From Ignavibacteriota bacterium (GTDB lineage Bacteria > Bacteroidota > Ignavibacteria > Palsa-1295): a stretch of 64,000 nt of DNA. The stretch lies in the NCBI GenBank assembly GCA_963794025.1, contig CAWCCK010000003.1, forward strand, positions 2,414 through 66,413. The letters run 5' to 3'. Of the stretch, positions 1 through 64,000 are shown piece by piece. The notes under the pieces are model-generated. The model did not search any database, had not been told where the DNA came from, and saw nothing but the letters and a program-made list of their open reading frames with translations. Position numbers and translations under genes: made by a program. Numbering within the stretch: the stretch's first letter is position 1; each line of letters opens with the position of its first letter.

Positions 1-846
1 TGCTATCACGCGAGCAGATAATGTCGCGGTGTATCTCGAAAAAGTGTGGAGCATTGATCCGACCCGCATGAAGCTCGAACAGCGTGGACTTCCCGAAAAG
101 CCATCCTCGCTTACCGAACAGGATGGTAAAGAAGAAAACCGCCGCGTGGAAATTGCGGCGTCCGATCCCGCTATTCTCGCGCCGGTTAATTCTGGCAGAT
201 ACACAACTAACGACCAATCCGCCCGGGTATGGAATTCGTGCCGAGCGTTCACGCGCAAGCCGGAGTGAAAAATTGGGATATGTACGTCACGCAGCCCGTG
301 ATGACGCTCTATCACGAACATGGAATCGGAAGTAAACCGAAGACGTGGGACTGGGATCTTAGTTCCGTCTCTGCGAAGATACCGCGTACCGAAGATACGA
401 TCGAATATGGCCTGACCATTACCGATTCCACCGGACGCGAAGAAACCACGATAGGAACGATTCCCGTTCGCCAGAAAACGATCAGCAAGAAACGTTTGGA
501 ACGATTGAAGGATAAGATCATCGAGCGGTACACCCTCGTGCTGTTCGATTTCGGTTCCTCGAAGATCGATCCCCAAAATCAGCGCGCCATCGACTACATT
601 CGCAAGCAGATCACGCCGGGAACCTCCACCTACATCACCGGCTATGCCGACCGCACCGGCGAGGAAGCCCTCGATCAGCAGCTCACCGAAGACCGCGCCA
701 ACGCCGTCGCTAAACAGCTCGGCGCTACGGATTACGTAGCAAAGGGCGTCGGTAAATCACAACTGCTCTTCGATAACAATACGCCCGAAGGCCGCTTCTA
801 TTCCCGAACGGTTAATATCACGCTGTATAAGACGATCAATCAGTAG
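1..846 (+). CDS. OmpA/MotB-family protein, 3' part. First OmpA_C-like domain ends ...NRRVEI in frame 2 (ORF 29..268); second OmpA-like domain is in frame 1 (ORF 229..846). Apparent frame discontinuity at about 200-268.
   Basis: NRRVEI motif and a second domain (LVLFDFGSSKID...GYADRTG...RANAVAKQL) typical of the OmpA C-terminal peptidoglycan-binding fold. The paralog at 59277..61487 has the same two-domain order in one continuous frame. Confidence 0.6.
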
Positions 847-849
847 GAC

Positions 850-945
850 TGTCTGAACCATGATTTTAGGAGATTTTGGAGATTAAGAATGATAGGACTA
901 CCATCTAAATAATCTCTAAAATCTCCTAAAATCATGGTTCAGACA
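850..945. repeat. Hairpin (MITE-like) element, family B. Near-perfect inverted ends TGTCTGAACCATGATTTTAGGAGATTTT / AAAATCTCCTAAAATCATGGTTCAGACA. Likely also acts as a terminator for the convergent flanking genes.
   Basis: 27-bp inverted repeat read directly. Same termini recur at 13997-14020 and 31145-31273. Confidence 0.7.
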
Positions 946-967
946 ATTTCTTCGTATCCTACGCGGG

Positions 968-1165
968 CTAAGTTTGTGAAGGAATAGCGCCCACCCGCTC
1001 TTCTCTCACCACTTTCATAGTTCCATCCGCTTGCGGAACGACCCATTGCAGCAACCCCGGTTCCGGCGAGATCACCATTGGCTCACCGGAGCGGCGGTGT
1101 TGTTCTATTACTTTATCAATGGCACGCTGGCCTGCTTCTATTACTGGGTCAATTAGCTGTTCCAT
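968..1165 (-). CDS. Small hypothetical protein (~65 aa from the internal Met; MEQLIDPVIEAGQRAIDKV...). Overlaps the 3' end of the zeta-like gene by about 17 nt.
   Basis: ORF track entry 968..1264. Start inferred at the internal ATG because upstream codons overlap the zeta-like CDS in another frame. No recognisable domain. Confidence 0.3.
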   Translation of the reverse strand: MEQLIDPVIEAGQRAIDKVIEQHRRSGEPMVISPEPGLLQWVVPQADGTMKVVREERVGAIPSQT

Positions 1166-1739
1166 ATTTCCTCCATAAAGCTTCGTACTTAATTTCGTCA
1201 ACAACAATTCGTTTCGTCGAAGTCCCCGAGGCGATAGGATTGAAAATTTTAGACGAATTATCAATTATTCGCCATTCGTCAGCCAATGGCAAATAAAGCT
1301 CGAAGAAGTTTTGCAGGCTTCGATCGTATCTGCGGAGCACGTCTTCGCGCGGCACGTTGTGTCCACCTTCACGCACCCTATCAGCAATTCTATTGAGTGA
1401 TAACTCTACCGAATTGAGATAAATGTAATACAGCCGAACGTCATACCCGAGTTCTTTCGCTTTTTCAATGAGAGCAAGATATGTTTTTCCACTCAAAGTC
1501 GTTTCTAACGCAAAAGAGACTTTTTCATCAATGAGTTGATGAACACGGGTGAGCAAAATTCTTCCCGCCTCGATCATTGCACCTTCCGGCTCGAATGGTG
1601 AAATGCCTTTTGCGATCAGGTCGGCATTGACGAACTCACGGACATTCGTGTACTCCGGCAAATAGGTATTGATGAATGTCGTCTTGCCAGCCCCGTTCGG
1701 TCCGGCGATGATGAGGAGTTCGGGATTATGGTCAGACAT
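1149..1739 (-). CDS. Zeta-toxin-like P-loop kinase / AAA-type ATPase (PezT/zeta family). An alternative start at 1823 adds 28 aa.
   Basis: Walker A LLIIAGPNGAGKTT and overall zeta-toxin domain layout (…FVNADLI…ETTLSG…YDVRLYYIYL…). ATG at 1739 precedes the P-loop. Confidence 0.75.
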   Translation of the reverse strand: MSDHNPELLIIAGPNGAGKTTFINTYLPEYTNVREFVNADLIAKGISPFEPEGAMIEAGRILLTRVHQLIDEKVSFALETTLSGKTYLALIEKAKELGYDVRLYYIYLNSVELSLNRIADRVREGGHNVPREDVLRRYDRSLQNFFELYLPLADEWRIIDNSSKIFNPIASGTSTKRIVVDEIKYEALWRKYGTAN

Positions 1740-1830
1740 ACGTTTCAGGTATAGGAAACGCCAATAATGCTTAATCCGTGCAGTGAGACACTCAAAATTT
1801 CCGTTTTTAAACATCCGCTCCAAGAATGTG

Positions 1831-1862
1831 CTATATTAGGTACTACTTTGATGGGCACCTAT
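1831..1862. promoter_or_regulatory. Candidate operator/promoter motif TATATTAGGT-N8-GATGGGCACCTAT upstream of the zeta-like gene. Core palindrome ATGGG-CA-CCTAT.
   Basis: Same core ATAGGCACCTAT found at 5102-5113 (dinB) and 38431-38442 (ssb). Extended match at 32197-32227. Confidence 0.4.
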
Positions 1863-2047
1863 TCTTGAGGAAAAGATTAATTATGAAGTATGAATTATGA
1901 AAGGGAAGAAATCAATTAGCTTTCAACGGAAGTCAATTATGAATACTTGTTGAAACAAATGTGCGAAATTGACTCATAAACGAGGTTTGTACGAAGTATT
2001 AAACGCGCACAACAACAAAGACAACTATTTCTGGAGGAACAGTAATT

Positions 2048-3082
2048 ATGCGAGGAACAACCTTACTGACACAAAACCGATTCGAAGCCACGCACCGCGA
2101 AACCTTCGACGATGGCTGGGAAACGCTATCCGAAGAATTGCCGGTGCTGCAAACGCAATTTATTCCGGATCACGCGAAGAGCATTCTGTTCAAGAATGAC
2201 AGTCCGGATATTCCGACGGCGTACTCGCTAAATGCGTATCGCGGGTGCGAGCATGGCTGCGCATATTGCCGCGCCAGACCGTACCATGAATATCTCGGAT
2301 TCAATGCCGGCATTGATTTCGAAACGAAAATTATGGTCAAGCACGACGCGCCGGAATTGCTGCGTAAGGAATTTAGCAATCCGCACTGGATGCCGCAATC
2401 TATTATGATGAGCGGCAACACGGATTGCTATCAGCCCGCCGAGCGTGAACATAAGCTGACGCGGAAACTGCTGGAAGTATTTCTGGAATTTCGGAATCCG
2501 GTGAGCATTCTTACGAAGAACGCGCTCATCCTGCGCGATCTCGATCTGCTGAAAGAACTTGCGGAACTGAATCTTGTGCGAACGATGCTTTCGATCACTT
2601 CGATAGACCCAGAACTTCGCCGGAAACTCGAACCGCGTACTTCTACTGTAGATAGGAAATTCAAAGCGATGGAAGAGCTTGCCAAAGCGAATGTGCCCGT
2701 CGGCGTGATGGTCGGGCCGATCATTCCGGGACTGAACGATAACGAAGTTCCACAAATTCTGAAACGGGCGAGCGAGAACGGCGCGAAATGGGTCGCGCAT
2801 ACGATCTTGCGCTTGCCCTACGCCGTTGCGCCGATCTTTACGGATTGGATCGAGAAAAATTATCCGGAAAAAGCAGGCCGTGTAATGACGCGCATCCGCA
2901 TGATACGAGGCGGGAAATTAAACGATCCCAACTTTGGAACGCGCATGTCCGGCATCGGCGGCTACGCAGATTACATGCACAACGTCATCAAAGTGCTATC
3001 GCTAAAATATGGCATGACGGGTCACCGGGAACCGCTATCTGTGGATCAATTCCGAAGAGCCGGCGCGTGGGGGTTGTTTTGA
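2048..3082 (+). CDS. splB: Radical SAM protein, spore-photoproduct-lyase-like DNA repair enzyme (SplB / COG1533 family).
   Basis: CxxxCxxC cluster in YRGCEHGCAYCRAR plus downstream SPL-family conservation. Confidence 0.8.
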   Translation: MRGTTLLTQNRFEATHRETFDDGWETLSEELPVLQTQFIPDHAKSILFKNDSPDIPTAYSLNAYRGCEHGCAYCRARPYHEYLGFNAGIDFETKIMVKHDAPELLRKEFSNPHWMPQSIMMSGNTDCYQPAEREHKLTRKLLEVFLEFRNPVSILTKNALILRDLDLLKELAELNLVRTMLSITSIDPELRRKLEPRTSTVDRKFKAMEELAKANVPVGVMVGPIIPGLNDNEVPQILKRASENGAKWVAHTILRLPYAVAPIFTDWIEKNYPEKAGRVMTRIRMIRGGKLNDPNFGTRMSGIGGYADYMHNVIKVLSLKYGMTGHREPLSVDQFRRAGAWGLF

Positions 3083-3145
3083 AGGGTAAAGCAATCAGCA
3101 CTTTCTATCGGGTATCTTTGTATTCTTTGAAGAAAGGAAGAAATT

Positions 3146-3346
3146 ATGCAACCATATCACGCCGAAGCTATTATTAATCAGGAAGGCAAAATCATTCTGT
3201 CGCTGCCGTTTCCAGCGGGCAAGAAGGTGGACGTTGTAGTCCTGCCTTCCGACGAGGACATTGAAGATAAGGATTGGAAAAAAATGGCTCTCAAACATTT
3301 CCTCGATGGCTATGCGGACGAGGACTCGGTTTATGATGCGCTTTGA
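3146..3346 (+). CDS. Small (66 aa) acidic protein, antitoxin-like (beta-hairpin 'GKIILSLP…KVDVVVLP' then an acidic tail). Hypothetical.
   Basis: Complete ORF with AGGAAG Shine-Dalgarno-like sequence 8 nt upstream. Lower GC than the flanks. Family assignment is weak. Confidence 0.4.
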   Translation: MQPYHAEAIINQEGKIILSLPFPAGKKVDVVVLPSDEDIEDKDWKKMALKHFLDGYADEDSVYDAL

Positions 3347-3416
3347 GTAATGGTTCCTTCCCTGCTTTTGTTGCTTTTTTAGCTGTTAGGTTTTAATATT
3401 AATGGAGGATAAAATC

Positions 3417-3782
3417 ATGGTTAATAAAATAATTAGTTATTTCGATCTTCAATCCGAACACAGAGAAATCGTCGCTAAGGGGAATGCTGCGAGTGCCAAA
3501 AATACTTATGTTCTTCCGCAATATCTCATCGTTTCTGCTGGTGTAGTTATTGAACCATTCTTGAGGATTTATGTACAAAGTGGCACATGGGGGATTGACT
3601 CTTCCATCGTGTTTGGAAGAATTATATTCGGGCTTATCATGGGAATCATTCTTTTGCCACCAGCTTATAAAGCGACATTTGATACGGAGAAACCAATCTT
3701 CGTGCAACTCGCCGCATTGCTCCCCATAGGGATAGGATGGCAATCGCTTTTCAGTGCTTTGACAAAAATCACATTAGGATAA
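3417..3782 (+). CDS. Small multi-pass membrane protein (hypothetical). The ORF track begins at 3402. GGAGGA at 3404-3409 favours the ATG at 3417.
   Basis: Three hydrophobic segments (YLIVSAGVVIEPFL, IVFGRIIFGLIMGIILLP, LAALLPIGIGW). AT-rich. Confidence 0.5.
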   Translation: MVNKIISYFDLQSEHREIVAKGNAASAKNTYVLPQYLIVSAGVVIEPFLRIYVQSGTWGIDSSIVFGRIIFGLIMGIILLPPAYKATFDTEKPIFVQLAALLPIGIGWQSLFSALTKITLG

Positions 3783-3790
3783 ATTTTCTT

Positions 3791-4972
3791 ATGCTCATAG
3801 ATTATCTTAGATATGTTGCTTTTAAAGGACACCTTCGTGGCTTCTTCGAAAAGGGATTATATAATTATGTTAAGCAGGACGAGACTACGGGGCAGCACCT
3901 GCGTTTTTCTCCAGAATTCATAGACGAGAGACTTGGTTTGCGTGGACAAGAGGTAATTCATGACCTTTATTGTATGCCTCTCTCGAAGGATTTAATTTTC
4001 GAACGAATGAAATCCCGAATCGGAATATCGGGTGGCCCTGACGGAATTAGACGTTCTCCGTTTCGTGTTGGTGGTGAGCCGTCTTGCTTCACTTACAACG
4101 ACGGTGAAAATAGTTCTCCAAAACTTGAGATTATAGTAGATATAGATCCAAAGCATTGGAATGAGGGTTTTTCTGAAACAACCAATTACGAAGGCACACC
4201 GATTATATTCAGGCAAGCTGGAGTTGCAAGAGCTAACATTAATAGTGGCGATAAGCTATTCGACTCGAAGCTGGGAACGAAAAAATATGGAACTCTTTGT
4301 GGTATATTTTCTACATCGAAAAGCGAATATTGGGGTCTGACATGTGAGCATGTTGTGCGGAACTGGTCCCATGTTTCAATTGAGCACATTTATAAAGTCG
4401 GAAAATTTCGAAGTAAAAAAAACCGGAGTATTTTGGGTGATGTGTGCTACAAAGAAGTCTGTGGTGAGTTTAGAGATTTTGAACAGGTCAGGACTCAACT
4501 TGATGCGGTACTGATTGCGTTGGAGCCGTCTTATATAATAGAGTCTGAGATGCATAAGGACGAACATCGTGCTACGGTGAAACCAATCTCGGAAATTCTT
4601 CAAGAAGAACCTATCCTTTTTCGTGGCGCAGGGAGGATTCGAGAAACTCTCGCCCGCGTGTCTGCCGTAACCGTGAGAAAATCAATTGACCTTTACAATG
4701 ATGGTAAACTGAAAAGTGTTGGAGACGTTCTTATGCTTGGTCATGAACGTCCAATGTACATCGCACAACCTATTAGCAGAGGTGGAGATTCTGGTGCTGC
4801 TGTTCGGCAAAGTTTTTCATCCGTTGGAGGATACCGTGAGCATAATCAATGGTTCGGGATGGTATTGGGGTCTGATGGCGAAGGGGCATACGCAACACAT
4901 GCTGAAAATCTCTTTGCATGGGCTCAGCAGGTGCTGGTAAACCCTGATATTGAATTTCTATATGAGGTTTGA
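3791..4972 (+). CDS. Trypsin-fold (S1 / chymotrypsin-like) serine protease domain protein with an unrecognised ~240-aa N-terminal domain.
   Basis: Catalytic triad context: His in GLTCEHVV, Asp in LDAVLIALE, Ser in SRGGDSGAAV (classic GDSG). ATG at 3791 directly follows the upstream gene's stop. AT-rich. Confidence 0.7.
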   Translation: MLIDYLRYVAFKGHLRGFFEKGLYNYVKQDETTGQHLRFSPEFIDERLGLRGQEVIHDLYCMPLSKDLIFERMKSRIGISGGPDGIRRSPFRVGGEPSCFTYNDGENSSPKLEIIVDIDPKHWNEGFSETTNYEGTPIIFRQAGVARANINSGDKLFDSKLGTKKYGTLCGIFSTSKSEYWGLTCEHVVRNWSHVSIEHIYKVGKFRSKKNRSILGDVCYKEVCGEFRDFEQVRTQLDAVLIALEPSYIIESEMHKDEHRATVKPISEILQEEPILFRGAGRIRETLARVSAVTVRKSIDLYNDGKLKSVGDVLMLGHERPMYIAQPISRGGDSGAAVRQSFSSVGGYREHNQWFGMVLGSDGEGAYATHAENLFAWAQQVLVNPDIEFLYEV

Positions 4973-5101
4973 GCCTCCCCCGCGCACATTCCGTTTGCAA
5001 GTGAAAATATATAACGACGTGAGCATGGAGGTACATAAACCTGTTCTCTCATGTTTTTCATCCCCGTCGTCCGAAAATGTATTATATTTGTCTATGCTAT
5101 T

Positions 5102-5113
5102 ATAGGCACCTAT
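5102..5113. promoter_or_regulatory. Palindrome ATAGGCACCTAT overlapping the dinB start codon. Candidate operator; TATATTTG (-7-like element) lies about 25 bp upstream.
   Basis: 12-bp inverted repeat ATAGG-CA-CCTAT, also present upstream of ssb and the zeta-like gene. Confidence 0.45.
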
Positions 5114-6398
5114 GAATCTCATCCTCTGTCATCTCGATATGGACGCGTTCTTCGCTTCGGTCGAAGAAAAGCACGATCCGAGCCTGCGCGGGAAACCCGT
5201 GCTGGTGTGCGCCGGCCCGGTGGGTCGCGGCGCGGTTGCCTCGTGCAATTATGTGGCGCGGCGGCTGGGCATAAAAACGGGCATGAGCACACAGGAAGCG
5301 ATGCGTCAATTTCCGCAAGCGGTTCCCGTGCGCGCGAATTACGAGCGGTATCAGGAGGCGTCCGAGCAAATCCTGCGGATCATCTACCGTTTCACCCCGG
5401 ATGTCGAGCCGCTTAGTTTGGATGAATCGTTTTTCGAATTCACGCACGTTCCGCGCTGGCGGGACGATCCGCTTGGGGCTGCTCAGGCCATTCAGCGCGC
5501 GATAGACGAGGAACTTCACCTCAGCTCATCCATCGGAATTGCAAGCGGGAAAGTATTAGCCAAAATTGGGAGCGATTTTAAGAAGCCGCATGGCATTACC
5601 CAAGTGCCGTTTGGTTACGAGCAGGATTGGATCGCCACGCTGCCCGTCGAAGCCGTGCCCGGCGTCGGACACGCAACGGAACGAAAACTTAAAGAGCTTG
5701 GCATTGAAGTATGCGGCGATATTTGCCAAATGGCTCCCGGCGTGCTGCGTAAGCTGTTCGGGAATGTACACGGGACATTTCTCTGGAACATGGCGCATGG
5801 CCGCGATGCGCGTCCGCTCATGAAACGCGGCGCGGCGAAATCCATTTCGCATCAAAGCACGCTGCAAAAAACGACGACGGATAAAGACTATGTGGAATCG
5901 CTCTTGCTCTACATCGCCGAGCGCTGTCTCTGGCGTTTACGGACGAGCAGCATGAGCACACGCAGCCTTTCCATCTATATGCGGTTCGCCGATCAACGAT
6001 TCGCGCAACGGGCCACGCATCTAAAAATTCCCACGCAATCGGAGCAGGTTATCTTCCCGCTCGTCTCAGAAATGACGCGCGAGATCTGGCTTGCAAATCC
6101 ACGCCCGCGTGTGACGTTCATCGGTGTGCATCTCTCGGATTTCCAACCCACCACGCCGCAGGAGAAATTATTCTTCGACGATACAGAAAAGAAAGAACGC
6201 CTTTCGCGCACGATGGGGAATCTTCGTGAAAAATTTCACTCCCCCATTGTTACCAGCGCGCGAACGTTTGGATTGCATCATTCCTATCGCCTCTCGCAAG
6301 CCGGACTTTCGTTCAGCACGGCGAGCGTCGAGGGAAAAGAAGCGGAAGAAATGCTGAAACGAGAAGCAGAGAAATTTATGGCGATGGAAACGGCATAA
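5112..6398 (+). CDS. dinB: DNA polymerase IV (Y-family translesion polymerase).
   Basis: N-terminus ILCHLDMDAFFASVE and the ImpB/UmuC fold throughout. Confidence 0.9.
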   Translation: MNLILCHLDMDAFFASVEEKHDPSLRGKPVLVCAGPVGRGAVASCNYVARRLGIKTGMSTQEAMRQFPQAVPVRANYERYQEASEQILRIIYRFTPDVEPLSLDESFFEFTHVPRWRDDPLGAAQAIQRAIDEELHLSSSIGIASGKVLAKIGSDFKKPHGITQVPFGYEQDWIATLPVEAVPGVGHATERKLKELGIEVCGDICQMAPGVLRKLFGNVHGTFLWNMAHGRDARPLMKRGAAKSISHQSTLQKTTTDKDYVESLLLYIAERCLWRLRTSSMSTRSLSIYMRFADQRFAQRATHLKIPTQSEQVIFPLVSEMTREIWLANPRPRVTFIGVHLSDFQPTTPQEKLFFDDTEKKERLSRTMGNLREKFHSPIVTSARTFGLHHSYRLSQAGLSFSTASVEGKEAEEMLKREAEKFMAMETA

Positions 6399-6604
6399 TA
6401 AAAAAATAATATGGCTTCGGAAACCAATTTACTCATTTTGGGTTTCCATAGTTCTTCACAGAGTGGTTCATCGTGGCGATCCAGTAAAAATGATGGGTAA
6501 CGATACAATGAATTCATAATCTGCTGGATCGAAACCTTAGCGATAAATGAGCGTATCGTGCCTTTGGAAACTAACGAATCGATTCTGGTTTCCTCAGATT
6601 CCTC

Positions 6605-7303
6605 ATGCATCCAGACTCCACTATCGTTAAACCGACTACCGATCTCCGCAGCCGCATCGTCGATGCGGCACGAGAGCTTTTTCACGAGCATGGGTATTCG
6701 AAAGTATCGGCCAGCGAGATCGCGCAGGCTATCGGTATCAGCAAAAAGACGCTGTACCGCGAGTTCGAAACGAAGGAGGATATTCTTCGCGCCGTCATTC
6801 TGCCGAAGCTGAAAGAATCGGCAAAAAAGATCGATTCGATCCTTGCCGATCGCGCGATGCCGTTTCTGGATAAGCTGAAAGAAGTGATGTCCATGATCGG
6901 TTTTCAGCATCAGCGGGTTTCGCCGGTGCTTTCGCGCGATGTGTTCATTCACGCGCCGGAAGTGTGGCGGGAAATTCACGAAGTGAAACAAGCGCGATTC
7001 CGAAAATTCGGAACGCTGATCGAAGAAGGAATCGAACGCGGAGTATTTCGCTCGGATGTTCCGGCGGAAATCATTTTACGCAGTTATACGGCAGCCGTCG
7101 AGAGCCTAATGGTTCCGCAAACGCTCAGCGAGCTTCCTTGCACGGCACAGGTAGCGTTTCAAAGTTTGATTAAAATTTTATTCGAAGGCATTTTGGAAAC
7201 CGACGCGCGAAAAAATCTTCTGAAGCGGAAAACACCGCTTAAGAAGAACACGCGCCCCGTGGCAACGCGGTCACGCAATAAAAAAATAGTTCATTCGTCA
7301 TAA
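6605..7303 (+). CDS. TetR/AcrR-family transcriptional regulator.
   Basis: HTH YSKVSASEIAQAIGISKKTLYREFETKEDIL. Lies upstream of the efflux operon. Confidence 0.8.
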   Translation: MHPDSTIVKPTTDLRSRIVDAARELFHEHGYSKVSASEIAQAIGISKKTLYREFETKEDILRAVILPKLKESAKKIDSILADRAMPFLDKLKEVMSMIGFQHQRVSPVLSRDVFIHAPEVWREIHEVKQARFRKFGTLIEEGIERGVFRSDVPAEIILRSYTAAVESLMVPQTLSELPCTAQVAFQSLIKILFEGILETDARKNLLKRKTPLKKNTRPVATRSRNKKIVHSS

Positions 7304-7326
7304 TAGCATTTTAAATCGTCTGATTA

Positions 7327-8388
7327 GTGTCAGACACTTTTTTCATCAATCGCATGGCAGAAACAAATACGGAAGAGCAAGTCAAAATAGAAAAAAAAGG
7401 CATCGTGCGCAGAGCGCTCCCCTTTCTTTTCCTGGCCATTCTTATCGCAGCCGGAATTTACGGCTGGCACATTATCCAATATAATAAAGTTCACGAGAAC
7501 ACGGACGATGCGCAGATCGATGTCGATGTGACGCCGATCATTCCGCGCGTGGCCGGTTTCGTGGCCGCTATTCGCGTCAACGATAACGACCGCGTGGATT
7601 CGAACGAGCTGCTCGTCACGCTCGATACGAATGATTTATCGCTAAAGATAAAATCAGCGGATGCGGCGCTTGCGAATGCTCAGGCCTCCGCGCTCTCTGC
7701 TGAGGCATCGGCTTCGGTTGCGCGCGCAAATGTTGTGACCGCAACCGTCAGCCGCCAAAAAGCTGCGGACGATCTCGCTCGCGCAAACGGCCTCTTCGCC
7801 GGCAGCGCGATCACCAAGCAGCAATTCGATAATTATAAATCCGCAGATGAAGTTGCCGAAGCGCAGTTAAAAAGCGCAAACGACATGGCCTCGGCATCCG
7901 AAGCGCAAGTGGCTGTTGCGAAATCGCAGATCGGGCAAAAGCAGGTCGATCTCGAAAATGCAAAATTGCAGATCACGTATGCCACTATCATCTCGCCGGT
8001 CGCGGGAATCGTAGCAAAACGCAATGTGGAAATTGGCGAATACATTCAAGCCGGTCAGCCGCTGATGGCTGTAACGCAGGGCGATATATGGATTACTGCG
8101 AATTTCAAAGAAACGCAATTATTTGACATGCACCCCGGTCAGCGCGCCGAGTTTGTAGTCGATGGCTACCCGGATTCGACATTCCACGGCACGGTGCAAT
8201 CCATCTCACCGGCTACGGGCGCGAAATTTTCGCTGTTGCCGCCGGATAATTCCACCGGCAATTTCGTAAAAGTTACCCAGCGCGTGCCGGTGAAAATTCT
8301 TGTCGATCGCGAGGATTATTCCAAATCCCCGCTCCGACCCGGCATGAGCGTGGATGTTACTATCGCTACAGGTGGCGATAAAAGGTAA
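7327..8388 (+). CDS. HlyD-family membrane fusion protein (EmrA-like).
   Basis: N-terminal TM, coiled-coil region, C-terminal beta-barrel motifs (…NFVKVTQRVPVKI…). Confidence 0.85.
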   Translation: MSDTFFINRMAETNTEEQVKIEKKGIVRRALPFLFLAILIAAGIYGWHIIQYNKVHENTDDAQIDVDVTPIIPRVAGFVAAIRVNDNDRVDSNELLVTLDTNDLSLKIKSADAALANAQASALSAEASASVARANVVTATVSRQKAADDLARANGLFAGSAITKQQFDNYKSADEVAEAQLKSANDMASASEAQVAVAKSQIGQKQVDLENAKLQITYATIISPVAGIVAKRNVEIGEYIQAGQPLMAVTQGDIWITANFKETQLFDMHPGQRAEFVVDGYPDSTFHGTVQSISPATGAKFSLLPPDNSTGNFVKVTQRVPVKILVDREDYSKSPLRPGMSVDVTIATGGDKR

Positions 8389-8479
8389 GAAGTAACAGGT
8401 AAGAAGTAAGAGGTACGAATTATAACAATTCTCTTCTTAGCACTATAGCACTCAGCACTTTAGCACTTAATACTTCCCC

Positions 8480-10033
8480 GTGGCAGAACAAGGTTTTCGT
8501 AAATGGATCATCGTCATCACCGTGGTTACCGCCGCAGTGATCGAGTTGATCGACACGTCCATCGTGAACGTAGCGATCTCGAACATGAGCGCCTCGCTTG
8601 GCGCGACGATCGAGGACGTCGCGTGGGTGATCACGTCCTACGCGATCGCCAACGTCATTATCATTCCCATGACGAGTTTTCTCGGCGGCCTGTTCGGGCG
8701 CCGGAATTATTATGTGTTCTCTATTCTGCTCTTTACCGCATCGTCGTTCTTTTGCGGGAACTCGCATACGCTGATAGAACTCGTGTTTTTTAGATTCATG
8801 CAAGGGATCGGCGGAGGCGCGCTGCTCTCCACATCGCAATCCATTCTCTTCGATACCTTCACGATCAAAGAACGCCCGATGGCCGCAGCGATCTTTGGGT
8901 TGGGCGTGGTTATCGGTCCAACGATCGGGCCGACGCTCGGCGGATGGATCGTCGATAATTTCACCTGGCCGTGGATCTTTTTCGTAAACATTCCCATCGG
9001 CATTACGGCAGCCATCCTTTCTTGGACGTATGTAAAAGAACCGAAGGATCTGCGAAAGGTAGGGCGCATCGACTGGGAAGGAATTGTGCTGCTGATCGTT
9101 GGGATCGCCTCGCTGCAATATGTGCTTGAGCGCGGCGAAACCGAAGACTGGTTTAATTCCCGTACCATTGTATCACTTACCGTGACGTCCGTCATTGCGC
9201 TTATCTTGTTCATCTGGCGGGAACTGACAACGGAACATCCCGTCGTGGAGCTTCACGTGCTCCGAAGCCGGACGCTTGCGTCGTGCGCCTTCCTTACGTT
9301 CATTATCGGCTTTGGGTTATTCTCTTCGGTATTCGTCATTCCCATCTTTGCGCAGCAACTATTGGGATATACGGCGATGCAAACGGGTTTGCTTTTGCTT
9401 CCGGGCGCGATCGTTACGCTGTTCGTCTTGCCATTTGTTGGTAAGATACAAGAGCGCGGATTATCGCCGCAGCTCATGATCTTCGTCGGATTTGCGCTCA
9501 CCGCCGTCTATACGTTCATGCTTTCTCGCATCAGTCTCGATGCGGGATGGTGGACCTTTTTCGGACCGCTCGTTATTCGCGGCATAGGATTACCGCTCTG
9601 TTTCATACCCATTACGACGCTCGCCGTTTCGGGATTGAATCCACGCGACATTCCACAAGGCGTTGCGCTGAATAATATGATGCGTCAATTAGGAGGATCG
9701 TTCGGCATTGCGATCGTCAACACCTATTTGGTGGATCGGATGGCCATTAATCGCGTTGGGCTGATCTCGCACGTCACGCAATATGGCGTGGCCACGCAAC
9801 AGCGGCTCACTGGGCTGGTGCAATCGTTCGTTTCAAAAGGCTCGACGCTTGCGGTTGCTAAACAACAAGGGCTTGCCGCGCTCGATGGGATGGTCACGCG
9901 GCAAACAATGATAAAAAGTTACCTCGATATTTTTGTTTTTGTGACGATCTTTTTCGTTGCGTGTTTGCCGCTTATTCTGACCATCCGTAAAGGCAAAGTC
10001 GCGGTGTCGGCAGAAATGGCGTCGGCGCATTAA
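8480..10033 (+). CDS. MFS drug:H+ antiporter, DHA2 family (EmrB/QacA-like, 14 TM).
   Basis: Characteristic DHA2 N-terminus (IVITVVTAAVIELIDTSIVNVAI…). About 14 hydrophobic segments. Confidence 0.85.
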   Translation: MAEQGFRKWIIVITVVTAAVIELIDTSIVNVAISNMSASLGATIEDVAWVITSYAIANVIIIPMTSFLGGLFGRRNYYVFSILLFTASSFFCGNSHTLIELVFFRFMQGIGGGALLSTSQSILFDTFTIKERPMAAAIFGLGVVIGPTIGPTLGGWIVDNFTWPWIFFVNIPIGITAAILSWTYVKEPKDLRKVGRIDWEGIVLLIVGIASLQYVLERGETEDWFNSRTIVSLTVTSVIALILFIWRELTTEHPVVELHVLRSRTLASCAFLTFIIGFGLFSSVFVIPIFAQQLLGYTAMQTGLLLLPGAIVTLFVLPFVGKIQERGLSPQLMIFVGFALTAVYTFMLSRISLDAGWWTFFGPLVIRGIGLPLCFIPITTLAVSGLNPRDIPQGVALNNMMRQLGGSFGIAIVNTYLVDRMAINRVGLISHVTQYGVATQQRLTGLVQSFVSKGSTLAVAKQQGLAALDGMVTRQTMIKSYLDIFVFVTIFFVACLPLILTIRKGKVAVSAEMASAH

Positions 10034-10073
10034 CGGGAAATTATGAATCCGCCGCGGCGGAGAATTATGAATT

Positions 10074-11387
10074 ATGAAATCTGAAATGAGAAAACTTGGA
10101 ATTATTATCACGATCCTTTTGGGAACCGCTTCCGGCGTGTATGCCCAAAGCGGCGATACGCTTACGCTCACCCTTTCCCAAGCGGTAGCGATGGCGATCA
10201 AGCATTCGCCTTCGCTCGAAGCGGGCACGGCGGCGCTCGATCAGGCAAAGGCGCAGTATAACGAAATCGCATCGTATGCGCAGCCGACCCTGTTCGGCGA
10301 TGCGAGCTACACGCGCATCGATCCGGTTATTTCGATCCCGTTCGGGAACCAGATTTTTGTAACGCAGCCGAATAATAATTACAACGGTCAATTCACACTG
10401 CAACAGCCGCTGTGGACGTTCGGCAGATTAGACGCCGAAGACCGGGTTGCAAAAAGCAGTATCGTGAGCGCTGCCGATAATCTCGAAGCCTATAAAGCGA
10501 TGGCTGCGTATGGGACGACGCAGATCTATTATTCGATCCTGACGACCGATGAAGGCATTCGCGTGGAACAAGATCAGGTAGCCGTGCTTAAATCTAATCT
10601 TTCGGACGCCGATGAGCGCGAACAGCAAGGAACCGCAACTTCGCTCGATACGCTGAACATTCAGGCGCGTATTTCACAGACGGAAAGCGAAATTGCCGAT
10701 CTCCAATCGAGCCGGCGAAAACAAGTTGCCGGTTTGCGCCGAATGCTCGGAATGGCGCCGGGAACTCCGATCAACGTGACACGCCCTTCGCAATCTTCTT
10801 CATTGCCGGAAGATGCGATCGTGCTCGATTCCATTGCCGATAAACAGCGACCAGAGATCACCGTCGCCGAAGACGCCGAAAATACCGCGCGCCTACAGAT
10901 CGACGCCACAAAAGAAAGCAACGACCCGCTTCTTTCCGCTAATGTCACCGGCGGATATAGAGATGGTTACTTACCAAATCTCACGCAAGGCAAACTCAAC
11001 TGGACGGGCGGCGTCGATCTCCACATTCCGATCTTAGACGGCGGACGCACATCGGCACAAGTGGATGAAGCCCAAGCGCAATACCGCGAAGCACAGGCAC
11101 ACACCGAGGACGTGAAGCTTGGAATAGAAAACGATGTCGAGCAGGCACTTGCCGATCTTCAATCGAGCCGTTTGCGTTTGAAACTTACGGATGTGCAAAT
11201 TCAGCAGGCGCAGCACGCGTACGATGTTGCGGTGGTGCGTTACAAAAACGGCGCGGCCACGAATTTGGATGTCCTTACCGCACAAAGCGCGCTCGAACAA
11301 GCAAAGCTTCAGCAGGCTCAGTTGATGTTCTCATTGGAACTTAGCCAGTATAATTTGAATAAAGCCATCGGGACTGCGATGTGGTAA
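10074..11387 (+). CDS. tolC: TolC-family outer-membrane efflux protein.
   Basis: Signal peptide. Duplicated coiled-coil/beta-barrel repeat structure. Operon context TetR-HlyD-MFS-TolC. Confidence 0.85.
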   Translation: MKSEMRKLGIIITILLGTASGVYAQSGDTLTLTLSQAVAMAIKHSPSLEAGTAALDQAKAQYNEIASYAQPTLFGDASYTRIDPVISIPFGNQIFVTQPNNNYNGQFTLQQPLWTFGRLDAEDRVAKSSIVSAADNLEAYKAMAAYGTTQIYYSILTTDEGIRVEQDQVAVLKSNLSDADEREQQGTATSLDTLNIQARISQTESEIADLQSSRRKQVAGLRRMLGMAPGTPINVTRPSQSSSLPEDAIVLDSIADKQRPEITVAEDAENTARLQIDATKESNDPLLSANVTGGYRDGYLPNLTQGKLNWTGGVDLHIPILDGGRTSAQVDEAQAQYREAQAHTEDVKLGIENDVEQALADLQSSRLRLKLTDVQIQQAQHAYDVAVVRYKNGAATNLDVLTAQSALEQAKLQQAQLMFSLELSQYNLNKAIGTAMW

Positions 11388-11554
11388 AATACATCCCTTG
11401 TATTGATAGCTGGAATCATGCAGAAATAAGTGCATGGAACATACGGAAGCTGCGCTCGTAGGAAAAGTTCACTCCGAAATGCAGCAGATAGCTGAAATAC
11501 AGCCAACGGCTGTGCGGAGCCATTTTACGGTATTCGTCGGTTATCATAGTATAC

Positions 11555-14002
11555 ATGCGATTTCGGTCGCGCCTTTTGGGCGCTTTTGCTTTTTTTTATT
11601 TCACCACTCCGGTTGCGGCGCAGCCCGCAAAAGTGGATCATGCGGCTTCGCTTGAATACTCCCGCATTGGCTTCGACTTCGAGCAAAAAAAGGAATATAA
11701 ATACGCGCTCTTCGAATACGATACCGCTGCAAAATTAGACCCCACCTACGCTTATCCCGTCGAGCGCATTGGCGGGATGTATCAGGAGCTAAAAAATTAT
11801 CCGAAAGCCATCGATGCCTACGAGCGCGCCATCCGGCTCGATTCCATGTTCGATGTCTATGAGTATTATAATCTCGGCCTCTCGTTTCATGTCGTACAGA
11901 AATTCGATAGCGCCGTCCATGCGCTGCGGGAATTTATTGCCCGCATGGATCCCGTGAACAAAGCCGATAGCGCCGCGATGATCGACGCTGATTGGTGGAT
12001 CAAATTCAATCTGGGTTGTATCGTCGAATTTGCGAAACCGAAAAACACCGAAGACCCGATCGCGCTCAACGAGATCAATAGCAAATACGACGATTTCGCG
12101 CCGACGGAAACTGCCGATGGCACTACGCTTTTTTTTACTTCGACACGTCCGGGAACGAATGAAAAGGAGGAGATCGAAACCAAAGATTACGGCGAAGATC
12201 TGTTCATGACACACCGCGATACGCTTGGGCATTGGTCGAAACCGGAACCGCTTCCGCCGCCGATGAACTCCGTCGATGATGAAGGCTCGGCCTTCGTAAC
12301 CGCCGATGGACAAACGATGTACCTCAGCCTCTGCCGCCGACCCGACGGCATGGGCGATTGCGATGTGTATGTTTCGCGTCTTGTTGGTGACATCTGGACA
12401 AAACCACAGCCACTCGGGCACCCGCTGAACTCGACTGCGTGGGACGCCAACCCCAGCGTCACCGCCGATGGCGAGACCATGTATTTCTCCAGCCGCCGGC
12501 ATGGTTCCATAGATGGTTCCGAAGATATTTACGTCTCCTACAAAAATACAGATGGTTCCTGGTCGGTGCCGACTAATGTGGGCGAGCCGATCAACACGCG
12601 CTTTAACGAACGTTCCCCCTTCATATCTGCCGATGGAAAGACGCTGTACTTTTCATCGAACGGGCATCCCGGTTTCGGCAATCACGATCTGTTCTTGTCC
12701 CGCAAGCTCGATGATGGAACCTGGAGCGTGCCCGTCAATCTTGGCCGCCCCATTAATGCGTATGGCGACGATGAGTTCCTAACCATTCCTGCCAGCGGCG
12801 ATAAAATTATTTATTCGACTCAGCGCGATAATGCACGAGCGCCGCTCAGTCTTTATGAAGCAAAACTTCCGCTCGAATTTCGTCCGGGGCCGGTGACGTT
12901 GGTCGAAGGAATTGTGTATGATAAGGAAACGCTGCAACCCATTGGCGGAGAGGTCGATGTCAACGATCTCAAAACCGATAAATTAGTAGCAACCTATCAT
13001 GCCAACAAAGTAACGGGCAAGTTTTACATCACGTTGGGAACCGGAAAAGAATATGGCGTGACTGCAATCGCTCCCGGTTACGCACCCTACTCCGATCATT
13101 ATACCGTTCCCGATACGATCTCCTACCGCGAAGTAACGCACGATCTTCCGCTTACGAAGCTGCCGAATTACGCGATCATCCATGCGGTCGATAGCGCAAA
13201 AGATTACCACGATAGTTTGCTCGCGGCCAATACCGAAAAGAGTTACCAAAATACGGGCAGGGATCTGCACGGAGCCGGCAATACTGGAGGCGCCGACACG
13301 ACGGGCGATTGGATGCGCAATCATCATCCGGGACGTGACACGACCGGCGATTGGATGCGCAATCATCCGGGACGTGACACGACCGGCGATTGGATGCGTA
13401 ATCATCCGGGACGTGATACTACCGGCGATCGGATGCGCAATCATCCGGGACGTGATACCACCGGCGATTGGATGCGTAATCATCCGGGACGAGACACGAC
13501 AGGCGATTGGAAACGCAAACATCCGGAACGCGACACGACAGGTGATTGGAAGCGCAAACACCCGGAACGTGACACGACGGGTGACTGGAAGAAGCGCCAT
13601 CATTTAGGTCCGGACACTACGGGTAACTGGGCACGAAATCATCCGAACATCGATACCTCTGGCATCGAGCTACATAATGTATTCTTCGATTTCGATAAAG
13701 CAACGCTGCGGCCTGAATCGCATAGCGAACTGAATTATTGGGTCGATCTGCTGAAGAAATATCCGGTGCTCAAGATCGAGATCGATGGGCATACGGATTC
13801 CGTCGGCACGGCGGCGTATAATGGGAAGCTTTCGCTTGCACGAGCCGAAGCAGTCAAGGCGTACTTGGTAACACATGGCGTGAAAGCAAAACAAGTGGTT
13901 CCGAAAGGCTTCGGCGCCACAAAACCGAAAGCTCCGAACGATACCGACGAAGGCCGCCAGCGCAACCGCCGCACGGAGTTTCGGTTTATAAAACAGTCAT
14001 GA
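11555..14002 (+). CDS. PorE-like OmpA-family protein: signal peptide, TPR repeats, TolB/PD40-type beta-propeller, 11-aa tandem repeat region, OmpA C-terminal peptidoglycan-binding domain.
   Basis: TPR-like N-terminus. PD40 repeats (…SVTADGETMYFSS…, …FISADGKTLYFSS…). OmpA_C (…EIDGHTDSVGTAAYN…LSLARAEAV…RRTEF). This architecture matches the T9SS component PorE. Confidence 0.7.
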   Translation: MRFRSRLLGAFAFFYFTTPVAAQPAKVDHAASLEYSRIGFDFEQKKEYKYALFEYDTAAKLDPTYAYPVERIGGMYQELKNYPKAIDAYERAIRLDSMFDVYEYYNLGLSFHVVQKFDSAVHALREFIARMDPVNKADSAAMIDADWWIKFNLGCIVEFAKPKNTEDPIALNEINSKYDDFAPTETADGTTLFFTSTRPGTNEKEEIETKDYGEDLFMTHRDTLGHWSKPEPLPPPMNSVDDEGSAFVTADGQTMYLSLCRRPDGMGDCDVYVSRLVGDIWTKPQPLGHPLNSTAWDANPSVTADGETMYFSSRRHGSIDGSEDIYVSYKNTDGSWSVPTNVGEPINTRFNERSPFISADGKTLYFSSNGHPGFGNHDLFLSRKLDDGTWSVPVNLGRPINAYGDDEFLTIPASGDKIIYSTQRDNARAPLSLYEAKLPLEFRPGPVTLVEGIVYDKETLQPIGGEVDVNDLKTDKLVATYHANKVTGKFYITLGTGKEYGVTAIAPGYAPYSDHYTVPDTISYREVTHDLPLTKLPNYAIIHAVDSAKDYHDSLLAANTEKSYQNTGRDLHGAGNTGGADTTGDWMRNHHPGRDTTGDWMRNHPGRDTTGDWMRNHPGRDTTGDRMRNHPGRDTTGDWMRNHPGRDTTGDWKRKHPERDTTGDWKRKHPERDTTGDWKKRHHLGPDTTGNWARNHPNIDTSGIELHNVFFDFDKATLRPESHSELNYWVDLLKKYPVLKIEIDGHTDSVGTAAYNGKLSLARAEAVKAYLVTHGVKAKQVVPKGFGATKPKAPNDTDEGRQRNRRTEFRFIKQS
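13295..13665 (+). repeat. 33-bp tandem repeat (about 10-11 copies) inside the PorE-like CDS, encoding (G/E)RDTTGDW(M/K)R(N/K)HP units.
   Basis: Direct read: cgggacgtgacacgaccggcgattggatgcgcaatcatc repeated with drift. Confidence 0.85.
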
Positions 14003-14020
14003 ACCATGGTTCAGACAATG
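13997..14020. repeat. Solo palindrome TCATGAACCATGGTTCAGACAATG (family B terminus). It spans the PorE-like stop codon and the nadD start codon.
   Basis: 14-bp perfect palindrome TGAACCATGGTTCA followed by GACAAT. Same terminus as the elements at 850-945 and 31145-31273. Confidence 0.6.
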
Positions 14021-14620
14021 AAAAATCTCGGTATCCTCGGCGGCACGTTCGACCCTCCGCATCTCGCGCATCTCATTTCGGGTGAAATGGCGGTGGAAGC
14101 ATTCGCGTTGGATAAACTATTTTTCGTTCCCGCACATATCCCGCCGCATAAACCGATTGGCCAAATTACAGAGACAAAACATCGGCTTGCTATGACCGAA
14201 ATTGCTATTCGCGGCAATGAAAAATTCCAGGTTTCCCGCATCGAGTTAGATCGCTCTGGCCCATCGTACACGCTTGACACCTTGCGCGAAATCCAGCAAC
14301 AGTGGGCGCCGGAAAAGATAGTTCTCTTCATAGGTCTCGATCAGCTTGCGGTGTTTAATGCATGGCATGAGCCGGAAAAGATATTTGAAATGGCTAACAT
14401 TGTCGTGATGGCGCGGCCTTCGCATTCGTTCGATGAAATAGATCCTGCTCTGATGAAACGAGTGAAGATATTACCTATTCCACTGATGGACATTTCTTCG
14501 ACCGATATTCGCGCGCGCGTTCGAGCCGGGAAATCGATTCGCTACTTAGTTCCGGATGAGGTTGGGGAAGTACATTGCGGAACATCGGTTGTACCAATAG
14601 CTTTCAAGATGTCATCCTGA
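14006..14620 (+). CDS. nadD: Nicotinate-nucleotide adenylyltransferase (alternative start at 14018).
   Basis: GILGGTFDPPHLAHL (HxGH nucleotidyltransferase motif) and the …ISSTDIR… motif. The stop codon lies inside the MITE-like repeat. Confidence 0.85.
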   Translation: MVQTMKNLGILGGTFDPPHLAHLISGEMAVEAFALDKLFFVPAHIPPHKPIGQITETKHRLAMTEIAIRGNEKFQVSRIELDRSGPSYTLDTLREIQQQWAPEKIVLFIGLDQLAVFNAWHEPEKIFEMANIVVMARPSHSFDEIDPALMKRVKILPIPLMDISSTDIRARVRAGKSIRYLVPDEVGEVHCGTSVVPIAFKMSS

Positions 14621-14756
14621 GCGGAGTTTTTCTCGACGCAAGGAGAGAAAAACGGAGTCGAAGGATCTCATGCAGTTTGGCTCAGTGGTGAATGTCCGGA
14701 GATCCTTCGACTACGCAATCCGACGCTTCGCGTCGAATTGCTCCGCTCAGGATGAC
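14611..14756. mobile_element. MITE-like repeat, family A copy 1 (146 bp). Terminal inverted repeats GTCATCCTGAGCGGAG…CTCCGCTCAGGATGAC; conserved core GGAGTCGAAGGATCTC.
   Basis: Three copies in the window (14611-14756, 17452-17594, 21850-22029) with the same termini and core. Each can fold into a long hairpin. Confidence 0.75.
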
Positions 14757-14773
14757 AGGTAAAATAAGACCCC

Positions 14774-15274
14774 TCAACTCATCACCACTTCCGTATGCGT
14801 GTGCTCGACCGGCGCGGCGTTTTTGGGAAGCTTTCCTTTTAGATGATGCTCGATCTTTTTTAGCGCCTCGTGTAAGCCGCCTTCGTAGTTCCCTTTTGCA
14901 AAATGCTCGCCGAGTGTGCTGGCCACATCGTTCCATGCTTCGGGATGGACTTTAGAATGAACGCCCTCATCGCCATACACATAAAACTTTCGCTCGTGAT
15001 AAAGAACGAGCAGTAAAATTCCGAATCGTTTATCGTGCTGATGTAATTGCAGCGTGGTAAATTCTTTCTGCGCTAACTCGCGCAGCGAGAGATCAGCCTC
15101 GCCGGCATCGCGCAGATCGCGGATGGAGACGCGGATTTCCGCGCCCGTCGTTTGCTCGACATCCGCAATGATGTGTGCGATGCGCCCGAGAATATCAGGC
15201 GAAAAGCTTCGTTGGCGTGTTCGGGGTGATCCATAGGTTATTTGTAACGCTGAGTGGGTGTGAAGCATTTCCAT
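14774..15274 (-). CDS. TPM-domain (DUF477-like) protein.
   Basis: …GAEIRVSI…GILLLVLYHERKFYVYGDEGVH… pattern typical of the TPM/TLP18.3 phosphatase-like fold. Confidence 0.55.
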   Translation of the reverse strand: MEMLHTHSALQITYGSPRTRQRSFSPDILGRIAHIIADVEQTTGAEIRVSIRDLRDAGEADLSLRELAQKEFTTLQLHQHDKRFGILLLVLYHERKFYVYGDEGVHSKVHPEAWNDVASTLGEHFAKGNYEGGLHEALKKIEHHLKGKLPKNAAPVEHTHTEVVMS

Positions 15275-15355
15275 GCTTTTCTCACAGCAACATTTCGTGC
15301 TTCATGAAAATTAATTGATTATATTGAAAAAAGGATTTTTCACCGGAGAAAAATT

Positions 15356-16432
15356 ATGAAACGACTTAGCATTTTATTACTTCTTCTTTTTGTCACCAGC
15401 ATTGCCAACGCTCAGCAAGCCGGTCAACTCGTTATCACCTCTTATGACGATACGGGAGAAATCGGCTATGTGTGTAATGGCGTGCCTGAAAATTCGATCC
15501 CGGTCAGATATGGATTGATTAATTTAAATCAGAGCGTTCCACTCACGATCGATTCGATTGTACCTCAGGGAGATCCAACCCAGTTTCAGGATCAAACAGT
15601 AATTATTATACCTGATTATGTGCTTGGCTACGTCAGCGTGGGTGGAGACGCCGGCTTTGCTCCCACACATGAGGGTAATGACACGATGCACGAGACCGTT
15701 TATTACAATGGACAATTTACTGCAACAGCATCCATTATCTTTCATGCTCGAAACACGCCTAATCTTGCCATGTATGGATATGAATTTACATGGGCCCTCC
15801 TTGTAGACGGTGAAGGGTTTGCATCTTACACCCAGGAACCGGAAACCGATACCATGTTCGATACCCTCGAAGCAGCGATCTACACTGTTGGTATGGCACC
15901 TGTGCTAAATGGCGGCAATGGTATTGGCGGTCAGCCGGTGCTACTTCGCACTTGCGATGGCGCAACGATAGATTCCATTTATGAGGTCGGCAATTTCTCC
16001 GAAATTGCCTTCGATTCGTTCCCAGCATTGCCTTACATAATGTCCGGTGGTGATTCATTGTTATTAAATTTTGAATTTACCCCAAAGATTGTTGACACAA
16101 ATGGTACCAGCCACCACTATCTCGTCTTTCATTCAACGGACGGTCAGTATTTGGTGTGGAGCTTTATTTATGAGGTCAATCCTGCATCATCAGTAAGGGA
16201 GGCTGTTAACTCGAGTGATGCAATTAAAGTGTTCCCAAATCCCGCAACGGATGAAGTACAAATTCTCGGTGGCCAAACGGGAACCATCCATCTCTTCGAT
16301 CTCATGGGCCGGGAACGCATGAATGCGAATGACGATGGCACCAGCACCACGCTTGATGTCTCGCGCTTAGAATCCGGAATTTACTTTTTGAGGGAAGGCA
16401 ATCAATCCACGAAAGTGGAGATTACGCGGTAG
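15356..16432 (+). CDS. Secreted hypothetical protein with T9SS C-terminal sorting domain.
   Basis: Signal peptide. C-terminus …IKVFPNPATDEVQI…GIYFLREGNQSTKVEITR resembles the type A T9SS C-terminal domain. Confidence 0.6.
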   Translation: MKRLSILLLLLFVTSIANAQQAGQLVITSYDDTGEIGYVCNGVPENSIPVRYGLINLNQSVPLTIDSIVPQGDPTQFQDQTVIIIPDYVLGYVSVGGDAGFAPTHEGNDTMHETVYYNGQFTATASIIFHARNTPNLAMYGYEFTWALLVDGEGFASYTQEPETDTMFDTLEAAIYTVGMAPVLNGGNGIGGQPVLLRTCDGATIDSIYEVGNFSEIAFDSFPALPYIMSGGDSLLLNFEFTPKIVDTNGTSHHYLVFHSTDGQYLVWSFIYEVNPASSVREAVNSSDAIKVFPNPATDEVQILGGQTGTIHLFDLMGRERMNANDDGTSTTLDVSRLESGIYFLREGNQSTKVEITR

Positions 16433-16787
16433 AAGCGTCTGCAACAGTTTCTGCGCCACGCGCTTGCGTTTCAGGAACCGGCGGCTGCGCTGGCGCGGGT
16501 TGAACGGTTACAGCCGTTAGCGCTGGAGGAATTTTTAATTCGGCGTGAAGTGGTTCGGCGATGGTGCGTAGTTGAGTTTCGAATCCTTCTTTCGCGCCGG
16601 TGAGCGCTTCGAGCGGCTCTTTGATCGCCGATTTCACCTGCGTCTCAATTCCTGCCTTGGCATCGTTGAATTTACGAATGCCTTTACCTAAACTCTGGGC
16701 AAGCTCCGGTATTTTCTTCGGACCGAAGAAAATCAGGATGACCAGCAAAATAAGGAGGATCTCGCCTCCACCGACATTTTCAAACAT
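16422..16787 (-). CDS. tatA: Twin-arginine translocase TatA/TatB-family protein (longer C-terminal tail).
   Basis: …ILLILLVILIFFGPKKIPELAQSLGKGIRKFNDAK… TatA/E signature. Start moved to the internal Met. Confidence 0.75.
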   Translation of the reverse strand: MFENVGGGEILLILLVILIFFGPKKIPELAQSLGKGIRKFNDAKAGIETQVKSAIKEPLEALTGAKEGFETQLRTIAEPLHAELKIPPALTAVTVQPAPAQPPVPETQARGAETVADASTA

Positions 16788-16800
16788 GGTTTTTATCGTA

Positions 16801-16880
16801 GGGGCCAATTGTATTGGCCCTTTTTTTTCTCGAACATTAGCCCATTTTTCGCGACCAAAGGGCCAATGCCATTGGCCCCT
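16801..16880. terminator. Two palindromic hairpins, GGGGCCAATTGTATTGGCCC(T)8 and GGGCCAATGCCATTGGCCCC, between tatA paralogs. Family D; a further copy at 45074-45093.
   Basis: Perfect palindromes followed by a T-run. Shape of an intrinsic terminator. Confidence 0.65.
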
Positions 16881-16891
16881 ACAAATGCGCT

Positions 16892-17080
16892 TTACGCTTT
16901 TGGCGCTTCGGGGATATTGACGGCATTGGGGTCATCTCCACCACCCTGCGTTGCGCGTTTGAATTCATTCAGGCCTTTGCCGAGGCCGTGCATAAGTTCA
17001 GGAATCTTCTTGCCGCCAAAAAGCAGCAACAGTACCGCGACGATAATTAATAGCTTCAATGGGCTAAGGTCTTCTAACAT
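16892..17080 (-). CDS. tatA: Twin-arginine translocase TatA.
   Basis: …[34 protein letters not shown]… Start moved to the internal Met. Confidence 0.75.
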
Positions 17081-17136
17081 ACGTAAATAGTAAATGGCGC
17101 ACCAATGGTGCAATGTTGAGTGCTAAAGAACTTCCC

Positions 17137-17328
17137 TTATGCCTTTGGCGGTTCGGGTGTTGGCGTTGTCTTTGCGGCTTCGGCAGGATCTCCCTGCGCG
17201 CCGCGCTTGAATTCATTGATCCCCTTGCCGAGGCCGTGCATCAGCTCAGGAATTTTCTTGCCACCGAACAATATCATAATGATGAACACGATGATAAGTA
17301 ATTCGAATGGGCCGACATTTCTAAACAT
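17137..17328 (-). CDS. tatA: Twin-arginine translocase TatA.
   Basis: [43 protein letters not shown]…. Confidence 0.8.
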   Translation of the reverse strand: MFRNVGPFELLIIVFIIMILFGGKKIPELMHGLGKGINEFKRGAQGDPAEAAKTTPTPEPPKA

Positions 17329-17451
17329 GGATTAGTCTCCGTTGTCTGTGATTTTGACGGCTTTCGCCGGAAATGGTTTAATAATGGTACGAACTTCGAT
17401 TAGGCTAAGAAGGTTCGTGAGCGAAGTGTAATAAATGAGGCGAATATAAAC

Positions 17452-17594
17452 GTCATCCTGAGCGGAGTTTATCTCGACGAAGCAGAGATAAACGGAGTCG
17501 AAGGATCTCCGGACATTCATCACTGAGCTAAACTGCATGAGATTCTTCGACTCCGCAATTCTCCCTCCGGTCGAATTGCTTCGCTCAGAATGAC
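17452..17594. mobile_element. MITE-like repeat, family A copy 2 (143 bp; right terminus slightly degenerate).
   Basis: GTCATCCTGAGCGGAGTTTATCTCGACG…GGAGTCGAAGGATCTCC…CGAATTGCTTCGCTCAGAATGAC. Confidence 0.7.
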
Positions 17595-17632
17595 ATGATA
17601 AAAACGACCATCAAATGAAATATTGCTGAATG

Positions 17633-17800
17633 GTTCACGGTTTCTTGTACCCGGTGATCCAGTCATCGCCTTTTTTGCTGTAGCGAAACGATTTTATTTT
17701 GTTAGAGCGTGGAATAGCGATCACCGCGCCGACGAGAATGACGAGAACCACCAGCGCGAGCGCCGCGAAAAGTATGAGTTGCAAGATGTAGCCGAAATCC
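17633..17800 (-). CDS. Possible small (55 aa) hydrophobic protein MDFGYILQLILFAALALVVLVILVGAVIAIPRSNKIKSFRYSKKGDDWITGYKKP, immediately downstream of purQ.
   Basis: Hand-translated. Below the ORF-track length cutoff. Single TM helix. No homology evidence. Confidence 0.25.
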
Positions 17801-17812
17801 ATTTGTTGTTTG

Positions 17813-18571
17813 TTAAATTGGGACAGCCGTTCTCATGGAAACAGCATTTCTGTGATTAGTGGAGTTTTTAGGAGCTTTTTCCTGAAACCATCTGCGAAGC
17901 GATTCGAAAATTTTGAGTCCATCGGCGCTGCCGAGCATGGCTTCGCAAGCGCGTTCCGGGTGCGGCATGAGGCCCATCACATTCTGCTCTTTACTAATGA
18001 TTCCCGCGATATTGTTGATGGAGCCATTCGGATTCGATGCGCGCGTTGGGTTCCCGTCCGCATCTGCATAGCGGAACACCACTTGGTTATTTCGTTCCAG
18101 ATCGGCGATGACTTCATCGTCCGCAATATAATTTCCTTCGCCATGCGCGATGGGAATTTTTAGGATCGATCCTTCTGCAATTTCTCCCGTAAAACGAGTA
18201 TTCTGTTCGACGCGAAGATGAACTTCTTTGCACGCAAACCGCAATCCTGCGTTACGGATGAGCACACCGGGAAGTAATCCGCTTTCGCAGAGCACTTGAA
18301 ATCCGTTGCAAATGCCAAGCACCATCCCGCCATCGTTGGCGTAGCGAATAACATCCTTCATCACCGGCGAAAATTTTGCGATAGCTCCGGTGCGCAAGTA
18401 ATCTCCATAAGAAAACCCTCCTGGTAAAATCACAAGATCGACGTTTTTACCGATGGAATCTTCTTTATGCCAGACGAACTCGGTATCCTGCTCGCCGAGC
18501 ACATTTTTCACGGCATGCATGGCATCGTGATCGCAATTCGATCCGGGAAAAACGATGACGCGGGTTTTCAT
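17813..18571 (-). CDS. purQ: Phosphoribosylformylglycinamidine synthase, glutaminase subunit PurQ.
   Basis: [16 protein letters not shown]…GICNGFQVL…HPER class-I glutamine amidotransferase motifs. Confidence 0.85.
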
Positions 18572-18825
18572 GCGATCGGCGTAACGTTAATGACGGAGAA
18601 CGTCTCCATGATCGGATTCGCAAGCAGCTTTTCGCTGGCGCGTTCGGCGATGGTACGCGCAGCTTCGGGCGAGGCAGCATCGACCGTCAGCCGGATATGC
18701 TTACCCACGCGCGTGTTTTCGATCTCACGAAAACCAAGCGACGCAAGCGCGTGCTCGATGGCTTTGCCCTGAGGATCGAGAATCGCTTCCTTGCGCTCGA
18801 TGGCGATATAAACGTAATACTTCAT
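18568..18825 (-). CDS. purS: Phosphoribosylformylglycinamidine synthase subunit PurS. The stop overlaps the purQ start (ATGA).
   Basis: [32 protein letters not shown]…; the 127-aa track ORF is an artefactual N-terminal extension through the microsatellite. Confidence 0.85.
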
Positions 18826-18841
18826 AGTAATGAGTGGATGA

Positions 18842-18911
18842 GTACCAAGTACCAAGTACCAAGTACCAAGTACCAAGTACCAAGTACCAAGTACCAAGTA
18901 CCAAGTACCAA
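18842..18911. repeat. Heptanucleotide microsatellite (GTACCAA)x10, directly followed by an inverted repeat GTACCGAGCACCGACCAACTCGGTAC.
   Basis: Direct read. Lies in the 5' leader of purS, between pssA and purS. Confidence 0.9.
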
Positions 18912-18957
18912 GTACCGAGCACCGACCAACTCGGTACTCGGTACTCATCACTTGGTA

Positions 18958-19767
18958 CTATATGCCGAACGTTGATTGCTCTTCGTGATCGAGCGCTTCT
19001 TCGTCGAGTAATGCTGCGGCGCGGCGTTCACGAATGAGCCGGCGTGTTCGTTCATATAAAGAGCGAATCACTCCGTACAATACGAATAGAACAAAAAGCG
19101 GGAAGATCGCGCTCCCGCGTGTAACGATCGCAAGGATCAGCCCGATAAAATAAATCCCAAATTTATACGGATGCGCCAGAATGTTCCGCTTCGAGGGTTT
19201 CGGCACTACATCGTATTTCACCGTGCTGACCATCAGCAGCGAGGCTCCGATCGCTACGACCCACATCCAGGGATCTTCCAAACGCTGATCCATAGGAAGC
19301 GCGAGATGGTGGAACATGATGTACGAAATGATGAGAATGGCGGAAGAAGGGGTAGGAAGACCGCGAAAATAATCTTTATCGAAGCCGACAAGCTGCGTAT
19401 TGAAACGCGCAAGGCGGATCGCGCCGCAAATGGCAGGAAGCGCAGCGAGTAAAAGTCCGGTGCCGGGAAATTGATAGAAAAAAGCTTTGTACAGGATCGC
19501 GCTTGGCGCAACGCCGAAGGTCACGATGTCCGCCAGCGAATCGAGTTCCACGCCGAACTCGCTGGAAGTATGCGTCAGGCGCGCCATTGCGCCATCGAGC
19601 AGATCGAAGATTCCGCCGATAACGATATACCATCCGGCGAGAATAAAATCCCTATCGTCGCCATGCTTACCATCGAGCGCAGTGACGATCGCGGCAAACC
19701 CCGAAAAGAGGTTCATCATCGTAAACAAGCTCGGGATGATCGAGCGGGCGCGGCGTCGGGTGCTCAA
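18958..19767 (-). CDS. pssA: CDP-alcohol phosphatidyltransferase, probably CDP-diacylglycerol--serine O-phosphatidyltransferase.
   Basis: DGxxAR…G…D…D motif (DLLDGAMARLTHTSSEFGVELDSLADIV). Polytopic. Confidence 0.65.
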   Translation of the reverse strand: MSTRRRARSIIPSLFTMMNLFSGFAAIVTALDGKHGDDRDFILAGWYIVIGGIFDLLDGAMARLTHTSSEFGVELDSLADIVTFGVAPSAILYKAFFYQFPGTGLLLAALPAICGAIRLARFNTQLVGFDKDYFRGLPTPSSAILIISYIMFHHLALPMDQRLEDPWMWVVAIGASLLMVSTVKYDVVPKPSKRNILAHPYKFGIYFIGLILAIVTRGSAIFPLFVLFVLYGVIRSLYERTRRLIRERRAAALLDEEALDHEEQSTFGI

Positions 19768-19788
19768 GATGCTATCGTAGAAATGTGG

Positions 19789-21642
19789 TTAGCGGAAATC
19801 TTTAACGACAAGTTGCGGCGTTACGCGGCCATTGTACTCGTTCTCTTCGAGGCAAAAAACGAGTTCGAGATCTTTGCGTCCTTTTTTATCTGCGTTTAGC
19901 AGTTCGCCGATGCGCTCGCCAAGCCCGAAGCCGATGGCTTCTATCGCCGCACCGCCAAGCGTGAACGGCGTGACATTCGGAGCAAGCGGTGCATCGGTTC
20001 GCCGAGCGATGGCAGCAGAACGCACTTGAAATTTCAGATGGGGAATTGTTTTGCCGACAGTTCTCGGAACGCCAACGACTTCCACCTCTTTCGCATGAAA
20101 CACGGGCCGCATGTTATCCGGGCCATACGGCTGGAACTGCCGCGTGATCGCAAAAAATTTCGGATTGAGTTCGTTCAGATCAATAGAGGCATCGATAAGA
20201 ATTTCCGGTTCCAGCATCGCATCCGTTATCATTTCGCTGGCCACATCATTAATAGCGGCGCGAAACTCCGCCACGCGATCAACAGCAATAGAAAGCCCTG
20301 CCGCATATTTATGTCCGCCAAAATTCATGACGGTGCTCTCGCATTGCTTAATCGCGGAATAAATATCGAAGCCAATGATCGAGCGCGCACTGCCTTTGGC
20401 TACGCCATCGATCGTAGTTAGCAGCACGACGGGAAGATGATACCGATCTACCAACCGCGATGCGACAATGCCAATCACCCCCGCATGCCACGCAGGATTA
20501 TGCAGCACAATAATTCTATTGCGAGGAGTTGCTTCATCGGCGGTTCGTTGTAACATGCCATTAACAAAACCGCAGGCTTCGAAGAACGCATCTTCATCGA
20601 TGCGGCGGCGGCTGGAATTTGCAAATTCCAGTTCCGCTGCAAAGTGCTGGGCTTCGTCGTCGGTTTTTGACATGAGGAGTTTCACGGCGCGCCCGCCATC
20701 GCCAAGCCTTCCGGCAGCGTTGATGCGCGGCGCAAGTCCGAACACGACTTGACTCGTACCGATTTTCCCGACGGTTTGCTGTGCGGCACGAATCAGCGCT
20801 TTAATTCCCGGACGTGGCTGCTCGTTGATGCGCTTTAATCCAAATGCGGTGAGAATTCTATTCTCACCTTGCAAGGAAACAATATCCGCTGAACTTGCGA
20901 GCGCAACAAAATCTAAAAAATCATATACGCTATCGCCTAAATTGAATTGCTTCGAAAGCGCTTGGATCAGTTTATATCCCACGCCGCATCCGCACAAGAA
21001 TTTGAACGGATAGTTACAGGAACCTTTGATCGGATTCAGAATGGCATATGCATCCGGCAGACGAGGTATGCCATCAATACGCATCGGCTCGTGATGATCG
21101 CAAATAATAATATCCGCGCCGCGAGAACGTGCATACGCAACTTGGTCGACGGAAGTAATGCCGCAATCAATAGTAAGAATAAGCGTTGGCGGCCCTTCCG
21201 GCGCGGCAAACAAGCGGTCGAACCCTGCAATCGAAAGCCCGTAGCCTTCGGTAAATCGGTCGGGCGTATGGCAAGCCACTTGCACGCCAATCGATTCAAA
21301 AAAAAGCGCCAACATCGCGGTGCTCGTCGTGCCATCGACATCGTAATCGCCGTAGATCGTGATGCGTTCTTTTTGTTCGATGGCGCGCGCGATGCGTTCA
21401 ACTGCGCGAGGCATATCGTCCATCAAAAAAGGATCGTGCAGGCGTTCAAGCGATGGACGGAAAAAATCCCGCGCTTCGTCGAACGTCCTCACGCCACGCG
21501 AAACAAGAATACGTGCGATACTTTCCGGCACACGAATCGATTCCACAAGTTCTCGCACAGCGGATGACCGATCATCCACAGCAAGCTCCGCATCCACAGT
21601 TGTTGTGAGAACGAGATCCGGAAGTCGCCAGCGATACTGCAC
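19789..21642 (-). CDS. recJ: Single-stranded-DNA-specific exonuclease RecJ.
   Basis: DHH motifs (ITIYGDYDVDGTTS…DHH) and the DHHA1 region. Confidence 0.9.
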   Translation of the reverse strand: MQYRWRLPDLVLTTTVDAELAVDDRSSAVRELVESIRVPESIARILVSRGVRTFDEARDFFRPSLERLHDPFLMDDMPRAVERIARAIEQKERITIYGDYDVDGTTSTAMLALFFESIGVQVACHTPDRFTEGYGLSIAGFDRLFAAPEGPPTLILTIDCGITSVDQVAYARSRGADIIICDHHEPMRIDGIPRLPDAYAILNPIKGSCNYPFKFLCGCGVGYKLIQALSKQFNLGDSVYDFLDFVALASSADIVSLQGENRILTAFGLKRINEQPRPGIKALIRAAQQTVGKIGTSQVVFGLAPRINAAGRLGDGGRAVKLLMSKTDDEAQHFAAELEFANSSRRRIDEDAFFEACGFVNGMLQRTADEATPRNRIIVLHNPAWHAGVIGIVASRLVDRYHLPVVLLTTIDGVAKGSARSIIGFDIYSAIKQCESTVMNFGGHKYAAGLSIAVDRVAEFRAAINDVASEMITDAMLEPEILIDASIDLNELNPKFFAITRQFQPYGPDNMRPVFHAKEVEVVGVPRTVGKTIPHLKFQVRSAAIARRTDAPLAPNVTPFTLGGAAIEAIGFGLGERIGELLNADKKGRKDLELVFCLEENEYNGRVTPQLVVKDFR

Positions 21643-21764
21643 GAGATGGTGGTTTTATAATAGAGGCCGGGTCAAAGTGATGCACTTTATCGGCCTCAGG
21701 ATGGTACACTAATTTGTTAACTTCGTATCAAACCGGAATTGGGTAAGAAGAATTACTCGTAATA

Positions 21765-22133
21765 AATTAGGAATGGAGAATTAGGAATGGAGAATTAGAA
21801 ATTGAGAATTAGGAATTAGGAATGTGGATGATCCGATAAAGTCCAACCTGTCATCCTGAGCGGAGTTTGTCACGACGCGCATCGACCACGATGCTTGGAG
21901 TGAGGAACGGAGTCGAAGAATCTCATGCAGTTACGCTTAGTGGTGAATGTCCGGAGATCCTTCGACTCCGCAATCCGATGCTTCGAGCATCGTCGACGAT
22001 GCGGGTCGAATTGCTCCGCTCAGGATGACATCTTAATCTAATCTGTGTCAGCCATTCTTAATTCTTAATTCTTAACTCTTAATTCTTAATTTATAAATCC
22101 CCTATTCTTCATTCTTAACTCTTAATTCTTCAT
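21765..22133. repeat. Composite repeat: family A MITE copy 3 (21850-22029, 180 bp) flanked by inverted simple-repeat arms (AATTAGGAATGGAG)n on the left and (ATTCTTAATTCTTAACTC)n on the right.
   Basis: Direct read. The arms are roughly reverse complements of each other, giving a large potential cruciform between recJ and the 7TMR-HD gene. Confidence 0.7.
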
Positions 22134-22176
22134 TGATAAGGACACCTTTTGCCATACTGCATTAGTTGCAAGCTGG

Positions 22177-24489
22177 ATGAAGGACGAACGATCCAAAACC
22201 ACGCTCGGTACGCGCACGATCCGGTCGCTGCGGGAGGCGCTTGCTGACCCGAAATGGCGGCGTTCGAAGCCGATTAGGTGGACAATCGGTATTGTGCTGA
22301 CGCTTGTGATCGCCGCGCTTTTCCCGAGCGCGCATACGATCGCGCTTTCGGGATATGCAGCCGGCTCGCTGTGGACGAATGCGGACGTGACCGCGCCCTT
22401 TACGTTCCCTGTCTATAAAGATGGCGTGCGGTATGGGCAGGATGTTCGCAAAGCGCTTCAGGAACTTCACTCGGTATATGTGCCGGATACGAGCGCGCCA
22501 TCCGCAAGCGTGCGGAACTTTCGAAAACATTGGGACCGTCTGATGCATGTGCTTACGCTTGCGCGGGTCGATTCTCTCGGCGGCGTTTCCCTGCTCGATT
22601 CTGCAAAAACGCTCGGCCTTTCGAGAGACGATTGGACGCTGCTCGCCTCTTCCGTTCAATCCCAAAATCAGAAACAATTTGAGCGAAGCGTGCGCGATTG
22701 GAGCGATCTCGAAGCGTATATTGTGCGGCAGATCGGGGAGATGGAATCCATGCGTTTTATTACGTCGGGCAAGCCGGAAGAAACGGCGAACGATCCGAAA
22801 TTTTTTGCGCTCCGCACCCGCCTGAACGAGGAATCGCTGATCGTTCGCGATTCTCTGCTCACTGTTCAAGCGGTTGCGAACCGCATTTACGCGAAATTAG
22901 AAGCGCGTTTGAAACACGACTCCCCACTGCTACATCCGCTTTCGACGCTCGTTTTGCAATCTTTAGTTCCGACTGTCGCTTTCGATCAGACGCTCACGGA
23001 AGAAAGCCGCCAATCTATTATCGATCGCGTTCCGACTACGGATGGCCTTGTGATTGAAGGACAAAAGATCGTCGAAAAAGGCGAAGTGCTGACGCCGCAG
23101 ATCGTTGCATCGCTCGAAAGTCTTTCGAAAGCGCGGCTGGAACGCGGCGGCAGAGTTGCGGAACTCTTACGCATTTTGGGAACGATCGGTCATGCGGGGC
23201 TGATCGTGATGCTCATCGTGCTGTACCTCAAATTTATTCGCCGCAAGATCTATAACGATAACGCGCAGATATTATTGCTGGCGCTCGTCGTGCTCTTTCC
23301 GGCTGTGATGGCCTACTTCTCGGTAACGATTCCCGTAGATTTTCCACTGCAATATTTTATTCTGATTCCCGTGGCTTCGATGCTGCTCACTATTTTGTTC
23401 GATAGTCGAACGGGATTCTACGGCACCGTAGCGGCATCGCTTATTGTGGCGGGTATTCGCGGGAATGATTATTCGGTCGCATTAGCGGGACTCTGCGCGG
23501 GCGCGTTCGCGGCCTACACGGTGCGCGATCTGCGTAACCGAAGCCAGCTTTTTACGAGCATCGGATATATTTTTATTGGTTATGTGGTTTCGATCTCCGC
23601 GCTGTCGTTAGAGCAGGGAACTCCTCCCGGCGAAGCAGGATTGGAACTGATCTCCGCGCTTGGCAACGCACTGGTTTCGCCCGTCGTGACGCTCGGGCTG
23701 CTCTATGCGATCGAAATGCTCTTCGATACCGCAAGCGATCTTCGGTTAACGGAATTCGATAACGTGAACCAGCCGCTGCTTCGGGAACTTGCGCTCCGCG
23801 CGCCGGGAACGTATCAGCATACGATGATGGTCGCGCAATTAGCCGAACATGCCGCGATCGCCATTGGCGCGAACGGATTGCTTGCAAAGATCGGCGCGTA
23901 TTTTCATGATATTGGCAAGCTGAACGACCCCGTAACCTTTGTTGAAAACCAAACCGGCGAGACTGGGAACATTCACGAAACACTCACGGCCCGCGAAAGC
24001 GCAAAGCGCGTGAAAAAGCATGTCGCCGATGGCATTGCGCTCGCCAAGGCACAGGGATTGCCACAGCGCATCATTGATTTCATTCCCATGCATCACGGAA
24101 CGCTTCCCATCTCTTTTTTTTATCTTCGAGCGGTCACCGAAGGCGCGGGCGATGGCATTGTGAACGAGCATGAATTTCACTATGCCGGCCCGCTTCCGAA
24201 TTCGAAAGAAACGGTGATCGTTATGCTGGCCGATGCCTCCGAAGCGATCTCCAGATCGCTTGCACGGAAGGGCGAAGAGATGTCGTTCGAAACAATCGAT
24301 GCGGCGATCGAGCAGCTTATTCACACCCGTTTCGAGCAGGGACAGTTCGATCAATCGGACATCACCGTGAGAGATTTCACGATGATCCGCGCGGTGTTCG
24401 CGCGGCATTTATCCGGACTGCATCATCCACGCATCCCCTATCCAACCGCGCAAACGATGGATATGAAAATCACGCCTGCGACCGCATAA
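22177..24489 (+). CDS. 7TM receptor with intracellular HD hydrolase (7TMR-HD / PgpH-like HDIG phosphohydrolase).
   Basis: Extracellular N-terminal region, seven TM helices, C-terminal HD domain (…YFHDIGKLNDP… …IPMHHGT…). Confidence 0.75.
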   Translation: MKDERSKTTLGTRTIRSLREALADPKWRRSKPIRWTIGIVLTLVIAALFPSAHTIALSGYAAGSLWTNADVTAPFTFPVYKDGVRYGQDVRKALQELHSVYVPDTSAPSASVRNFRKHWDRLMHVLTLARVDSLGGVSLLDSAKTLGLSRDDWTLLASSVQSQNQKQFERSVRDWSDLEAYIVRQIGEMESMRFITSGKPEETANDPKFFALRTRLNEESLIVRDSLLTVQAVANRIYAKLEARLKHDSPLLHPLSTLVLQSLVPTVAFDQTLTEESRQSIIDRVPTTDGLVIEGQKIVEKGEVLTPQIVASLESLSKARLERGGRVAELLRILGTIGHAGLIVMLIVLYLKFIRRKIYNDNAQILLLALVVLFPAVMAYFSVTIPVDFPLQYFILIPVASMLLTILFDSRTGFYGTVAASLIVAGIRGNDYSVALAGLCAGAFAAYTVRDLRNRSQLFTSIGYIFIGYVVSISALSLEQGTPPGEAGLELISALGNALVSPVVTLGLLYAIEMLFDTASDLRLTEFDNVNQPLLRELALRAPGTYQHTMMVAQLAEHAAIAIGANGLLAKIGAYFHDIGKLNDPVTFVENQTGETGNIHETLTARESAKRVKKHVADGIALAKAQGLPQRIIDFIPMHHGTLPISFFYLRAVTEGAGDGIVNEHEFHYAGPLPNSKETVIVMLADASEAISRSLARKGEEMSFETIDAAIEQLIHTRFEQGQFDQSDITVRDFTMIRAVFARHLSGLHHPRIPYPTAQTMDMKITPATA

Positions 24490-24496
24490 CACAACG

Positions 24497-25474
24497 TTGC
24501 CAGCCATCACACGCCCGAAACGCTCGAAGCGCACCCTTGCAAGTATTGGGAGCGAATCAGAGGATAGTTCCATTCCGCGAACAACATTAAATCCCACGGC
24601 GCTGTATTTAAATTATCTACGCATTGAGCGCGGACTTTCACCGAATTCGCTCGAAGCATACGAGCGCGATATTCAAAAATTGGAATTGTATATTGCTCCA
24701 ACAAAACTTCCGATCGTTCGCGTATCGTACAGCGATCTTCAGAAGTTTCTAAGGGAACTTGGCGAAGCTGGAATGGCTCGTGCAAGCGTTGTTCGCATCG
24801 TAAGCGGGTTGCGGGGGTTCTATAAATTTCTGCTGACAGAAAAAATTATTCTCCATGATCCCACCGAAAATCTCGATGTAAAATCTATTCGCCGCACGCT
24901 GCCGGACGTGCTTTCTATCGCAGAAATCGCAGCGATACTCGCGCAGCCGGATGTGACGACGAACAAAGGCATCCGCGACCGCGCGCTGCTGGAATTTTTG
25001 TATGCAACCGGCGCGCGAGCATCCGAAGTTACGGGACTGCGACTTTCGCAATTATTTTTACGCGATGGATTAGTGAAATTATTCGGTAAGGGAAGTAAAG
25101 AGCGCCTTGTTCCTATCGGAAGAATGGCGCGTGACGCAATGGATGTTTATCTTTCAAAAGTGAGACCGCTTTTGATTCGAACGGGAAAACGAACGGACGC
25201 GGTGTTCCTTAATCAAGAGCGGGGAACTGCGCTTTCGCGTATGTCGGTGTGGAACCTTGCGCGAGAATACGCAAGCAGCGCGAAGATCGAAAAGCATCTT
25301 TCGCCACACACGTTTCGGCACTCGTTTGCTACGCATCTTATCGAAGGCGGCGCGGACTTACGTATGGTGCAGGAAATGCTCGGCCACGCCGATATTTCCA
25401 CCACCGAAATTTACACGCATGTTGACCGTTCTTATTTGCAGGAAGTTCACCGGACGTTTCACCCAAGAGGATAA
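24497..25474 (+). CDS. xerD: Tyrosine recombinase XerD/XerC family.
   Basis: N-terminal SAM-like core-binding region. C-terminal R…HxxR…Y catalytic region (…HTFRHSFATHLIEGGADLRMVQEMLGHADISTTEIYTHV…). Confidence 0.85.
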   Translation: MPAITRPKRSKRTLASIGSESEDSSIPRTTLNPTALYLNYLRIERGLSPNSLEAYERDIQKLELYIAPTKLPIVRVSYSDLQKFLRELGEAGMARASVVRIVSGLRGFYKFLLTEKIILHDPTENLDVKSIRRTLPDVLSIAEIAAILAQPDVTTNKGIRDRALLEFLYATGARASEVTGLRLSQLFLRDGLVKLFGKGSKERLVPIGRMARDAMDVYLSKVRPLLIRTGKRTDAVFLNQERGTALSRMSVWNLAREYASSAKIEKHLSPHTFRHSFATHLIEGGADLRMVQEMLGHADISTTEIYTHVDRSYLQEVHRTFHPRG

Positions 25475-27012
25475 TGCAGAATAAACGCTGGCTTATTTGG
25501 ATTGTGCTCGCGGGACTCGCGGTGCGTATCGGCGCGTGGTTCTATTTCGGCATGCATACACTGCAATTAGTTACCACTCGCCTGCCGGATGATGCGCTCT
25601 ACTATTTCACCATCGCAAACAATCTCGCGCATGGGTTTGGGATCTCTTTTGACAGCATTCATCCCACGAATGGAATGCACCCGTTGTGGCTCATGCTCAT
25701 CTCGCCGATCTTTGCGCTGGGCTTTGCAAAGTGGGGTTTTATTCACGTAGTCCTGCTGTTTCAAAGTGTACTCGATACGATCATTATTTGGCTGATCGGA
25801 AGTACCATTTACAATTTACTTCCCACTGCGAAAGAATCAAACAGAAAAACGGCTGCGGCATCTGCGGCATTGATCTATGCACTAAGTTCCATCGTCATCA
25901 TCCGAAGCATTAATGGATTGGAGACTACGCTGACTGCGCTGCTCTTTGTGCTGTGGTCCCGCGCATATTTGCGAACAGCGAGCGGTTTGTTCAAGGATTG
26001 GAGCATTCTGGGAATCGTTACCGGATTGCTGATGCTCTCGCGCACCGATAGTTTTATTGTGCTGCTCCCGCTTGCTCTTTTTATTTTTGTGACGCGAGCG
26101 AAATCAGAATGGAGTGGAATGCTGCTTGCGCTTATGCTTGCCTGCATTGTGATAGCGCCGTGGCTGATCTGGAATTTCGCGCATTTTGGAACCATCGTTC
26201 AATCGAGCGCAGAGGCAGTTCCGATGCTGGCGATGCGGAAGTACGAGGTGCTGTATGGTTCATCGAAATACTGGCATTTCGGAATCGAAGCAATACGTAA
26301 TGCATTAAAGCCTTTTTGGTACGCTGCGTTTGGTCTGCCGATACTTACGATTGGTTACGCTGTTATTGTGCGAAGGAAAAAATTATCGCAAGCCGAGCGT
26401 GGGATTTATTTATTGATCGTCGGCGGTGTTTTCTTGCTGCTCATCCATTCGTTCTTTCGTGGATTTATTCGGGATTGGTATCTTGAAGAGTTAATTCCCA
26501 TTTTTCTTATTGGCTTTGGAATCAGCATCGGCGCAAATGCCGGTACGACCGAAGCGCGTCCGAGCGGAAGATTCTCTCTTGCGGCGATCGTGATCGTTCT
26601 CCAACTTATTCTTTTCCGGGAACCGCAATATACGTCGCAATCGCAATTACTTACATTGGGATTGCCAACCGTTGAAAAACTTACCGAGCATGCTAAAGTG
26701 GCCTCGTTCAATTCGGGATATTATGGGTATTTCACGACAACTCCCGGCAAGGTCGTAAATATAGATGGCGTGGTGAATTCCGATGCCTTAGCCGCGCTGA
26801 AATCGGGACGCATTGGCGTGTATCTCGATAACGATTCCGTTTCGTACTTTTTAGATTTTCAGGGCGATTTCGGAGGGTACATCAATCTTTTCGATCATCA
26901 CATGATGGATGGGTTTGTGCGCGATAGCACCTTTGGAAATCCGAACGGTGGGAACGACGCGCTGGCGCTGTATCGCCGCAAAACAATTTTAGGTCAAAAA
27001 CAAATACCTTAA
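25474..27012 (+). CDS. Polytopic membrane protein, GT-C-fold glycosyltransferase-like (ArnT/PMT-like N-terminal DDALYY region).
   Basis: About 11 TM segments with an acidic DDA motif in the first loop. Family assignment is tentative. Confidence 0.4.
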   Translation: MQNKRWLIWIVLAGLAVRIGAWFYFGMHTLQLVTTRLPDDALYYFTIANNLAHGFGISFDSIHPTNGMHPLWLMLISPIFALGFAKWGFIHVVLLFQSVLDTIIIWLIGSTIYNLLPTAKESNRKTAAASAALIYALSSIVIIRSINGLETTLTALLFVLWSRAYLRTASGLFKDWSILGIVTGLLMLSRTDSFIVLLPLALFIFVTRAKSEWSGMLLALMLACIVIAPWLIWNFAHFGTIVQSSAEAVPMLAMRKYEVLYGSSKYWHFGIEAIRNALKPFWYAAFGLPILTIGYAVIVRRKKLSQAERGIYLLIVGGVFLLLIHSFFRGFIRDWYLEELIPIFLIGFGISIGANAGTTEARPSGRFSLAAIVIVLQLILFREPQYTSQSQLLTLGLPTVEKLTEHAKVASFNSGYYGYFTTTPGKVVNIDGVVNSDALAALKSGRIGVYLDNDSVSYFLDFQGDFGGYINLFDHHMMDGFVRDSTFGNPNGGNDALALYRRKTILGQKQIP

Positions 27013-27024
27013 CCGGAGTGAAAC

Positions 27025-28131
27025 TTGACACGCCTTGTTTCTGTAATAGTGAGTTCATATTCATCCATGAAGCACGAAAGCCATAAAGTGAAGCCCACTC
27101 GCCCGTTCGCGTTCCTCGCCGCGTGCCTATTTTTCTTCATCCTTTATACTTCATCCTTCATCCTTGTCGCAAAAGCGCAGGATGTAAATGAATCGGCGCG
27201 CGCGGCGCTTTCGGATATTTTGAACAAGCCGCTTAGTCCGCGGGCGGCGGCGTTGGGAAACACGTTCGTCGCGATGCCGAACGACCCGAACACCATCTTC
27301 AGCAATCCCGCCGCACTTTCGAGCATCGTCGTCACGGATTCCGACCGGATGAACGATATTTCCGTAAGCTACACGCATTACGTGCTCGATATTAACGAGG
27401 GCGCGGTCGTGTATGAGCATCCGGTTCCCGAGAACATTCTCTTTGCTGGGAATTTTGCTGCCGGCGTACAGTATTTCGATGGAGGAACGTCCACGCAAGC
27501 CGATAACACCGGCCAAACGCTCGGAACCTTTAACACGGAAGACGTCGCATTCCTGCTCGCCTATTCCAGTACCGCTTCGAACGGCTTGCATTATGGCGCG
27601 ACGGCGAAAGTAGTTAGTTCCAGCCTTGTTTCGGGTTCCTCGGTACAGAATTATGGCGCGACATGGATCGCTGCCGATCTTGGTCTCTATTACGAATGGG
27701 CGAAGGAACGCATGACCTTCGGGCTTTCCGCGCTCAATTTGGGCGGGGAACTTTCGAAGTACGACAGCGTCGGCGAACCTGTTGGGCCGGACGTTCAGCT
27801 TGGCGCGACCATCAAGCCGGAGCATTTGCCGCTTACCCTGGGACTCGATTTCCATAATCTCACTCGCAATCTTGAAGGACACAATCTCTTCTATGCCTTC
27901 GATGATTTTTCCATTGGCGCCGAGTTCGCGATGGGTAAAGTGGTGCGTTTGCGGTTTGGATACGAGAACGAACTGCGCCACGAACTTAACGTTCCCGCGG
28001 GCAACGGATTCGGCGGGTTCTCCGGCGGCGTAGGACTGCACATCAAACGCTACGACATCGACTTCGCCATCGACGACGAAGGCCCGGATTTCACTCCCTT
28101 CGTAAGGTTTGGATTGAGAACGGATTTGTAG
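27025..28131 (+). CDS. Outer-membrane beta-barrel protein, PorV/PorQ/PorP-like (possible T9SS-associated).
   Basis: Signal peptide. N-terminal motif …AALGNTFVAMPNDPNTIFSNPAALS… and alternating beta-strand pattern. Low-certainty family call. Confidence 0.35.
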   Translation: MTRLVSVIVSSYSSMKHESHKVKPTRPFAFLAACLFFFILYTSSFILVAKAQDVNESARAALSDILNKPLSPRAAALGNTFVAMPNDPNTIFSNPAALSSIVVTDSDRMNDISVSYTHYVLDINEGAVVYEHPVPENILFAGNFAAGVQYFDGGTSTQADNTGQTLGTFNTEDVAFLLAYSSTASNGLHYGATAKVVSSSLVSGSSVQNYGATWIAADLGLYYEWAKERMTFGLSALNLGGELSKYDSVGEPVGPDVQLGATIKPEHLPLTLGLDFHNLTRNLEGHNLFYAFDDFSIGAEFAMGKVVRLRFGYENELRHELNVPAGNGFGGFSGGVGLHIKRYDIDFAIDDEGPDFTPFVRFGLRTDL

Positions 28132-28178
28132 CCGAATGTGGGTTTCAAGTCCACGGATTCCCCTCGGGCCGTTCCGAT

Positions 28179-28582
28179 GGAGCTTTTGGCGCAACGCCCC
28201 CTCACCCGATTCCGTCTGCGACGGAATATCCCTCTCCCCACTACGTGGGGAGAGGGTGTAGAGCTATCACATTGGGGAATTAAATCTTTTGCAACGGCTG
28301 GGGAAACCAGTTTAGCTCCGGCAGGAGCGTAATCGTTGTAGCCGTGGGTTTCAACCCACGGTGTGATGACCAAATATTTTTCATAGCTCCGGCAGGAGCG
28401 TCATATTTGTAGCCCCGTGCGTAAGCGCGGGGTTTTGCGTTTGGTGTAATGCAAAAGCTCCAGAGGAGCGGCATATTCCCCGCCGGTAACATGCTGCTCC
28501 GGTGGAGCTTTTGGCGCAACGCCCCCTCACCCGATTCCGTCTGCGACGGAATGTCCCTCTCCCCACTACGTGGGGAGAGGGT
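28179..28582. repeat. Array of about five structured ~75-bp units, each beginning with a conserved quasi-palindromic AGCTCCGGCAGGAGCG-like motif followed by a different hairpin. First and last units (28179-28257, 28504-28582) are 79-bp near-identical direct repeats.
   Basis: Direct read. Unit hairpins: CCCTCTCCCCACTACGTGGGGAGAGGG, CCGTGGGTTTCAACCCACGG, GCCCCGTGCGTAAGCGCGGGG. No ORF support. Confidence 0.6.
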
Positions 28583-28830
28583 AGTTGGCTATCATCTTGG
28601 GGTCATTGCCCGGAACCCACAATAGGTGCTCGCCGTGTTAGGCGAGAATGATAATACCCGACGCGCCCCGCTTCGGCTCCGAATACCCGAAGCTCCAAAT
28701 CCTCACCATCGAGGGATTGATGTCGGGAACCGAACGCCCCCGGTTCCCGGATTTAATCCGCTGGGACGCTCCACATTCAAACGCGCGGCTGTGGAGGATG
28801 TGAGCGGGGGGCAGGGGAGGATTTTTTAGA

Positions 28831-29307
28831 ATGGAAAAGTTAGCACCTGTTGCTGAAACTAACACCAAAGCAACTAAGAAACCTAAAAAAAATAAAGCGA
28901 TTCGAGAAATAAGCGCTCTGCTCCTTTGGAGCTACGTGTTTGTGAATACTTTAATTTTCGATGTCGATGCGTGGCTCTTAACAATTATTCCATCGCAATT
29001 CCATTGGCTAATCCAATATAAGTTCCTTCTGGTCCTCTTTACCATCATACTCCTTTTCCTTTTTCAGGGCTGGAAATCACTTTTCCTGAACATATCCTTT
29101 GTGGCTACGTACCCTTACACTTTTCCTTTTCGATATCTTTGGAAGGCCATTAAGCGAAACAATGCTAACCAAAAAAAGAATGCGGCAACAGCAGATACAC
29201 CTGAACAAAGACAAAAGGCGCTATCGGCAATAACCATTGGCGTCAGCCTGATTCCTATTGTTCGCCGATTTTTTATGAAGTTCCGACAACGCATTGCAGC
29301 CTTATGA
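28831..29307 (+). CDS. Hypothetical membrane protein (low-GC island 2).
   Basis: Lys-rich N-terminus then 3-4 hydrophobic segments. AT-rich codon usage. Confidence 0.4.
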   Translation: MEKLAPVAETNTKATKKPKKNKAIREISALLLWSYVFVNTLIFDVDAWLLTIIPSQFHWLIQYKFLLVLFTIILLFLFQGWKSLFLNISFVATYPYTFPFRYLWKAIKRNNANQKKNAATADTPEQRQKALSAITIGVSLIPIVRRFFMKFRQRIAAL

Positions 29308-29646
29308 TTGCTTGCTTTGTCAACATTAATCACATTTATTAATCCCTCTCCTGAGATTAATATTTTATGTGTTATTTTTATTTCGATTAGCTTACTAATT
29401 TTGGCTGGAATAAAAATCTTCGTTGTATTTTTTTCAAAAGGAATTTTTGAAGGAGAAGCAGTTTCCGATCCCGATATTTTAACAAAAAGAAAAGTTTTTG
29501 AGGAATTCGAAAAGGAACACGTAGAATTACAAAAATTATCGGCAGAAAGCACCGAAATGCAGCCCAAAGGGTGCGTAATATTCGAAAGTTACTTCGATTA
29601 CATCGGGCATTCGAATGGTGCCGTGAAAAGCAAGAGCAATTTTTAA
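29308..29646 (+). CDS. Hypothetical small membrane protein (TTG start directly after the upstream stop).
   Basis: Two TM segments plus a charged C-terminal tail. Translationally coupled to the upstream ORF. Confidence 0.35.
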   Translation: MLALSTLITFINPSPEINILCVIFISISLLILAGIKIFVVFFSKGIFEGEAVSDPDILTKRKVFEEFEKEHVELQKLSAESTEMQPKGCVIFESYFDYIGHSNGAVKSKSNF

Positions 29647-29844
29647 AAAAGGGGAATTATTGTCTTCTTAACGTTAATTTCCTATGCATTAATATTCGCG
29701 GTAATCATTTTTGCATTTGGCATCATCTATCAATCTTTATTTCAGGCCAATCAATCTCTTTTTATTACTAACGGGATTCATCCTAACTTTTTTAAGTTTC
29801 AACTCTTTAGTTTTGCACAATTTGCTGGAAAAGAAGTAAATGAC

Positions 29845-30153
29845 TTGGGATCAAAAAGCAATCTCATTTTAACTTTTAATTTAGTTGAACACTTGCTTTT
29901 AATCTTCCTACTCCTTACTGTTGTCTTTGCCGTTATAATGAGTTCGCTGAAACAGCGCTATGAGGATGATGTAAAATCCATTATTTCATTCCTTCAAATG
30001 TCGATCCTTGGGCTTGAGAAGAAATTCGCCGAGCTTTATAACATAAAAATCGCTGAAGCAGCAAAAGAACTCAATTTGAAAGGGGAACCAATTGAAGCCT
30101 ATTTTGTGGATATCCCCGAAGCAAAACCATCCGGAACTATGCCTCCTGTATAG
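29845..30153 (+). CDS. Hypothetical small membrane / coiled-coil protein. The frame is open upstream to 29647, so the true start is uncertain.
   Basis: TM segment LLLIFLLLTVVFAVIM, then a predicted coiled-coil. Confidence 0.3.
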   Translation: MGSKSNLILTFNLVEHLLLIFLLLTVVFAVIMSSLKQRYEDDVKSIISFLQMSILGLEKKFAELYNIKIAEAAKELNLKGEPIEAYFVDIPEAKPSGTMPPV

Positions 30154-30276
30154 TCCTATGGTGCTTTTGGTTCCTCGTTCTGATCGCAATTAAGTTAACT
30201 CGTACGCTTTGCTTTTTTCTTTTTTTCAATATTTGTGGTAAAGATTCGTCTCCGATCATGCAGCAAGCCCCATTCC

Positions 30277-30903
30277 TCACCAGTGTACGACCGCGTACCG
30301 CTTGGTCGAATTTCGTAGGTGCTCCGTAATAGCTTTCGCGCGAGTTCCCAAAATCGCTGAAGCCAATCGTTCTGATGAGATCGTGCCACTTATATCGCCA
30401 TCATCCATCATCCATTCTCTGAACGATTCGTCAAATAAGAGGGTGAAGAGATCAAGAGAATATCTCATGCTAACGCCCAGCTTTTGCGCCTGCTGCAGCA
30501 TGTCTCGTTCATCATCCGTTATGCTATTAAACGCTAATGAATGATCCTGGGCTTCTTCAAAAAGGCTTAATAGCCCGTGGCCCTTTCCACGGGCCAGCAT
30601 ATAAGCATCCTCAACAGGAACATTTGCGGAGAATATAATAGCAGCCTTTAAGGTGCATTCGATAGCCATTACAATGTCAACGAAAACTTTACTTCGAAAA
30701 CGCTGGCGGAACATGGCGTCATCGGGCCATACAAGGCCCACGCGATGAAGAAGTTCATATGCATCGTCTTTAAACCGTTCACCGATGTCGAGCCGCAGCT
30801 CGTCTTCGAGATCAAATCGCGTAGTACCGCGTAGCGCGATTAAAATTTCATCCAAGGCTTCTGCCGCTTCACTGCTATGTGATTTCGTAATTTCTGACAT
30901 CAT
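30277..30903 (-). CDS. Hypothetical soluble protein (208 aa), no recognisable domain.
   Basis: Complete ORF with plausible acidic/helical composition. Follows the small membrane protein genes. Confidence 0.45.
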   Translation of the reverse strand: MMSEITKSHSSEAAEALDEILIALRGTTRFDLEDELRLDIGERFKDDAYELLHRVGLVWPDDAMFRQRFRSKVFVDIVMAIECTLKAAIIFSANVPVEDAYMLARGKGHGLLSLFEEAQDHSLAFNSITDDERDMLQQAQKLGVSMRYSLDLFTLLFDESFREWMMDDGDISGTISSERLASAILGTRAKAITEHLRNSTKRYAVVHW

Positions 30904-30978
30904 CGAATGGAAATAATATTAACGGCCCCTAAAACATTAGAATACGATGCTTGTTCCAACCCTCGCCCGGTACTTCGT

Positions 30979-31352
30979 GGCTCCGCCACTTGGGGCTGCT
31001 TCCCCTCGCGCGGATTGTGCCGTCCCCCCAGTCAAGCTGAGGGCAGTCGTGCCACTTGAGCAGCGGCGCGGCGGTCCGCCGCGGCGGGTGCCCTCTGGGC
31101 CGCATCCTCTCTCTCCAGCGCCTGCCCTCGGCCAGATCGGGAGAAGTCTGAACTATGATCCTTCGACAAGCTCAGGACAAGCTTATGTGATTCGTGTGAT
31201 TGGCTCGATGATTGGCGTAGCATGGAAATCATGTCTCAATCCAAATAATCACACGAATCATAGTTCAGACAATGGGCTGCGGGTACATCCTTCGGCAAGC
31301 TCAGGACGGCTCCGCCACTTGGGAATGCTTCCCGACGCGCAGATTGTTCGTC
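30979..31352. repeat. Repeat-rich GC-rich non-coding block. 46-bp direct repeats GGCTCCGCCACTTGGG..TGCTTCCC..CGCGC.GATTGT.CGTCC at 30979-31024 and 31308-31352. They enclose a family B hairpin element (31145-31273; termini GTCTGAACTATGAT / ATCATAGTTCAGAC) and the motif CCCCCAGTCAAGCTGAGGGCAG (also at 32378-32400).
   Basis: Direct read. The track ORF 30947..31369 here is probably spurious. Confidence 0.6.
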
Positions 31353-31372
31353 CGCATCGCGCGCGTTAATAA

Positions 31373-32147
31373 TTGAATACCATGCAACGAACCGGAATCA
31401 CCCATCTCATTTTTTCGTGCTTCGTTGCGCTGGTATTGTTAATTCCCACTCGTGGCTTCGGCTGGGGTAAGGATGGTCATGCGGCGATTGTGCGGCTTGC
31501 ATTTCAGCTCATGCCAGCCGCGCAGCGGGAGCGGCTTTATGCCATCCTCGACACCACCGATCCGTATTACATCGGCAATTGGGCGGATTGGTATGCCCGC
31601 AAAGAATATCCTGAGTCGAAGCCGTGGCATTATGTTGACATCCCGGCAGATGCCACGAAATACCGTTCCCTCCCGCGATTGCGGCGATGATGGCTGCATT
31701 CTTTCGGAACTTCCTCTGCTGGAACAGGAACTAAAGAAAAAGCGCCTATCCTTCACCGATCGCCGTGAGGATATGCTGTATTATTTCCATTTTCTCGGTG
31801 ATCTTACTCAACCGTTCCATACGTTAGGTCCCACCGGCGCTACCGACTTGCATGTGAAATGGCATGGGGAAAGACAAACGCTGCATCGCGTGTGGGATGA
31901 AAGTATCATTCTTGAGCATGAGATAGACACGGTCGCTCTTCTGAAACTGGCGCGCTCGATGCAATCGGAACCGCTCGAAACCGATTATGCGAAGATCGCG
32001 ATGGAAGGCCACAGGATCGCAGTCCAAAATCTGGTTGATGAGGGTGTTCGCCTCCCAAATAATTACACGGATGAGAAATGGCCCATCGTCGAACATGCCC
32101 TCATTGAGGCCGCGTTGCTGATCGTGGCGAAGACGAAGGATATGTGA
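31373..32147 (+). CDS. S1/P1-family nuclease (secreted), with an apparent frameshift at about 31660-31690 (frame 2 to frame 3).
   Basis: Signal peptide plus GWGKDGH…WHYVDIP in ORF 31373..31690. Continues as DCGDDGC…HFLGDLTQPFH…LHRVWD in ORF 31452..32147. Confidence 0.7.
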
Positions 32148-32196
32148 TTCCTGCCTCAATTTTTTTGGGAATCGCTTGCTTTTGGGTTTTGAATGT

Positions 32197-32227
32197 ATTA
32201 TATTAGGTGGTGAGATGATAGGCACCC
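32197..32227. promoter_or_regulatory. TATATTAGGTGGTGAGATGATAGGCACCC. Extended match to the motif upstream of the zeta-like gene (half-site of the ATAGGCACCTAT palindrome).
   Basis: Sequence similarity to 1831-1862. Confidence 0.3.
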
Positions 32228-32665
32228 TTTGGGGCAAAGATGAAATAATAAAGATGAAAGATGAAGAGGTCGGGGAAATGTAAGAAATCGGGAACATAGT
32301 TTTCACAGGGAAATTAATGAAAAGTTGATGGAAAACTGCATAAGTTCATGAAGCACAAATGCGTTTTTTTGTAAAGGCACCCCCAGTCAAGCTGAGGGCA
32401 GGCTCTATTGCTGAAAGACAACTGGCGAAAATAGCTTGGAAACGCCACACTTCATGAAGCACAAATGCGTTTTTGCAAAATCATACCGATCGCGAATGCC
32501 TTCCGGACACAAAGTATATAATTTTGCTTTCTGCGAGAACGCTGCGAGAGCTGTCTCGAAAAAGCTACAGTTTATGAATTATGAATTCAAAAAAAAATAA
32601 TGATTGAGAGAGGCTGAAGGCTGAAGGTCAAAAATCATTGCTGAAACGCTCTTGGGTTTTGCGCG

Positions 32666-34265
32666 TTGAATGGTGGAATGACTAAAGGCAATATTCTCTG
32701 GGTCGATGACGAGATCGACCTGCTGCGACCGCATATTATGCTGCTCGAAGGGCGCGGCTATACCATTCGCACTGCTCTGAGCGGTGAAGATGCGCTTGTT
32801 ATCGCTTCCGAGCAGCCTGTCGATCTGGTTTTTTTGGATGAGAATATGCCGGGTATGGGCGGTTTGGAAACGCTCGAACGGCTGAAAGCGGTGCGTCCCG
32901 AAACGCCCGTCGTGATGGTGACGAAATCGGAAGAAGAAGACCTGATGGAGCAGGCGATCGGGAAGAAAATTTCGGATTATCTGACGAAACCCGTCAACCC
33001 GACGCAAGTGCTGCTTGCGGTGAAGAAATTTTTGGAGGGCCGGCAAATTGTGAACGAAGCCGTCTCGCGGGATTACACGCAGGAATTCGCGCGTATCTCG
33101 CTCGACCTGATGAATGCTTCGACTGCGAAGGACTGGACGGAACTATATGCGAAGATCGTCGGCTGGGAAATGGAATTTGACGAGCATACGGGACTTGGTT
33201 TGAAGCAAACACTGCTCGATCAGAAGCGGGAAGCAAATGCAGAGTTCGGGAAATTTGTCGAGCGGCATTACAAAGACTGGGTCAATACGATCTATGTGGA
33301 ATCGAATGCGGCGAACCGGCCGGCGATGTCGCCGGATATAGTCGAGCAATGGGTGCTGCCGGAACTGCAATCGGACGCGAAGCAGAATGTGGTATTTTTC
33401 GTGATCGACTGCATGAGGCTGGATCAGTGGCTGATCATGGAAGCGGAACTCCGTAACCTGTTTAAGATCACGCGGAACTATCATTTTGGTATTCTTCCGA
33501 CAGCCACGCCATACGCGCGGAATGCGATCTTTTCGGGAATGTTCCCATCGGAATTCGGGAAGCTGTATCCGAACATGTGGTCATCGAAGGATGATGACGA
33601 GAGTTCGCTGAATCGGGATGAAGCCGATATGCTGCATAAGTTATTGGATCGAAAGCGCATTAAATTGCGGCAGGAGATGAAGTATATTAAGATCATCGAC
33701 CGCGATTATGGCGCCGGTATCGCGCAGAATATCTCGAATCAGGCGAAGAACCATTTCACAGCCATTGTGGTGAACTTTGTTGACATGCTTGCACATACGA
33801 GAAGCGATTCGCCGATCTTAAAAGAGATCGCGCCGGATGAAAGTGCGTATCGTTCCCTTACGCGGTCGTGGTTCATGCATTCGAGTTTATATCGATATGT
33901 TCAAATCGCTGGCCTCGGTGCCGAATTTGAAGATCGTCGTATCGACGGATCACGGTTCCATCCGCAGTTTGCGAGGCGCGAAAGTGATCGGCGACCGCGA
34001 GACCTCGACCAGCCTGCGCTACAAATATGGCCGGAACGTGAAAGCAGAAGAAAAGCAAGCGATGATCATCAAGCATCCGGAAGAGTATAAACTTCCCGTT
34101 CGCGCGAACGCAACGAACTATATCATAGCAAAAGAGGATTATTATTTCGTCTATCCAACCGACTACCACAAATACCTGAATTACTACCGCGATTCGTTCC
34201 AGCATGGCGGCATTTCGATGGAAGAGGTGATATTGCCGGTGGTGACGATGGAACCTAAATCTTAA
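32666..34265 (+). CDS. porX: PorX-like response regulator: CheY receiver fused to a PglZ / alkaline-phosphatase-like domain. Apparent frameshift at about 33880-33900.
   Basis: Receiver motifs (ILWVDDE…DLVFLDENMPGMGG…KP). PglZ region split between ORF 32666..34090 and ORF 33837..34265 (…KIVVSTDHGSIR…QHGGISMEEVILP). Confidence 0.75.
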
Positions 34266-34280
34266 TCCTGAATTATATCT

Positions 34281-35228
34281 GTGAATTTCCTTCCCTCCGA
34301 TTTCGAATCCGTTCCCTGCGATCTGTGCGGCGCCGATGCGCCGGATGTTCGCTATCGTAAAAATGGTTTTACGATCGTGCAATGCTCAAGCATCGTCGGC
34401 GATGCTAAATGTGGAATGGTATATACCAATCCGCGGCTGAAAGGCGAGAAGATCGGTGAGCTGTACGATGCCGATTATTTCAAGGGACATGGGTTCGATA
34501 AAAGCATCGATTACGTCGGCGATGTAGATGAGTATGGCAAGCAGAAAAGCGATTATACGCTGAATGATTGGGATGCGGATACGATCAAATCCATGATTCA
34601 ATCCGCCTCTCCCCCAACCCCTCTCCCTGCTGGGAGAGGGGAGAAAAAATTGTTAGAGATCGGTTGCGGGACGGGAGTTTTTCTTGCGAAAGCGCGGGAG
34701 CATGGGTTCGATTGCTCCGGGTTGGAACTTTCGAGTTACGCTGCGGAATTTGTTCGCAAGATGGGAATTCCGGTAGAGACGAAAGCGATCGAAGATGCAA
34801 ACTTCCCGGATAACACATGGGATGTGATCGTGATGCGGGAAGTAATCGAGCATTTACCGCATCCGATGGAAGCGCTGCAAACGATTCATCGCTGGCTGAA
34901 ACCCGGCGGCGTGCTATTCATGGCAACCGGGAACTACGATTGCCCGGAGCGCAAGCTGCGCGGCTCCGATTGGTTTTATTTTATGCCGGAAGGACATCTC
35001 TATTATTTCTCCAACCGCACCATGACGAAATATCTACAGAAAGTGGGATTTCGAACGGTCAACGTAACCAATCAGGGTGATAAGCTAATGGAATTCCTAC
35101 GGAAATACGGTATCTTAGAAGCGGGGTCAGCCAAGCCTCGTAACATTTTCAAGCGATTGGTGTTCTACAAAATACGCGCGATCAATCATTTTATTTCGAG
35201 CGGAATGCGTATTTATGCGATCAAGTAA
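34281..35228 (+). CDS. Class I SAM-dependent methyltransferase carrying an in-frame hairpin-element insertion (SPPTPLPAGRGEK).
   Basis: Zn-ribbon-like CDLCGA…C start. Motif I LLEIGCGTGVF. Methyltransf_11/23-like downstream. Confidence 0.8.
   Translation: MNFLPSDFESVPCDLCGADAPDVRYRKNGFTIVQCSSIVGDAKCGMVYTNPRLKGEKIGELYDADYFKGHGFDKSIDYVGDVDEYGKQKSDYTLNDWDADTIKSMIQSASPPTPLPAGRGEKKLLEIGCGTGVFLAKAREHGFDCSGLELSSYAAEFVRKMGIPVETKAIEDANFPDNTWDVIVMREVIEHLPHPMEALQTIHRWLKPGGVLFMATGNYDCPERKLRGSDWFYFMPEGHLYYFSNRTMTKYLQKVGFRTVNVTNQGDKLMEFLRKYGILEAGSAKPRNIFKRLVFYKIRAINHFISSGMRIYAIK
34605..34645. repeat. GGGAGAGGG-family hairpin element CGCCTCTCCCCCAACCCCTCTCCCTGCTGGGAGAGGGGAG, inserted in frame in the methyltransferase gene.
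   Basis: Perfect stem CCCCTCTCCC/GGGAGAGGGG. Related copies at 35600-35660 and inside the 28179/28504 repeats. Confidence 0.65.
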
Positions 35229-35231
35229 ATC

Positions 35232-38200
35232 ATGCGGTCGGTTTTAATCTTCTCTGTTATTATTGCGGGAATTTTCGTTGGCAGTCAGAGTTTCGGCCAA
35301 ACGATGGTTCCCGCTATTCCGGAGAAACAGGGCGTTATTCTCCTACGCGTAAGTTCCTCGCTCGATAGCGCACTGGACGCTATGTTCTATGCTACACGCC
35401 CGCTTGGCGACCCCACATTTGCACATAGCGAAATTAATCTCGCAGTTCTCAGTAACGATAGCGCAATACGCCGCTTGCTCGGCTTACCAAGCGGGTTGCA
35501 TGGGCTTCAACTCAAGCCGTTCATTCCTACGCACAGTGTGGCCTTCGAAGGTATTCGGGAACGTTCCAATCCACAGCTTTTTGCTCATGAGGATGTTGCC
35601 GCCTCTCCCCCAACCCCCTCATCGTCGGCGATGCCTCCCTGCTGGGCGAGGGGGCTTTACTAACTTCTGAGAATAATATTTCCCATTGGTTCCTGCTGTT
35701 TTATTCCGATTCTATTTCAGGCGATCGGGCATCGGAACTCGTTCGGAAATCCTCTTTCATACAAATAGCAGAACCAGAATATATCCGTCACTCATGCACG
35801 GTGCCGATCTATACGCCGAACGATCCAGATATTAGCCAGCAATATTCGCTTACGCTCATGAATGTTTTAGAGGCGTGGGACGTCGTTCGGTGCGATTCGA
35901 CGATGATCGTAGCTGACGCAGACGTTGGCACTGACTGGCTTCACGCCGATCTCGAGGCATCGATCTATCAAAATCCTGGTGAGATGGGAATAGATAAGAA
36001 CGGGAACAATAAACGTTACAATGGCATCGATGACGATAGCGACGGCTTTATTGACGATTGGCACGGCTGGGATTTTGGCGGAACATACGGCACCACACCC
36101 GATAACGATGCCCGTCCCGGCTTGGGAACCGACGGTAACGTTGTCATGCACGGTACGCAAACAGCGGGAATTTTTGCCGCTACTGGTAATAACGATAATG
36201 GCATGGCCGGCGTTGCGTTCGGCGCGAAGATCATTCCCATCAAGATCAGTGACGATGAGGGGAATATCGAGTTTGCATTTCAAGGCGTGATCTATGCAGC
36301 CGATCTGCATGCGCGCGTAGTCAATTGCTCGTGGGGTGGCACGGGCCGTTCGGACGCGGAGCAAGACGTCATCAATTATGCGTATGCAAAAGGCTGTGCG
36401 GTGATAGCTGCTGCCGGAAACTCTGGTAACGATTCCCCCTTCGAAGATTTTTATCCGGCGGCGTACGATCATGTGCTTTCCGTCGCGGCAGTCGATCCCA
36501 ACAGCAACATCGGGAGCTTTTCCAATTTCAATACGCATGTGGATGTATCCGCTCCCGGAGTTGCGATCCTTAGCACTATTCCGACGCTCGGCAGCACTAC
36601 GGATAATAGTTACATCTCCGATGAGAATGACGCCAGTGGCACAAGCTTCGCAGCACCGAACGCGGCGGGCGTCGTAGCGCTCGTGTTACAGCAGTTCCCA
36701 AGTTTAACGGTGGGCCAGGCGATGGAGCAAGTTCGGGCGACAAGCGATCCAGTAGAAGCGGTCTGGAACAACAATACCGGCGTTGTCACACCGGTCGATA
36801 GTACACGGCTCTACTACGAAGGACGTGGCGCAGTCAATGCATTCCAAGCCGTTACCGATACGAATACGTTTTCTGCACGTATCGATAGCGTTACCCTTGA
36901 AGATCATAACAGCACTGGAACGTTTGCTCCCGGCGAGAGCGGCGGCATTGTTATTCACGCGATGAACTATCTGAAACCGCTCCAGCAGCTTAAGGCGCGG
37001 ATCGAAGTGGTGAACGGCGCAAATTATGTGACGCTCCAACAGACGATTGTTCCCTTCGGCTCTGTGGGAACGCTCGATGAGGTCTCGAATAATTCGACTG
37101 CGTTCCAGATCGCGATAGCCGATAGCACTCCGGTTAATACAAAGATCCTGATCCGGGTGTTCTTCTTCGATTCCGTTGTTGGATACACCGAAGATTACGA
37201 TTATTTCAGTTTTGTGGTGCAGCCATCGTATCTCGATCTGAACGCGAATAATCTCACGGTAACTTTTTCTTCCATTGGAAGCTTGGGATACAACGATGTG
37301 CTCAACAATGAAGAAGGTTCCGGCTTTTTGTGGCGCAATGCTCCGGATTCCATCGCGCCTTTTAGTCAATCACTTTTGTATGAAGGTGGGCTGATGGTCG
37401 GTACCGATACCGGTCATGTGGTCGATGTGGTGCTCAGCGAAGATGGAGTAACAGCGGATGAAGACCTCACGCCAACTCAACTCACGCATTACGTTGAGCC
37501 GCCGGATCATGCAAATGCCGCGCAGGAACTTGCATTCGCTCTCACGGATGATCTTGCCGATTCTGACAAGATCGGGCTTCGCGCTACGTGCCAGGCGTAT
37601 GCGTTCACGCAAGGTCTGGCGGCGAACGCGATCGTAGCACGGTATGTATTTCTTAGCGAGCCTGGAAGCGCGCTTTCCTTAACAGATACCGCTGCTGCCG
37701 CGCTTTTTCTCGATTGGGATATTGGACTTTCCGGCTCCAATAATTTCACGGTGTTCGATACAGCAAGCTCGACCGCAATCTCCTACTGTGCCTATCCGGA
37801 TAATCCTTATATTGGAATGAAACTGCTTTCTCCGCTCCCGCCCGGCGCGGCGCTTAATTATTACGCCATTATGAACAATGGCTCCCAGGGTCCGATCGAC
37901 ATTTATTCGGCCTATTCAAAGCGCAATAAATGGACGACCATGACGAATTTTAATAGTTCCGCCGGAGCTGGTGACATATCCCATACGTTCGGCCTCAAAA
38001 AAATGCCGATGCGATCTCAAGGTTCTGTCGAGATGACGGTCGTGATCGCGCTGGCGGAGAACGCAGCAGTATTGCAGCAAACCATTGCTGAAGTGGATAG
38101 CCTTTGGTTCGGAATAGCTGGCGTTGTGCCCGAAGCGCTCGCACCTTCAAGCACGTTAGAAGTGTTCCCAAATCCTTTTCATAACACGCTGCATATTGCG

Positions 38201-38383
38201 TGGGATGCGACCGGGCCAGCGCACCTCACGATCTACGATGCGCTTGGCCGAACGATCGTTTCCAAAGAGGTGACGAGCAGCCAATTCGATTTCTCGCCGC
38301 CCGAAATTCCATCCGGATTTTATACCATCGACGTATCCATTGGCAGTACACATTTGCGAAGACAAGTGATCGCGTCAAATTAG
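35232..38383 (+). CDS. Subtilisin-family (S8) serine peptidase with T9SS C-terminal domain. The signal/propeptide part (35232..35663) and the catalytic part (from 35801; frame open from 35591) are in different frames across a hairpin-element insertion.
   Basis: Signal peptide and propeptide-like start. …IQIAEPEYI… propeptide end. Catalytic triad contexts DDDSDGFIDD(D), HGTQTAG(H), GTSFAAPNAAG(S). C-terminus …LEVFPNPFHNTLHIAW…. Confidence 0.75.
35600..35660. repeat. GGGAGAGGG-family hairpin element (longer variant) GCCTCTCCCCCAACCCCCTCATCGTCGGCGATGCCTCCCTGCTGGGCGAGGGGGC at the S8 frame break.
   Basis: Same 5' half as the methyltransferase copy. Contains C-homopolymers where a 1-nt miscall would change the frame. 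Confidence 0.6.
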
Positions 38384-38430
38384 GTTTTTCTTGCGCCGCA
38401 CATTTTTCGTCGTATATTGTATAAATTTTA

Positions 38431-38442
38431 ATAGGCACCTAT
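38431..38442. promoter_or_regulatory. Palindrome ATAGGCACCTAT 14 bp upstream of the ssb start codon. Candidate operator.
   Basis: Identical 12-mer to the dinB site. Confidence 0.45.
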
Positions 38443-38455
38443 TCAATAAAACATC

Positions 38456-38929
38456 ATGGCATTTAGCATTAACAGAGCAACATTAGTCGGAAACGCGGGC
38501 AAAGACGCGGAAATTCGTTATACGGGTTCGGGAGCGCCGGTCGCATCCTTTACGATCGCGACCACGGAAAGCTGGACGGACAAGGCTGGTCAGAAACAAG
38601 AGCGAACCGAATGGCACAACATTAAAGCCTGGAATTGGCTTGCGGAATACTGCAACGAAAACGTGAAAAAAGGAAAGCGCGTCTTAGTCGAAGGCCGAAT
38701 TACAAACCGCAGTTACGACGATAAAGATGGCGTAAAAAAATATATTTCCGAGATCGAAGCCTCGACGGTAATGACGATGGAACGCACTGCCGCCGGCAGT
38801 GGGCAAGCTCCTGCTCCGTCAGGATCAAACTATCGTCCGGCAAGCGCCCAGCGCCCGGCGCCACAATCTACAGCTCCGGAACCGGAATATGAGCCGCAGG
38901 ATGCTCCGGTGGATGATCTCCCGTTTTGA
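38456..38929 (+). CDS. ssb: Single-stranded DNA-binding protein.
   Basis: OB-fold N-terminus (…LVGNAGKDAEIRYT…TEWHNI…). Gly/Pro/Gln-rich linker. Acidic C-terminal tail DDLPF. Confidence 0.9.
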   Translation: MAFSINRATLVGNAGKDAEIRYTGSGAPVASFTIATTESWTDKAGQKQERTEWHNIKAWNWLAEYCNENVKKGKRVLVEGRITNRSYDDKDGVKKYISEIEASTVMTMERTAAGSGQAPAPSGSNYRPASAQRPAPQSTAPEPEYEPQDAPVDDLPF

Positions 38930-38959
38930 TAGTCCCGGAGGGACGCAATGGCTACCAAA

Positions 38960-39394
38960 TCATCTATTATTCAATCGCCAAATGAGATAGACCACGATCA
39001 ACGCATTGACGGCAACCAGCACGAATTTGAATGCATCCGGCTTGTGAACTATTTCGTATATTTCTAACGGAAGGAACGAGGCCGTTACGATGGATGTGAA
39101 ATATTCCGCCCATCGTTTTTGGAGGAGCAGGCCGATGCCTTCCGTAGCAAAGATCGCGGCATAAAAGAACGAACCGAGGCTTATCAGTTCGATTCGTCCT
39201 TTGGTAGCAACTCCAAGCATTTTTGTTACGCTTCGTAATAAACGAAAATGAGAATCGCCGCTGAGATGCGTAACGAACTGCGTAGCATCGTCACGAATTT
39301 TCAAATCAAGCAGCGAGATCGCGCCCAATGCAACGACGAGCAAGAGCGCAGCCTTCGCAAGCTTGAAAATTCCGATTAACGTATCGCCGGACAT
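38960..39394 (-). CDS. Hypothetical membrane protein (four predicted TM helices).
   Basis: Hydrophobicity pattern only. Confidence 0.45.
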   Translation of the reverse strand: MSGDTLIGIFKLAKAALLLVVALGAISLLDLKIRDDATQFVTHLSGDSHFRLLRSVTKMLGVATKGRIELISLGSFFYAAIFATEGIGLLLQKRWAEYFTSIVTASFLPLEIYEIVHKPDAFKFVLVAVNALIVVYLIWRLNNR

Positions 39395-39407
39395 ACTTAA
39401 TTTGTCA

Positions 39408-40388
39408 TTACGTAGCGAGTATTTTCGCCATTTGGAAGAGACTTAAATCTAATTCTTTTTTGTGCGTGGCAACGTCCGAGAGCGGCGTATCTACGATAGT
39501 GCCGTTATGAATGCCGATCAGAATTCCGTGACGGCCTTCGGCGATACGCTCGATGGCTGCTACGCCAAAACGCGCAGCGAGAATGCGATCCGACGCGCTG
39601 GGAACTCCGCCGCGCTGCACGTGGCCTAAGATCGTGGTGCGGATCGTAAAACCCGCCATTTCTGCATGACCGGAGATAGCCGTCGTCAGCGCGTTGGCGT
39701 TATAGGCTGCGCCTTCGGCAACGACGACGAGCGCGTGATTCTTGCCACGCCGGTATGCGCTTAGAATATCGCGGGCTACGTCATCCGGGTTCATTTCTAC
39801 TTCGGGGATCACGACGGTTTCCGCGCCGCCGGCAATGCCGCACACGAGCGCAAGATACCCGCATTTCCTTCCCATTACTTCGACGAGCACCGCGCGCCTA
39901 TGGGAAGATGCTGTCACTTTCAACCGGTCGATCGCTTCGAGCGCAATGTTCGTTGCCGTATCGACGCCGAGCGTAATGTCGGAACCATAGACATCGTTAT
40001 CGATCGTCGAGGCAATGCCGATGACTGGGAACCCAAGCTTGGAAAGTTCATATGCACCGATCTGCGAGCCGTTGCCGCCGATCACGATCAGCGCATCAAT
40101 GCGAAACTCTTCTAAATTTTTCAGCGCCTTCACGCGTGCCTCGTGATTTCGGAATTCCTCCGAACGCGAGCTTCCCAAGAATGTCCCGCCTTGTTGGATC
40201 ACGCCGCCGACATCGCGGGCCAGCAGTTTGATGAAATCGCCGGCGAGCAGGCCATCGTAGCCATTACGAACGCCGAAGATCTTCATCTCTTTTTCGCTGC
40301 CGGCGCGTACCACCGCCCGTATTGCCGCGTTCATCCCCGGCGCATCTCCGCCGCTTGTCAGTACTGCTATTCGATTCATAGGATACAA
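39408..40388 (-). CDS. pfkA: ATP-dependent 6-phosphofructokinase.
   Basis: RIAVLTSGGDAPGMNAAIRAVVR… and GYDGL / …IGGNGS… motifs. Confidence 0.9.
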   Translation of the reverse strand: MYPMNRIAVLTSGGDAPGMNAAIRAVVRAGSEKEMKIFGVRNGYDGLLAGDFIKLLARDVGGVIQQGGTFLGSSRSEEFRNHEARVKALKNLEEFRIDALIVIGGNGSQIGAYELSKLGFPVIGIASTIDNDVYGSDITLGVDTATNIALEAIDRLKVTASSHRRAVLVEVMGRKCGYLALVCGIAGGAETVVIPEVEMNPDDVARDILSAYRRGKNHALVVVAEGAAYNANALTTAISGHAEMAGFTIRTTILGHVQRGGVPSASDRILAARFGVAAIERIAEGRHGILIGIHNGTIVDTPLSDVATHKKELDLSLFQMAKILAT

Positions 40389-40971
40389 AAATACCAGAAT
40401 TATGAGCGCACCGGGTGAAGTTTTAAATTAAAGCTATGCGAAGTTTTAAATTATAGCTATTTTTTAAACCCTCCGACCGTTGAAGAATCTATCTATTAGC
40501 TTATTCGTGAAACCTTTGGGTGATCTCAGGTCATCTTCTGGAAGCTCCTCTCATTTTCGAAAGGAGCGCCACAGTAACTTGAATATATTTTTAAAACATT
40601 ATTTTTTGAACTGCATGTAACTTTGGGGCATCTTCTCGTGTCGATCTGAGACGGGAAGGTGGGATTTCTTGACTCATCGCGACGATGAATGATTCATCGC
40701 TGAAAATAAATTGGGATTAAAAATTCTGAATTTTCACTCTTACCCTCGAAAATTGTCGTATATTTGTGGGAAATTGTAGGAAAAAACGCCCTTACAGAAA
40801 AAAACCTGTGATGTTTTGCTCTGAGCGGGGTTATCCTCAATAAGCCGGTTTCTTTGTTCGTCAGTCAGCCGGTTTTTTCCGTCATCGGTGTTTGGTATTC
40901 TTCGTTTGCTTTCCGTCAAAATTGTTCATTTTTAATTCACTTTCGTCAAAAAACATAACTTAGATACGTTT

Positions 40972-43887
40972 ATGAAAACTTGGAATCGATTCTTTTTTAG
41001 GGGTATTAGCGCGCTGGCTATACTTTTCCTTGTGACAGCGTTCGCGGCAAATGCTTCGGCGCAGTACGCTTTACTTATGCCTAAACAGACGTTTAGCACG
41101 AATGCTCTGCCGAGCGGCTGGTCGTGCGGCGATTGGGGCAGCGAGGACGTTAACCAAGGAATTCCATATTGGTTTTGGAATTCAACTAACCCGAGCGGCA
41201 CCGGTGGTTGTGCCATGGACGATATTTGGGACTATAACCCCGATGCGATAACCACCCCTACGGTGAACGCAAGCATGTACACCGCTCCAGGCGATTCCGT
41301 GTGGGTGGATTTCGATTTCTTCTGGGAATATAGCGGAAATGATTATGATTATCAGTATTATTATGGTTATACGCTCGATGAATTCGAGATCGACGCTAAT
41401 TCGGATGTGTTAGTGAGCGGTACAACCGATCAATTGTACACGTATTACAATACGAACGATTACAACTATGATGTAGCTCAGTCCTCCTCTTCGGCATGGC
41501 AGCACTATCACCTTTTAATTCCTGTTGAAGATCGCAACTCTGAGTTGCAAATAAATTTCTTATCTAATTACGATGAGTATGGCGGCCCTGGTTTAACGGA
41601 TGCCGCGATCACCAATGTGACGATCACAGCGTACCCGCCGCCACCGGTTCCTGAGCTTTCGCTGACCCCGAAGACGCTCAGCTTCGGTACTGCTACGCCG
41701 AACGGGCCGGTAACGCTTTATGCGAACGTGCAGAACGTAGGCGCATTGCCGCTTAGTATTTCAAGCACCAGCTTTGGTGGAGCGAATGCGTCCTATTATT
41801 CCGTCGTTAGCGGCCCCAGTGAAGGAACGCTTATCCAGCCCGATAGCTCCGTTCAATACGGTATTCAATTCCAGCCATTTTCGAACGGTGTGCTCACGGG
41901 CACGTTTACCGTCGTGACCGATGGTCAGGATTCGGGAACGCAGACCATTAATTTGACAGGCATCGGCGCGGTTCCGGATGTTTCGTATAGTTCCAATAGG
42001 ATGTTCCAGGGAGTAAATATTGAATTGACGCATACTTCCGCAGTACAATATCTGTATGTGAACTCGACAGGTCACGGTCCGCTCACGGTCAATAGCGTAT
42101 CATTCTATGGCCTCGATGAAAGGGATTACAATATTGTTTATCAGCCTGACGGCCCGATCTCGCCTGGCGGCGTGGATTCGATCGGCGTTCAATTTACGCC
42201 GAGTGTAGAGGGCTTGCCGGATGCACACATGGTGATCAATTCTACGGGAATAAATAACCCCTCCGACACGGTGCTGATGTACGGCGTAGGAATTCTTCCG
42301 CATTTAGCGATTGATAGCGCAAAATCCTGGCCGCTTCCTACTACCGTGAATTTCGATTCGGTGCAGCTTGGCTCCAGTAGCTGCCTGACCGTTCAGTTGA
42401 CGAACCCCGGTTCAGACACTGTCGCCATCGAGCAGAATTACTTCGAGAGCGCCGATCCCGATTTCACTCTTACGCCGCTCACCGGGCGCGATACACTGAT
42501 CCCGCCGGGCGGTTCGCAGATCATTACGGTGTGCTTCTCGCCGGTTCAGCAAGGAACGCGGCTTGCAGCGCTTCGCATCCGAACCAACATTCCGAATACC
42601 TTAACGAAGCCCGTGCAGGATACAAGCCAATTCACGGTTAACTTCGTTGGCAAAGGCGTGCCGACCGGCAAGCTTTTGATCACCGGCCCATTGACGAACG
42701 GCACTACGCTCATTGATAAATCCGTCTGCGTAACCGATACCTTCTGGAATACCGGCGATGCCGCGCTTACCATCGATAGCGTAGCTATCACCGGCGCGAA
42801 TGCGGCTGATTTTACGGCTTCGTACACCATCCCGCTTCCGTTCACAATGGCTGCAAATTCCATCCAAACCTTCAGCGTTTGCGCTGACCCAGCCGATACC
42901 GGCACGGAAACAGCAGTCCTGACGGGCTATGGAACGAGCAACGAAAGCCCGGCTATTGCCACGCTCGCGCTTGTGGTTTATGGGCAGTCCTTGAACGATA
43001 CTGCTGTTGTTACGCAGGCATTCCCCGGGAACTGCGGGCTGGATACGGAAGTAGTCACGGTTACGAACACCGGTAATGTGCTCGCAACGTATGTTGCAAG
43101 TATTTCCGGCGGTACGAACGCAAGCGATTTCGTCGTGACGCCTATTTCCTCGCAGGAAGTATCTGGCGGCGGCACAGCCACCTTCACGATCGTATTTACA
43201 CCTTCGACAACCTCGCTCGAAACAACGGATCTGATCGTCACGGGCGGCGTCACTACAACGATCCCGCTATCGTCCACCGGCAGCGTCGCTGTGATCAATG
43301 GTTCCGGCACTGCGGCTGTAGCCACGCCAAGCGGCCCGGTCGAGAACTTTACCGATACGCTGATAAACACGGGAACCTGCACCTGGACGCCCGGCGTGCC
43401 GGTATTGCCACAGGGTTCACCGTTCGCGTATCTAAATGGCGGCATGGCTCCGATCCCGGCTGGCGGGACGGGTATGCTCACCTTCACGTTTACGCCACCC
43501 TCAGAATCCGGCGAATACTCTGCGGCTGTTACATTCCCAAATCAGACGGGAATATCCATTCCAACCGCCAATGACAATGTGTTCGGGGTCGTATCCTCAG
43601 CGGATGTTGCATCCTCGGTTTTCAACGGCTTCAGTCTCGAACAGAATTATCCGAATCCGTTCAATGAACAGAGCAATATCGAGATCACACTGCCGGTCGC
43701 AAGTTTGGTACATCTGACCCTCATCGACGTGTCGGGACAGGTTGTCGAAACGCTGCTCAACCAGCATTACGACGCCGGTTCGTTCGAGGTGACGCTGGAT
43801 GCAACCGGGCTTGCAAGCGGAACCTATTACTATCAAATGACCGCCGGGGACGTCACGCTCACCCGGCAGATGGTCATACTGAAGTAA
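40972..43887 (+). CDS. Large secreted cell-surface protein: repeated beta-sandwich ('choice-of-anchor D' / ASH-like) domains and a T9SS C-terminal sorting domain.
   Basis: Signal peptide. Repeats such as LSFGTATPNGPVTLYANVQNVGALPLSIS. C-terminus LEQNYPNPFNEQSNIEITLP…GTYYYQMTAGDVTLTRQMVILK. Confidence 0.7.
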   Translation: MKTWNRFFFRGISALAILFLVTAFAANASAQYALLMPKQTFSTNALPSGWSCGDWGSEDVNQGIPYWFWNSTNPSGTGGCAMDDIWDYNPDAITTPTVNASMYTAPGDSVWVDFDFFWEYSGNDYDYQYYYGYTLDEFEIDANSDVLVSGTTDQLYTYYNTNDYNYDVAQSSSSAWQHYHLLIPVEDRNSELQINFLSNYDEYGGPGLTDAAITNVTITAYPPPPVPELSLTPKTLSFGTATPNGPVTLYANVQNVGALPLSISSTSFGGANASYYSVVSGPSEGTLIQPDSSVQYGIQFQPFSNGVLTGTFTVVTDGQDSGTQTINLTGIGAVPDVSYSSNRMFQGVNIELTHTSAVQYLYVNSTGHGPLTVNSVSFYGLDERDYNIVYQPDGPISPGGVDSIGVQFTPSVEGLPDAHMVINSTGINNPSDTVLMYGVGILPHLAIDSAKSWPLPTTVNFDSVQLGSSSCLTVQLTNPGSDTVAIEQNYFESADPDFTLTPLTGRDTLIPPGGSQIITVCFSPVQQGTRLAALRIRTNIPNTLTKPVQDTSQFTVNFVGKGVPTGKLLITGPLTNGTTLIDKSVCVTDTFWNTGDAALTIDSVAITGANAADFTASYTIPLPFTMAANSIQTFSVCADPADTGTETAVLTGYGTSNESPAIATLALVVYGQSLNDTAVVTQAFPGNCGLDTEVVTVTNTGNVLATYVASISGGTNASDFVVTPISSQEVSGGGTATFTIVFTPSTTSLETTDLIVTGGVTTTIPLSSTGSVAVINGSGTAAVATPSGPVENFTDTLINTGTCTWTPGVPVLPQGSPFAYLNGGMAPIPAGGTGMLTFTFTPPSESGEYSAAVTFPNQTGISIPTANDNVFGVVSSADVASSVFNGFSLEQNYPNPFNEQSNIEITLPVASLVHLTLIDVSGQVVETLLNQHYDAGSFEVTLDATGLASGTYYYQMTAGDVTLTRQMVILK

Positions 43888-43914
43888 GAGTCTTTTTTCA
43901 TAGGATGTAGTCTT

Positions 43915-43945
43915 TGAAAGGGCTTCTCATGCGAGAAGCCCTTTC
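43915..43945. terminator. Intrinsic terminator hairpin GAAAGGGCTTCTCATGCGAGAAGCCCTTTC + T-run.
   Basis: Perfect 12-bp stem. Near-identical copy after the third paralog (48452-48488). Confidence 0.7.
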
Positions 43946-44030
43946 GTTTTTAGCGTGTCTGCATTCGTTCCACATTAATGTTTTTTGAACGGTTTTAAAT
44001 GCCAATGTGTTGTTTTTACTTCCATAAGAA

Positions 44031-45074
44031 ATGATAACCATGCGTACTCGAAGCGTCCTATTCCTTTCTGCTTTCAGCATCCTATATGCCGTTGGGCTTT
44101 TTTCTACAGCCTCTGCGCAGACCCTCTCGCGTGTGAACCAATATACCGCCCAGCCATTTAAGGCTACCTGGGTTGATATTTCAATGACCGGCGACACCTT
44201 CCATTATAACCAGACGGATCTTGGCTGGGGAACGATCTCCATGCCGTTCGATTTTCCGTACGATGGTACAATCGTCACCGCTGGAACGAAGATCAAGATC
44301 GGAGCATGCTGCGGCATTTCGCTTTCGTCCACCAACCCGCCGAACGGCCCCGGTCTCGATAGCGCGCAATACCCGGGATTGGTGTGCGTTTTTAGCGCGA
44401 TGGTCGTTGCGGGATTGGGGCATGCAACACCAGCGGATTCCGATTACTTTGAAGTGGATGGCTCTGCTCCGAACCGCGTGCTCACCGTTCAATATCATTA
44501 CGTACACATGGGCGGAACAGGAACCGGAGGCGGCAGCGGTGGTGGTGGTGGTGGAAATGACACCGGTATCAGCGCCACGATGATGCAAGTGAAATTTTTT
44601 GAAACCACCGGCGAAATCGATTTTATTTACCTCAAGCATAACAATCTCTTTGAAAAAGCCCCAGTAAGTTTGGGCGGCGTGGGGCTGAACGGATTCAGCA
44701 CACCGAGCTTCGTCGCTAACGAGTATGAAACCAAACTGACTGCCACGCCTGACACCGACATCCGATGGATACCCACGTTCAGCGGCGTTACCGAACAAGC
44801 GGCAACGACAGCGGGCGTTACGACAGGGAACTGTTATCCGAATCCAGCGCAGGACGCTGTCTCCATTCCCATCACGCTTGCAGAAGCGGGAACCCTCCGC
44901 ATCGAGATACGCGATGCCTCCGGCGCATTAGTTGCTACCGATAACGTAGGCAATATGTCCGCCGGAGAACACACCGTTGAATTGGGCACCAAAGATCTGC
45001 CGAGCGGTTCGTTTTTCTGTACTGCCATCTGCGGTCAGGCCAGCGTTACCAGGCACATATCCATCGTGAGGTAG
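44031..45074 (+). CDS. Secreted protein with T9SS C-terminal domain. N-terminal domain paralogous to the N-terminus of 45430.
   Basis: Signal peptide. …RVNQYTAQPFKATWVDIS… matches …RVNKYTMTTPTLTWTEIS… of the next gene. Gly-rich GTGTGGGSGGGGGGND. C-terminus …CYPNPAQDAVSIPITL…. Confidence 0.65.
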   Translation: MITMRTRSVLFLSAFSILYAVGLFSTASAQTLSRVNQYTAQPFKATWVDISMTGDTFHYNQTDLGWGTISMPFDFPYDGTIVTAGTKIKIGACCGISLSSTNPPNGPGLDSAQYPGLVCVFSAMVVAGLGHATPADSDYFEVDGSAPNRVLTVQYHYVHMGGTGTGGGSGGGGGGNDTGISATMMQVKFFETTGEIDFIYLKHNNLFEKAPVSLGGVGLNGFSTPSFVANEYETKLTATPDTDIRWIPTFSGVTEQAATTAGVTTGNCYPNPAQDAVSIPITLAEAGTLRIEIRDASGALVATDNVGNMSAGEHTVELGTKDLPSGSFFCTAICGQASVTRHISIVR

Positions 45075-45093
45075 GGGCCAATGGCATTGGCCC
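45074..45093. terminator. Palindromic hairpin GGGGCCAATGGCATTGGCCC + T-run (family D).
   Basis: Same palindrome as 16859-16880. Confidence 0.65.
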
Positions 45094-45429
45094 ATTTTTC
45101 GGGAATGAACAAATGACGTTATATCCCAAATGGGTTAATGCCATTAACCCCTACGAATTGGTATTGCGTTGTGTCCTTTCGATAAGAATTAAAAAGATCG
45201 TCCTATCCGATGTAACTTTTGGCACTATGCCCGTGTCCTTTGTTTTTGGGCTGATTTATGAGAGATGGAATACCCCTTCAATTTTCCAAATTTCGTGCAT
45301 CGAGCCTAAAAATGTCGTATCTTTGTAACAAGAGATGAAAATTTTTGCCGGAACGCGTTGCGGGAAGGGTGAGATTTTGCATTTCAATCCTTCTTTTTAA
45401 GCATCCTACTTGTTCTTCCGAAGTCACTA

Positions 45430-48421
45430 TTGCGAACATTTAACAACCCACAAACACCCATGAAAAATTGGAACAGCTCCTTTAGGTCATTATCTTTGGC
45501 GCGCGCTATTTTTAGCGTGATCCTACTCAGTACCCTCTCCTCAGGCGCGTTCGCGCAGGCCCGCGTGAATAAGTACACGATGACGACGCCCACACTTACG
45601 TGGACGGAAATTTCGGGTACCGGTGTCGAGTTTGCCGGCGGCCCAATTCGTTATTATAGCTCCTGCCAAACCACACTTCCGTTCGCGTTTAATTATGACA
45701 ATACGGCCTTGGCGGCGAATAGTGAACTTTTCTTATGGGAAGGAACGGTTCAGTTGGCCGGTAACACTAATACCAATTATTACGAAGCCCAGTATGCTGG
45801 CACTTCGTCCCTTCCTGGCACGATCTGCTACGCCGCGACCTATGGCTTTATCGGTTCCGGCGACCTTGGCGGAAATGCTTACTACCAGCTAACGGGCACA
45901 GCCCCGAACCGCGAGTTCACCCTGGAAATGCAAAATTGCCACAGCTTTGGCACTGGAAGCAATACGGTCTGCTCCGTTCAGATCCATTTCTTTGAAACGA
46001 CGAACGTCATCCAAATTCAATATCAAACTCACGGTACATCTGCATGGTCCGATGAGCCAATGACCATAGCTTTGGATGGATTTACTTCACCCTCGTTCGC
46101 AGAAGTTACCATTGCTACCAATCAGAGCAGCTCCCCTTCCACGGATTATCAATTTGCTTCCGCTCCTCCACAGGAACTTGCACTTGAGACCGTTCCTCCG
46201 GTGTTCCCGAAGACGCTGAACTTCGGCACGACAAATAACCAGACTCCCGTTACGATGTCGGTTACAGCCACAAGCGTAGGCAAGACCGGAAGTGCGCCGC
46301 TTACGATCAGTGGATATAGCTTCACCGGTTCCTCCTATTTTACAATGACCAGTGCCCCTCCGGTTATCGGCTCCACGCTCACTGCAACCCCGGTGACCTA
46401 TACTTTCAAGTTCCTGCCGTTCACGAACGGTAATCTTTCTGCCACATTCACGCTGACCACGAACGGCGTGGATTCCGGCTCGCAGACTATTACTCTGAAT
46501 GGTATCGGCGCGGTGCCATCAGTCTCCTATAGTTCCAATGCGATGTTCCGAGGCGTCAATACCGAAGTGACGGATACCTCCGGTGTGCAGTATCTTTATG
46601 TCAATGCCACAACTCCACCCGGCGGCGGTCCGGTGGTGGTCAACAGCGTGAACTTTATCGGAGTCGATGGTGGCAAAGCGTATTTTATTACGCATCTGCC
46701 TTCCGGTCCGCTTGCACCGGGCGCCGTAGATTCGATCGGCGTTCGCTTCGTACCCGATCTCGAAGGCGAGCCGGACGCGCACATGGTCATCAACACGACC
46801 GCGCTGAATCTCCCCTGGGATACGGTCGGGATGTACGGCGTGGGAATCCTTCCACATCTCGCCGTCGATAGCGCAAAATCGTGGCCGCTCCCGACGACGG
46901 TGAATTTCGATTCGGTGAAATTAGGATCGGATTCTATTATTACGGTACAACTGACCAATCCGGGTTCGGATACCGTGGCCATCGAGCGTAATTTCTTCGA
47001 GAGCAACGACCCTGATTTCACGATCGTACCGGTTACCGGCAGCGATACGCTTATCGCTCCCGGCGGTATGGAGAATATCCAGATCACGTTCACGCCTACC
47101 CAGCAAGGGACACGCGTAGCGGAAATTCGTATTCGCACGAACATCCCGCATACCGAGACGAACCCTGCTCGGGATACCAGCCAATTCATCATCAATGTGA
47201 TTGGCATTGGCGTACCGAACGGAAAGCTTTCCGTTACCGGCCCTGCAACTAATGGCAATGTGTCCGTGGGTAAATCGGGCTGCGTAACCGATACGCTTTG
47301 GAATACGGGTGCGGCTTCGCTTACGGTGAACACCCTGACGGTCACCGGCACGAACGGCACCGACTTTACGGTCAGCGGATTTACACCAGGAACGGTTTTA
47401 GCACCAAATTCAAGCTCGCTGTTCCAGGTGTGCGCCGACCCCAGCGATACCGGAGCAGCATCTGCGCTCTTGACGGCTAACGGCACGAGCAGTGAAAAGC
47501 CGATCAGCGCCACGCTGAATCTCGGCGTGTATGGCTTACTCATCGCCGATACGACGATCGTCGTCCAACCGTTTGCCGAAGGAAGCTGCGGAACGGATAC
47601 GATGATCGTCACCGTGACGAACACAGGTAATGTTTCGGAATCGTACACAGGTTCGATTCCCCTGAGTCCGAACTTCACACTGCTTGGCTCCGGCACCACG
47701 CCGCTGACCTCGGCGGGCGGCGTCGATACCTTTCTGGTACTCTTCACTCCGACGAGCGGAACGGCTACGGGAATGTTGAACGTCATCAGCGCAGCCGGTT
47801 CGAACAGCATTCCGCTCTCGGCATCCGGCGGGGCGGCTACGATTGCCGGTACGCAGGCTGCACCGATAACATCCATCGGTAATACATCGGCTAATTTTAC
47901 GGTGATGGTCAATAACACCGGCACCTGCCCGTGGACATCGGGCACACGAACGGACGATCCGCAATTCACGTATCGTGAGCGGAGGCCGGTACGATCGCGG
48001 CTGCCGGCAGCGCACCGTTCGATGTTCACACTCACACGCCAAATGTGGCAGGCGGAGCCTCCTATCCTGTAACATTCCTGAGTGCAACGGGCGCAACAAC
48101 CGCTGCTCCGGCAGTAACGATCACAGCGCATTGGATGGTGTCGCTGCAACCTCGGCCTCGAACGGCTTTAGCCTGAATCAGAATTACCCGAATCCGTTCA
48201 ACGAACAAAGCACTATCGAGATCACGCTGCCCACAGCCAGCTTGGTGCATTTGAGCATCATCGATGTGCAGGGACAGACGGTCGAGACACTGCTGAACCA
48301 GCATTACGATGCCGGCACCTTCGAGGTCACACTCGATGCAACAGGGCTTGCCAGCGGCACCTATTATTATCAGATGTCAGCGGGCAGCGTAACACTCACA
48401 CGCCAGATGGTCATCGTGAAA
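45430..48421 (+). CDS. Large T9SS cargo protein, paralog of 40972..43887. Two apparent frameshifts near the 3' end (about 47995 and 48125); the T9SS C-terminal domain is retained in ORF 47975..48592's frame.
   Basis: Central >60% similarity to the paralog (…HLAVDSAKSWPLPTTVNFDSV…). The reading continues in frame 3 (AEAGTIAAAGSAPFDVHTHTPNVAGGASYPVTFLSATGATTAAPAVTITAH). Frame 2 then gives …NGFSLNQNYPNPFNEQSTIEITLP…QMVIVK. Confidence 0.6.
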
Positions 48422-48451
48422 TTAAGAGTCTTTTTCATGGTTGTAGTCTTT

Positions 48452-48488
48452 GGAAGGGCTTCTCGAAAGAGAAGCCCTTTTTTTGACC
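48452..48488. terminator. Intrinsic terminator hairpin GGAAGGGCTTCTCGAAAGAGAAGCCCTTTTTTTT.
   Basis: Duplicated together with the paralogous cargo gene 3' end. Confidence 0.7.
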
Positions 48489-48561
48489 AGGATTTAACCG
48501 GGATGTTCAGGATGGGAAGGATTATGCAGGATGGATTTGCCCAATTGAGTGTTAGGGTGTT

Positions 48562-49674
48562 ATGCCTTCTACGAATTTCGATCGAATCATGATGCAGCGC
48601 GCGCTATTGCTTGCGCGGGCGGGTATGGGCTACGTCAGCCCGAATCCGTTGGTGGGCTGCGTTATTACGAACACGAACGGCGTGGTTTTGGGCGAAGGCG
48701 CGCACCTCGCTTTTGGCGGGCCACATGCGGAAGTAAATGCGATTCAGGATGCAGAATCGAAAGGATATGATGTGCGTGGCGCAACAGCGTTCGTCACGCT
48801 GGAACCCCACGCGCATCATGGCAAAACGCCGCCTTGTACGAAGCTGCTCATCGAAAAAGGAATTGCGCGGTGTGTAATCGCGATGGAAGATCCCAATCCG
48901 AACGTAAGCGGCGCGGGAACCCGCGAATTGCGCGCTGCGGGAATTGCAGTAGAGATCGGCCTTCTCGAACGCGAAGCGCGGGAATTAAACAGATTTTTTA
49001 TCAAGCATATCACAACGGGACTTTCCTATGTTACGATGAAACTCGCATCCACGCTCGATGGCCGAAGCGCATTGGCAAATGGCGAATCGAAATGGATCAC
49101 ATCGGAGGCTTCGCGTAGAAAAGTTCACGAAATGCGCGCATCGCACGATGCTATACTCATCGGTACGCGCACCGCGCTTGCGGACGATCCCGCGCTCACG
49201 GTGCGCCTCGCAAACGGACGCCAACCGCTAAGGCTCGTCCTCGATGCGCGGCTCGAACTTCCATCCACGCTCACACTTTTCACGGATGAGCATCGCGCGA
49301 AAACTATTATTATCACAACGCGGGAAGCGATCAAATCGAAAGGGCAAGTATTCATCGTGATGGGAATTGAACTGATGGCTATCGAAGGGAGCGGGGAAAG
49401 GATCGATCTTTCGCAAATGCTTCGTCAACTTGGCGCAAGAAATATCACAAGTGTTTTAGTAGAACCTGGCGCAACGCTTGCGGCAAGCATTATCCGAGAA
49501 AATCTTTTCGATGAACTCGCTATTTTTTATGGGCCGATGATCTTTGGTGGCGATGCGAGGGCTTCTGTCGGGCCGCTCGATCGGCTCTCAATCGAAGGAG
49601 CGCCAAATCTCCTCCTCAAAAATGTGGAGCAGGTTGAAGGCTCCAATGACGTGCTGATGAGATTTACACATTAA
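48562..49674 (+). CDS. ribD: Bifunctional riboflavin biosynthesis deaminase/reductase.
   Basis: CMP/dCMP deaminase zinc motif (…HAEVNAI…PCTKC-like …EPHAHHGKTPPC) plus a C-terminal RibG reductase domain. Confidence 0.9.
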   Translation: MPSTNFDRIMMQRALLLARAGMGYVSPNPLVGCVITNTNGVVLGEGAHLAFGGPHAEVNAIQDAESKGYDVRGATAFVTLEPHAHHGKTPPCTKLLIEKGIARCVIAMEDPNPNVSGAGTRELRAAGIAVEIGLLEREARELNRFFIKHITTGLSYVTMKLASTLDGRSALANGESKWITSEASRRKVHEMRASHDAILIGTRTALADDPALTVRLANGRQPLRLVLDARLELPSTLTLFTDEHRAKTIIITTREAIKSKGQVFIVMGIELMAIEGSGERIDLSQMLRQLGARNITSVLVEPGATLAASIIRENLFDELAIFYGPMIFGGDARASVGPLDRLSIEGAPNLLLKNVEQVEGSNDVLMRFTH

Positions 49675-49698
49675 AGTTCACCCAACTAAAGTTGGGCG

Positions 49699-50619
49699 AT
49701 GTGCGGTTTACGCATCATGCTTATTTCTATGACCGGCTTTGGCCGCAGCGAACGCACCGTCGCGATCGAAGGCTCGAACGCATCCGTTACCGTCAGCGTA
49801 GAAGCGCGCAGCGTGAACTCGCGCTTTATCGAAATTGCGGTGCGCCTGCCGCGCACGCTCTCCGAACGCGAGCTGGAATGCCGCGAACTCCTCCGCAAGC
49901 GCCTCGAACGCGGAAAAATTTCGTTGAACGTTTCCATCGATCGGCAAGGATCGGAGGATATTCCGCTTCATGTCAATGAATCCGTTGCGAAAGCGTATTT
50001 CAAATTGCTCGATCAGCTCAGAACAGCTACGGGACTCACGGCTGAAATTCAACTGCGCGATCTCACAGCCTTCGGTGATATTTTCACGGCGGAAGAAGCG
50101 GGCACGGATGTTGCACATCTCGAATGGGAACTCACGCAAGCCGCGATCGATGAAGCCATTGTGCAGCTAAACGCCATGCGTAAATCGGAAGGCGGCGAAC
50201 TCGAACGCGACATCCGCGCGCGCCTTGCAAACATGGAAGCCCGATCGGCCGACATCGAACGCCTTTCCAAACTTGCCGCACAAAACGAGTATGATAAGCT
50301 GAAAGCGCGGGTGCTGGAACTTACGAAAGATACGCAAGTCCTCGCCGAACAACGGCTGGAACTCGAGATCGCGCTGATAGCGGAACACTTGGATATTACC
50401 GAAGAACTTGTCCGATTCCGTTCCCATGTTAAATTCTTTCTCGAAGCAATGGACGCGCCGGAATCCGCAGGAAGAAAACTAAATTTTATCTTGCAAGAAA
50501 TGAACCGCGAAGTCAATACGATGGGATCGAAAACAAATTCTGCCGAAGTCGCGCGGCACGTCGTGTATATCAAGGAAGAGCTCGAAAAAATGCGCGAGCA
50601 GATACAAAACATTGAATAG
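49699..50619 (+). CDS. yicC: YicC/YloC-family stress-induced protein (probable start at 49717).
   Basis: MTGFGRSE… start, YicC N-terminal domain, C-terminal DUF1732-like helix (…FILQEMNREVNTMGSK…). Confidence 0.8.
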   Translation: MCGLRIMLISMTGFGRSERTVAIEGSNASVTVSVEARSVNSRFIEIAVRLPRTLSERELECRELLRKRLERGKISLNVSIDRQGSEDIPLHVNESVAKAYFKLLDQLRTATGLTAEIQLRDLTAFGDIFTAEEAGTDVAHLEWELTQAAIDEAIVQLNAMRKSEGGELERDIRARLANMEARSADIERLSKLAAQNEYDKLKARVLELTKDTQVLAEQRLELEIALIAEHLDITEELVRFRSHVKFFLEAMDAPESAGRKLNFILQEMNREVNTMGSKTNSAEVARHVVYIKEELEKMREQIQNIE

Positions 50620-50628
50620 TAACGGATA

Positions 50629-51558
50629 GTGTATAGTGGAAAGTGGATAACGGATAGGAGAGGTCACTTTGCGTTTGGCATTGTGGTTGCGTTTCTGCTT
50701 TTTATTTCGTCTGTGGCGCATAGTCAGCTATCGCACCTTGACGATTCTATTTTTGCCGCAAAAATAAAACAAGCAAAGGCAGAAAAAATAGACACGCTCC
50801 CCATCGGCGAACGCATTGCTGCGATGGGCAAGCTTTTTCTGGGAACTGTGTATGTTGCTCACACGCTTGACGAGGATGCGTCGAAAGAACGCTTAGTCGT
50901 CGATCTACGCGGCTTCGATTGTGTAACCTTTTATGAGAACATGCTGGCGTTTGCGTGGATCATCCGTGAATTTGAACATCCTACCATATCGAATTTCGAA
51001 CAAGCACTCATGCTCCTTCGCTATCGGAATGGAAAGATCGATGGTTTCCATTCTCGTTTAAATTACACGATCGATTATTTTTATAGTAACGAGAAAAAGG
51101 ATGCACTTACTGTCAGAACTCACCAAGTTGGCGGGCAATATGCAAGGTATGATGACCGCGAAATCAATTTCATGACGACTCACCGTTCGCTTTACAAACA
51201 ACTCGCAACAAGCGATTCAGAATATAACGTGATGCTTCAAATCGAGAAAGATATTCACGCGCGAAAAGATTTTTATTATATTCCCAAAGCAGACATTCCT
51301 AAAATTGAATCAAAGATTGAGACCGGTGATATTCTTGGCATTACTACGAATATCCCCGGCTTGGATTGTTCACACACAGGAATTGCAATTCGAATGCAGG
51401 ATGGTCGGATACATTTCATGCATGCTTCGAGTTTAATGGGGAAAGTGATTATTAGCGATGAACCACTATCCGATTATTTGACGCACAGCAATCATCAAAC
51501 TGGAATCATCGTTACGCGACCTCTCGACTATAATCTACATGTTCATTTTAAACTATAG
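50629..51558 (+). CDS. DUF1460-family protein (secreted; papain-like / amidase-like fold candidate).
   Basis: Signal peptide, then …LFLGTVYVAHTLDED…LVVDLRGFDCVTF… conserved block. Confidence 0.5.
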   Translation: MYSGKWITDRRGHFAFGIVVAFLLFISSVAHSQLSHLDDSIFAAKIKQAKAEKIDTLPIGERIAAMGKLFLGTVYVAHTLDEDASKERLVVDLRGFDCVTFYENMLAFAWIIREFEHPTISNFEQALMLLRYRNGKIDGFHSRLNYTIDYFYSNEKKDALTVRTHQVGGQYARYDDREINFMTTHRSLYKQLATSDSEYNVMLQIEKDIHARKDFYYIPKADIPKIESKIETGDILGITTNIPGLDCSHTGIAIRMQDGRIHFMHASSLMGKVIISDEPLSDYLTHSNHQTGIIVTRPLDYNLHVHFKL

Positions 51559-51912
51559 ATGGTTACCAAAGAAGAAGTACAAAAAGTAGCAGATCTGGCA
51601 AAATTGGAATTCGCTCCGAGCGAGCTTGAATCGCTTACGGGCGAATTGAATAACATTTTAGGTTACATCGATCAGCTTAAAGAGCTGGATGTAAGGAACG
51701 TCGCGCCATTAGAAAATTTGAACGAAGCGTTCGAGCATGGTTCATCAACCCTACGCGCCGATGTGGAGCGCGATTGTCTTCCCGTAGAAGTAGCGCTGCG
51801 TAACGCGCCGAAAGCTGCCGATGGATATTTCCTGGTTCCCAAAGTGCTGGTAACGGAAATAAAAAAGCCGATTGCGATTAATAGCGATGACGAAGAAGAC
51901 GAACTTCTCTAA
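51559..51912 (+). CDS. gatC: Glutamyl/aspartyl-tRNA amidotransferase subunit C.
   Basis: …EEVQKVADLAKLEF…ELNNILGYIDQL…. Confidence 0.85.
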   Translation: MVTKEEVQKVADLAKLEFAPSELESLTGELNNILGYIDQLKELDVRNVAPLENLNEAFEHGSSTLRADVERDCLPVEVALRNAPKAADGYFLVPKVLVTEIKKPIAINSDDEEDELL

Positions 51913-51914
51913 AT

Positions 51915-52988
51915 TTACCTACAACTCGATTCGATCGCGCGATCCCAATGCTGGATCATCGCATACTGCTCTTCTTCGGTAAGGGCAACAAGCGAGAGCG
52001 GAAGATGTTGTACCCACGCAGCTTCTAAGTCTCCAAGCGAACTGCCAAAAAAGGTGCGAAACGTTTCATCGGTGATGGCATTGTCGCTTTTCGAGAACGT
52101 AACAACGCGGTCATCGCTGAAGGTATCGCCCAAATAGAGCATAAAAGCTCCCGCAAGAATGCGTTCCCGCACCTTCAGCGCATCCTGGGAAGCATTCCAA
52201 ACATCCGGTAAATGGAGATCGTGTTTGTGATACAGATGATGCGCGATGATGTCCGGCTCCGCGCCGTAGAATGGGAACAGATCCGGCTGCGTAGAAAGCC
52301 GCTCGCTTAAAAAAAGACTAAAGCCTTCTTCCAATACTGCCCAACCCGGAGTAGCGTGATAATGCCGCGCATACCGCGAAACCCGCATCGCATGCGTGAG
52401 CAATCCGGCCAGTTCCGAATGAACGGAACGCGTGCCGCTTTCAACCAGATAAAAAGCGCGCTCCTCAAGATTAAAATGCGGCCACACGCTGCGTCCCAGC
52501 AAACCCGTAGCCCGCTGATCGACCACATAGACCTGGAACCTATCCGTGAAAGACTCGTGTGTGAAATGAAAGATCAGCGTGTACGCAATTTCCAGCGATT
52601 CGTTCAGCATAACCGCGCGCGGCTCCGAAAACGCATTGCGATCGTAGGCAAGCTGAAAATGTGAACTGGCACGATGCGCCCATTGCACGCGCGCACGAAG
52701 TTCCTGATCGCTTAATGCAAGCTGCGGCTTCGGCGTAATGACGCGCGTTGGGCGAGGTTCCGATTCTCTGGAAATTACGGAAGACGCAAGCAAACCTCCT
52801 GCGGCGGGTTCCATGCCCGCTGCTTCAGCACGATCGACCATGCCCGCATGATCGCTCATGCTTGCATGATTACTCATGCTTGCATGATTACTCATGTTTG
52901 CATGATCGGTCATGTGGTCGGAATTTTTTTCGAATGCAACTGCCATTCTTAATTCGCTGTGTTTTGCCGAAGGGTGATCCAAACCCAT
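51915..52988 (-). CDS. Hypothetical protein with N-terminal His/Met/Ser-rich hexapeptide repeats (MSNHAS x3). Start uncertain.
   Basis: 18-nt tandem repeat at about 52850-52910. No domain recognised. Confidence 0.45.
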   Translation of the reverse strand: MGLDHPSAKHSELRMAVAFEKNSDHMTDHANMSNHASMSNHASMSDHAGMVDRAEAAGMEPAAGGLLASSVISRESEPRPTRVITPKPQLALSDQELRARVQWAHRASSHFQLAYDRNAFSEPRAVMLNESLEIAYTLIFHFTHESFTDRFQVYVVDQRATGLLGRSVWPHFNLEERAFYLVESGTRSVHSELAGLLTHAMRVSRYARHYHATPGWAVLEEGFSLFLSERLSTQPDLFPFYGAEPDIIAHHLYHKHDLHLPDVWNASQDALKVRERILAGAFMLYLGDTFSDDRVVTFSKSDNAITDETFRTFFGSSLGDLEAAWVQHLPLSLVALTEEEQYAMIQHWDRAIESSCR

Positions 52989-53147
52989 ATTTCCCCTTTA
53001 TTATGAATGAATATACGTTCAAATGAGTTCAAATTCACGAAAAGCGCATTTTTTTATTTAGCGCCGATCCGATAGAATTGTAGCCAACCGCACGAATATG
53101 GCTAAAGAATGGGGAATTGCAAGCTGATTTCGATGTTGTGAGGTGAA

Positions 53148-54260
53148 ATGCGTAAAGAATCAGCACCGGAATTTTTTGGACGTTCCCGCGAAGAGCTATG
53201 GGAGCTTTTGCGGGAAGAGCTTGCTATTCCCGAGCAATTTCGAGCGGACCAAATTTATGAATGGCTCTACGCTCGGCGCGCGCGTTCTTTTTCTGAGATG
53301 TCAAACCTTCCCAAAGATCTTCGGAAGGCGCTTGAAGCACGATTTATCCTTCCCACGCTCACCGCGCAGCACGTTTCTGAAAGTGTTGATGGAACGAAGA
53401 AATTTTTGTTCCATTTAGAGGATGATCGTTCCATTGAAACCGTGCTTATCCCAAGCGAAATGCGAGGGGAACGTATTCCACGCCGGACACTGTGCGTTTC
53501 CACGCAAGTCGGCTGTCCGCTCGATTGCAAGTTTTGCGCAACGGCCTCTCTAAAACTAAAACGGAATCTAACGACAGCAGAAATTCTTCTGCAAATTTTC
53601 GAGGTGGAACGATTGACAGGTGAAACGATAACGAATCTCGTGTTCATGGGCATGGGCGAGCCGATGTTGAATTATGAAAACCTCGTTCGAGCGCTAAAAA
53701 TAATTACCGATCCGAAAACGGAAATGCTTATCTCTCGACGGGTAACTGTTTCTACGAGCGGCATTCCGGACGCAATCAAAACTTTTGCGAATGAAGGATT
53801 GAATGTGAAGCTCGCGCTCAGTCTTCATGCGACAACGAACGCGCTTCGCACGCGGCTCATGCCGATCAACAAACGGTATCCGCTGGAAGAGGTGCTTTCC
53901 GCGATGGAATCATATTACAAGATCACGGGTCGCCCGGTGACGTATGAATACATTGTATTCGATGGCCTGAACGACGCACCTGCCGATGCAGCACGGTTAG
54001 CAAAAATTGCGAGGCGGGTTCCAAGCCGCGTGAATATCATTCCCTTTCATCCGATCGATTTTACACACCCAACCGGCTTCGCGGCAGAGCTTCGTCCAGC
54101 AAGCAAAACAGCGTTCGACCGTTTTATTGCTTCGCTAAAAGATGTCGGCGTAACCGCGCTTGTCCGCACCAGTTCCGGGAAGGATATTGAAGCCGCCTGC
54201 GGCCAACTCGCACTCGCGGAATTACAACCTACGCTTATTTCGTTAGATGTTCACATTTGA
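53148..54260 (+). CDS. rlmN: Radical SAM 23S rRNA (adenine2503-C2)-methyltransferase.
   Basis: CPLDCKFCAT radical SAM cluster. RlmN/Cfr family layout. C-terminal …GKDIEAACGQLA…. Confidence 0.9.
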   Translation: MRKESAPEFFGRSREELWELLREELAIPEQFRADQIYEWLYARRARSFSEMSNLPKDLRKALEARFILPTLTAQHVSESVDGTKKFLFHLEDDRSIETVLIPSEMRGERIPRRTLCVSTQVGCPLDCKFCATASLKLKRNLTTAEILLQIFEVERLTGETITNLVFMGMGEPMLNYENLVRALKIITDPKTEMLISRRVTVSTSGIPDAIKTFANEGLNVKLALSLHATTNALRTRLMPINKRYPLEEVLSAMESYYKITGRPVTYEYIVFDGLNDAPADAARLAKIARRVPSRVNIIPFHPIDFTHPTGFAAELRPASKTAFDRFIASLKDVGVTALVRTSSGKDIEAACGQLALAELQPTLISLDVHI

Positions 54261-54266
54261 GATGCT

Positions 54267-54725
54267 ATGACCCGCAGGATTTTTTATCTATTTTTTCTTT
54301 CGATCTGTCTCGCTTCGTGCGCAAGCCAGCAATCTACGCATTGGGTGTTGCGGACGGAATTGCAGCCAGCTCCCCAGCCGAACATCAAGAGCGTGGAACT
54401 AATGAATGGCTCCATTCTTGAGTTCAACTCCTCCCGTGGATGGTACGATATTGGGAAGCACAGTATCGAAGGCGTGACGCTCACGGGCTGGCATCCTACG
54501 ATACCCATTGCCAACGTTCAGCGTGTGGAAATACAAGATGGAGATTCAGATACCGGCAATAATATTATGAAAGGCATTGGCATTGCACTGCTGATCTATC
54601 TTGGATTGGGAATCATTGGCGGTATCATCCTCCTGAATCAAATTTCCTCGCATGGAGGTTGTCTGGCATTGATAGCCGTATTCGCCGTTACAACGACAGC
54701 CGCCGCGATCTTTATTTTCGCTTGA
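54267..54725 (+). CDS. Hypothetical lipoprotein with C-terminal TM helices.
   Basis: Lipobox LASCAS. Hydrophobic C-terminus. Confidence 0.45.
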   Translation: MTRRIFYLFFLSICLASCASQQSTHWVLRTELQPAPQPNIKSVELMNGSILEFNSSRGWYDIGKHSIEGVTLTGWHPTIPIANVQRVEIQDGDSDTGNNIMKGIGIALLIYLGLGIIGGIILLNQISSHGGCLALIAVFAVTTTAAAIFIFA

Positions 54726-54732
54726 GCAATTA

Positions 54733-57700
54733 TTATCGCAAGATCACCAGCGCGCCTTCGGCATGATAATCGAGGCTCGTGAGGCGATAGACGTAGCGCC
54801 CTTCCGGCAGACCAGACACATCCAACACAAGTGTATGCGTGCCGGTACTTAGAGTTCCCACATCACTGTGCTTCACGATCTGACCGATGGCATTGTAAAA
54901 ATCGAGCGTGACGGGCGCATTCCATCCTATTTCAAATGCGAGCGTCGCGTTATCGCCTGCCGGATTGGGAACGATAGCATTCGTCGTATACGGTCCGGCG
55001 AAGACCACGCCTTGCGCCGGCCCGCCGCAATCTTCGACGATAAATTCCCCATCGCTCGCGGACTCATCCGCTAACGGATCGGAGGAAGCCTCGATGACGT
55101 GAAGGTACGAAGTATCGTGAGGCCCCAGCAGCGCCTGCGTGTACAGCCGCATGACCGTATCATTGAGCGTAAAATTACTCCGCGCAATGCTTGCTTCGAC
55201 CGTGCTATCGTTGAGATGGATAAACTTTGCAGTATCTGTGATTGTGCCGCCATCCGCGCCGGACATCATCACCATTTGGGGATCGAAACGAACATCGAGT
55301 ATCACGCTGTCGTCGTTTATTTGTGCAAGACGCACGCCGGTTATAAGAATGGGGATGGAATCATTCTGTCCCGGTTCCTCCACACGAGTGGGAACGCTAT
55401 ATCCGAAATCAGGACCGTTTATAGACGAATACGTTCCCGAACCTGATACGGCAACGGTTAGTATGCTGTCGTGGTAGGAAGTAAGGAAGCTAAGCGTAGC
55501 CTGGATTTGCCGCGTTCGAACGGGGGTAAACGTCACGGTATCGAAGCGCGTCGAATCCGGCAGAATGGCTTCGCCGGGCAAGATCGAGCTTGCGACGAAT
55601 GCAGGGTCGGAACTATAAATGGAGTCGATATACAGTGGGTACGTGCCTACATTTTTGATGCGAACCGGCCCGACGTGGAACGATGTGCCGATAAGAATGG
55701 CTGGGAGCGGAATCGAATCCGGGCTGATAGACGGATGCGCTTCTACGCCCCGCGCGGAGAGTGGAACCATCTCGGAATCCGTTCCCGAATGAATAACGAG
55801 GTAGTCCGTATCGAATTGCTCCAAATGGGCGTGGTACGTTACGTGAAGTGTCAGCGTATCCTGCACATTTTTAATGGTGTAGGGCAGCGTTGAACTTGCG
55901 GTGTCATAGAACGAGTCGCGTGGCAAAGGGGTGGTGTAGAATACGCTCACGCTATCGATCGTTGGGAAATCATTCGTTGCAAAAAGAGAGAGCGGAAGTG
56001 CGGAATCATTCCCAATATGCACATTGCCGAAATCAAGGCCGACCGCGCTTAACTGTAACCCTTGTTCCGTTCCGAAACCGCTAAGAAGAACGGTATCCGT
56101 GTGACCATCCCACGAGAGGAAAAGCATCCCTTTTATAAGTCCCGTCTGCAACCCAGGATTAAAGGTGACCGCGATAGAATCGCTCATAAGCGGCGCAAGC
56201 AGCGAGGGTTGTTGTACCGTAAAAACGGGTATGCTGCATACCGCAGTGAGCAACGCAGCCACGTTCCCTGCGTTAGAATCATACACCATGAGCGTCCTGG
56301 TGGAATTCGTGAGCACATAACCGAAATCGCGGAACGCAGGATGAACAAGGACATCCGGCGCAAGCCCGACGCCACGCAGCGAAATAGTTCTCGGCGCAAT
56401 ACTATCGCCGGATATTTGCAGCGACGACGAAAACGTTCCGAACGACGTGGGCTGAAATTGCATGCAGAGGTAGATGGTATCGCCGCTCGCAAGTATCGTA
56501 TCTTCGGGCATTTGGGTAACTTTGAATGACCCTCCCATAAGCGAGGAACTGTCTAATTGCAGGCCAATGGGCTGGCAGCTTGGGTTCGTTATCGCAATAC
56601 AATAGGTTACCGAATCGCCGACGAGAATGCTATCGAAATCATGCAGGGTATCGCTCAGTGCGATTTTAGGCTCCGGTCCGCCCATCCCGTGCAGTGGGAG
56701 CGAAAACGAAGTTCCACAGCTATCGACCACAACCGTGAGTGTTCCCAAATACTCTTGCATGCTGTCCGGAGTGAACGCAATTTGAAATTGGCCACTGCCA
56801 CCGATCGTAGATGGGCGCTTGAGCAATGTGAAACCGGAACCCGTGACGGTTGCACTTATTACATCGATCGAATCAATCCCTTCATCGTTCAACGTGAACA
56901 TTTTATCGGACGTAGTTCCTGGGCAGACCGTATCAAATTCACCGATGGAACCCGTCCATCCTGCCTTTGCAATTTCGCGGGAACCCCTGAGATGGAACGA
57001 CGCTGCCGCACAGCCATCGAACGAAACAAAACTAAAGGTTCCGGTATCGAGTGCGCCGAGCGTGGGCGCATACGTTACCCAGATGGCCTGTGACCCCCCC
57101 GGCGGAACGATCACCGGGGAGGGAAATAGCGCAATAGAAAATCGAAGCGAACCCGTGTATGTGTTCGTTCCGAACGTAACTGTATCCGAAGTCGTGTTCC
57201 TAAGTGTATCCTGTTCTGAAATGGAATCAGTTTCGCATCCACGGCCAAACATCAGTTGAGGCGTACTGAAAGAAATTCCCTGAAATCCAAATTGCCCTTT
57301 AAACATAGCCGTTCCCGTACCGCAGGGCGACATCTGTAAATATGCCGTATCGACAAAAGCACCATTGGTTGCGGGATCAAGCACCAACTGCACGGGGACA
57401 CTACCGTGTGCTGGGATCGTAAGTGGAAAGAACGGGGTGTTTTCAAAAATAGCATTCTGGGAAAACGCGATGGTATCGAGATCGATGGGAATGTTATTCG
57501 GGTTGGAGACGACGATCGTCGTATCCTTTGCTTGACATAAGATTCCCATCTCCAGCGTCGGCGTAGTTACCGGTGCGGGCGGCGTAAGCGTGATGGAAAG
57601 CGTCGTTGCGGTATCGACAGAACAGAAAAATGTTTTGAGTTTGAGAAGCGGCGTCGCAAGGCCGCAAATGGTATCGTGCAAACGCACGCGAACCTGAAGT

Positions 57701-59274
57701 GTATCGCCGGGCGATTTAAGAACCCCGATCCGTCCGTCAAGTAGTTCCAGCACCGTGGTATCCGAGGAGCCGATCGCGGAAATTTCATTCGGCACGTCGC
57801 CGGTATTTGTCACAAGGACGGTCGTATCGCGTGTAACGCCAGCCCGTGTGCTCGGAGCGGAGCCGAAATCAATAGTTGCGGGCATAGATAGTTCCGCGCG
57901 TTCGCGGACAGCCGTAACATTCACAACCGCTATGCGGGAGCATTTATCCAATGCAAAGCCCATCGTTGTGCTGAGAGGGCCGCGCGTTCCGCTTAGCAAC
58001 TGCACCTGGATAATCGTATCCTGATGGGGCGCTAACGTAATTGGGAACCCGCTTAACACTGTTACGATCGAATCGGAAGGAAGAATAACATTTACAATCG
58101 TAACAGAATCGGTGACGCTGGTATTGGTGAGCGTAAGGGTTTTCACGGCGGGTAGCAGGCACTGCGTAAGCCCGCCAAAATTCAACGTTGCAGGATTGCT
58201 GGTGAGGCCCACGCTGTCATACGCCGCCTGGATGCCGATCACAATTCTGCCGCCGCAATTCGTTGAAGTTGCGATGTACAGCGAGTCGGTAAAACTCCCG
58301 CCCTCATCCGGCTCGAAATGCAAACGGAGCGAATCGACGATATTCGAATCGGCTGGAAGTGTGAACGGCGAGTTGGGAACGATAGAAAAGGCCACACCCA
58401 GGCGGAACCCGACCGTATCGACGTACAACGGCACGGAACCGAGATTACGCACATGGATCACAGTATCGAAGAAGGAAGCGCAACGCAGCGTGGGAATGAT
58501 AATGTTCTTTTCGACCGATGCAAGCTCGTATCCCGGTGAACCATTCTGCATAGGCGAACTCGAAGGAACGATCTCGACATTTGCCCCGCGCAGGAACCCA
58601 TCCCGGCCATGCCCGGAAAAATCATGCGCGCGTGATGAGCCGGCTGGGTCGTCAAACGTATAGTAAAGTACGAGACCAGAATCATTCCCGTTCATGGTTT
58701 GATACATGGACTGACGTATTGCCGCAAGCGGGCGCGGGATATTCCACAGGCGTAGCTCATCGATCGAACCGGTGAACCCGGCGCCGATCCAACTCAGGCC
58801 GATCCGCACACTATCCACATTCGAATCGATCGCTGTATATGGAGCATTCACGCTTGACACTTCGATGGAATCGACATAGAACCGGGCGCTATCGTTTGGC
58901 GTGAACACGAACGCGAAATGATGCCAATTTGCGGATGAATCCACCGTTGGAGTATAATCCGAAATGGGATTTGCTTCGCGCATTATTCCATAGAGGGTGG
59001 AATCATTCTTGTAAAAGATCCCATAATCGCCTTTATCTACGAGCGCCGCGCCCGTGGTTGCCGCACTAACTTTAGCCCAGCATTCGATCGTGAATCCTTT
59101 GCTCAGGTTGAGCGCGGCAGCGCCGGGCGTTGCCACATAGGAACCCGGACTCGTGATCGTAAGCATATTCCGCGAGCAATCCTGCGCGTATAGCGTAGGC
59201 GCGCACCACACGCTCGCGACGATCAGGACGATCGCGCGAATGAAATGGCGATATGGTATGCTTCGGTGCGTCAC
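54733..59274 (-). CDS. Very large (1513 aa) secreted surface protein with N-terminal LamG/concanavalin-like lectin domain, multiple Ig-like beta-sandwich repeats and T9SS C-terminal sorting domain.
   Basis: Signal peptide. LamG-like block (…GFTIECWAKV…WHHFAFVF…GSIDELRLWN…). C-terminus …DFYNAIGQIVKHS…GRYVYRLTSLDYHAEGALVILR. Confidence 0.7.
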   Translation of the reverse strand: MTHRSIPYRHFIRAIVLIVASVWCAPTLYAQDCSRNMLTITSPGSYVATPGAAALNLSKGFTIECWAKVSAATTGAALVDKGDYGIFYKNDSTLYGIMREANPISDYTPTVDSSANWHHFAFVFTPNDSARFYVDSIEVSSVNAPYTAIDSNVDSVRIGLSWIGAGFTGSIDELRLWNIPRPLAAIRQSMYQTMNGNDSGLVLYYTFDDPAGSSRAHDFSGHGRDGFLRGANVEIVPSSSPMQNGSPGYELASVEKNIIIPTLRCASFFDTVIHVRNLGSVPLYVDTVGFRLGVAFSIVPNSPFTLPADSNIVDSLRLHFEPDEGGSFTDSLYIATSTNCGGRIVIGIQAAYDSVGLTSNPATLNFGGLTQCLLPAVKTLTLTNTSVTDSVTIVNVILPSDSIVTVLSGFPITLAPHQDTIIQVQLLSGTRGPLSTTMGFALDKCSRIAVVNVTAVRERAELSMPATIDFGSAPSTRAGVTRDTTVLVTNTGDVPNEISAIGSSDTTVLELLDGRIGVLKSPGDTLQVRVRLHDTICGLATPLLKLKTFFCSVDTATTLSITLTPPAPVTTPTLEMGILCQAKDTTIVVSNPNNIPIDLDTIAFSQNAIFENTPFFPLTIPAHGSVPVQLVLDPATNGAFVDTAYLQMSPCGTGTAMFKGQFGFQGISFSTPQLMFGRGCETDSISEQDTLRNTTSDTVTFGTNTYTGSLRFSIALFPSPVIVPPGGSQAIWVTYAPTLGALDTGTFSFVSFDGCAAASFHLRGSREIAKAGWTGSIGEFDTVCPGTTSDKMFTLNDEGIDSIDVISATVTGSGFTLLKRPSTIGGSGQFQIAFTPDSMQEYLGTLTVVVDSCGTSFSLPLHGMGGPEPKIALSDTLHDFDSILVGDSVTYCIAITNPSCQPIGLQLDSSSLMGGSFKVTQMPEDTILASGDTIYLCMQFQPTSFGTFSSSLQISGDSIAPRTISLRGVGLAPDVLVHPAFRDFGYVLTNSTRTLMVYDSNAGNVAALLTAVCSIPVFTVQQPSLLAPLMSDSIAVTFNPGLQTGLIKGMLFLSWDGHTDTVLLSGFGTEQGLQLSAVGLDFGNVHIGNDSALPLSLFATNDFPTIDSVSVFYTTPLPRDSFYDTASSTLPYTIKNVQDTLTLHVTYHAHLEQFDTDYLVIHSGTDSEMVPLSARGVEAHPSISPDSIPLPAILIGTSFHVGPVRIKNVGTYPLYIDSIYSSDPAFVASSILPGEAILPDSTRFDTVTFTPVRTRQIQATLSFLTSYHDSILTVAVSGSGTYSSINGPDFGYSVPTRVEEPGQNDSIPILITGVRLAQINDDSVILDVRFDPQMVMMSGADGGTITDTAKFIHLNDSTVEASIARSNFTLNDTVMRLYTQALLGPHDTSYLHVIEASSDPLADESASDGEFIVEDCGGPAQGVVFAGPYTTNAIVPNPAGDNATLAFEIGWNAPVTLDFYNAIGQIVKHSDVGTLSTGTHTLVLDVSGLPEGRYVYRLTSLDYHAEGALVILR

Positions 59275-59276
59275 GG

Positions 59277-61487
59277 TTATTTTATATCGCTTTCTATCGT
59301 TGCGCGAACGGTGCGCGACAGCACGCGCCCTTCCGGGATCGAATTGTCGAACAGGTTATCTCTGGAACCGCGCGATTCCAATGCGAGTGGGGGAACCTTC
59401 TCGCCGAGTTTTTTTAGTTCCGCTTCCAGCATTTGTGCCGCGCGCGTGACGCGGTCGCGGGCAAGGCGGTCGTTGAAGGCATCGTCGCCTGTTTTATCGG
59501 TATGTCCGGTGAGCGTCACATGCGTCTGATGCTGCACGGCGGAGGCCATCGCGTTGATAATCACTTCCGATTCTTTTTTATCGAGCTGAGAGGAACTATA
59601 ATCGAATAGGATGAGGCTGTATCGTTCCAACTGTTTATCGAGCACGGTATCGTTGCCGAGTACGGTGTCGCCGGCGTGGTGCGTCACGTCGCTGGTTTGT
59701 TTATGCAGACGAATAATGCCACCCGCCTGCGCGGTATCGCCTGTGCTATCGATGGCAGTAAAAACATAGCGGAGGGAATCTTCTGCGTTCGGAGCATCGT
59801 CGGGCATGGAGTGATCGTCGATCGTCCAGAGATATTCGCTTGCCGCGCTATCGCTCAGCGCGTCGATGGTACGCAAAACACGCCCCTGTTGATAGACCGT
59901 GATCGTCGCGGAACGAATACCGGCGTTGGCGGTGATCTCCGGCTCGAAATCGATACGCGGCGGCGTAGCTACGCGCTCGATGCGTTCGGTCCAGAGCGGC
60001 GCGGTGATCTCGGGCGTCGAGGGAATGATTTCCACGCGACGGTTCTCTGCTTCGCCGAACGGATTGTGATCGTCGGAAGCGATCTCCGGCAAACCCCGTT
60101 CGCGCACTCGTAAACGTTCCCGCGTAATGCCCCACACATTCACGAGATAATCCTGCACGCTTTTCGCTCGATTCATGGAAATGACGCTCCAAAGAAGTGA
60201 ATCATCAGGCGAGTGCTCGCTTCTGGTTCCCGTGAGCGTCACGCTTGCTTCGGGATTCTTTTCGAGCCGTTCCCCCAATATATCCAGCACATGATGATGA
60301 ATCTCAAGCGCGTTTGCCGTGAAGAGATCTTTTTCGTGGAAGTTCCCGCGCGTACCGGCGGTCTCGCGGTGATAGCGTTCGGGGATCTGGCTCGAGCCGT
60401 CATCGAAAAAGACGTAATGCAGCATGGGATACACTTCCGTCACATGCGTGCGCTCGATAGAGATGACCGGCTCGGATACTTCCCTTCCATCGTTGCCAAC
60501 GCCTAATGCTTTGACGGAAACGGTGAGCATGGCGCGCTTCGGCGGCGCGGGCGAAGATGGCGTTTCAACCGGCTTTGGTTCCGCTTGCTGCGGTGCGGGA
60601 ATGTTGTTTACGATGGCCGGCGCGGGTTCCTGCACCGGAGGTTCGGATAAGTGATAGACGAGCGAGACAGATGCGCCGACTGTAACCAGATTCAAACCAC
60701 CAATTGGAATTGGAGAAAATATCGACGAGAATGCTGTGAATGGAACCGATGCGCCGATGGATGGGCGTAAAGCCAAATGTGGCTCGAACGGCAATTCCAA
60801 ACTTGCGCTAAATTCCATCCCTGCTTGCAGAGGATTAATCGTGGTGATCGTACCGCTGGATATAGGACGGGTTGGCGTTCCATAATTGACATACACCGCT
60901 GATGGATCGGTCGGTGGTATCAATGCTTCCGTTTCATTATAGGAACGATTGACAAGGTACCCCAAATATGGCCCTGCTGAAACGCGAAGCATGGGAAAGA
61001 TAGAATACGAAAGAAGAACAGCGCCAGCCGCCATATCTATGTTCGCGTCATAATACCGTTCTCTGGTAACGGGAACCGGTTGGTCAGTATTGGGGTCACG
61101 CGCGTTCGGCATATCGCCGGTCGGATTGGCGAGAATGTTGAACGACGAGGACAGATTATCGTATTCCAATTTCGCATCGATCGAAAATTTACCGGCAAGC
61201 GGGAAGGTTATTCCGCCGAAACCGCTTGGCGCACCCTGCGATCCATGATGAAAGACGCCGCACAGATCGCTCCCATCATAGGCCTGGATATTAGCAAAGC
61301 CGATATTCGATGCGAACGAACCCCCGATAAAATACGAAGGCCGTTGATCTTGCGCATGAAGTGAACCATTCGCAACGCAGGACATCACGGCAAAAAAAAG
61401 CACAACGCATCCACGCGCCTTTAAAATCGAGGCGCGGTGAGGTAGCGGATAATTGCGTATCCTTGCGTTTGTAGCAACCCGTCTCAT
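59277..61487 (-). CDS. OmpA/MotB-family protein with two OmpA_C-like domains (paralog of the truncated gene at 1..846).
   Basis: …NRAKSVQDYL…ENRRVEI… then …LILFDYSSSQLD…LTGHTDKTGDDAFNDRLARDRV…. Confidence 0.75.
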   Translation of the reverse strand: MRRVATNARIRNYPLPHRASILKARGCVVLFFAVMSCVANGSLHAQDQRPSYFIGGSFASNIGFANIQAYDGSDLCGVFHHGSQGAPSGFGGITFPLAGKFSIDAKLEYDNLSSSFNILANPTGDMPNARDPNTDQPVPVTRERYYDANIDMAAGAVLLSYSIFPMLRVSAGPYLGYLVNRSYNETEALIPPTDPSAVYVNYGTPTRPISSGTITTINPLQAGMEFSASLELPFEPHLALRPSIGASVPFTAFSSIFSPIPIGGLNLVTVGASVSLVYHLSEPPVQEPAPAIVNNIPAPQQAEPKPVETPSSPAPPKRAMLTVSVKALGVGNDGREVSEPVISIERTHVTEVYPMLHYVFFDDGSSQIPERYHRETAGTRGNFHEKDLFTANALEIHHHVLDILGERLEKNPEASVTLTGTRSEHSPDDSLLWSVISMNRAKSVQDYLVNVWGITRERLRVRERGLPEIASDDHNPFGEAENRRVEIIPSTPEITAPLWTERIERVATPPRIDFEPEITANAGIRSATITVYQQGRVLRTIDALSDSAASEYLWTIDDHSMPDDAPNAEDSLRYVFTAIDSTGDTAQAGGIIRLHKQTSDVTHHAGDTVLGNDTVLDKQLERYSLILFDYSSSQLDKKESEVIINAMASAVQHQTHVTLTGHTDKTGDDAFNDRLARDRVTRAAQMLEAELKKLGEKVPPLALESRGSRDNLFDNSIPEGRVLSRTVRATIESDIK

Positions 61488-61590
61488 TCTCCTCAGAAGC
61501 TGGAGATTCGAATGGCAACGCGCATCACGCGCAGGGTTCCGCGCGTGGTATGCTCATGGTTCTTACTACCGAATTATTCGGTTGGGAATC

Positions 61591-62325
61591 TTATTTCGCT
61601 GCCGACGAATCGTTAGGTCGGTTAATATGAGTCTTAGTCCGCATCGTGCCGGCATTGCTCGTGGACGTTTCAGGAATCGAATTCGGCGCGACGATCTGTG
61701 TCGGCGTTTGCCCTATTCCTGCATCCGAAACATGGTTAGCATGATGCACAGCCACTCCATCAGAATGGCTGCTATTATTTAAGCCATAAGGGGCAGTAAT
61801 TGGTTCATTTGTCTGGACAGTGGTGGGCGTTTTCACTGGAACAACACTTGGAATCGTCGAAACCGATCGCATAACAGGGGCATCGTGGGAGATGCCAGGC
61901 GTAGCTTCCGTATAGTGCATAACAGCCGTCGTTGAAAGCACACCAAGTGCCACGCCGGCCGTGAGAGCCAGCGTTGGCATTCGCAAAATAGAACGGAAGA
62001 ACGACATTTTCGGCATCATCCCGGCAGCTTGCGCTTCAGCTTGCGATGCAGATTGGCGCGTGAACTCCTGATCCAAAAGCGGCGCGGCGGTGGCCGAGAG
62101 TCCCAGCGCAGCCAGCGTCCGGTAGCGAACGTGCGCGACGGGATGACCGCTCATGCCCGCGTGGAGCGCGTCCTTATCGGAACGAACCGCTTTCATTAGT
62201 TCCAGCTGCGAGCGAAACGCGATGCGCATCTGATCGCTCGCGGCGACCGAGATGAGAAAATTCTGCTCCTCCGAAGAGGACATGGTATGCTCGAAATACC
62301 GGTTTAATTGTTCTTCTTGTTTCAT
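61591..62325 (-). CDS. Putative anti-sigma factor (single TM, Pro/Thr-rich extracytoplasmic tail).
   Basis: Directly downstream of the ECF sigma factor gene on the same strand. One hydrophobic helix (LALTAGVALGVLSTTAV). Confidence 0.4.
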   Translation of the reverse strand: MKQEEQLNRYFEHTMSSSEEQNFLISVAASDQMRIAFRSQLELMKAVRSDKDALHAGMSGHPVAHVRYRTLAALGLSATAAPLLDQEFTRQSASQAEAQAAGMMPKMSFFRSILRMPTLALTAGVALGVLSTTAVMHYTEATPGISHDAPVMRSVSTIPSVVPVKTPTTVQTNEPITAPYGLNNSSHSDGVAVHHANHVSDAGIGQTPTQIVAPNSIPETSTSNAGTMRTKTHINRPNDSSAAK

Positions 62326-62356
62326 GACCGTTTATGTGGTTAAAGGCAAACTATAG

Positions 62357-63094
62357 CTAAATAAAATTTGTGGGATCGTCGTCCTCGCCGAGGCCGAGCC
62401 ATCCCTGAATAAACTTCCTGAGACGCGCCCGAGCGCGGTGAGCGCGTACTTTCACATTCGCTTCCGGCACGCCCATCATTTCTGCGATCTCCGGAAAAGA
62501 GAAGCCGGAGTATTCGTGAAGCACGAAGGTTTCGCGCTGATCGAACGGCAGCTTGGTGAGCGCGCGAACCATCAGCGCTTGAATTTCGCGTCCCGAAGCC
62601 GCGCGCGACATTGGCTCCGTCATCACGAATTCCAATGGTTCCTCGCCGCCCATCGCTTGATCTTCGATGCTATCCTCATGCAATTCCAGATGCAAGTGGT
62701 TCAAACAAAGATTCCGCGCGCTGTGAAAGATGAGTCCCCGAAAATGATCGATGTGGGGATTCTTCTTCCCACGCAGTTCAAAGATGCGCGTCCAGATTTC
62801 CTGGAACGCATCTTCTGCTGCGACCTCGTTGTGCATCATGCGCTTGCAATAGTAGAACAGCGAGTGCTCGTACTTCGCGTAGAGTTCCAAGAATGCTTCA
62901 TCGCTGCCGGCAAGGAATGCTTGCTTCTGCGCCTCATCCGGATCACCATTATTTAAAAGAGCCGAGAGAGGCGCTTCGTCAGAATACACAGGCGCCAAGG
63001 ATGAACGGGTTGGCACGGGTGACCCTCCGGCGAGAACGCTTTTCGCTCCGCCAGCTACCGAACCACCCATTCCTATCCTTGACGCTTTGTGCAT
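62357..63094 (-). CDS. RNA polymerase sigma-70 factor, ECF subfamily (true start probably internal, about 62960).
   Basis: Region 2 (…AEDAFQEIWTRIF…) and region 4 HTH (…FSFPEIAEMMGVPEANVKVRAHRARARLR…). Confidence 0.8.
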   Translation of the reverse strand: MHKASRIGMGGSVAGGAKSVLAGGSPVPTRSSLAPVYSDEAPLSALLNNGDPDEAQKQAFLAGSDEAFLELYAKYEHSLFYYCKRMMHNEVAAEDAFQEIWTRIFELRGKKNPHIDHFRGLIFHSARNLCLNHLHLELHEDSIEDQAMGGEEPLEFVMTEPMSRAASGREIQALMVRALTKLPFDQRETFVLHEYSGFSFPEIAEMMGVPEANVKVRAHRARARLRKFIQGWLGLGEDDDPTNFI

Positions 63095-63340
63095 CTATTA
63101 AGAAGACCCGCGAAAAGGCAAAAGGTTACAGTTGGTCACTGTTTTTTACCAAAATTTTATATGAAATTTAAAAAATGCCGTTTTTGAGCGGTTTTTGGGA
63201 TTCGTAGGTCGGTGCTTCCAGCCCGACCGCCCATTCGTAGGCGCACCGGTAGGCGCACCTTTCAAGGTGCGCCGAATGTTTCCGGTCGTCCATTTCGCCG
63301 TACTTTGAAAGGTACGCCTACGAAGACGCCTACGAAACCC

Positions 63341-64000
63341 ATGTCCGATATTTTCATCTCCTACTCCCGCAAAGATTCCGAGCATGCGTTAGCGCTTGCC
63401 GAACGTCTGCGTTCGTCCGGAATGGGAGTGTGGATCGATCAGCGGGGAATCGAAGCGGCGACAAGCTGGTCGGGCGAGATCGCGGATGCTATTGCCGCAT
63501 GTAAGACTTTCGTAGTGCTGCTAAGTCCCAGTTCGGTCGCGTCTGAAAATGTGATGAAAGAAGTCTCGCTCGCTGCGAGCAGCAAGAAGAAGATATTACC
63601 ACTCGATCTCGAACCGGTTGAGCTAACACGCGATATTGCTTATCACCTTGCTGGAATCCAGCGTGCAGCAATATCGGATTTTGATGGGATCATGCGGGCA
63701 CTGGATAAATTAGGTGTAGCGCGGGCTTCAGCCCGCAGCTCTGAGCAGCGGGCTGAAGCCCGCGCTACACCGCTCGATGACAGAAAATCCCTCATGATTC
63801 TCCCATTCGAAGATTTATCCCCAACCGCCGATAACCAGTGGTTTGCCGATGGAATAGTTAGCGAAATGATTTCCGCGCTTTCGAATGTGAAAGCAATTCG
63901 CATTGCCGATAATCAGGCGACAAAAGAGTTCCGAAACTATCACGGGCAACTCACGACTTACGCGCAGACGATGAACATTCGCTATTTCGTGCAAGGAGAT
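63341..64000 (+). CDS. TIR-domain protein (5' part; continues beyond the window). The TIR is followed by an ILPFEDLS…DNQWFADGI module.
   Basis: DIFISYSRKDSE…VWID… is the canonical bacterial TIR N-terminus. Second module matches the 'LPF…FADG' start of many periplasmic/TPR regulator proteins. Confidence 0.7.
   Translation, partial: MSDIFISYSRKDSEHALALAERLRSSGMGVWIDQRGIEAATSWSGEIADAIAACKTFVVLLSPSSVASENVMKEVSLAASSKKKILPLDLEPVELTRDIAYHLAGIQRAAISDFDGIMRALDKLGVARASARSSEQRAEARATPLDDRKSLMILPFEDLSPTADNQWFADGIVSEMISALSNVKAIRIADNQATKEFRNYHGQLTTYAQTMNIRYFVQGD

Follow-up and report, generated by a model that had tools for sequence, protein, structure and literature searches.

Positions 3354-5055 of the window, by which we mean the whole 64,000-nucleotide stretch of DNA analysed here, are a two-gene cassette that was gained horizontally and swapped in almost exactly for a resident mazF gene. 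The cassette encodes a small membrane protein (ORF2) and a predicted serine protease (ORF3) most closely related, among known proteases, to NAL1 of plants. We regard the anatomy of the cassette, its acquisition and the NAL1 relationship as well supported and very probably correct; a role of ORF2 and ORF3 in genetic conflict, together with the switch mechanism outlined below, is put forward tentatively, and the complete explanation, an acquired cassette with a NAL1-related protease acting as a membrane-coupled conflict switch, is likewise a tentative one. The features of the locus are as follows.

3146..3346, plus strand: ORF1, a predicted resident MazE-like antitoxin gene of 66 aa (92%-identical gene in sister contig L019; GC3)
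3350..3353, plus strand: left breakpoint; homology ends with the ATG start of the lost mazF plus one G
3354..5055, plus strand: foreign segment of 1702 bp with 42.1% GC, in place of L019 6028-6369 (342 bp, holding mazF)
3404..3409, plus strand: GGAGGA Shine-Dalgarno sequence, 7 nt 5′ of the ORF2 start
3417..3782, plus strand: ORF2, small membrane protein of 121 aa (homologue starts, hydropathy)
3791..4972, plus strand: ORF3, predicted cytoplasmic clan-PA serine protease of 393 aa (triad, fold, homologue starts)
5056..5111, plus strand: right breakpoint, native spacer 5′ of dinB, where homology to L019 restarts

As stated in the original prediction, three ORFs with the same direction lie between a radical-SAM gene (ending at 3082) and dinB (starting at 5112), at the coordinates listed above. 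The low G/C content of this segment is also real: 3090-5105 has 42.2% GC compared with a mean of 50.7% for the window, rather than the ~57% background that had been assumed, and with 52-55% in the flanking genes. Values as low as this are reached by only ~1% of segments of the same length. The foreign composition that had been proposed applies to ORF2 and ORF3, whose GC3 values of 0.377 and 0.355 are the lowest among the ORFs compared (reference set of 40 long ORFs: mean 0.557, sd 0.06, minimum 0.408). The GC3 of ORF1 is ordinary (0.522, z −0.57). Shine-Dalgarno-like motifs such as the one preceding ORF2 are found upstream of ~6 of 42 long ORFs in the window, in agreement with the claim that they are otherwise rare. 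A scan of the locus for promoters and terminators gave scores no better than those of shuffled sequence.

The origin of the cassette became apparent from the sister contig L019, which is ~90% identical to the window and lacks the cassette. Its gene order is zeta-like kinase, radical-SAM gene, 66-aa gene, PemK/MazF toxin gene and dinB. In blastn comparisons, window positions 2044-3353 match L019 4718-6027 at 91% and positions 5056-6394 match L019 6370-7709 at 89%, so that homology is lost just past the mazF ATG and regained 7 nt past the mazF stop codon. Neither terminal direct or inverted repeats nor transposon-like ends were found at the borders of 3354-5055. ORF2 and ORF3 each form a one-member cluster compared with 8-15 close relatives for dinB, the radical-SAM gene and ORF1, and the slot between ORF1 and dinB differs in content between close relatives. 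This near-exact exchange of mazF for an unrelated cassette, with an orphan antitoxin left behind, provides a clean natural case of toxin-antitoxin slots serving as sites of accessory-gene exchange.

The antitoxin-like character ascribed to ORF1 is borne out by its 92%-identical counterpart in L019, which is followed 3 nt on by a 112-aa PemK/MazF toxin gene (PF02452). A second sister contig, L020, likewise carries the 66-aa gene, 3 nt and a 112-aa PF02452 gene, and a 180-aa antitoxin-toxin fusion occurs in the same cluster; a match to the RelN antitoxin family was weak and under the cutoff (E 0.011). As the same 66-aa gene stands with the toxin gene in L019 and the toxin gene is replaced in the window, ORF1 is predicted to be a resident antitoxin, now orphaned by the loss of its partner and lying outside the foreign cassette. 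The segment had been described as a three-gene island; since ORF1 is resident and native in composition, the foreign part is reduced to the two genes at 3354-5055. The locus thus resembles type II MazEF/PemIK pairs in that ORF1 partners a PemK/MazF toxin in the sister contigs and the cassette occupies the exact former position of the toxin gene, but ORF2 and ORF3 have nothing in common with MazF. A three-gene defence island in which ORF1 acts together with ORF2 and ORF3 would suit the common orientation and close spacing of the genes as well as the intact state of ORF1 despite the loss of its toxin partner. We consider it highly improbable in view of the native composition of ORF1, the pairing of its counterparts with MazF, and its absence from every other cassette locus examined (0 of more than 25 by tblastn).

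For ORF3, the proposed trypsin-fold protease was confirmed at the level of fold and catalytic residues. Residues ~150 to 393 correspond to a NAL1-like chymotrypsin-fold domain with a double β-barrel (Foldseek match to the protease fold, E 2.5e-10), and the triad H187/D238/S334, its serine lying in the motif GDSGAA, does not vary among 44 close or 100 distant relatives. The double β-barrel, the His-Asp-Ser order and the GDSG motif place ORF3 in clan PA; it is predicted to be a cytoplasmic trypsin-fold serine protease with an intact triad. The N-terminal part, residues 1 to ~150, is a conserved domain whose fold is unclassified and whose model gives no clue to function; a linker modelled with low confidence follows at residues ~150-160. 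ORF3 had no match among the curated Pfam and NCBIfam models (Trypsin, Trypsin_2, S64). Sub-threshold matches to Trypsin_2 and Peptidase_S64 were obtained for 23 and 12, respectively, of the 100 relatives (best S64 E 0.002), and individual relatives also gave weak matches to Nal1_C. A longer ORF3 starting at 3737 was ruled out because homologues begin at the equivalent of 3791.

When a profile of the 100 ORF3 relatives was compared with the PDB, NAL1 (rice NARROW LEAF 1; PDB 7Y77, 8PN2, 8PMG) was the sole PDB family reached (E 2.6e-5), the next protease match being FAM111A (E 1.2). This link was seen only once the profile had been widened to the 100 distant relatives; a narrower profile of 44 sequences did not reach NAL1 and yielded a chance match only (E 0.06). 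A closer relationship of the ORF3 protease domain to plant NAL1 than to other clan-PA proteases therefore appears well supported at the profile level. Both are intracellular chymotrypsin-fold proteins of similar size that carry an extra ~150-180 residues before the catalytic domain, their triad spacing is nearly equal (H187/D238/S334 in ORF3, H234/D291/S385 in NAL1), and the GTLG, T-x-HV, D-A-x-I and GDSG motifs of NAL1 match the bacterial superfamily. However, ORF3 and NAL1 are only ~16% identical, and NAL1 has no membrane-protein partner whereas ORF3 is paired with ORF2. NAL1 contains an N-terminal domain and a non-canonical ATP-binding domain before its protease domain and forms a self-compartmentalising hexameric cage of two stacked trimers that is needed for activity; for ORF3, the comparison covered its sequence and a monomer model.

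The bacterial superfamily defined by these searches, previously unannotated, comprises 361 clusters at E 0.001 or better, counted by representatives that each stand in for proteins sharing 50% identity or more. It is the first group of prokaryotes for which these searches showed a specific relationship to NAL1. NAL1 is a rice protease of agronomic importance that has been described as restricted to plants (PMC12915138), so its bacterial kin offer a lead on its origin; they could also serve as a simpler system for the biology of the cage and the N-terminal domain.

ORF2 had been described as a protein with three transmembrane segments. Its hydropathy profile contains one strongly hydrophobic segment (~62-84), but the other two are only moderate (~31-53 and ~93-116). 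Conserved polar residues are found within these segments, and the polar N-terminal tail carries a conserved YFDLQS motif. In an alignment of 31 sequences, F9, Q35, G42, P47, Y52, F71, P81, Y84, F88, P93, Q97, G105, G107 and W108 are invariant and Y8, D10, L11 and S13 are conserved to at least 90%; Q35 is changed in the copy paired with a distantly related protease. No Pfam domain was detected in 33 ORF2 relatives. An ORF2 start at 3402 was rejected because all homologues begin at the Met equivalent to 3417.

The pairing of a membrane protein with a protease, which the original prediction had pointed out, is conserved well beyond the window. ORF2 and ORF3 are separated by 8 nt here and by −1 to 18 nt at 15 loci in very different bacteria. 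ORF2 lies directly 5′ of ORF3 in Thalassospira, Paraburkholderia, a Burkholderiales MAG, an alphaproteobacterial MAG and many metagenome contigs, and the pairing is kept even with distant proteases. Loci that are more alike in ORF2 also tend to be more alike in ORF3 (correlation of pairwise identities, r=0.76). ORF2 and ORF3 move and diverge together across phyla. In a scan of 185,579 species genomes, the core ORF3 family turned up at 10 loci, spread over 9 genomes, and no copy of ORF3 was found in PLSDB plasmids, INPHARED phages or IMG/VR contigs. Each gene also occurs by itself: four of 17 loci carry ORF2 without a detectable ORF3, and solo ORF3 copies in Bradyrhizobium occupy a syntenic chromosomal site flanked by genes for a beta-eliminating lyase and an aminotransferase, with no ORF2 remnant found upstream. 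Thus, neither protein is an obligate neutraliser of the other.

These solo copies bear directly on a toxin-antitoxin-like addiction pair, in which ORF2 would be a membrane-depolarising toxin that is continuously degraded by ORF3, or the reverse. Such a pair would account for the takeover of the mazF slot, a position directly after an antitoxin gene, and it would fit the tight coupling of the two genes, the polar residues in the hydrophobic segments of ORF2 and the abundance of toxin-antitoxin genes in this region, with the zeta-like kinase gene upstream in the window and a ParE pair also present in the sister contig. Yet ORF2 alone at four loci and ORF3 alone in one Bradyrhizobium lineage indicate that neither is lethal by itself, a DNA-binding or autoregulatory domain is absent, and a two-domain protease of 393 aa would be an unusually elaborate antitoxin. 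We therefore consider an addiction pair of this kind unlikely.

The original prediction did not recognise the architecture as that of a described system, and neither ORF2 nor ORF3 had a significant match in Pfam, NCBIfam, PHROGs or PADLOC, and PADLOC-DB v2 returned none for ORF1 either. Among the 100 ORF3 relatives, PADLOC gave one stray LmuA match (E 0.003). The pattern of defence or abortive infection that had been suggested holds for part of the genomic settings only. Cassettes are neighboured by GAPS4 and AbiJ in L021, by integrase, ParD and MmeI restriction genes in L022, by the conjugation genes TraG/TrwB with RadC and a resolvase in L023, and by DUF932 and NOV_C in L002, and a PIN toxin-antitoxin pair is nearby in L006, but the L003 and L024 copies lie among ordinary metabolic genes. 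Overall, ~5-6 of 11 independent cassette loci are located by defence, toxin-antitoxin or mobile-element genes and the rest among ordinary genes, a count that is circumstantial.

A conflict or phage-defence role for the cassette is our leading guess, and a defence or addiction role for the pair is plausible. The toxin-antitoxin slot occupied here, the defence and mobile neighbours in L021, L022, L023, L002 and L006, and the rarity of the cassette speak for it; the null results in the libraries, the lack of plasmid or phage copies, the metabolic-gene settings and the solo copies of each gene speak against it, as does the fact that the known relatives NAL1 and Ssy5 are regulatory rather than immune proteases.

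This last point speaks for a non-conflict reading, in which the pair would be a regulatory or quality-control module and a horizontally moving accessory trait, with ORF2 as a membrane sensor or anchor and ORF3 as a signalling protease that cuts a cellular regulator or membrane substrate. NAL1 is a regulatory protease (PMC12012508), and yeast Ssy5 (peptidase family S64) is controlled by the plasma-membrane SPS sensor and works with a membrane-embedded partner (PMC6761765). Like ORF3, Ssy5 is a clan-PA endoprotease with a large non-catalytic N-terminal region, and each has a membrane-embedded partner, which for ORF3 is ORF2 as judged by gene pairing. In contrast, the S64 matches of ORF3 relatives stay under the Pfam thresholds and ORF3 itself has none, and the 121-aa ORF2 is unrelated to Ssy1 or Ptr3. 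Autoprocessing and prodomain inhibition are features of Ssy5; its comparison with ORF3 was made by sequence. The stable syntenic site of solo ORF3 in Bradyrhizobium, the L003 and L024 copies and the occurrence of each gene without the other would also suit such a module. Nevertheless, we consider it somewhat unlikely: the pair is extremely rare and its occurrence across phyla is patchy, the cassette is foreign in composition here and took the place of a toxin gene at a site whose content differs among close relatives, several copies are found in defence-island or conjugative-element settings, and no conserved candidate substrate gene moves with the pair.

For the preferred conflict role, we propose that the pair could act as a membrane-coupled proteolytic switch, either in abortive-infection phage defence or in addiction. 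The conserved cytoplasmic N-terminal tail of ORF2 with its YFDLQS motif would dock ORF3 at the inner membrane, and the conserved N-terminal domain of ORF3 may hold the protease latent or sense a trigger, so that a membrane or infection cue would free ORF3 to cut. ORF3 could then cleave the tail of ORF2, turning it into a membrane-damaging effector as in gasdermin-protease systems, or cut cytoplasmic host or phage targets in the manner of Ssy5. Bacterial gasdermins are described as undergoing cleavage and then assembling into oligomeric pores; their genes, which encode membrane-acting proteins, adjoin genes for trypsin-like or caspase-like proteases and are found in defence islands (reviewed in PMC13434031). 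Such protease-activates-effector logic would suit the conserved tail of ORF2. However, ORF2, an integral membrane protein of 121 aa, had no match in the sequence libraries, to which its comparison was confined, the PADLOC models of gasdermins and associated proteases have no match to the pair, and no NLR or CARD sensor gene lies beside ORF2-ORF3. In its most specific form, ORF2-ORF3 would be an undescribed minimal abortive-infection system in which infection triggers a membrane-held NAL1-like cage protease whose N-terminal domain keeps it latent, the YFDLQS tail is cut and ORF2 forms a lethal pore, and NAL1 would descend from this bacterial superfamily of conflict proteases; we regard this version as improbable. 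The pair, a protease together with a small membrane protein, represents a compact two-gene candidate for a conflict or defence module, and at just 1.7 kb the cassette could readily be cloned and tested against phage.

With regard to the host, a T9SS sorting domain encoded at 54733-59166 supports its assignment to the FCB group, as had been proposed from the sequence.

The region between a radical-SAM gene and dinB carries three co-oriented genes, and its GC content (42.2% for bases 3090-5105 versus 50.7% for the whole window, sd 2.8% in windows of the same length) is a value that only ~1% of same-length windows reach. The low GC noted in the original prediction was borne out, although against a lower background than the 57% assumed there.

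Genes of the region, with third-position GC (GC3) and z-score relative to 40 other long ORFs (mean 0.557, sd 0.06, minimum 0.408)
2048-3082, radical-SAM gene, PA0069 family (by family match)
3146-3346, ORF1, 66-aa MazE-like antitoxin, co-oriented with ORF2 and ORF3; GC3 0.522, z -0.57
3417-3782, ORF2, 121-aa small membrane protein, co-oriented with ORF1 and ORF3; GC3 0.377, z -3.0
3791-4972, ORF3, 393-aa serine protease, co-oriented with ORF1 and ORF2; GC3 0.355, z -3.35
5112-6398, dinB, downstream border of the region

The sharpest contrast between genes comes from GC3, with ORF2 and ORF3 lying below all other long ORFs compared and ORF1 being ordinary. ORF2 is preceded at a distance of 7 nt by a GGAGGA motif; Shine-Dalgarno-like motifs occur upstream of just ~6 of the 42 long ORFs, in agreement with the rarity claimed earlier. 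A type IX secretion sorting domain in the protein encoded at 54733-59166 supports the proposed FCB-group host.

The window was compared with its sister L019, a JGI metagenome contig of ~90% nucleotide identity. The gene order in L019 is zeta-like kinase, radical-SAM, 66-aa gene, PemK/MazF toxin (PF02452), dinB, 63-aa gene plus ParE, TetR, RND and MFS. In blastn alignments, window 2044-3353 matches L019 4718-6027 at 91% and window 5056-6394 matches L019 6370-7709 at 89%; homology breaks off one base past the mazF start codon and returns 7 nt downstream of its stop codon, so that window 3354-5055 (1702 bp, 42.1% GC) stands where 342 bp with mazF were. No terminal repeats bounding this insert were found. 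The mazF start codon is kept at the left junction as the first codon of a 10-codon remnant ORF (3350-3382, MVPSLLLLLF). The 90%-identity cluster of ORF1 holds 112-aa "MazF" proteins and a 180-aa ORF1-MazF fusion (exact-sequence look-up), and ORF1 weakly matches the RelN antitoxin; it is the resident antitoxin, whose toxin partner is now gone. The "three-gene island" of the original prediction is thus a cassette of two genes, as ORF1 is resident, paired with mazF in L019 and of ordinary GC3. ORF2 and ORF3 each form single-member clusters versus 8-15 close relatives for dinB, the radical-SAM gene and ORF1, which points to recent acquisition in this lineage. Horizontal acquisition of the cassette, with precise displacement of mazF, is firmly supported.

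The window and L019 also differ at a ParE pair and within the zeta-kinase region, and the neighbourhood is a variable, toxin-antitoxin-rich stretch. L019 has an additional pair at 7749-8187, where genes for a 63-aa protein and a ParE toxin separate dinB from the TetR gene; the window lacks this pair (~6390-6400). Together with the mazF exchange, this indicates a hot spot where toxin-antitoxin-type cassettes are gained and lost. The zeta-toxin-like P-loop kinase gene (1149-1823, minus strand; Pfam Zeta_toxin, E 2.6e-13) is overlapped at its 3′ end by a small ORF (968-1264, minus strand), called as 65 aa in L008. This region (968-1823) has a lowish GC content (44%) and is partly alignable to L019, with homology gaps between 1138 and 1557.

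Conservation analysis of ORF3 yielded 63 relatives (~390 aa, 30-57% identical), none with a Pfam domain and each annotated as "hypothetical", and an exhaustive profile search gave 361 representative clusters at E 0.001 or better, nearly all of 350-430 aa. An ORF2 homologue lies directly upstream in all non-Bradyrhizobium loci recovered, including Thalassospira, Paraburkholderia, a Burkholderiales MAG, an alphaproteobacterial MAG and several metagenome contigs. Two distant ORF3 members (profile E 1e-23 and 1e-43) are likewise accompanied by ORF2 homologues (hhalign probabilities 99.8% and 100%), with overlapping stop and start codons in one of them, and a search begun from ORF2 recovered ten distinct metagenome loci with ORF3 immediately downstream. 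Across 15 pairs the intergenic gap is -1 to 18 nt and the pairwise identities of the two proteins are correlated (r=0.76), ORF2 being the more conserved (mean identity 54% versus 43%). Co-inheritance of membrane protein and protease is firmly supported.

The pairing is dominant, not obligatory. ORF3 occurs alone in a syntenic Bradyrhizobium lineage, where no ORF2 remnant was found. These solo relatives (L005, L009, L010, L011 and L015; Bradyrhizobium and similar) are found downstream of a beta-eliminating lyase gene, at a chromosomal site that is conserved among them, with a ~330 bp upstream spacer; in L005, the sole one with gene calls, the site is flanked at its other end by an aminotransferase gene. 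Two ORF3 copies are present in Bradyrhizobium sp. 139 (L011 and L016). Conversely, four loci carry ORF2 without detectable ORF3, one being followed by a PDZ-domain protein, and ORF2-type proteins may be able to partner other protease-related modules. In that TARA ocean contig (L035, 6001-7026), ~130 nt separate the ORF2 homologue from the 177-aa PDZ-domain protein, which is not a NAL1-like protease. A short contig (L037, 1-1418) has the reversed order, an ORF3-like protease fragment upstream of an ORF2 homologue, a hint that cassettes may be tandem or rearranged.

The confident AlphaFold model of ORF3 (pLDDT 86, pTM 0.89) has as its top PDB match rice NARROW LEAF 1 (NAL1; Foldseek, E 2.5e-10), a hexameric cage protease with an N-terminal, a non-canonical ATP-binding and a protease domain (PMC12012508). 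Among 177,635 PDB sequences, NAL1 chains were the sole significant matches to a profile of 100 relatives (E 2.6e-5 to 2e-4), the next protease being FAM111A (E 1.2). The alignment covers the protease domain and lines up the GTLG, T-x-HV, D-A-x-I and GDSG motifs. All 44 close and all 100 distant relatives retain H187 (TCEHV), D238 (LDAVLIAL) and S334 (GDSGAA), whose spacing nearly equals that of the NAL1 triad, H234/D291/S385 (PMC12012508). Sub-threshold matches among the 100 relatives were to Trypsin_2 (23/100), Peptidase_S64/Ssy5 (12/100) and Nal1_C (1/100). Relatedness of the protease domain to NAL1 and an intact active site are firmly supported. Further positions invariant in the core family lie N-terminally (D4, Y5, L6, R7, A10, G34, H36, D117, P120, R141); reading by eye revealed no N-terminal signal-like hydrophobic stretch. 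ORF2, without matches in any library searched, has a polar N-terminal tail of ~30 residues with a conserved YFDLQS motif, followed by one strong (about residues 62-84) and two moderate hydrophobic segments containing conserved Glu, Arg, Gln, Trp, Pro and Gly residues.

A scan of 185,579 species genomes recovered just ten loci in nine genomes, all Alpha- or Betaproteobacteria, indicating that the cassette crossed phyla to reach the FCB-group window. Searches of catalogued plasmids and phages and of IMG/VR contigs yielded no copy.

Gene neighbours at loci from other genomes or metagenomes
L021, GAPS4-type PD-(D/E)xK nuclease, AbiJ N-terminal-domain protein
L022, integrase, HNH, ParD, MmeI restriction-modification, ParA
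L023, RadC, PD-(D/E)xK, TrwB/TraG, resolvase
L002, DUF932, NOV_C
L006, WYL regulator, PIN toxin-antitoxin pair
L003, ordinary metabolic genes, among them thiolase
L024, ordinary genes, among them sulfatases
L001, katG upstream

The rarity and mobility of the cassette, the defence, toxin-antitoxin or mobile-element genes that often lie beside it and the tight coupling of its genes suggest that the pair might act as a membrane-coupled proteolytic switch in conflict, in which the conserved cytoplasmic ORF2 tail could be docked or cleaved. This reading is tentative: the cassette proteins matched no defence model, several contexts are ordinary, each gene can occur alone, and the known relatives of ORF3 are regulatory proteases. 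Its main rival, a regulatory module outside conflict, is judged somewhat less probable than the conflict reading. Strict toxin-antitoxin logic in particular is weakened by the occurrence of each gene alone.

The clan of ORF3 and its resemblance to a known family are not new. NAL1 has been termed plant-specific (PMC12915138), and the literature searched held no description of bacterial NAL1-like proteases or of the gene pair. Likewise, no earlier description of the dedicated membrane partner, the unclassified N-terminal domain or the mobile-cassette behaviour was found in the libraries and papers searched. The cassette is a clearly delimited candidate that lends itself to cloning; its link to plants is unexpected, and its putative role is suggested by sequence and context.

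Elsewhere, the GC minimum of the window (~40%) lies at ~28600-31400, probably another foreign island, with five ORFs of 102-208 aa (28831-29307, 29308-29646, 29845-30153, 30277-30903 on the minus strand, and 30947-31369) that have no Pfam matches. An AmiA-like N-acetylmuramoyl-L-alanine amidase gene (50824-51558) of unusually low GC3 (0.408) sits in a moderately low-GC stretch (~49.9-52.4 kb).

Follow-up and report, generated by a model that had tools for sequence, protein, structure and literature searches.

What use does a bacterium make of a trypsin-fold serine protease that carries no export signal, and what does such an enzyme act on? This question is raised by a gene (3791..4972, + strand) in the 64,000-nucleotide stretch of DNA from an Ignavibacteriota bacterium analysed here (contig CAWCCK010000003.1, hereafter "the window"), which encodes a 393-aa serine protease of the PA clan from an unnamed family. 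The original prediction was concerned with the protease itself; it overlooked the gene next to it, the relationship to the plant protein NAL1 and the hot-spot in which both genes are located. The most informative feature of the locus is that neighbour: a conserved gene for a small membrane protein (121 aa; 3417..3782, + strand), which lies 8 nt upstream of the protease gene and forms a two-gene cassette with it.

Gene models

We prefer the protease start at position 3791 over the one at 3737, because all homologues begin at MLIDYLRY and the database gene call (P0001) likewise gives 393 aa; the longer open reading frame from 3737 overlaps the upstream partner gene. The partner start at 3417 is supported by the N-termini of its homologues and by a Shine-Dalgarno-like GGAGGA read from the sequence 7 nt upstream of the ATG (3404..3409, + strand). 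No tRNA or Rfam features were found within the window, and a promoter and terminator scan gave no signal above that of shuffled sequences.

A cytoplasmic trypsin-fold protease with an intact triad

The protease domain (approximately aa 155–393; 4253..4969, + strand) was delineated by Foldseek searches of PDB and BFVD, a profile match to NAL1 and weak Trypsin_2 matches in relatives. It contains His187 in GLTCEHVV (codon 4349..4351), Asp238 in LDAVLIALE (codon 4502..4504) and Ser334 in SRGGDSGAAV (codon 4790..4792), all on the + strand, i.e. a triad in the His-Asp-Ser order with the GDSG motif around the serine that is characteristic of the PA clan. All three catalytic residues are invariant in the alignment of close homologues (40/40), and together with D333 and G335 they make up the only invariant columns in the alignment of the whole superfamily (108 sequences, mean identity 18%). 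The AlphaFold2 model (pLDDT 88.1, pTM 0.91) has the chymotrypsin-type double beta-barrel, as judged by Foldseek comparisons with PDB and BFVD, in which NAL1, alpha-lytic protease, thrombin, trypsin and 3C proteases are all matched with a probability of 1.00. The motifs are as quoted in the original prediction, whose assignment of a trypsin fold with an intact triad is thereby borne out; we predict from sequence and model that the domain is an active protease, related to plant NAL1. In profile searches the window protease shows no match to Trypsin_2 (PF13365) or Trypsin (PF00089) at E ≤ 1, so that the gathering threshold is not reached, while Trypsin_2 is matched weakly by 10/40 close homologues and 11/40 distant relatives (best E 4e-5, also sub-threshold). 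The protease stays below threshold for every model of Pfam, NCBIfam, PADLOC and PHROGs; the family, of roughly 370 members, has no name and its homologues are all annotated as "hypothetical".

Hydropathy analysis detected neither a signal peptide nor a transmembrane segment anywhere in the protease (the highest 19-residue Kyte-Doolittle window of the whole protein is 0.74), and its N-terminus is a conserved helix that is modelled with confidence. Pfam searches revealed no PDZ, HtrA-like or secretion domain. Given the lack of both a hydrophobic segment and a PDZ or secretion module, the protease is predicted to be cytoplasmic; a degradative role outside the cell or in the envelope is very unlikely. 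The original prediction had reached the same view from the missing signal peptide, naming an HtrA-like envelope protease as the scenario that would make the protein ordinary, and neither a signal peptide nor a PDZ module has come to light. Its further description of the protease as effector-type is an inference.

A conserved N-terminal domain of its own kind

The non-protease N-terminal part (approximately aa 1–150; 3791..4240, + strand) was defined by its invariant columns and predicted secondary structure. Originally estimated at ~240 aa, it comprises ~150 aa, since His187 is already ~30 residues inside the barrel and the profile matches to NAL1 and Trypsin_2 start at approximately residues 146–190. 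In the AlphaFold2 model a helical part (residues 3–77) is followed by beta strands (79–142), and D4, L6, R7, A10, G34, H36, D117, P120, W123 and R141 are invariant among 40 close homologues. Members throughout the superfamily keep the domain (full-length hhalign match, E 7e-48). None of the libraries searched names a family for it, in agreement with the earlier failure to assign it. A resemblance by eye between LIDYLRYVAF and LLDLMTIRAF, which would make the domain homologous to the N-terminal, ATP-binding region of NAL1, was considered and rejected as unsupported. No match between the two N-terminal regions was obtained with hhalign, and HMMs of the domain score NAL1 no higher than shuffled sequences (n=2000), in a test of low power, as most NAL1 database entries are exon fragments without the N-terminus. 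A likeness in this part is hinted at only by the whole-chain Foldseek alignment (TM ~0.45).

Relationship to NAL1 and other proteases

NAL1 from rice is the best Foldseek match to the protease, with an alignment that spans almost the entire chain (E 5e-10, TM 0.44–0.47; structures compared: PDB 7Y77, 8PMG and 8HAS). It is also the sole significant match of the superfamily profile among PDB sequences, where it occupies the nine top ranks (E 4e-4 to 0.012); the match is confined to the protease domain and aligns GTLGG with GTLGA, TCxHV with TNHHV, DxAL with DGAF, and the GDSG motif. Only the broader profiles reach NAL1: searches of PDB sequences with the single sequence or with the profile of close homologues (A1) returned noise (THO5; a designed protein at E 0.02). 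Of the two Pfam families of NAL1, Nal1_C (PF25819) is not matched at E 1 by the window protease nor by any of 40/40 close homologues and is matched by 1/40 distant relatives (E 0.007), and NAL1_N (PF25608) is found in none of the window protease, the 40 close homologues and the 40 distant relatives. These comparisons indicate that the superfamily is a remote relative of NAL1 rather than a member of its family. Both have an extra N-terminal domain followed by a trypsin-fold domain, and both are cytoplasmic, not secreted (for the window protease, by prediction); they differ in that NAL1 has no membrane partner gene and in that their N-terminal domains share no sequence similarity. NAL1 has been called plant-specific (PMC12915138), and it has been described as a protease with a regulatory role that targets transcription factors, with ATP-binding loops, bound ATP-Mg and the architecture of a hexameric cage (PMC12012508). 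We found no description in the literature of bacterial NAL1 relatives or of the protease/partner cassette.

Among better-known trypsin-fold enzymes, alpha-lytic protease and SGPB share with the window protease the double beta-barrel (TM 0.64–0.73, normalised to the target), the His-Asp-Ser order and the GDSG motif; they are, however, secreted proteins with pro-regions and disulfides, whereas the window protease is predicted to be cytoplasmic and has a distinct, conserved 150-aa N-terminal domain. HtrA, DegP and DegS are likewise trypsin-fold serine proteases that work beside a membrane, but the window protease has no signal peptide, anchor, PDZ domain or Pfam match. A third likeness is to yeast Ssy5 (MEROPS S64, Pfam PF08192), in which a chymotrypsin-like domain also follows a large N-terminal domain, regulatory in the case of Ssy5. 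Ssy5 is a receptor-activated signalling endoprotease that works with a membrane protein, the SPS sensor. Weak matches to Peptidase_S64 were obtained for 12/40 distant relatives and for NAL1; all are sub-threshold and local to the GDSG region around the catalytic serine, and neither the N-terminal domains nor the membrane components of the two systems are homologous.

A small membrane protein paired with the protease

The partner protein begins with a helix that bears the invariant YFDLQS..R motif, followed by a disordered and variable linker (residues ~10–32) and three long hydrophobic helices (33–55, 62–87 and 94–120), as identified by hydropathy and AlphaFold2. The model (pLDDT 80.8) is all-helical, with no charged C-terminal tail, and a second motif, YKSxFDPxKP, is conserved in loop 2. 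Loop 1 has no positive charges, and both the tail and loop 2 carry some; from these loop charges, the positive-inside rule would place the YFDLQS tail and loop 2 in the cytoplasm. The partner thus appears to be a small inner-membrane protein with both conserved motifs facing the cytoplasm. Its anatomy, with a short invariant motif, a variable linker and membrane helices, fits that of a tethered substrate or effector. All 317 homologues are unnamed; the partner has no Pfam match at E ≤ 1 and no PADLOC, NCBIfam or PHROGs assignment, and neither Foldseek nor a profile search with it returned anything significant.

The pairing of the two genes is tight, conserved and co-inherited, and looks obligate. 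Outside Bradyrhizobium the partner gene is found directly upstream of the protease gene, with a gap of 1–16 nt, in 12/12 distinct contexts. The same pair occurs in two distant cassettes (L029 and L030) whose proteases are only ~25–30% identical, and the pairwise distances of protease and partner are correlated (r = 0.64, a value reached by 10 of 5000 Mantel permutations). In Hyphomicrobium, where a partner gene lacks its cognate downstream protease, it adjoins a different member of the same protease superfamily. Four Bradyrhizobium loci depart from the pattern in that they encode an intact protease with no partner adjacent, so that the protease may have substrates independent of the partner. 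No third gene, whether for a substrate or a regulator, is conserved beside the cassette in the contexts compared.

A cassette in a variable slot

The two genes are carried by an insertion of ~2 kb (3084..5126) in a variable slot with a GC content of ~40–42%, against 50–58% in its flanks. On the left the slot is bordered by a radical-SAM gene of the PA0069 family, named "DNA repair photolyase" (2048..3082, + strand; NCBIfam NF033668, E 4e-138), which is 90% identical to its relatives at the DNA level, and on the right by dinB (5112..6398, + strand; Pfam IMS domains, with cluster members named DNA polymerase IV). Both flanking genes are core-genome context and lie outside the cassette. In blastn comparison with the close relative L032, homology ends at 3083 and resumes at 5127, with only 27 bp between the flanks in L032; with a second close relative, L031, it ends at 3126 and resumes at 5072, and the slot there is filled by a C5 methylase and a BsuBI/PstI endonuclease, i.e. 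a type II restriction-modification system. The slot of the relative L033 holds an unrelated gene; one of the relatives carries in the slot a CarboxypepD_reg gene that does not look like a defence gene. The insertion in the window also holds a 66-aa open reading frame (3146..3346, + strand) with a weak match to RelN/AbrB-type antitoxins (NCBIfam NF050107, E 0.011; score 16 bits, cutoff 70). A tblastn search found it at no other locus; it is therefore not counted as part of the cassette. Toxin-antitoxin genes are found in the vicinity, namely a zeta-toxin-like gene at 1149–1823 and, in relatives, PIN modules.

The distribution of the protease is patchy, comprising Alpha- and Betaproteobacteria and the present bacterium, which has type IX secretion (T9SS) sorting domains. 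The cassette is an accessory, mobile, horizontally acquired two-gene operon. As to its vehicle, tblastn searches with the protease found no match among PLSDB plasmids or INPHARED phages, and a search for direct or inverted repeats at the edges of the insertion yielded only short matches of the size expected by chance.

Comparison with bacterial defence systems

Neither protein matches any system component model of PADLOC-DB 2.0.0 at threshold; the best match of the protease is to PDC-M18B (E 0.033, over 30 residues), and the partner has none. No threat sensor of the STAND/Avs, CBASS or CRISPR kind, fused or adjacent, was found by Pfam or PADLOC. Only a handful of 100 open reading frames flanking the cassette in other genomes match defence models, the flanks being mostly metabolic or unremarkable, so that enrichment in defence islands is not established.

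Pepco and EACC1 are small proteins encoded directly upstream of trypsin- or caspase-like proteases and have been described as latent pore-formers that are activated by one cleavage (PMC12642450). The present cassette resembles the modules of Pepco (Trypco1/2) and EACC1 in that a non-enzymatic protein of ~117–121 aa is encoded directly upstream of the protease and co-evolves with it, which is the general hallmark of protease-effector pairs, and in the proposed switch of the small protein to a membrane-active form by one cleavage. It is not a member of either group. Pepco is soluble, forms a beta-barrel oligomer and has a C-terminal tail that can be cleaved, whereas the partner is predicted to be a three-helix integral membrane protein; EACC1 is a beta-rich monomer that goes with a cysteine protease, whereas here a helical partner goes with a serine protease; and the protease described here is accompanied by neither a STAND/Avs nor any other recognised sensor.

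Possible functions of the cassette

In view of the mobile pairing with a membrane protein and of the slot, which in a sister strain is occupied by a restriction-modification system, the locus is probably a protease-plus-membrane-effector module and not an ordinary degradative enzyme. If there is an effector, it is more likely to be the membrane partner, with the protease as the enzyme that processes or controls it. Combining sequence, models and analogy, we tentatively propose, with somewhat less than even confidence, that the cytoplasmic tail of the partner is the target of the protease, which would make the partner a protease-gated membrane effector. The protease would dock on the flexible N-terminal tail and cleave within it, while its own N-terminal domain may restrain it or aid the assembly of oligomers. 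Cleavage would turn the three-helix module into an active, membrane-perturbing state, with an outcome like that of protease-gated membrane effectors in bacterial conflict and abortive-infection systems. All three elements, i.e. the partner as substrate, its activation by cleavage and the outcome in defence or growth arrest, are what we infer. Several observations count against this proposal: the partner is helical, unlike the beta-rich effectors known to be activated by proteases; the PADLOC, PHROGs, plasmid and phage searches were negative and the flanks in other genomes are mostly metabolic; no recognisable sensor is fused to the protease, and the Bradyrhizobium proteases have no partner beside them; and the slot of one relative is filled by the CarboxypepD_reg gene, which has no look of defence.

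The same pairing and topology would serve equally well for a signalling protease tethered to the membrane, in which the partner, as an anchor or sensor, would bring the enzyme to the inner membrane or regulate it there, the substrates would be other cytoplasmic proteins, and no suicide or defence role would be involved. This alternative is possible, if on balance unlikely. It draws on the analogy with receptor-activated yeast Ssy5, echoed by the weak Peptidase_S64 matches of 12/40 distant relatives, and with the cleavage of transcriptional regulators by NAL1; the nearest characterised relative is a regulatory enzyme acting on transcription factors (PMC12012508). Intact Bradyrhizobium proteases without an adjacent partner and flanks that are not defence-like in most genomes also agree with it. 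On the other hand, the cassette has no conserved neighbour that could encode a substrate or regulator, the S64 matches stay below threshold and do not extend beyond the GDSG region, and an accessory, low-GC cassette that swaps with restriction-modification genes would be unusual for a circuit integrated in the physiology of the host.

It is improbable that the cassette is instead an addiction module akin to toxin-antitoxin systems, with the partner as a holin-like or depolarising toxin that the protease degrades or inactivates and that is set free when the protease is lost or inhibited. The two-gene layout of the operon and its variable surroundings, with their many toxin-antitoxin genes, could be so interpreted, and the tolerance of orphan proteases would be expected if the small protein alone were dangerous. 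The Hyphomicrobium small gene, however, lacks its cognate downstream protease (another superfamily protease does adjoin it), the toxin-first order and a large 393-aa "antitoxin" with an extra conserved domain would be atypical, and toxicity of the partner is purely putative. Least probable by far is an ordinary secreted or periplasmic protease for degradation or quality control, of the HtrA/DegP or alpha-lytic type, for while the fold does resemble that of secreted S1 enzymes such as alpha-lytic protease, the gene is accessory, the protein starts with a conserved and structured helix, its family-specific N-terminal domain is conserved superfamily-wide, and neither a signal peptide or transmembrane segment nor a PDZ domain or Pfam match to Trypsin, Trypsin_2 or HtrA was found.

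Implications

Both proteins of the cassette fall outside named families, in spite of their conservation, close pairing and mobility. If the partner is indeed a protease-gated membrane effector, a helical integral-membrane protein would join the death and defence effectors that are activated by proteases (gasdermin, Pepco, EACC1, MBL and others), and the minimal two-gene form, devoid of a STAND-type sensor, would raise the question of what the trigger is. A broader suggestion, which we regard as rather doubtful, is that the cassette represents a new kind of protease-gated effector, in which the N-terminal domain would sense the trigger or control a cage and cleavage of the YFDLQS tail would lead to membrane damage or growth arrest, and that its superfamily comprises the prokaryotic relatives of NAL1 and possibly the source from which it came. 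Apart from this superfamily, no bacterial group in the present analysis proved to be linked to NAL1 by both sequence and structure. As NAL1 is a yield protease of agronomic importance, its bacterial relatives could serve as tractable models of its fold and regulation and offer clues to its origin.

A trypsin-fold protease and its nearest characterised relative

The protease gene of the Ignavibacteriota bacterium (window 3791-4972, + strand, 393 aa) is real, as originally predicted: the database gene call P0001 likewise comprises 393 aa, and 40 of 40 aligned homologues start with MLIDYLRY; a longer frame with a start at 3737 was rejected, as it overlaps the upstream gene. The predicted catalytic motifs are present on the + strand, with His187 in GLTCEHVV (codon 4349-4351), Asp238 in LDAVLIALE (4502-4504) and Ser334 in SRGGDSGAAV (4790-4792). 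The 40 close homologues (30-57% identity) share all three residues without exception. When 108 sequences of the wider superfamily are aligned (mean column identity 18%), just five columns show no variation: H187, D238, D333, S334 and G335. Because the triad is retained both among close homologues and in the wider superfamily, the motifs are not chance matches.

Pfam and NCBIfam searches with the protease gave zero matches at E <= 1, PHROGs gave nothing, and PADLOC matched it only over 30 residues (E 0.033). An AlphaFold2 model built on the alignment of close homologues (mean pLDDT 88.1, pTM 0.91) had 45 Foldseek matches in the PDB at E <= 1e-3 and, among the matches listed, all were chymotrypsin-fold proteases: rice NAL1 (NARROW LEAF 1) at the top (E 5e-10 to 2e-7, ~380-437 columns aligned, TM 0.40-0.47), followed by alpha-lytic protease and its relatives (TM 0.64-0.73, normalised to the target) and by thrombin, trypsin and picornaviral 3C proteases. 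A search of viral structure predictions gave the same picture. Model and matches bear out the trypsin fold and assign it to the C-terminal ~240 residues (predicted boundaries about 155-393); the non-protease part, originally estimated at ~240 aa, is shorter in the model, with ~150 residues (helices 3-77, strands 79-142, low-confidence linker 152-154).

The absence of a signal peptide was judged from Kyte-Doolittle hydropathy and the N-terminal helix. The highest 19-residue hydropathy anywhere in the chain is 0.74, the N-terminal helix is conserved among homologues and modelled with confidence, and the Pfam search revealed no PDZ or other envelope module; for these reasons the protease is cytoplasmic, as had been proposed, and shows neither the signal peptide nor the HtrA-like module of an envelope protease.

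The close family is rare and wholly unnamed (68 clusters among 5.8 billion proteins), its named carriers being Bradyrhizobium, Paraburkholderia, Thalassospira and Burkholderiales/Alphaproteobacteria MAGs. Among 1.84 billion representatives, a profile search identified 372 proteins at E <= 1e-3, 42 of them at E <= 1e-30. An alignment of 40 distant members shows full-length homology to the close family, including the N-terminal domain (hhalign probability 100, E 7e-48, 350 columns), and its profile matches the window protease with E 2e-39. Weak, sub-threshold matches were obtained to Trypsin_2 (10/40 close and 11/40 distant members, best E 4e-5), Peptidase_S64 (12/40 distant members) and Nal1_C (a single one of the 40 distant members, E 0.007).

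Run against the complete set of PDB sequences, the distant-member profile matched NAL1 alone (seven sequence variants, E 4e-4 to 5e-3), and with the 108-sequence profile NAL1 took the top nine places (E 9e-4 to 0.012), above noise. The aligned part is the protease domain (profile positions 146-355), where GTLGG/GTLGA, TCxHV/TNHHV, DxAL/DGAF and GDSG are in register. Taken together, the PDB profile matches and the Foldseek ranking make NAL1 the nearest characterised relative of the protease; membership in the NAL1 family is unsupported, as the protease has no match to either Nal1_C or NAL1_N. The plant protease NAL1 is cytoplasmic, comprises N-terminal, ATP-binding and protease domains and assembles into a hexameric cage (PMC12012508), and recent literature terms it plant-specific (PMC12915138); a search of the searchable literature found no mention of its link in sequence and structure to the bacterial protease. 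The whole-chain Foldseek alignment (TM about 0.45) hints at a similar overall architecture. The trypsin-fold domains are related, whereas the N-terminal domain of the protease has no sequence match to that of NAL1: the likeness of LIDYLRYVAF to LLDLMTIRAF in NAL1 was dropped after failing both hhalign and a shuffle control. With nothing in Pfam or NCBIfam either, this domain stays without a family, as the original prediction had it.

A conserved small membrane partner

The operonic pairing of the protease with a small upstream gene is conserved. In the window this partner gene (3417-3782, + strand, 121 aa; GGAGGA ribosome-binding site in front) ends eight nt before the protease start. A homologue lies directly upstream of the protease in 12/12 distinct non-Bradyrhizobium contexts with upstream DNA, at 1-16 nt from stop to start where the gap was read, and the neighbourhoods of the non-Bradyrhizobium loci are otherwise unrelated. 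Two distant cassettes show the same pairing, one from Bradyrhizobium (122 aa + 367 aa) and one with a protease of the distant type (127 aa + 381 aa). Pairwise identities of the two proteins correlate over 13 loci (r = 0.64, reached by 10 of 5000 Mantel permutations).

Not all loci keep the pairing. In Hyphomicrobium sp. xq (locus L028, 5001-6682) the partner gene lacks the usual downstream protease. It converges on an 84-aa gene and on the gene for a 351-aa trypsin-like protein (ILSNAHVF / VDAAVALI / GDSGALVF), whose N-terminus differs and whose match to the superfamily profile is confined to the protease domain (E 2e-8); a resolvase and a TraG-like gene are nearby. In four Bradyrhizobium loci (L008, L009, L010 and L017) the protease is intact with no trace of the partner gene, and in two others (L014, L015) it is frameshifted. 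The alternatives are decay of the module in this clade and a role of the protease that needs no partner. The neighbourhood of the partnerless clade is metabolic and conserved, with genes for an aminotransferase, a beta-eliminating lyase and an aldehyde dehydrogenase, and one of the four intact loci adjoins IS21 remnants.

The partner family (317 clusters, all unnamed, no Pfam domain) varies less than the protease (mean pairwise identity 53% vs 38%). The AlphaFold2 model of the partner (78 sequences, pLDDT 80.8) starts with a short helix (residues 2-9); a variable, disordered stretch follows (10-32, pLDDT about 50), and then three long helices (33-55, 62-87 and 94-120). The chain kinks at P103-G105-G107-W108, all invariant. 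Hydrophobicity is strong in helix 2 (Kyte-Doolittle 2.25) and moderate in helices 1 and 3 (1.46 and 1.63). Invariant residues form three clusters, at the N-terminus (Y8-F9-D10-L11-Q12-S13..R16), in loop 2 (Y84..F88-D89..P93) and in helix 3. Since basic residues are absent from loop 1 and present in the tail and loop 2, the positive-inside rule suggests that both conserved soluble motifs face the cytoplasm, the side of the protease. Structural and sequence profile searches found no relative of the partner.

A Leu-Gln motif is invariant in both proteins: FDLQ-S in the partner (L11-Q12-S13, window 3447-3455) and ILQ-EEP in the inter-barrel linker of the protease (Q271-E272, window 4601-4606). These motifs recall the LQ|S/A/G sites of 3C-like proteases, and it is pure speculation that they could be cleavage or auto-processing sites.

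Genomic context

The cassette is accessory and occupies a hot-spot between a radical-SAM gene and dinB. Its GC content is 40-42%, vs 50-58% in the flanks, and the flanking DinB and radical-SAM proteins have counterparts of at least 90% identity in related assemblies. DNA comparison of the window with three such assemblies (L031, L032, L033) revealed four states of the slot: empty in L032, with 27 bp between the homologous blocks and the two flanking genes adjacent; a type II restriction-modification pair in L031 (3910-5918; C5 DNA methylase, DNA_methylase, and BsuBI/PstI-type endonuclease, BsuBI_PstI_RE); a CarboxypepD_reg-domain gene in L033, where the radical-SAM gene is disrupted; and, in the window (about 3084/3127 to 5071/5126), a 66-aa ORF with the partner and protease genes. 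This small integration hot-spot has no obvious repeats or integrase. The 66-aa ORF (3146-3346, + strand) has a weak RelN/AbrB-type antitoxin-like match (E 0.011, far below cutoff) and has no counterpart at any other cassette locus; it is not part of the module and could be an orphan antitoxin or small regulator.

A zeta-toxin-like P-loop kinase gene (1149-1823, - strand; Pfam Zeta_toxin, E 2.6e-13) is overlapped at its 3' end by a small called ORF (968-1165, - strand, 65 aa), and GC is lower across 968-1823 (40-45%). Because close relatives hold other genes there (PIN-type toxin-antitoxin pairs or a truncated zeta gene), this is a second variable, toxin-antitoxin-rich segment beside the slot.

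Type IX secretion sorting domains occur in several proteins of the host and place it phylogenetically far from the proteobacterial majority of carriers. A cluster of large proteins (35801-38383, 40972-43887, 45430-48072, 54733-59274) comprises a subtilase and three HYDIN/ASH-type Ig-like domain proteins. Those at 35801-38383 and 40972-43887 have C-terminal sorting domains of this type, which indicates a host of the FCB group (Bacteroidota-like), whereas the carriers are mostly proteobacterial. Such a distant host is consistent with horizontal transfer of the cassette; the protease had no match in PLSDB plasmids or INPHARED phages.

Elsewhere in the window, an 815-aa protein with a hydrophobic N-terminus (11555-14002) contains a 13-aa repeat (GRDTTGDWMRNHP) encoded by a 39-nt tandem repeat (13295-13589, 7.5 copies, 89% matches); its partially captured L032 homologue has TPR, PD40 and OmpA Pfam matches. 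Intergenic heptanucleotide arrays, AGTACCA x10.9 (18841-18916, 100% matches), AATTAGG-type x8.4 (21765-21823) and ATTCTTA x11.4 (22054-22134), may be phase-variable or regulatory; two lie just upstream of a 7TM-HD receptor gene (22177-24489). A response-regulator receiver domain is fused to a PglZ domain at 32666-34090 (+ strand; Pfam E 1.6e-24 and 2.2e-10).

Possible function

The best-supported mechanism is that the protease would act on the tethered cytoplasmic tail of its membrane partner, and that cleavage would then alter the activity of the three-helix membrane module. The anatomy of the partner, with a conserved short motif, a flexible variable linker and a membrane module, suggests a docking or cleavage substrate. 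The closest precedent is provided by Pepco and EACC1: these small proteins, whose genes directly precede those for trypsin-like or caspase-like proteases, are turned into pore-formers by one cut (PMC12642450). Assignment of the partner to Pepco/Trypco or EACC1 was rejected: it has no Pfam match and is a helical integral-membrane protein, whereas those families are beta-rich and soluble. The restriction-modification system in the same slot of a sister strain favours a role in conflict or defence. We nevertheless hold the mechanism only tentatively, at somewhat less than an even chance, because the cassette has no recognisable sensor domain, PADLOC was negative, the flanks in other genomes are mostly not defence-like, and some Bradyrhizobium loci keep an intact orphan protease. 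The main rival, which we regard as rather doubtful, is a regulatory protease, tethered at the membrane and cutting other substrates, comparable to NAL1, its nearest characterised relative, or to Ssy5. A toxin-antitoxin-like arrangement of the two genes is improbable, and an ordinary secreted degradative enzyme, already discounted in the original prediction, is essentially excluded.

Within a very well-known fold, the protease forms a new branch without a name, and the two-gene arrangement is a new variation on the theme of a protease with a small partner, in which the partner is a helical integral-membrane protein and no STAND-type sensor is present.

Follow-up and report, generated by a model that had tools for sequence, protein, structure and literature searches.

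The window, that is, the whole stretch of 64,000 nt analysed here, carries four related copies of a 12-nt sequence, all of them on the + strand and preceded by a TATATT 12-13 nt upstream. Two of the copies are identical (ATAGGCACCTAT): one of them, at 5102-5113, lies in the promoter of dinB (5112-6398, + strand; DNA polymerase IV, with matches to Pfam IMS, IMS_C and IMS_HHH and to NCBIfam DNA polymerase IV), its last two bases being the AT of the dinB ATG at 5112, and the other, at 38431-38442, is found 13 nt 5′ of the ATG of ssb (38456-38929, + strand; single-stranded DNA-binding protein, Pfam SSB and TIGR00621). A third copy (ATGGGCACCTAT, 1851-1862) sits in a promoter that reads towards a radical-SAM gene of the PA0069 family (2048-3082, + strand; SplB-like, COG1533-type; NF033668, 460 bits). 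The fourth one (ATAGGCACCctt, 32218-32229) is degraded, with positions 10-12 changed, and precedes a long noncoding leader (32230-32665, + strand) that extends up to a response-regulator/PglZ gene (32666-34090). As argued below, the first three copies are likely to be the cores of SOS boxes.

Copies of the 12-mer and their promoters

The repeated 12-mer and its one-mismatch copy had been reported in the original prediction with exact sequences and coordinates, and their enrichment is clear: three matches with up to one mismatch are present in the window versus 0.11 expected, a number reached in none of 100 shuffles. The composite TATATT-N-RGGCACC occurs exactly four times. Moreover, a weight matrix trained on 13 sites from other genomes only (lexA and ssb promoters) finds exactly three good sites in the window, those of dinB (23.6 bits), the radical-SAM gene (25.3 bits) and ssb (27.4 bits), the next match scoring 14.4 bits and the degraded box at 32218-32229 falling under the threshold. 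For a motif of only 12 bp it might be argued that a short AT-flanked palindrome recurs by chance, all the more so as ATAGGNNCCTAT with one mismatch is marginally enriched in the window (3 versus 0.83 expected, with 3 of 100 shuffles reaching 3). This explanation is refuted by the counts of the 12-mer, the fixed distance and strand relative to TATATT, the external matrix, and the recurrence in the lineage and footprint at ssb described below, which leave it with a practically negligible probability.

In the dinB promoter, a putative -10 or Bacteroidota-type -7 box (TATATTTG, 5083-5090, + strand) lies 13 nt upstream of the 12-mer. A G at the eighth position of this box is present in about 75% of 81 related sites, and a simple sigma-70 scan of the dinB promoter found no good -35. 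For ssb, the -10 box TATATT (38413-38418, + strand) lies 12 nt upstream of the 12-mer. The genes regulated by the sites at 5102-5113 and 38431-38442 are most likely dinB and ssb, respectively.

The promoter of the 1851-1862 site (1808-1837, + strand) consists of TAAACA, 18 nt and a TG-extended TATATT; it is the sole full sigma-70-like match on the + strand between 1700 and 2100, and both promoter and box are near-identical at the related loci L107 and L057. This site had been tied to a zeta-toxin-like gene (1149-1823), which is encoded on the minus strand and is missing at the syntenic locus L057, where its neighbours are about 70 bp apart. Since the promoter of the site reads on the + strand, the zeta-toxin-like gene appears to be an incidental neighbour, and the site would belong to the radical-SAM gene. 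Orthologues of the latter bear the box at three other loci (L008, L044 and L057), and SplB-type radical-SAM genes are members of the SOS response in Bacteroidetes and Balneolaeota (PMC8565304, PMC7739468). As for the fourth copy, what had been read as a half-site at 32197-32227 turns out to be a complete promoter, with a -10/-7 box (TATATTAG, 32199-32206, + strand), followed by a box whose last three bases are mutated; promoters of the same type keep an intact ATAGGCACCTAT at L037 and L054. The degraded box itself is probably weak or inactive.

Conservation in the Kapaibacterium lineage

Syntenic ssb intergenic regions (n = 8; SSB 100-60% identical) were retrieved by searching for homologous proteins rather than for the motif, and in all eight of them only the -10 box and AYAGGCACCNAY (A-Y-A-GGCACC-N-A-Y) survive among diverged flanks, GTATATT being identical in every region. 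The promoters of dinB orthologues (L024, L070 and L052) similarly keep the box next to diverged flanks. This retention of the box in orthologous promoters whose flanks have diverged argues for purifying selection on the box itself. Upstream regions of lexA were also fetched by protein homology instead of by motif, and the box occurs in nine of the ten readable ones (L110, L111, L113, L114, L116, L118, L129, L130 and L131), 13 nt downstream of the -10 element and with extra copies in several cases. The LexA proteins of the box-bearing regions are 60-85% identical, and the sole exception (L121) corresponds to a 33%-identical outlier.

A scan for the pattern TATATT-N12/13-ATRGGCACCTAT was carried out over 185,579 species genomes, where the TATATT spacing and the CCTAT end of the matches are set by the search pattern itself. 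Among the 108 matches listed, 83 fall in 21 metagenome-assembled genomes (MAGs) of the Kapaibacterium lineage, the richest of which has at least 15, and the other 25 are single matches spread over unrelated phyla, about as many as expected by chance. In the NCBI taxonomy this lineage stands in the Bacteroidota, class Eximiradiia, family Kapaibacteriaceae, and many of its MAGs carry the label Ignavibacteriota or Kapabacteria. Among the same listed matches, the box is found 5′ of lexA (L005, L025, L069), recA (L011, L018, L074, L078), dinB (L024, L052, L070), radical-SAM genes (L008, L044, L057), recQ (L103) and comM (L019, L085). Since the recA sites were themselves selected by the motif scan, there is an ascertainment bias in their exact sequence. 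Other downstream genes among these matches encode S1/P1 nuclease (two cases), DNA methyltransferases (five), a PD-(D/E)XK protein and an uncharacterised protein family (nine to ten), together with products lacking an obvious repair role, such as sdhA (L039), enolase (L073) and ABC transporters (L040, L102). An identification of the uncharacterised 'YINT' proteins as ImuA was discarded, as they have no Pfam, NCBIfam or PHROG match and neither imuB nor dnaE2 lies downstream. Relatives thus show what the original prediction had proposed to look for, an enrichment of the motif before recA, lexA, dinB and ssb.

Multi-copy leader elements downstream of the boxes

Many box promoters of related MAGs drive multi-copy noncoding leader elements of about 200 nt with 7-nt repeats. 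In MFD04780.bin.1.147, at least 13 near-identical copies of promoter, box and 200-nt element are present, some of them in tandem. The element units start with GGCACCUAU and contain arrays of 7-nt repeats, GTTCATGAAC/GAACGAGTTC palindromes and a GNRA-type hairpin. Some 200 nt further downstream, extra GGCACCT copies mark the 3′ ends and junctions of repeated leader units: a second copy, AAATGGCACCTATTTCT, closes nearly every 200-nt element right before an SD-like GGAGG, and in tandem arrays a AAATGGCACCTATTTCT copy opens each new unit. A target-site duplication as the origin of the 5′ and 3′ box copies was rejected, because the 3′ copy follows a consensus of its own, AAATGGCACCTATTTCT, irrespective of the sequence of the 5′ copy. 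The GTTCATGAAC/GAACGAGTTC palindromes were also considered as the 'real' LexA box (GAAC/GTTC-like) and dismissed, as they are absent from the promoters of dinB, ssb and close-clade lexA and recA.

In the window, the 185-nt leader between the box and the start of the radical-SAM gene (1863-2047, + strand), with TATGAAG 7-nt repeats at 1882-1901, is a degraded copy of this element, which ends with CAACTATTTCTGGAGGAAC right before the ATG and can be aligned with 18 element copies from related MAGs. The leader at 32230-32665 shows AAAGATG 7-nt repeats (32236-32265), two degenerate units of the leader element, an internal AGGCACC (32375-32381), GGCGAAAATAGCTTGGAAACG at 32424 and TTCATGAA palindromes.

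This abundance raises the question of whether the 12-mer is a by-product of a repeat family, carried along in a mobile or recombining promoter-plus-leader cassette, with adjacency to repair genes as a secondary outcome. The near-identical and partly tandem copies in MFD04780.bin.1.147 would fit such an origin, as would the similarity between copies of the regions upstream of the promoters and the position of the elements before unrelated genes. However, dinB and ssb lack any element, the single-copy promoters of ssb, lexA and dinB hold the box in place, and the set of repair genes is far too specific for chance. Boxes of ssb, dinB and lexA would in that case be recent insertions missing in sister species, and the opposite is seen, all of which makes this origin very improbable.

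The leaders also call for considering that GGCACCUAU acts at the RNA level, as a 5′-leader or unit-boundary signal that could be a site of processing, stability or protein binding. The copies point in the direction of transcription and follow the -10 box, AAATGGCACCTATTTCT occupies the ends and openings of units as described, and distant lexA leaders contain two to four tandem RGYACCTG copies. On the other hand, second copies overlap or lie just upstream of the -35 at seven loci (L006, L008, L010, L013, L095, L104 and L130), L008 also has a tandem pair of copies with an 11-bp spacing 5′ of a -10 box, and one copy is inverted at L012; the second and tandem copies would therefore be outside the transcript, which points to recognition at the DNA level. 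Moreover, a GTGC left arm anchored to the box falls around or upstream of the predicted start, and the regulon content together with a site before lexA is the signature of a LexA operator. A conserved RNA structure was not detected either: RNAalifold on 19 element copies gave -2.6 kcal/mol with no covariation, pairing only the two GGCACC copies, which is a trivial result of their near-palindromy, and a search with Rfam 15 produced no match at the gathering score in the window and no relevant match with E ≤ 5 for either 32100-32720 or the L081 element. Two particular RNA structures were set aside as well: a hairpin AUAGG/CCUAU would need an impossible 2-nt loop, whereas a 5′-terminal hairpin GGUGC...GCACC would need a left arm that coincides with or precedes the predicted start, has no counterpart at ssb and is at best weak at dinB, so that the pair would be better understood as a DNA dyad. 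A purely RNA-level role is accordingly regarded as unlikely. A dual role seems somewhat less remote, although still doubtful, in which the sequence would work as a LexA half-site in DNA and as a unit boundary or recognition signal in RNA, giving rise either to a family of leader RNAs or sRNAs induced by damage or to a mobile SOS promoter cassette that enlists arbitrary downstream genes in the SOS response.

A putative LexA operator and its relation to known systems

The sites fetched by homology share an invariant core, RRGCACC, and vary in their outer ATA/TAT arms, so that the mini-palindrome ATAGG/CCTAT is probably not the recognition dyad. In addition, two winged-helix domains would not fit on the AGG-CA-CCT mini-dyad, whose half-site centres are separated by only 5 bp. 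A left arm can be recognised at positions -8 to -5 from the box, with a mean match to GTGC of 2.2 out of 4 versus 0.4-1.5, mostly below 1.1, in other registers. All the box-bearing lexA promoters have [GA]TGC at these positions, dinB shows a weak candidate (ATGC, 5094-5097), and the arm is absent from upstream copies and from ssb, where it is not recognisable at the 38431-38442 site. Its position relative to the box is the same in the 12-nt and 13-nt spacer classes, which speaks against a transcription-start signal anchored to the -10. These features suggest a dyad GTGC-N8-GCAC, with the 12-mer as its strong right part. The dimeric repressor site of the original prediction would then hold as an operator, but probably not with ATAGG-CA-CCTAT as the dyad. 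The site is asymmetric, with copies in one orientation relative to transcription (L012 having an inverted one) and a central CA that is never TG, which is unusual for a dimer operator. A sigma-54 promoter (-24 TGGCAC/-12 TTGC) was excluded, given that GGCAC is present but no GC/TTGC is found at the required distance of 10 nt in the four sites, and that the element is also downstream of a -10-type box.

Relatives of the window encode LexA proteins with PF01726 and PF00717, that is, the winged-helix and S24 domains, which align over their full length with E. coli LexA (E = 3.5e-37) and retain Ala-Gly for cleavage as well as the catalytic residues Ser (in GESM) and Lys (in TVKTF). Ninety-two LexA homologues were found, several of them named LexA of Kapabacteria. 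No lexA gene lies within the 64-kb window, for which the presence of LexA rests on relatives, the nearest lexA-bearing MAG with known dinB and ssb sites being OY969726.1. Altogether, we consider it likely that the 12-mer represents the right, information-rich part of the LexA operator, or SOS box, of the Kapaibacterium lineage, to which the organism of the window belongs. A non-canonical LexA box had been suggested at the outset; both the LexA-type SOS box and the unusual binding sequence would stand, but with a canonical LexA as the regulator.

From the sequences we infer the following pathway. A canonical LexA dimer would bind a site that starts 12-13 nt past the -10/-7 box, a spacing observed at all four sites of the window and in the promoters of lexA and ssb obtained by protein homology. 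Relative to the predicted transcription start, LexA would cover approximately +7 to +18 and block the RNA polymerase. Upon DNA damage, RecA would stimulate LexA to cleave itself, and repression would be lifted from dinB, ssb, the PA0069-type radical-SAM gene and the other members of the regulon. The operator as a whole would span about 16-20 bp (GTGC-TTTG-ATRG-GCAC-CTAT), its right half (RRGCACC) being invariant and its left half (GTGC/GTAC/GTGA) weak and anchored to the box. The presence of only the right half at ssb would be consistent with weak repression, the basal expression of this gene having to be high.

Another damage- or stress-responsive regulator, with lexA as merely one of its targets, has a similarly low probability to that of the RNA-level signal. 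The asymmetry of the site and the methyltransferases and many noncoding elements in the regulon would be in keeping with it, and so would the dissimilarity to the published LexA motifs compared: the 12-mer does not fit CTGT-N8-ACAG, CGAAC-N4-GTTCG, GTTC-N7-GTTC, GGA-N5-TCC, CTAA-N5-TTAG, TTAC-N3-GTAA or the Balneolaeota direct repeat. However, motifs conserved before lexA, recA and error-prone polymerases regularly prove to be the LexA site, which is the basis of the comparative method used elsewhere (PMC8565304, PMC7739468), and LexA motifs diverge strongly between lineages (PMC8565304). Moreover, a canonical LexA, cleavage-competent by its residues, is present, and the sites show no consistent linkage to a gene for any other regulator.

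A literature search found no LexA motif of Ignavibacteria or Kapabacteria. Most likely, then, the Kapaibacteria would have, inside the Bacteroidota, a canonical LexA with its own operator, previously undescribed as far as this search shows. LexA motifs vary with the lineage, and each new one lets an SOS regulon be read from sequence alone. The present motif offers a means to predict which genes of uncultivated MAGs are damage-inducible; the candidates include a small ORF that follows lexA, an uncharacterised family with multiple paralogues and several DNA methyltransferases. It also exposes a spread of noncoding repeat elements driven by putative SOS promoters, and a canonical LexA in the Kapaibacteria bears on when and how the phylum replaced its regulator.

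The SOS box of E. coli LexA is CTGT-N8-ACAG, with the consensus TACTG(TA)5CAGTA (PMC9578287). The gammaproteobacterial system has a canonical LexA, a box that overlaps the promoter, an autoregulated lexA, a regulon with recA, dinB and ssb, multiple boxes at some promoters and a graded box strength, features that the Kapaibacterium lineage would share; if GTGC-N8-GCAC is right, the 4-N8-4 geometry with a T-rich centre would be shared too. The half-sites differ (CTGT/ACAG versus GTGC/GCAC), and in the Kapaibacteria one half is near-invariant and extended (ATRGGCACCTAT), the other is weak or missing, and the orientation is fixed with respect to the promoter. The Bacteroidetes, which belong to the same phylum in the current taxonomy, use a non-canonical LexA with a phage CI-like HTH that recognises GGA-N5-TCC or CTAA-N5-TTAG, and no canonical LexA was described in the phylum (Sanchez-Osuna et al. 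2021, PMC8565304). Their regulons overlap in dinB, recA, ssb, SplB-type radical-SAM genes and recQ, and their short palindromic operators were found by the same comparative logic. In contrast, the LexA of Kapaibacteria has a LexA_DNA_bind domain instead of the CI-like HTH with S24, and neither of the two phylum motifs, with which the original prediction had suggested a comparison, matches ATRGGCACCTAT.

In the Balneolaeota, a neighbouring FCB lineage, a canonical LexA recognises a direct repeat, TTACACATATTTTWTACATA (Kilic et al. 2020, PMC7739468). Their regulon comprises lexA, recA, polymerases IV and V, a helicase and a radical-SAM gene, and a non-palindromic motif is likewise tolerated, whereas sequence and architecture are unrelated, the TTACACATATTTTWTACATA consensus being found at none of the four window sites. 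Another LexA of the FCB group, that of Fibrobacter succinogenes, reportedly binds TGCNCN4GTGCAT. Taken as a lead only, this motif would have the same TGC-N8-GCA frame as the Kapaibacteria, and different inner positions (NC/GT versus TT/GG). Finally, the leader elements bring to mind REP13E12 of M. tuberculosis, a multi-copy repeat family with a LexA box before each copy. The REP13E12 copies are coding and about 1.4 kb long, whereas the elements of the Kapaibacteria are noncoding and modular, of about 200 nt, sometimes in tandem and built with 7-nt repeats.

A repeated promoter site in the window and its downstream genes

The 12-mer ATAGGCACCTAT lies at 5102-5113, overlapping the ATG of dinB (5112-6398, + strand), and again at 38431-38442, upstream of ssb (38456-38929, +), with a one-mismatch copy, ATGGGCACCTAT, at 1851-1862; these sequences had been given exactly in the original prediction. 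Allowing up to one mismatch, the window contains three matches against 0.11 expected, a number reached by none of 100 shuffled sequences. The anatomy of the site had been seen in part. A fourth copy (ATAGGCACCctt, 32218-32229) coincides with the stretch noted earlier as a half-site, and all four lie on the + strand and start 12-13 nt downstream of a TATATT box. The window has exactly four instances of the composite TATATT-N-RGGCACC. Downstream of the 32218-32229 site there are 440 nt of noncoding sequence and then a response-regulator/PglZ gene.

The 1851-1862 site had been assigned to a zeta-toxin-like gene (1149-1823), but this association is incidental, because the gene is on the opposite strand (-), is absent from a syntenic locus of another genome (L057), and a + strand promoter, TAAACA-18-TATATT, faces the PA0069-family radical-SAM gene (2048-3082, +; NF033668, 460 bits), the predicted target. 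A small ORF of 65 aa (968-1165, corresponding to 690-887 of locus L001) adjoins the zeta-toxin-like gene in the region 690-1823. Both are missing from L057, where the flanking genes are ~70 bp apart, and the pair resembles a toxin-antitoxin-type module that was inserted between an OmpA-like gene and the radical-SAM promoter. The S1/P1 nuclease gene of the window (31373-32147) is not one reading frame but two that overlap (31373-31687 and 31443-32144), and may be frameshifted or a pseudogene; intact orthologues in two relatives stand behind a box-bearing promoter and leader.

Conservation of the site in the Kapaibacterium lineage

A scan of 185,579 species genomes with TATATT-N12/13-ATRGGCACCTAT gave at least 108 matches; by a rough estimate, a pattern of 18 bases would be met ~70 times by chance in 596 Gb. 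Among the matches listed, 83 fall in 21 MAGs of the Kapaibacterium lineage, with at least 15 in the richest MAG, and the remaining 25 are singletons, mostly intragenic, that come from Firmicutes, Proteobacteria, Flavobacteriia, archaea and other groups. The 21 MAGs are labelled Candidatus Kapaibacterium, Ignavibacteriota/Ignavibacteriae, Bacteroidetes/Bacteroidota or 'bacterium', and NCBI now places Kapaibacterium in the Bacteroidota, class Eximiradiia, family Kapaibacteriaceae. The SSB and LexA homologues carry the NCBI name 'Candidatus Kapabacteria', and a dinB locus, L024 (MFD05512.bin.2.5), is syntenic with window 5072-10499 at 79-87% nucleotide identity.

The proposal of an SOS/LexA-type operator is supported by the enrichment of the box upstream of lexA, recA and dinB in relatives, and of lexA and ssb when promoters were fetched by homology. 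The first substantial ORF after each Kapaibacteria-lineage site encodes LexA (three loci), RecA (four), DinB (three), PA0069 radical-SAM proteins (three), RecQ (one), ComM/YifB (two), S1/P1 nuclease (two), N6/N4 DNA methyltransferases (five), a PD-(D/E)XK protein (one), LigT (one), VOC/glyoxalase proteins (two) or an uncharacterised protein family (9-10 members). Neighbouring lineages are reported to have dinB, ssb, recQ and SplB-type radical-SAM genes in their SOS regulons (PMC8565304, PMC7739468). The five methyltransferase genes, directly behind the box in different MAGs, suggest damage-inducible DNA methylation, restriction-modification or mobile-element genes in the lineage.

The uncharacterised family (for example, L104 2130-3134 and L063 4751-5449, among ten loci) is found behind 9-10 box-bearing promoters, with up to five paralogues per MAG. 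Its genes are monocistronic, with no imuB or dnaE2 following, and its members have in common the motifs ..VLYINT.., ..IINSWEFAS.. and ..GGIGKLA... Searches of Pfam, NCBIfam and PHROG gave no match, with insignificant RAD51/KaiC-like traces. It is a candidate for a new family of SOS proteins.

Because both the distance to TATATT and the terminal CCTAT had been fixed in advance by the scan pattern, promoters for unbiased tests were picked by protein homology only. Ten lexA promoters were obtained in this way (seven readable upstream regions among 12 metagenome loci, and three from homologue look-ups), nine of which carry the box 13 nt after the -10 element, in the variants ATGGGCACCTAT, ATAGGCACCTAT, ATAGGCACCTGC, ATGGGCACCTGC, ACGGGCACCTGC, ATAAGCACCTGC, GCGGGCACCTGC, ACGAGCACCTAT and GTGGGCACCTAC; the one without a box belongs to L121, whose LexA is 33% identical. 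Additional copies are present ~60 nt downstream in the lexA locus L129, just upstream of the -35 element in L130, and as tandem copies every 15-17 bp in L116, L118 and L131. The S8-peptidase-to-ssb arrangement is found for all seven SSB homologues (91-60% identical), and in the eight ssb intergenic regions, including that of the window, only GTATATT and A-Y-A-GGCACC-N-A-Y are kept, the rest having diverged. The box is similarly conserved amid diverged flanks in the dinB promoters of four genomes. An external weight matrix made from 13 of the homology-fetched sites detects exactly three sites in the window (23.6-27.4 bits; next best 14.4), and a single MAG, OY969726.1, carries the box at lexA (L129), dinB (L052) and ssb (L126).

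Anatomy of the proposed operator and noncoding leaders

Over all unbiased sites, RRGCACC is invariant and the central CA is never TG, with outer arms that vary on the left (AT/AC/GC/GT) and on the right (TAT/TAC/TGC/AAT/CAT). The palindrome originally proposed is real as a repeated site, but its ATA/TAT arms are probably not part of the recognition element. The half-site centres of the AGG-CA-CCT mini-dyad are 5 bp apart, which is judged too close for two winged-helix domains. In an information profile of 81 sites, the conserved positions flanking the 12-mer are confined to its left side (G-8, T-7, R-6, C-5, T-2, G-1), and GTGC is matched at -8 to -5 with a mean of 2.2 out of 4, against 0.4-1.5 (mostly below 1.1) in other registers. 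This signal keeps its distance from the box (-8 to -5) with the -10 hexamer at either 12 or 13 nt, and so belongs to the box and not to the promoter. All box-carrying lexA promoters have [GA]TGC at this position, and recA promoters mostly GTAC. Given this box-anchored left arm and the variable outer arms of the 12-mer, the element seems better described as an operator of ~16-20 bp, GTGC-TTTG-ATRG-GCAC(CTAT), whose right half is strong and extended and whose left half is weak; the ssb site and the upstream extra copies show the right half only.

The conservation and position of the site, the content of the regulon, its presence before lexA itself and a cleavage-competent LexA make it quite probable that the 12-mer is a LexA operator (SOS box). 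LexA bound at about +7 to +18 of the predicted start, directly after a -10/-7 box (TATATTnG) that agrees with the TAnnTTTG type of Bacteroidota, would prevent either initiation or promoter escape, and its RecA-stimulated self-cleavage would derepress the genes. A motif acting in the transcript, and not in DNA, would agree with the general co-orientation of the copies with transcription and with the additional GGCACCT copies within transcribed leaders; however, copies overlap or precede the -35 element at seven loci, at one of which (L008) a -10 box is preceded by a tandem pair spaced 11 bp apart, one copy (L012) is inverted, the left arm falls around the predicted start, and neither RNA structure, covariation nor an Rfam match supports it.

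About one third of the box-bearing promoters in related MAGs have no adjoining gene, but a noncoding unit of ~200 nt, composed of GGCACCTAT, three to six copies of a 7-nt repeat (GATGAAA, AATTAAG, AATTACG, TATGAAG and others), GGGG, GTTCATTGAAAAT, TTTCGTTATGAACGAGTTC, a variable hairpin, GGCGAAAAYAGCTCGGAAACGAGGG (with a GNRA-type hairpin) and TCGGGAACTCACAAGAAAAAGAAATGGCACCTATTTCTTGGAGGAAC. The units contain the palindromes GTTCATGAAC and GAACGAGTTC, a hairpin GGCGAAA..GCTCGGAAACGAG and a second GGCACCTATTTCT copy directly before an SD-like GGAGG. They were found at 15 loci of relatives, with at least 13 copies in one MAG, some of them in tandem, where a unit starts with the 3' GGCACCT copy of the unit before it. 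The box lies ~140 nt upstream of nearly every unit core, and degraded members occur in the window at 1863-2047 and 32230-32665. No Rfam family matches the units, and clear covariation is absent. They may form a damage-inducible set of leader RNAs or sRNAs, act as a mobile cassette with an SOS promoter, or supply further roadblock sites for LexA.

The window is unusually rich in arrays with a 7-nt period (1882-1901, 8379-8419, 10062-10078, 18841-18916, 21765-21823, 22054-22134, 27135-27165, 32236-32265 and 50624-50657), with units such as TAAGAGG, AATTAGG, ATTCTTA (x11), AGTACCA (x11, 100% identity) and GATGAAG, and these arrays are not confined to box-bearing promoters. A separate insert, GACCACGATTTACAGGATTCTCAGGATTA, breaks such arrays at four loci of relatives. 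Another family of short repeats (..TTCGACAAGCTCAGGACAAGC.. / ..CAGTCAAGCTGAGGGCAGGCTCTATT..) occupies intergenic regions of the window (31020-31060, 31160-31185, 31290-31330 and 32384-32410) and three loci of related MAGs.

LexA of the lineage and known SOS boxes

The LexA of the relatives is canonical and predicted to be cleavage-competent. It combines LexA_DNA_bind and Peptidase_S24 domains, aligns over its full length with E. coli LexA (E = 3.5e-37) and keeps the Ala-Gly site in VGRVTAGAP, the serine of GESM and the lysine of TVKTF. According to a 2021 study of Bacteroidetes, canonical LexA was not known in that phylum (PMC8565304), whereas Kapaibacteria, today within Bacteroidota, do have it.

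Each of the lexA loci examined (L129 2196-2477; L130 2214-2450; L131 2223-2519; L025, after 7099) has, immediately 3' of lexA, a small ORF of 78-98 aa with a conserved C-terminus, ..RLxxLCxxLRA[KR]Y, and no family on record; it may encode an SOS effector co-transcribed with lexA, such as a cell-division inhibitor. The lexA leaders of the close clade (L025, L069, L110, L111) contain after the box a hairpin, GCTATGAG-N8-CTCATAGC, whose stem sequences differ in L069 with the same pairing, and which may be a conserved leader structure.

The 12-mer matches neither the published LexA motifs CTGT-N8-ACAG, CGAAC-N4-GTTCG, GTTC-N7-GTTC and TTAC-N3-GTAA, nor the Bacteroidetes motifs GGA-N5-TCC and CTAA-N5-TTAG, nor the Balneolaeota motif TTACACATATTTTWTACATA, and a literature search retrieved no LexA motif linked to Ignavibacteria or Kapabacteria. 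The new part is the sequence of the proposed SOS box, the regulator LexA being already known. The candidate operator, GTGC-N8-GCAC, would share its 4-N8-4 geometry with the E. coli SOS box, and the LexA box of Fibrobacter succinogenes, TGCNCN4GTGCAT, has a TGC-N8-GCA frame in common with the Kapaibacteria site.

Follow-up and report, generated by a model that had tools for sequence, protein, structure and literature searches.

How a perfect hairpin comes to lie in the reading frame of a bacterial gene, and how long it has been there, are questions raised by a gene for a class I SAM-dependent methyltransferase in a 64,000-nucleotide stretch of Ignavibacteriota DNA (here called the window; Table 1). 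The encoded protein matches Pfam Methyltransf_23 over residues 118-260 (E = 2.7e-33) and has an N-terminal zinc ribbon (CxxC...CxxC); it has 330 homologs with a top identity of 93%, and an identical protein is present in a public collection (P0121). Between 34604 and 34645 the plus strand reads CGCCTCTCCCCCAA CCCCTCTCCC TGCT GGGAGAGGGG AGAA, in which a C-rich tract (34604-34617) directly precedes a perfect 10-bp stem with a 4-nt loop (34618-34641). The stem/loop/stem pattern has a single match in the window (34619-34640; 0.00 expected from shuffles), and GGGAGAGGG occurs six times where 0.19 occurrences are expected. As RNA the hairpin folds at -25 kcal/mol (z = -2.9), with none of 200 shuffles folding equally well, and as DNA at -12.7 kcal/mol on either strand (z = -3.8).

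The element, 38-41 bp in size, is in frame and is translated as ASPPTPLPAGRGE directly before motif I, giving the reading ...QSASPPTPLPAGRGEKK-LLEIGCGTG; all six of its frames are free of stop codons. AlphaFold2 assigns a pLDDT below 50 to residues 113-118, which are flanked by a helix (94-105) and a strand (122-128), and the hairpin copy is thus predicted to sit in a tolerant protein loop. The original prediction of an in-frame hairpin ahead of motif I is borne out by the sequence, the open reading frame, the Pfam match and the folding. A scan for promoters and terminators found no such signal at the hairpin site, and an Rfam search of the window returned no matches at the gathering threshold, with overlaps with the element at chance level only.

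Table 1. Positions, strands and supporting remarks for the sequence features of the window.
Feature	Position	Strand	Basis or remark
Intergenic triplex-motif copy	28198..28254	-	Loop 2 contains a nested hairpin
Nested hairpin ATTCCGTC-GCA-GACGGAAT	28209-28227		In loop 2 of the 28198..28254 copy
Second intergenic copy, same composite element	28523..28579	-	325 nt downstream of the first
Class I SAM-dependent methyltransferase CDS, 315 aa (host gene)	34281..35228	+	ORF and Pfam
Mini-hairpin AGCATCG-TCGG-CGATGCT, 18 nt, in-frame insertion SIVGDA	34389..34406	+	Ortholog alignment
C-rich leader CGCCTCTCCCCCAA	34604..34617	-	Complement TTG-GGGGAGAGG is loop 2 plus putative purine-motif third strand
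Pyrimidine arm CCCCTCTCCC	34618..34627	+	Window sequence, pattern count, folding
Hairpin loop TGCT	34628..34631	+	Same loop in L043 and L046
Purine arm GGGAGAGGGG	34632..34641	+	Window sequence, pattern count, folding
S8 peptidase gene with Por secretion tail, in two frames	35232..38383	+	tblastn with the L045 ortholog; Pfam Peptidase_S8, Por_Secre_tail
S8-gene triplex-motif copy	35600..35654	-	Methyltransferase-type leader; mini-hairpin interrupts the pyrimidine arm
Nested 15-nt mini-hairpin core CATCGTCGGCGATGC in the S8 copy	35620..35634	+	Exact match
Minus-strand oligonucleotide of the methyltransferase motif			5'-CCCCTCTCCCAGCAGGGAGAGGGGTTGGGGGAGAGG-3'
Mini-hairpin unit sequence			GCATCGTCGGCGATGC

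Read on the minus strand, the methyltransferase copy is CCCCTCTCCC-AGCA-GGGAGAGGGG-TTG-GGGGAGAGG, a layout that, judged from its sequence, is the architecture of the intrastrand-triplex repeats named BoxC (1990s; Bergler 1992), PIT (Hoyne & Maher 2000, 2002) and TM or TM_ECO (Holder et al. 2015, PMC4666352). Each of its blocks aligns with the corresponding block of the Escherichia coli K-12 TM_ECO sequences given in Table 1 of Holder et al. 2015 (PMC4666352). The general definition of such motifs (ITxF) describes a consecutive Y arm, R arm and third strand obeying G.G-C, A.A-T or T.A-T, with stems of 6-15 nt, at most one mismatch and loops of 1-6 nt (PMC4666352); the methyltransferase copy has 10 Watson-Crick pairs and, by both manual register and scan, nine consecutive allowed triads against the purine arm (seven G.G-C and two A.A-T) across a 3-nt loop. 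A relaxed triplex pattern matches the window at 34607-34640 on the minus strand, and an ITxF-like scan using parameters of our own choosing (stems of 8 nt, at most one mismatch, loop 1 of 3-8 nt, loop 2 of up to 30 nt) recovered three copies in the window and none in 20 shuffles. The strict TM_ECO pattern with 9-nt stems, 5'-CCCTCNCCC N3-6 GGGNGAGGG N3 GGGNGAGGG-3' (PMC4666352), is matched in 8 of the 168 retrieved loci and nowhere in the window, because the arms here are 10 nt long and the A positions are shifted by one; the methyltransferase copy fits only the general triplex-motif definition. Holder et al. (2015, PMC4666352) report a stable triplex to be absent both in double-stranded DNA and in vivo, and the triplex is therefore a potential here, not a demonstrated state. 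A pyrimidine-motif triplex with a C-rich leader covarying with the arm was also considered and was rejected, the leader staying (C/T)CACCCCC whatever the arm sequence; the published purine-motif reading on the G-rich strand is the better fit.

The likeness to BoxC/PIT/TM_ECO extends to the block order (CCCTCTCCC - loop - GGGAGAGGG - short loop - GGG(T/A)GAGGG, with near-identical blocks), to multi-copy and dispersed occurrence with local indel polymorphism between related genomes, to occasional inverted pairs (here in relatives L001 and L003), and to the lack of a linked transposase. Whereas the E. coli K-12 copies are always intergenic and have no association with mobile elements (PMC4666352), two of the four window copies lie in frame within protein-coding genes (methyltransferase and S8), the copies at 28.2 and 28.5 kb being intergenic; intergenic location is, however, a reported trait of the E. 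coli copies and not a structural criterion. Further differences are the 10-nt arms with their shifted register, the mini-hairpin nested in loop 2 or an arm of some copies, and the host, which is Kapabacteria/Ignavibacteriota here, going by the names of homologs, and Proteobacteria in the TM_ECO census. The methyltransferase element is a modest variant of a known repeat family, not a new kind of element. We consider it very likely that the 41-bp feature is a BoxC/PIT/TM copy that has been in frame in the methyltransferase linker since a Kapabacteria ancestor, and that it is unstable there.

Other classes of short repeat agree less well. The hairpin had been likened to the Rickettsia palindromic elements (RPEs), whose copies of ~100-150 bp are confined to that genus and specify a conserved peptide (Ogata et al. 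2000; summary in PMC10969869). In-frame behavior is all that is in common, a palindromic repeat lying in frame in unrelated genes and adding a peptide where the fold tolerates it; by that description, the element here differs in its 38-41 bp, its G/C-rich three-block design and its distribution across phyla, and it belongs with the BoxC/PIT/TM intrastrand-triplex repeats instead. REPs and REPINs are likewise short GC-rich hairpins, scattered through nests of repeats between genes, and genuine GTAGCC-headed REP-like hairpins adjoin the intergenic triplex copies (28100-28450), but the triplex-type element lacks the GTAG head, has a third block and was not found flanking a RAYT. A tblastn search with the L167 Y1 transposase found no RAYT in the window; the L167 Y1_Tnp gene itself has GTAG-type REPs on its flanks instead of triplex motifs, and a RAYT link was rejected. 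Nor does the element, which consists of one hairpin and a tract, have the terminal inverted repeats and target-site duplication of a MITE.

Triplex-motif copies number four in the 64 kb of the window (two intergenic, one in the methyltransferase gene and one in the adjacent S8 protease gene, the last located via its identical leader and not via the ITxF-like scan), with more in relatives L001, L003, L006, L009, L043, L046, L167 and L168. The two intergenic composite elements are 90% identical across 110 nt; the upstream one folds at -25.4 kcal/mol (z = -6.0) and has syntenic copies in L001, L043 and L167. The methyltransferase leader recurs exactly at 35599-35617 in the S8 copy (18-19 nt), with a T at a position that is A in the orthologous copies of L043, L046 and L167, and the 19 identical bases in the two genic copies suggest gene conversion. 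The relatedness of the hairpins in the S8 gene and in the 28.2- and 28.5-kb repeats, proposed at the outset, is supported by this leader and by the three-block architecture of all of them. At its element the S8 gene is split, frame 0 running to a stop at 35661-35663 and frame 2 continuing from 35654 at the latest; in L167 and L168 the orthologous S8 copy is in frame and the protein intact (1030 aa). The frameshift is attributed to a missing A, CCAAAC having become CCAAC at 35610-35614. The mini-hairpin was rejected as its cause: relative to the L167 ortholog there are changes of +3, +15 and -1 nt, and the -1 falls in the A-run of the leader.

Beyond the window, at least 120 metagenome contigs, their GC contents spanning 0.40-0.75, contain the exact hairpin. 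An adjacent third strand with at least nine of ten allowed triads accompanies 90 of 125 copies (72%), compared with 33 of 2400 random positions.

Comparison of methyltransferase orthologs bears on the age of the insertion. That a repeat was inserted, and is not ancestral, is upheld by all orthologs of up to 75% identity (other Kapabacteria and Melioribacteraceae) and by two closer ones, L044 (88%) and L045 (84%), none of which has the element; that the insertion is unique to this genome does not stand, as several related species also carry it. Orthologs of at least 75% identity present at least five linker states, three of which occur side by side within one 90% protein cluster, and among close relatives the site ranges from an identical hairpin, through one with compensatory changes, different members of the family at that codon and a remnant lacking exactly 24 nt, to no element at all. 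The 24-nt hairpin of L043 is identical to that of the window in a gene with just 86.5% nucleotide identity overall, and that of L046 has two changes that are synonymous and mutually compensatory (ACC to ACT, GGG to GGA); the leaders of both match the family consensus CCTCACCCCC. Different hairpins occupy the same codon position in L001, L003, L006 and L171, of which the L001 hairpin is near-identical, loop included, to an unrelated locus at L003:3201-3235, and the L003 hairpin resembles L003:3117-3141. Among type C hairpins the stems are kept and the loops vary (TGGC, GGTC, TAGC). L002, L004, L044, L045, L167 and L168 do without the hairpin, with L167 and L168 having exactly eight codons (24 nt) fewer than the element-bearing alleles. 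In L008, L169 and L170 the linker holds unrelated tandem repeats, so that permissiveness alone explains part of the pattern.

Because several species share the element and the same codon holds other variants of the family, the linker is an old and rapidly turning-over site, not one where an element arrived recently in this genome alone. Comparison of alleles that have the element with alleles that lack it reveals neither a target-site duplication nor a clean filled/empty junction, and the linker alignments are ambiguous. Bootstraps in the ortholog tree are mostly 40-66%, such that one gain with many losses is not separable from several gains.

A second in-frame hairpin insertion in the methyltransferase gene, missed in the original prediction, is an 18-nt mini-hairpin encoding SIVGDA, which converts the second CxxC of the zinc ribbon to Cx8C and is confined to this genome among 42 aligned homologs. 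It folds at -7.5 kcal/mol (z = -3.8). Its 14-nt core has exact matches at just two sites in the window, here and in the S8 copy; the 15-nt core is this match extended by reading the window sequence. Both insertions are exact multiples of three in length. The orthologous S8-gene element of L167 and L168 lacks the mini-hairpin, and the core is found at other loci in three other assemblies (L043:7769, L167:7076 and L168:1328). The small dispersed repeats (SDR) of cyanobacteria, attributed to Elhai and colleagues in 2008 and reportedly of 21-27 nt, are said to be similar in being tiny palindromes nested in repeats and genes that keep the frame and have no known mobilizing enzyme; the mini-hairpin is shorter (15-18 nt) and differs in sequence and host.

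Could the methyltransferase hairpin have arisen in place? An ancestral G-rich Gly-Gly-Ala stretch (GGGGGAGC) would have templated a new upstream complementary arm by template switching, in which case the likeness to the dispersed family would be convergent, or the whole family would arise that way. Element-free alleles and outgroups do end the linker with GGA(R/K) codons (L045 GCAGGGGGAGCGCGA; also L044, L007 and P0014), the 3' arms in L001, L003, L006 and L171 continue straight into GGGGGAGC(A/G)CGA, and the arms are perfectly complementary across species, including the two-sided change in L046, as quasi-palindrome correction would bring about without selection. However, the hairpin is accompanied by a C-rich leader matching the family consensus, near-identical hairpins with their loops are found at unrelated loci (the L001 methyltransferase copy and L003:3201), and the methyltransferase and S8 copies have 19 exact nucleotides in common; these are left unexplained by an origin in place alone, which we consider quite unlikely. 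Scarcely credible is the view that the hairpin is incidental to a segment of ordinary ancestral coding sequence, in which selection acts on the protein to keep a Pro/Gly-rich linker. Many orthologs do have variable Pro/Gly-rich linkers and AlphaFold2 predicts a loop there, but the same nucleotide motif lies in non-coding window DNA, where the intergenic copies contradict this view, and in at least 120 unrelated contigs; distant orthologs are without the segment, and conservation is at the nucleotide level, synonymous sites included.

Selection may instead retain the hairpin for a role in the mRNA, as a ribosome pause between the N-terminal zinc-ribbon part and the Rossmann domain or through transcript stabilization, which is compatible with an origin by insertion. 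The strong RNA fold, the hairpin shared with L043 in an otherwise diverged gene, the synonymous and compensatory changes of L046 and the type C stems kept while loops vary are all consistent with such a role. Six relatives nonetheless do without the hairpin (L044, L045, L167, L168, L002 and L004), the compensatory event is a single one, hairpin-templated repair or gene conversion can also keep arms perfect, the site has no terminator-like or promoter-like signal, and in E. coli PIT elements acted neither as promoters nor as terminators (summarised in PMC4666352); selection of this kind seems unlikely. An assembly or polishing artefact, either of the element or of the 18-nt SIVGDA hairpin, might be suspected from the frameshifts in two neighboring genes (PglZ at ~33893 and S8 at ~35612), which could mean an error-prone assembly, and from the SIVGDA insertion being known from one assembly only. 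We judge this extremely improbable, as no fewer than three independent assemblies or sources (ENA, Logan and JGI) contain the methyltransferase triplex copy, the mini-hairpin core recurs elsewhere in three other assemblies, and both mini-hairpin insertions preserve multiples of three.

With an old BoxC/PIT/TM copy as the preferred reading, the element would have been acquired, by entry or by copying, in an ancestor common to a few Kapabacteria species, at a surface linker of variable length that joins a helix to strand beta-1 (motif I), and would be translated there as a Pro/Gly-rich loop; the gene would survive because the copy is stop-free in six frames and the net change in length is a multiple of three. 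The triplex-capable G-rich strand is the template (minus) strand of the gene, and its G-rich tract could serve as a third strand against the purine arm via G.G-C and A.A-T triads. Later events at the site may have included deletion of the 24-nt hairpin, replacement by other members of the family already found in the respective genome, exchange with the neighboring S8 copy, and gain of the mini-hairpin (15-18 nt). We infer this direction of events, gain followed by losses, together with the gene conversion between copies. Spread would most likely have been by replication-associated template switching or microhomology-guided copying, and not by a transposase. The methyltransferase element implies no host function.

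Thirty years after they were first described, BoxC/PIT/TM repeats have, to our knowledge, no established function or spreading mechanism. The value of in-frame copies in conserved genes is that coding constraint holds their flanks fixed, making gain, loss, replacement and exchange readable at single-codon resolution across species, which is difficult in intergenic DNA; the methyltransferase and S8 sites show hairpin-sized deletion, variant replacement, nesting, and a 19-nt tract common to copies 1 kb apart. A more speculative proposal, which we put forward tentatively and regard as doubtful, is that the triplex repeats and the mini-hairpin GCATCG-TCGG-CGATGC are actively copying units, transposase-independent and linked to replication or repair, that exchange sequence and colonize protein linkers in multiples of three across phyla. 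If so, few mobile DNA units on record would be as small as the mini-hairpin, and the genic copies would provide the first clean filled/empty junctions for reading the mechanism.

Proteins from several phyla gain Pro/Gly-rich loops from triplex-type repeats, which in this way contribute, to a small yet genuine extent, to variation in protein length and to the strange low-complexity peptides that appear in annotations. At least two contigs have in-frame copies within verified domains or linkers: the copy in L098 splits a CoA_transf_3 domain (profile positions 2-229 and 228-366 on its two sides), and L163 has two copies between FabA domains.

The element directly ahead of motif I in the methyltransferase gene consists of a C-rich leader and a hairpin with a 10-bp stem and a 4-nt loop (see the table). 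Its stem/loop/stem pattern occurs once in the window against 0.00 expected by chance, and the 9-mer GGGAGAGGG six times against 0.19. Predicted folding energies for the hairpin are -25 kcal/mol in RNA (z = -2.9) and -12.7 kcal/mol for each strand of the DNA (z = -3.8). Residues 118-260 of the surrounding ORF match Pfam Methyltransf_23 (E = 2.7e-33), which identifies its product as a class I SAM methyltransferase. The element is translated in frame as ASPPTPLPAGRGE, directly N-terminal of LLEIGCGTG; the original prediction of a 41-bp hairpin in frame at this place was accurate. There are no stop codons across the six frames of this copy; in the canonical GGGGTGAGGG version, a single TGA interrupts one of the frames. 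In an AlphaFold2 model (pTM 0.83), the insert lies in the sole low-confidence stretch of its region, with pLDDT < 50 at residues 113-118, between helix 94-105 and strand 122-128. A further perfect hairpin in the gene sits in conserved coding sequence (RYRKNGFTIV), with a 3' arm that differs in relatives, and is probably a product of chance.

A C-rich tract lies 5' of each hairpin (CCTCTCCCCCAA in the window; CCTCACCCCC(GG/AA) in the related loci L043 and L046). A metagenome search with the exact arms around any loop of 4 nt recovered the hairpin in at least 120 contigs (GC 0.40-0.75); among the matches listed, it is flanked in most contigs by CCCTCACCCC on one side or GGGGTGAGGG on the other, and 90 of the 125 hairpins adjoin a tract with at least 9/10 allowed triads, a level reached at 33 of 2400 positions drawn at random from those contigs. 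The motif is a G/C-rich intrastrand-triplex repeat, formerly named BoxC and then PIT elements, with the published pattern CCCTCNCCC N3-6 GGGNGAGGG N3 GGGNGAGGG and 3610 occurrences across 262 proteobacterial genomes (Holder et al. 2015, PMC4666352). Its single strand adopts a purine-motif triplex that is stable in vitro, but a stable triplex was detected neither in duplex DNA nor in vivo; promoter and terminator activity are absent, all copies in E. coli K-12 are intergenic, and the repeat is linked to local deletions and rearrangements between strains (PMC4666352).

The window minus strand reads CCCCTCTCCC-AGCA-GGGAGAGGGG-TTG-GGGGAGAGG, giving ten Watson-Crick pairs and nine consecutive allowed triads (seven G.G-C and two A.A-T), and it aligns block for block with the K-12 TM_ECO sequences of this repeat. 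With its 10-nt arms and shifted register, the window element falls outside the strict published pattern; a relaxed TM pattern does match, a scan with an ITxF-like (general) definition detected three window copies against zero in 20 shuffles, and Rfam has no family matching the element. Judged by architecture, the element belongs to BoxC/PIT/TM, the closest known family, whose general structural definition it fits, although it departs from the strict pattern and from the always-intergenic property. The parallel originally drawn with Rickettsia RPEs holds for in-frame translation, which is common to both; the architecture is that of BoxC/PIT/TM, and the element is not an RPE.

Long ORFs covering the metagenome copies were tested against Pfam. 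A copy in contig L098 splits a CoA-transferase III domain (profile 2-229 before, 228-366 after), and two copies in contig L163 fall between FabA domains in a PKS/PUFA-synthase-like protein; most remaining ORFs are domain-free or carry the element upstream of their first domain. At no fewer than 3 among the 125 hairpins, in-frame genic copies are thus rare, yet present outside this lineage.

Features of the window and of related loci (L-numbers)
Feature	Positions	Strand	Sequence or remark
Element	34604-34645	+	CGCCTCTCCCCCAA-CCCCTCTCCC-TGCT-GGGAGAGGGG-AGAA
Methyltransferase ORF, 315 aa	34281-35228	+	contains element
Further hairpin in methyltransferase gene	34354-34375		ATCGTAAAA-ATGG-TTTTACGAT, 9 bp
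Mini-hairpin, 18 nt	34389-34406		AGCATCG-TCGG-CGATGCT; methyltransferase insertion read SIVGDA
Intergenic triplex-motif copies	28198-28254; 28523-28579		each with extra hairpin ATTCCGTC-GCA-GACGGAAT in loop 2
Fourth triplex-motif copy	35600-35654		within S8 protease gene, directly 3' of methyltransferase gene
Mini-hairpin core in S8 copy	35620-34		CATCGTCGGCGATGC, 15 nt
S8 frame change	35610-35663		inside triplex copy; stop at 35661-35663
PglZ-domain response-regulator gene	32666-34265		two frames, split at 33885-33900
Intergenic repeat nest	28100-28480; L167:3560-4780
Acido-Lenti-1 RNA match	28385-28432	-	sub-threshold
MITE-like element, ~150 nt	14610-14757; 17450-17595; 21850-22030		repeat families D5, D9, D13; inverted pairs I1, I2
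Tandem arrays	13284-13634; 18827-18959; 21751-21820; 22047-22139
Paired ~1.8-kb segments	42140-43945; 46694-48480		families D2, D4, D20
Toxin-antitoxin inserts	L045:9314-10004; L046:152-502		also contigs of proteins P0123, P0008
Linker, L043 (93% aa, 86.5% nt to window)			24-nt hairpin, identical
Linker, L046 (86% aa)			CTCCTCTCCC-TGCT-GGGAGAGGAG; two changes, both synonymous, mutually compensatory
Linker, L001 (85% aa)			CCCCCCTCCTAT-13 nt-ATAGGAGGGGGG
Linker, L003, L006, L171 (75-81% aa)			CCCCCTCCTCT-loop-AGAGGAGGGGG; loops TGGC, GGTC, TAGC
Linker, L167, L168 (~92% aa), L002, L004 (83% aa)			leader-like remnant, nothing more
Linker, L044 (88% aa), L045 (84% aa)			...GGA(K/R) alone

The methyltransferase has 330 homologs, the named ones from Kapabacteria, Ignavibacteriota or Bacteroidota. 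In a 42-sequence alignment, length varies between ...IKSM(L/I) and LLEIGCG, and the segment is absent from every ortholog at ≤ 75% identity. Linker states, read at the same codon position from recovered ortholog DNA, are polymorphic among close relatives: the difference between L043 and L167/L168 is exactly eight codons, and three states fall within the one 90%-identity cluster that holds P0121, the window's own protein. In a neighbor-joining (NJ) tree, the window-type element is scattered among alleles without it, with low bootstraps. Because the orthologs at ≤ 75% identity lack the segment and the linker varies among relatives, the segment counts as an insertion when compared with the wider family, in agreement with the original view that it is inserted and not ancestral coding sequence. 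That it would be unique to this genome is contradicted by the identical hairpin of L043 and the compensatory variant of L046; the insertion is shared beyond this genome, old within a small clade and subject to fast turnover. In other species (L008:10268-10393, L169 and L170), the same linker carries unrelated short tandem repeats: two copies of a 24-nt unit read as RRPTARDA x2, repeats of the GGGGTCCGG type, and three of CTTCATCC. Their accumulation there makes the linker a general, and generally permissive, hotspot for length variation.

The window contains four triplex-motif copies, including those in the S8 gene and the 28-kb repeats where related hairpins had been predicted. The intergenic copies have syntenic counterparts in L001, L043 and L167. 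An orthologous copy occupies the same S8 linker in L167 and L168, in frame in L167 (ASPPNPLSPPSEGA) within an intact gene of 1030 aa, and is absent in the other ten S8 orthologs with a readable linker. The methyltransferase and S8 leaders of the window share 19 exact bases (CCGCCTCTCCCCCAACCCC), one of them a T at a position occupied by A in the orthologous copies of L043, L046 and L167; our reading is that the two copies have exchanged sequence within this genome. In L001 and L003, the methyltransferase hairpin is similar to other copies of those lineages (L003:3201-3235 and L003:3117-3141), a pattern that favours resident family members having replaced or converted it over slow divergence in place.

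The probable course is that the element was gained in the clade ancestor and then underwent hairpin-sized deletions and replacements, with spread by replication- or repair-linked copying rather than by a transposase. No target-site duplication is visible between alleles with and without the element. The 3' arms in L001, L003, L006 and L171 continue into ancestral GGGGGAGC (Gly-Gly-Ala) codons, which hints at microhomology or template switching in spread. Selection on an mRNA hairpin could account for the conserved stem and the single compensatory pair (L046), and so, equally, could hairpin-templated correction; the several close relatives without the hairpin argue against an essential role. 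The main value of this element is as a tractable case for gain, loss and exchange of BoxC/PIT/TM repeats.

No transposase is linked to the triplex motif. A RAYT (Y1) link was rejected: the 123-aa Y1_Tnp (RAYT-like) gene in L167 has inverted REPs of the GTAGCC-headed (GTAG) type on both flanks instead, and the window has no Y1_Tnp gene. The intergenic repeat nest contains GTAGCC-headed REP-like hairpins (e.g. GTAGCCGTGGGTTTCAACCCACGG) and GCTCCGGCAGGAGC hairpins; an Acido-Lenti-1 match (26.5 bits versus a gathering threshold of 37, E = 0.008) overlaps the former.

A smaller hairpin is inserted in the methyltransferase gene and also nested within triplex-motif copies. Its SIVGDA insertion, absent in the other 41 aligned methyltransferase homologs, changes the zinc ribbon's second CxxC to Cx8C. 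The 15-nt core recurs exactly in the S8 copy, interrupting a pyrimidine arm that is without it in the orthologous L167 element; it also occurs in L167 and L168 (loop 2 of an intergenic triplex motif) and in L043 (alone), and an analogue, CGGATGA-TCGG-TCATCCG, lies in loop 2 of the L006 methyltransferase copy. Cyanobacterial small dispersed repeats behave similarly. The window S8 element differs from that of L167 by +3 (GCC), +15 (mini-hairpin) and -1 (CCAAAC to CCAAC); the mini-hairpin keeps frame and was rejected as the cause of the S8 frameshift, which therefore stems from the missing A. With the A restored, the gene would read ...PLIVGDASLLGEG..., with IVGDA in the same frame as in the methyltransferase. 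Possible readings are that S8 is a pseudogene or that the assembly is in error here. The upstream PglZ gene is likewise split, by one extra base (GAGTTTATATCGATATG versus GAGTTTGTA-CGATATG in four relatives); this base lies outside a homopolymer, so the split reflects a genuine frameshift or else a mistake in assembly.

Several relatives carry a toxin-antitoxin pair (NTP_transf_2/HepT, or HicA-like) as an insert separating the PglZ and methyltransferase genes; the window is without it. A MITE-like element is present in three copies, one inverted, with 17-nt terminal inverted repeats (TGTCATCCTGAGCGGAG ... CTCCGCTCAGGATGACA), the third flanked by 14-nt tandem units (AATTAGGAATGGAG, ATTCTTAATTCTTA). 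The tandem arrays include seven 39-nt units and many successive copies of the heptamer AGTACCA, with its inverted complement coming next. Two segments 4.5 kb apart, ~74-86% identical and each ending with a strong terminator-like hairpin (GAAAGGGCTTCTC...GAGAAGCCCTTTC), look like a tandem gene duplication.
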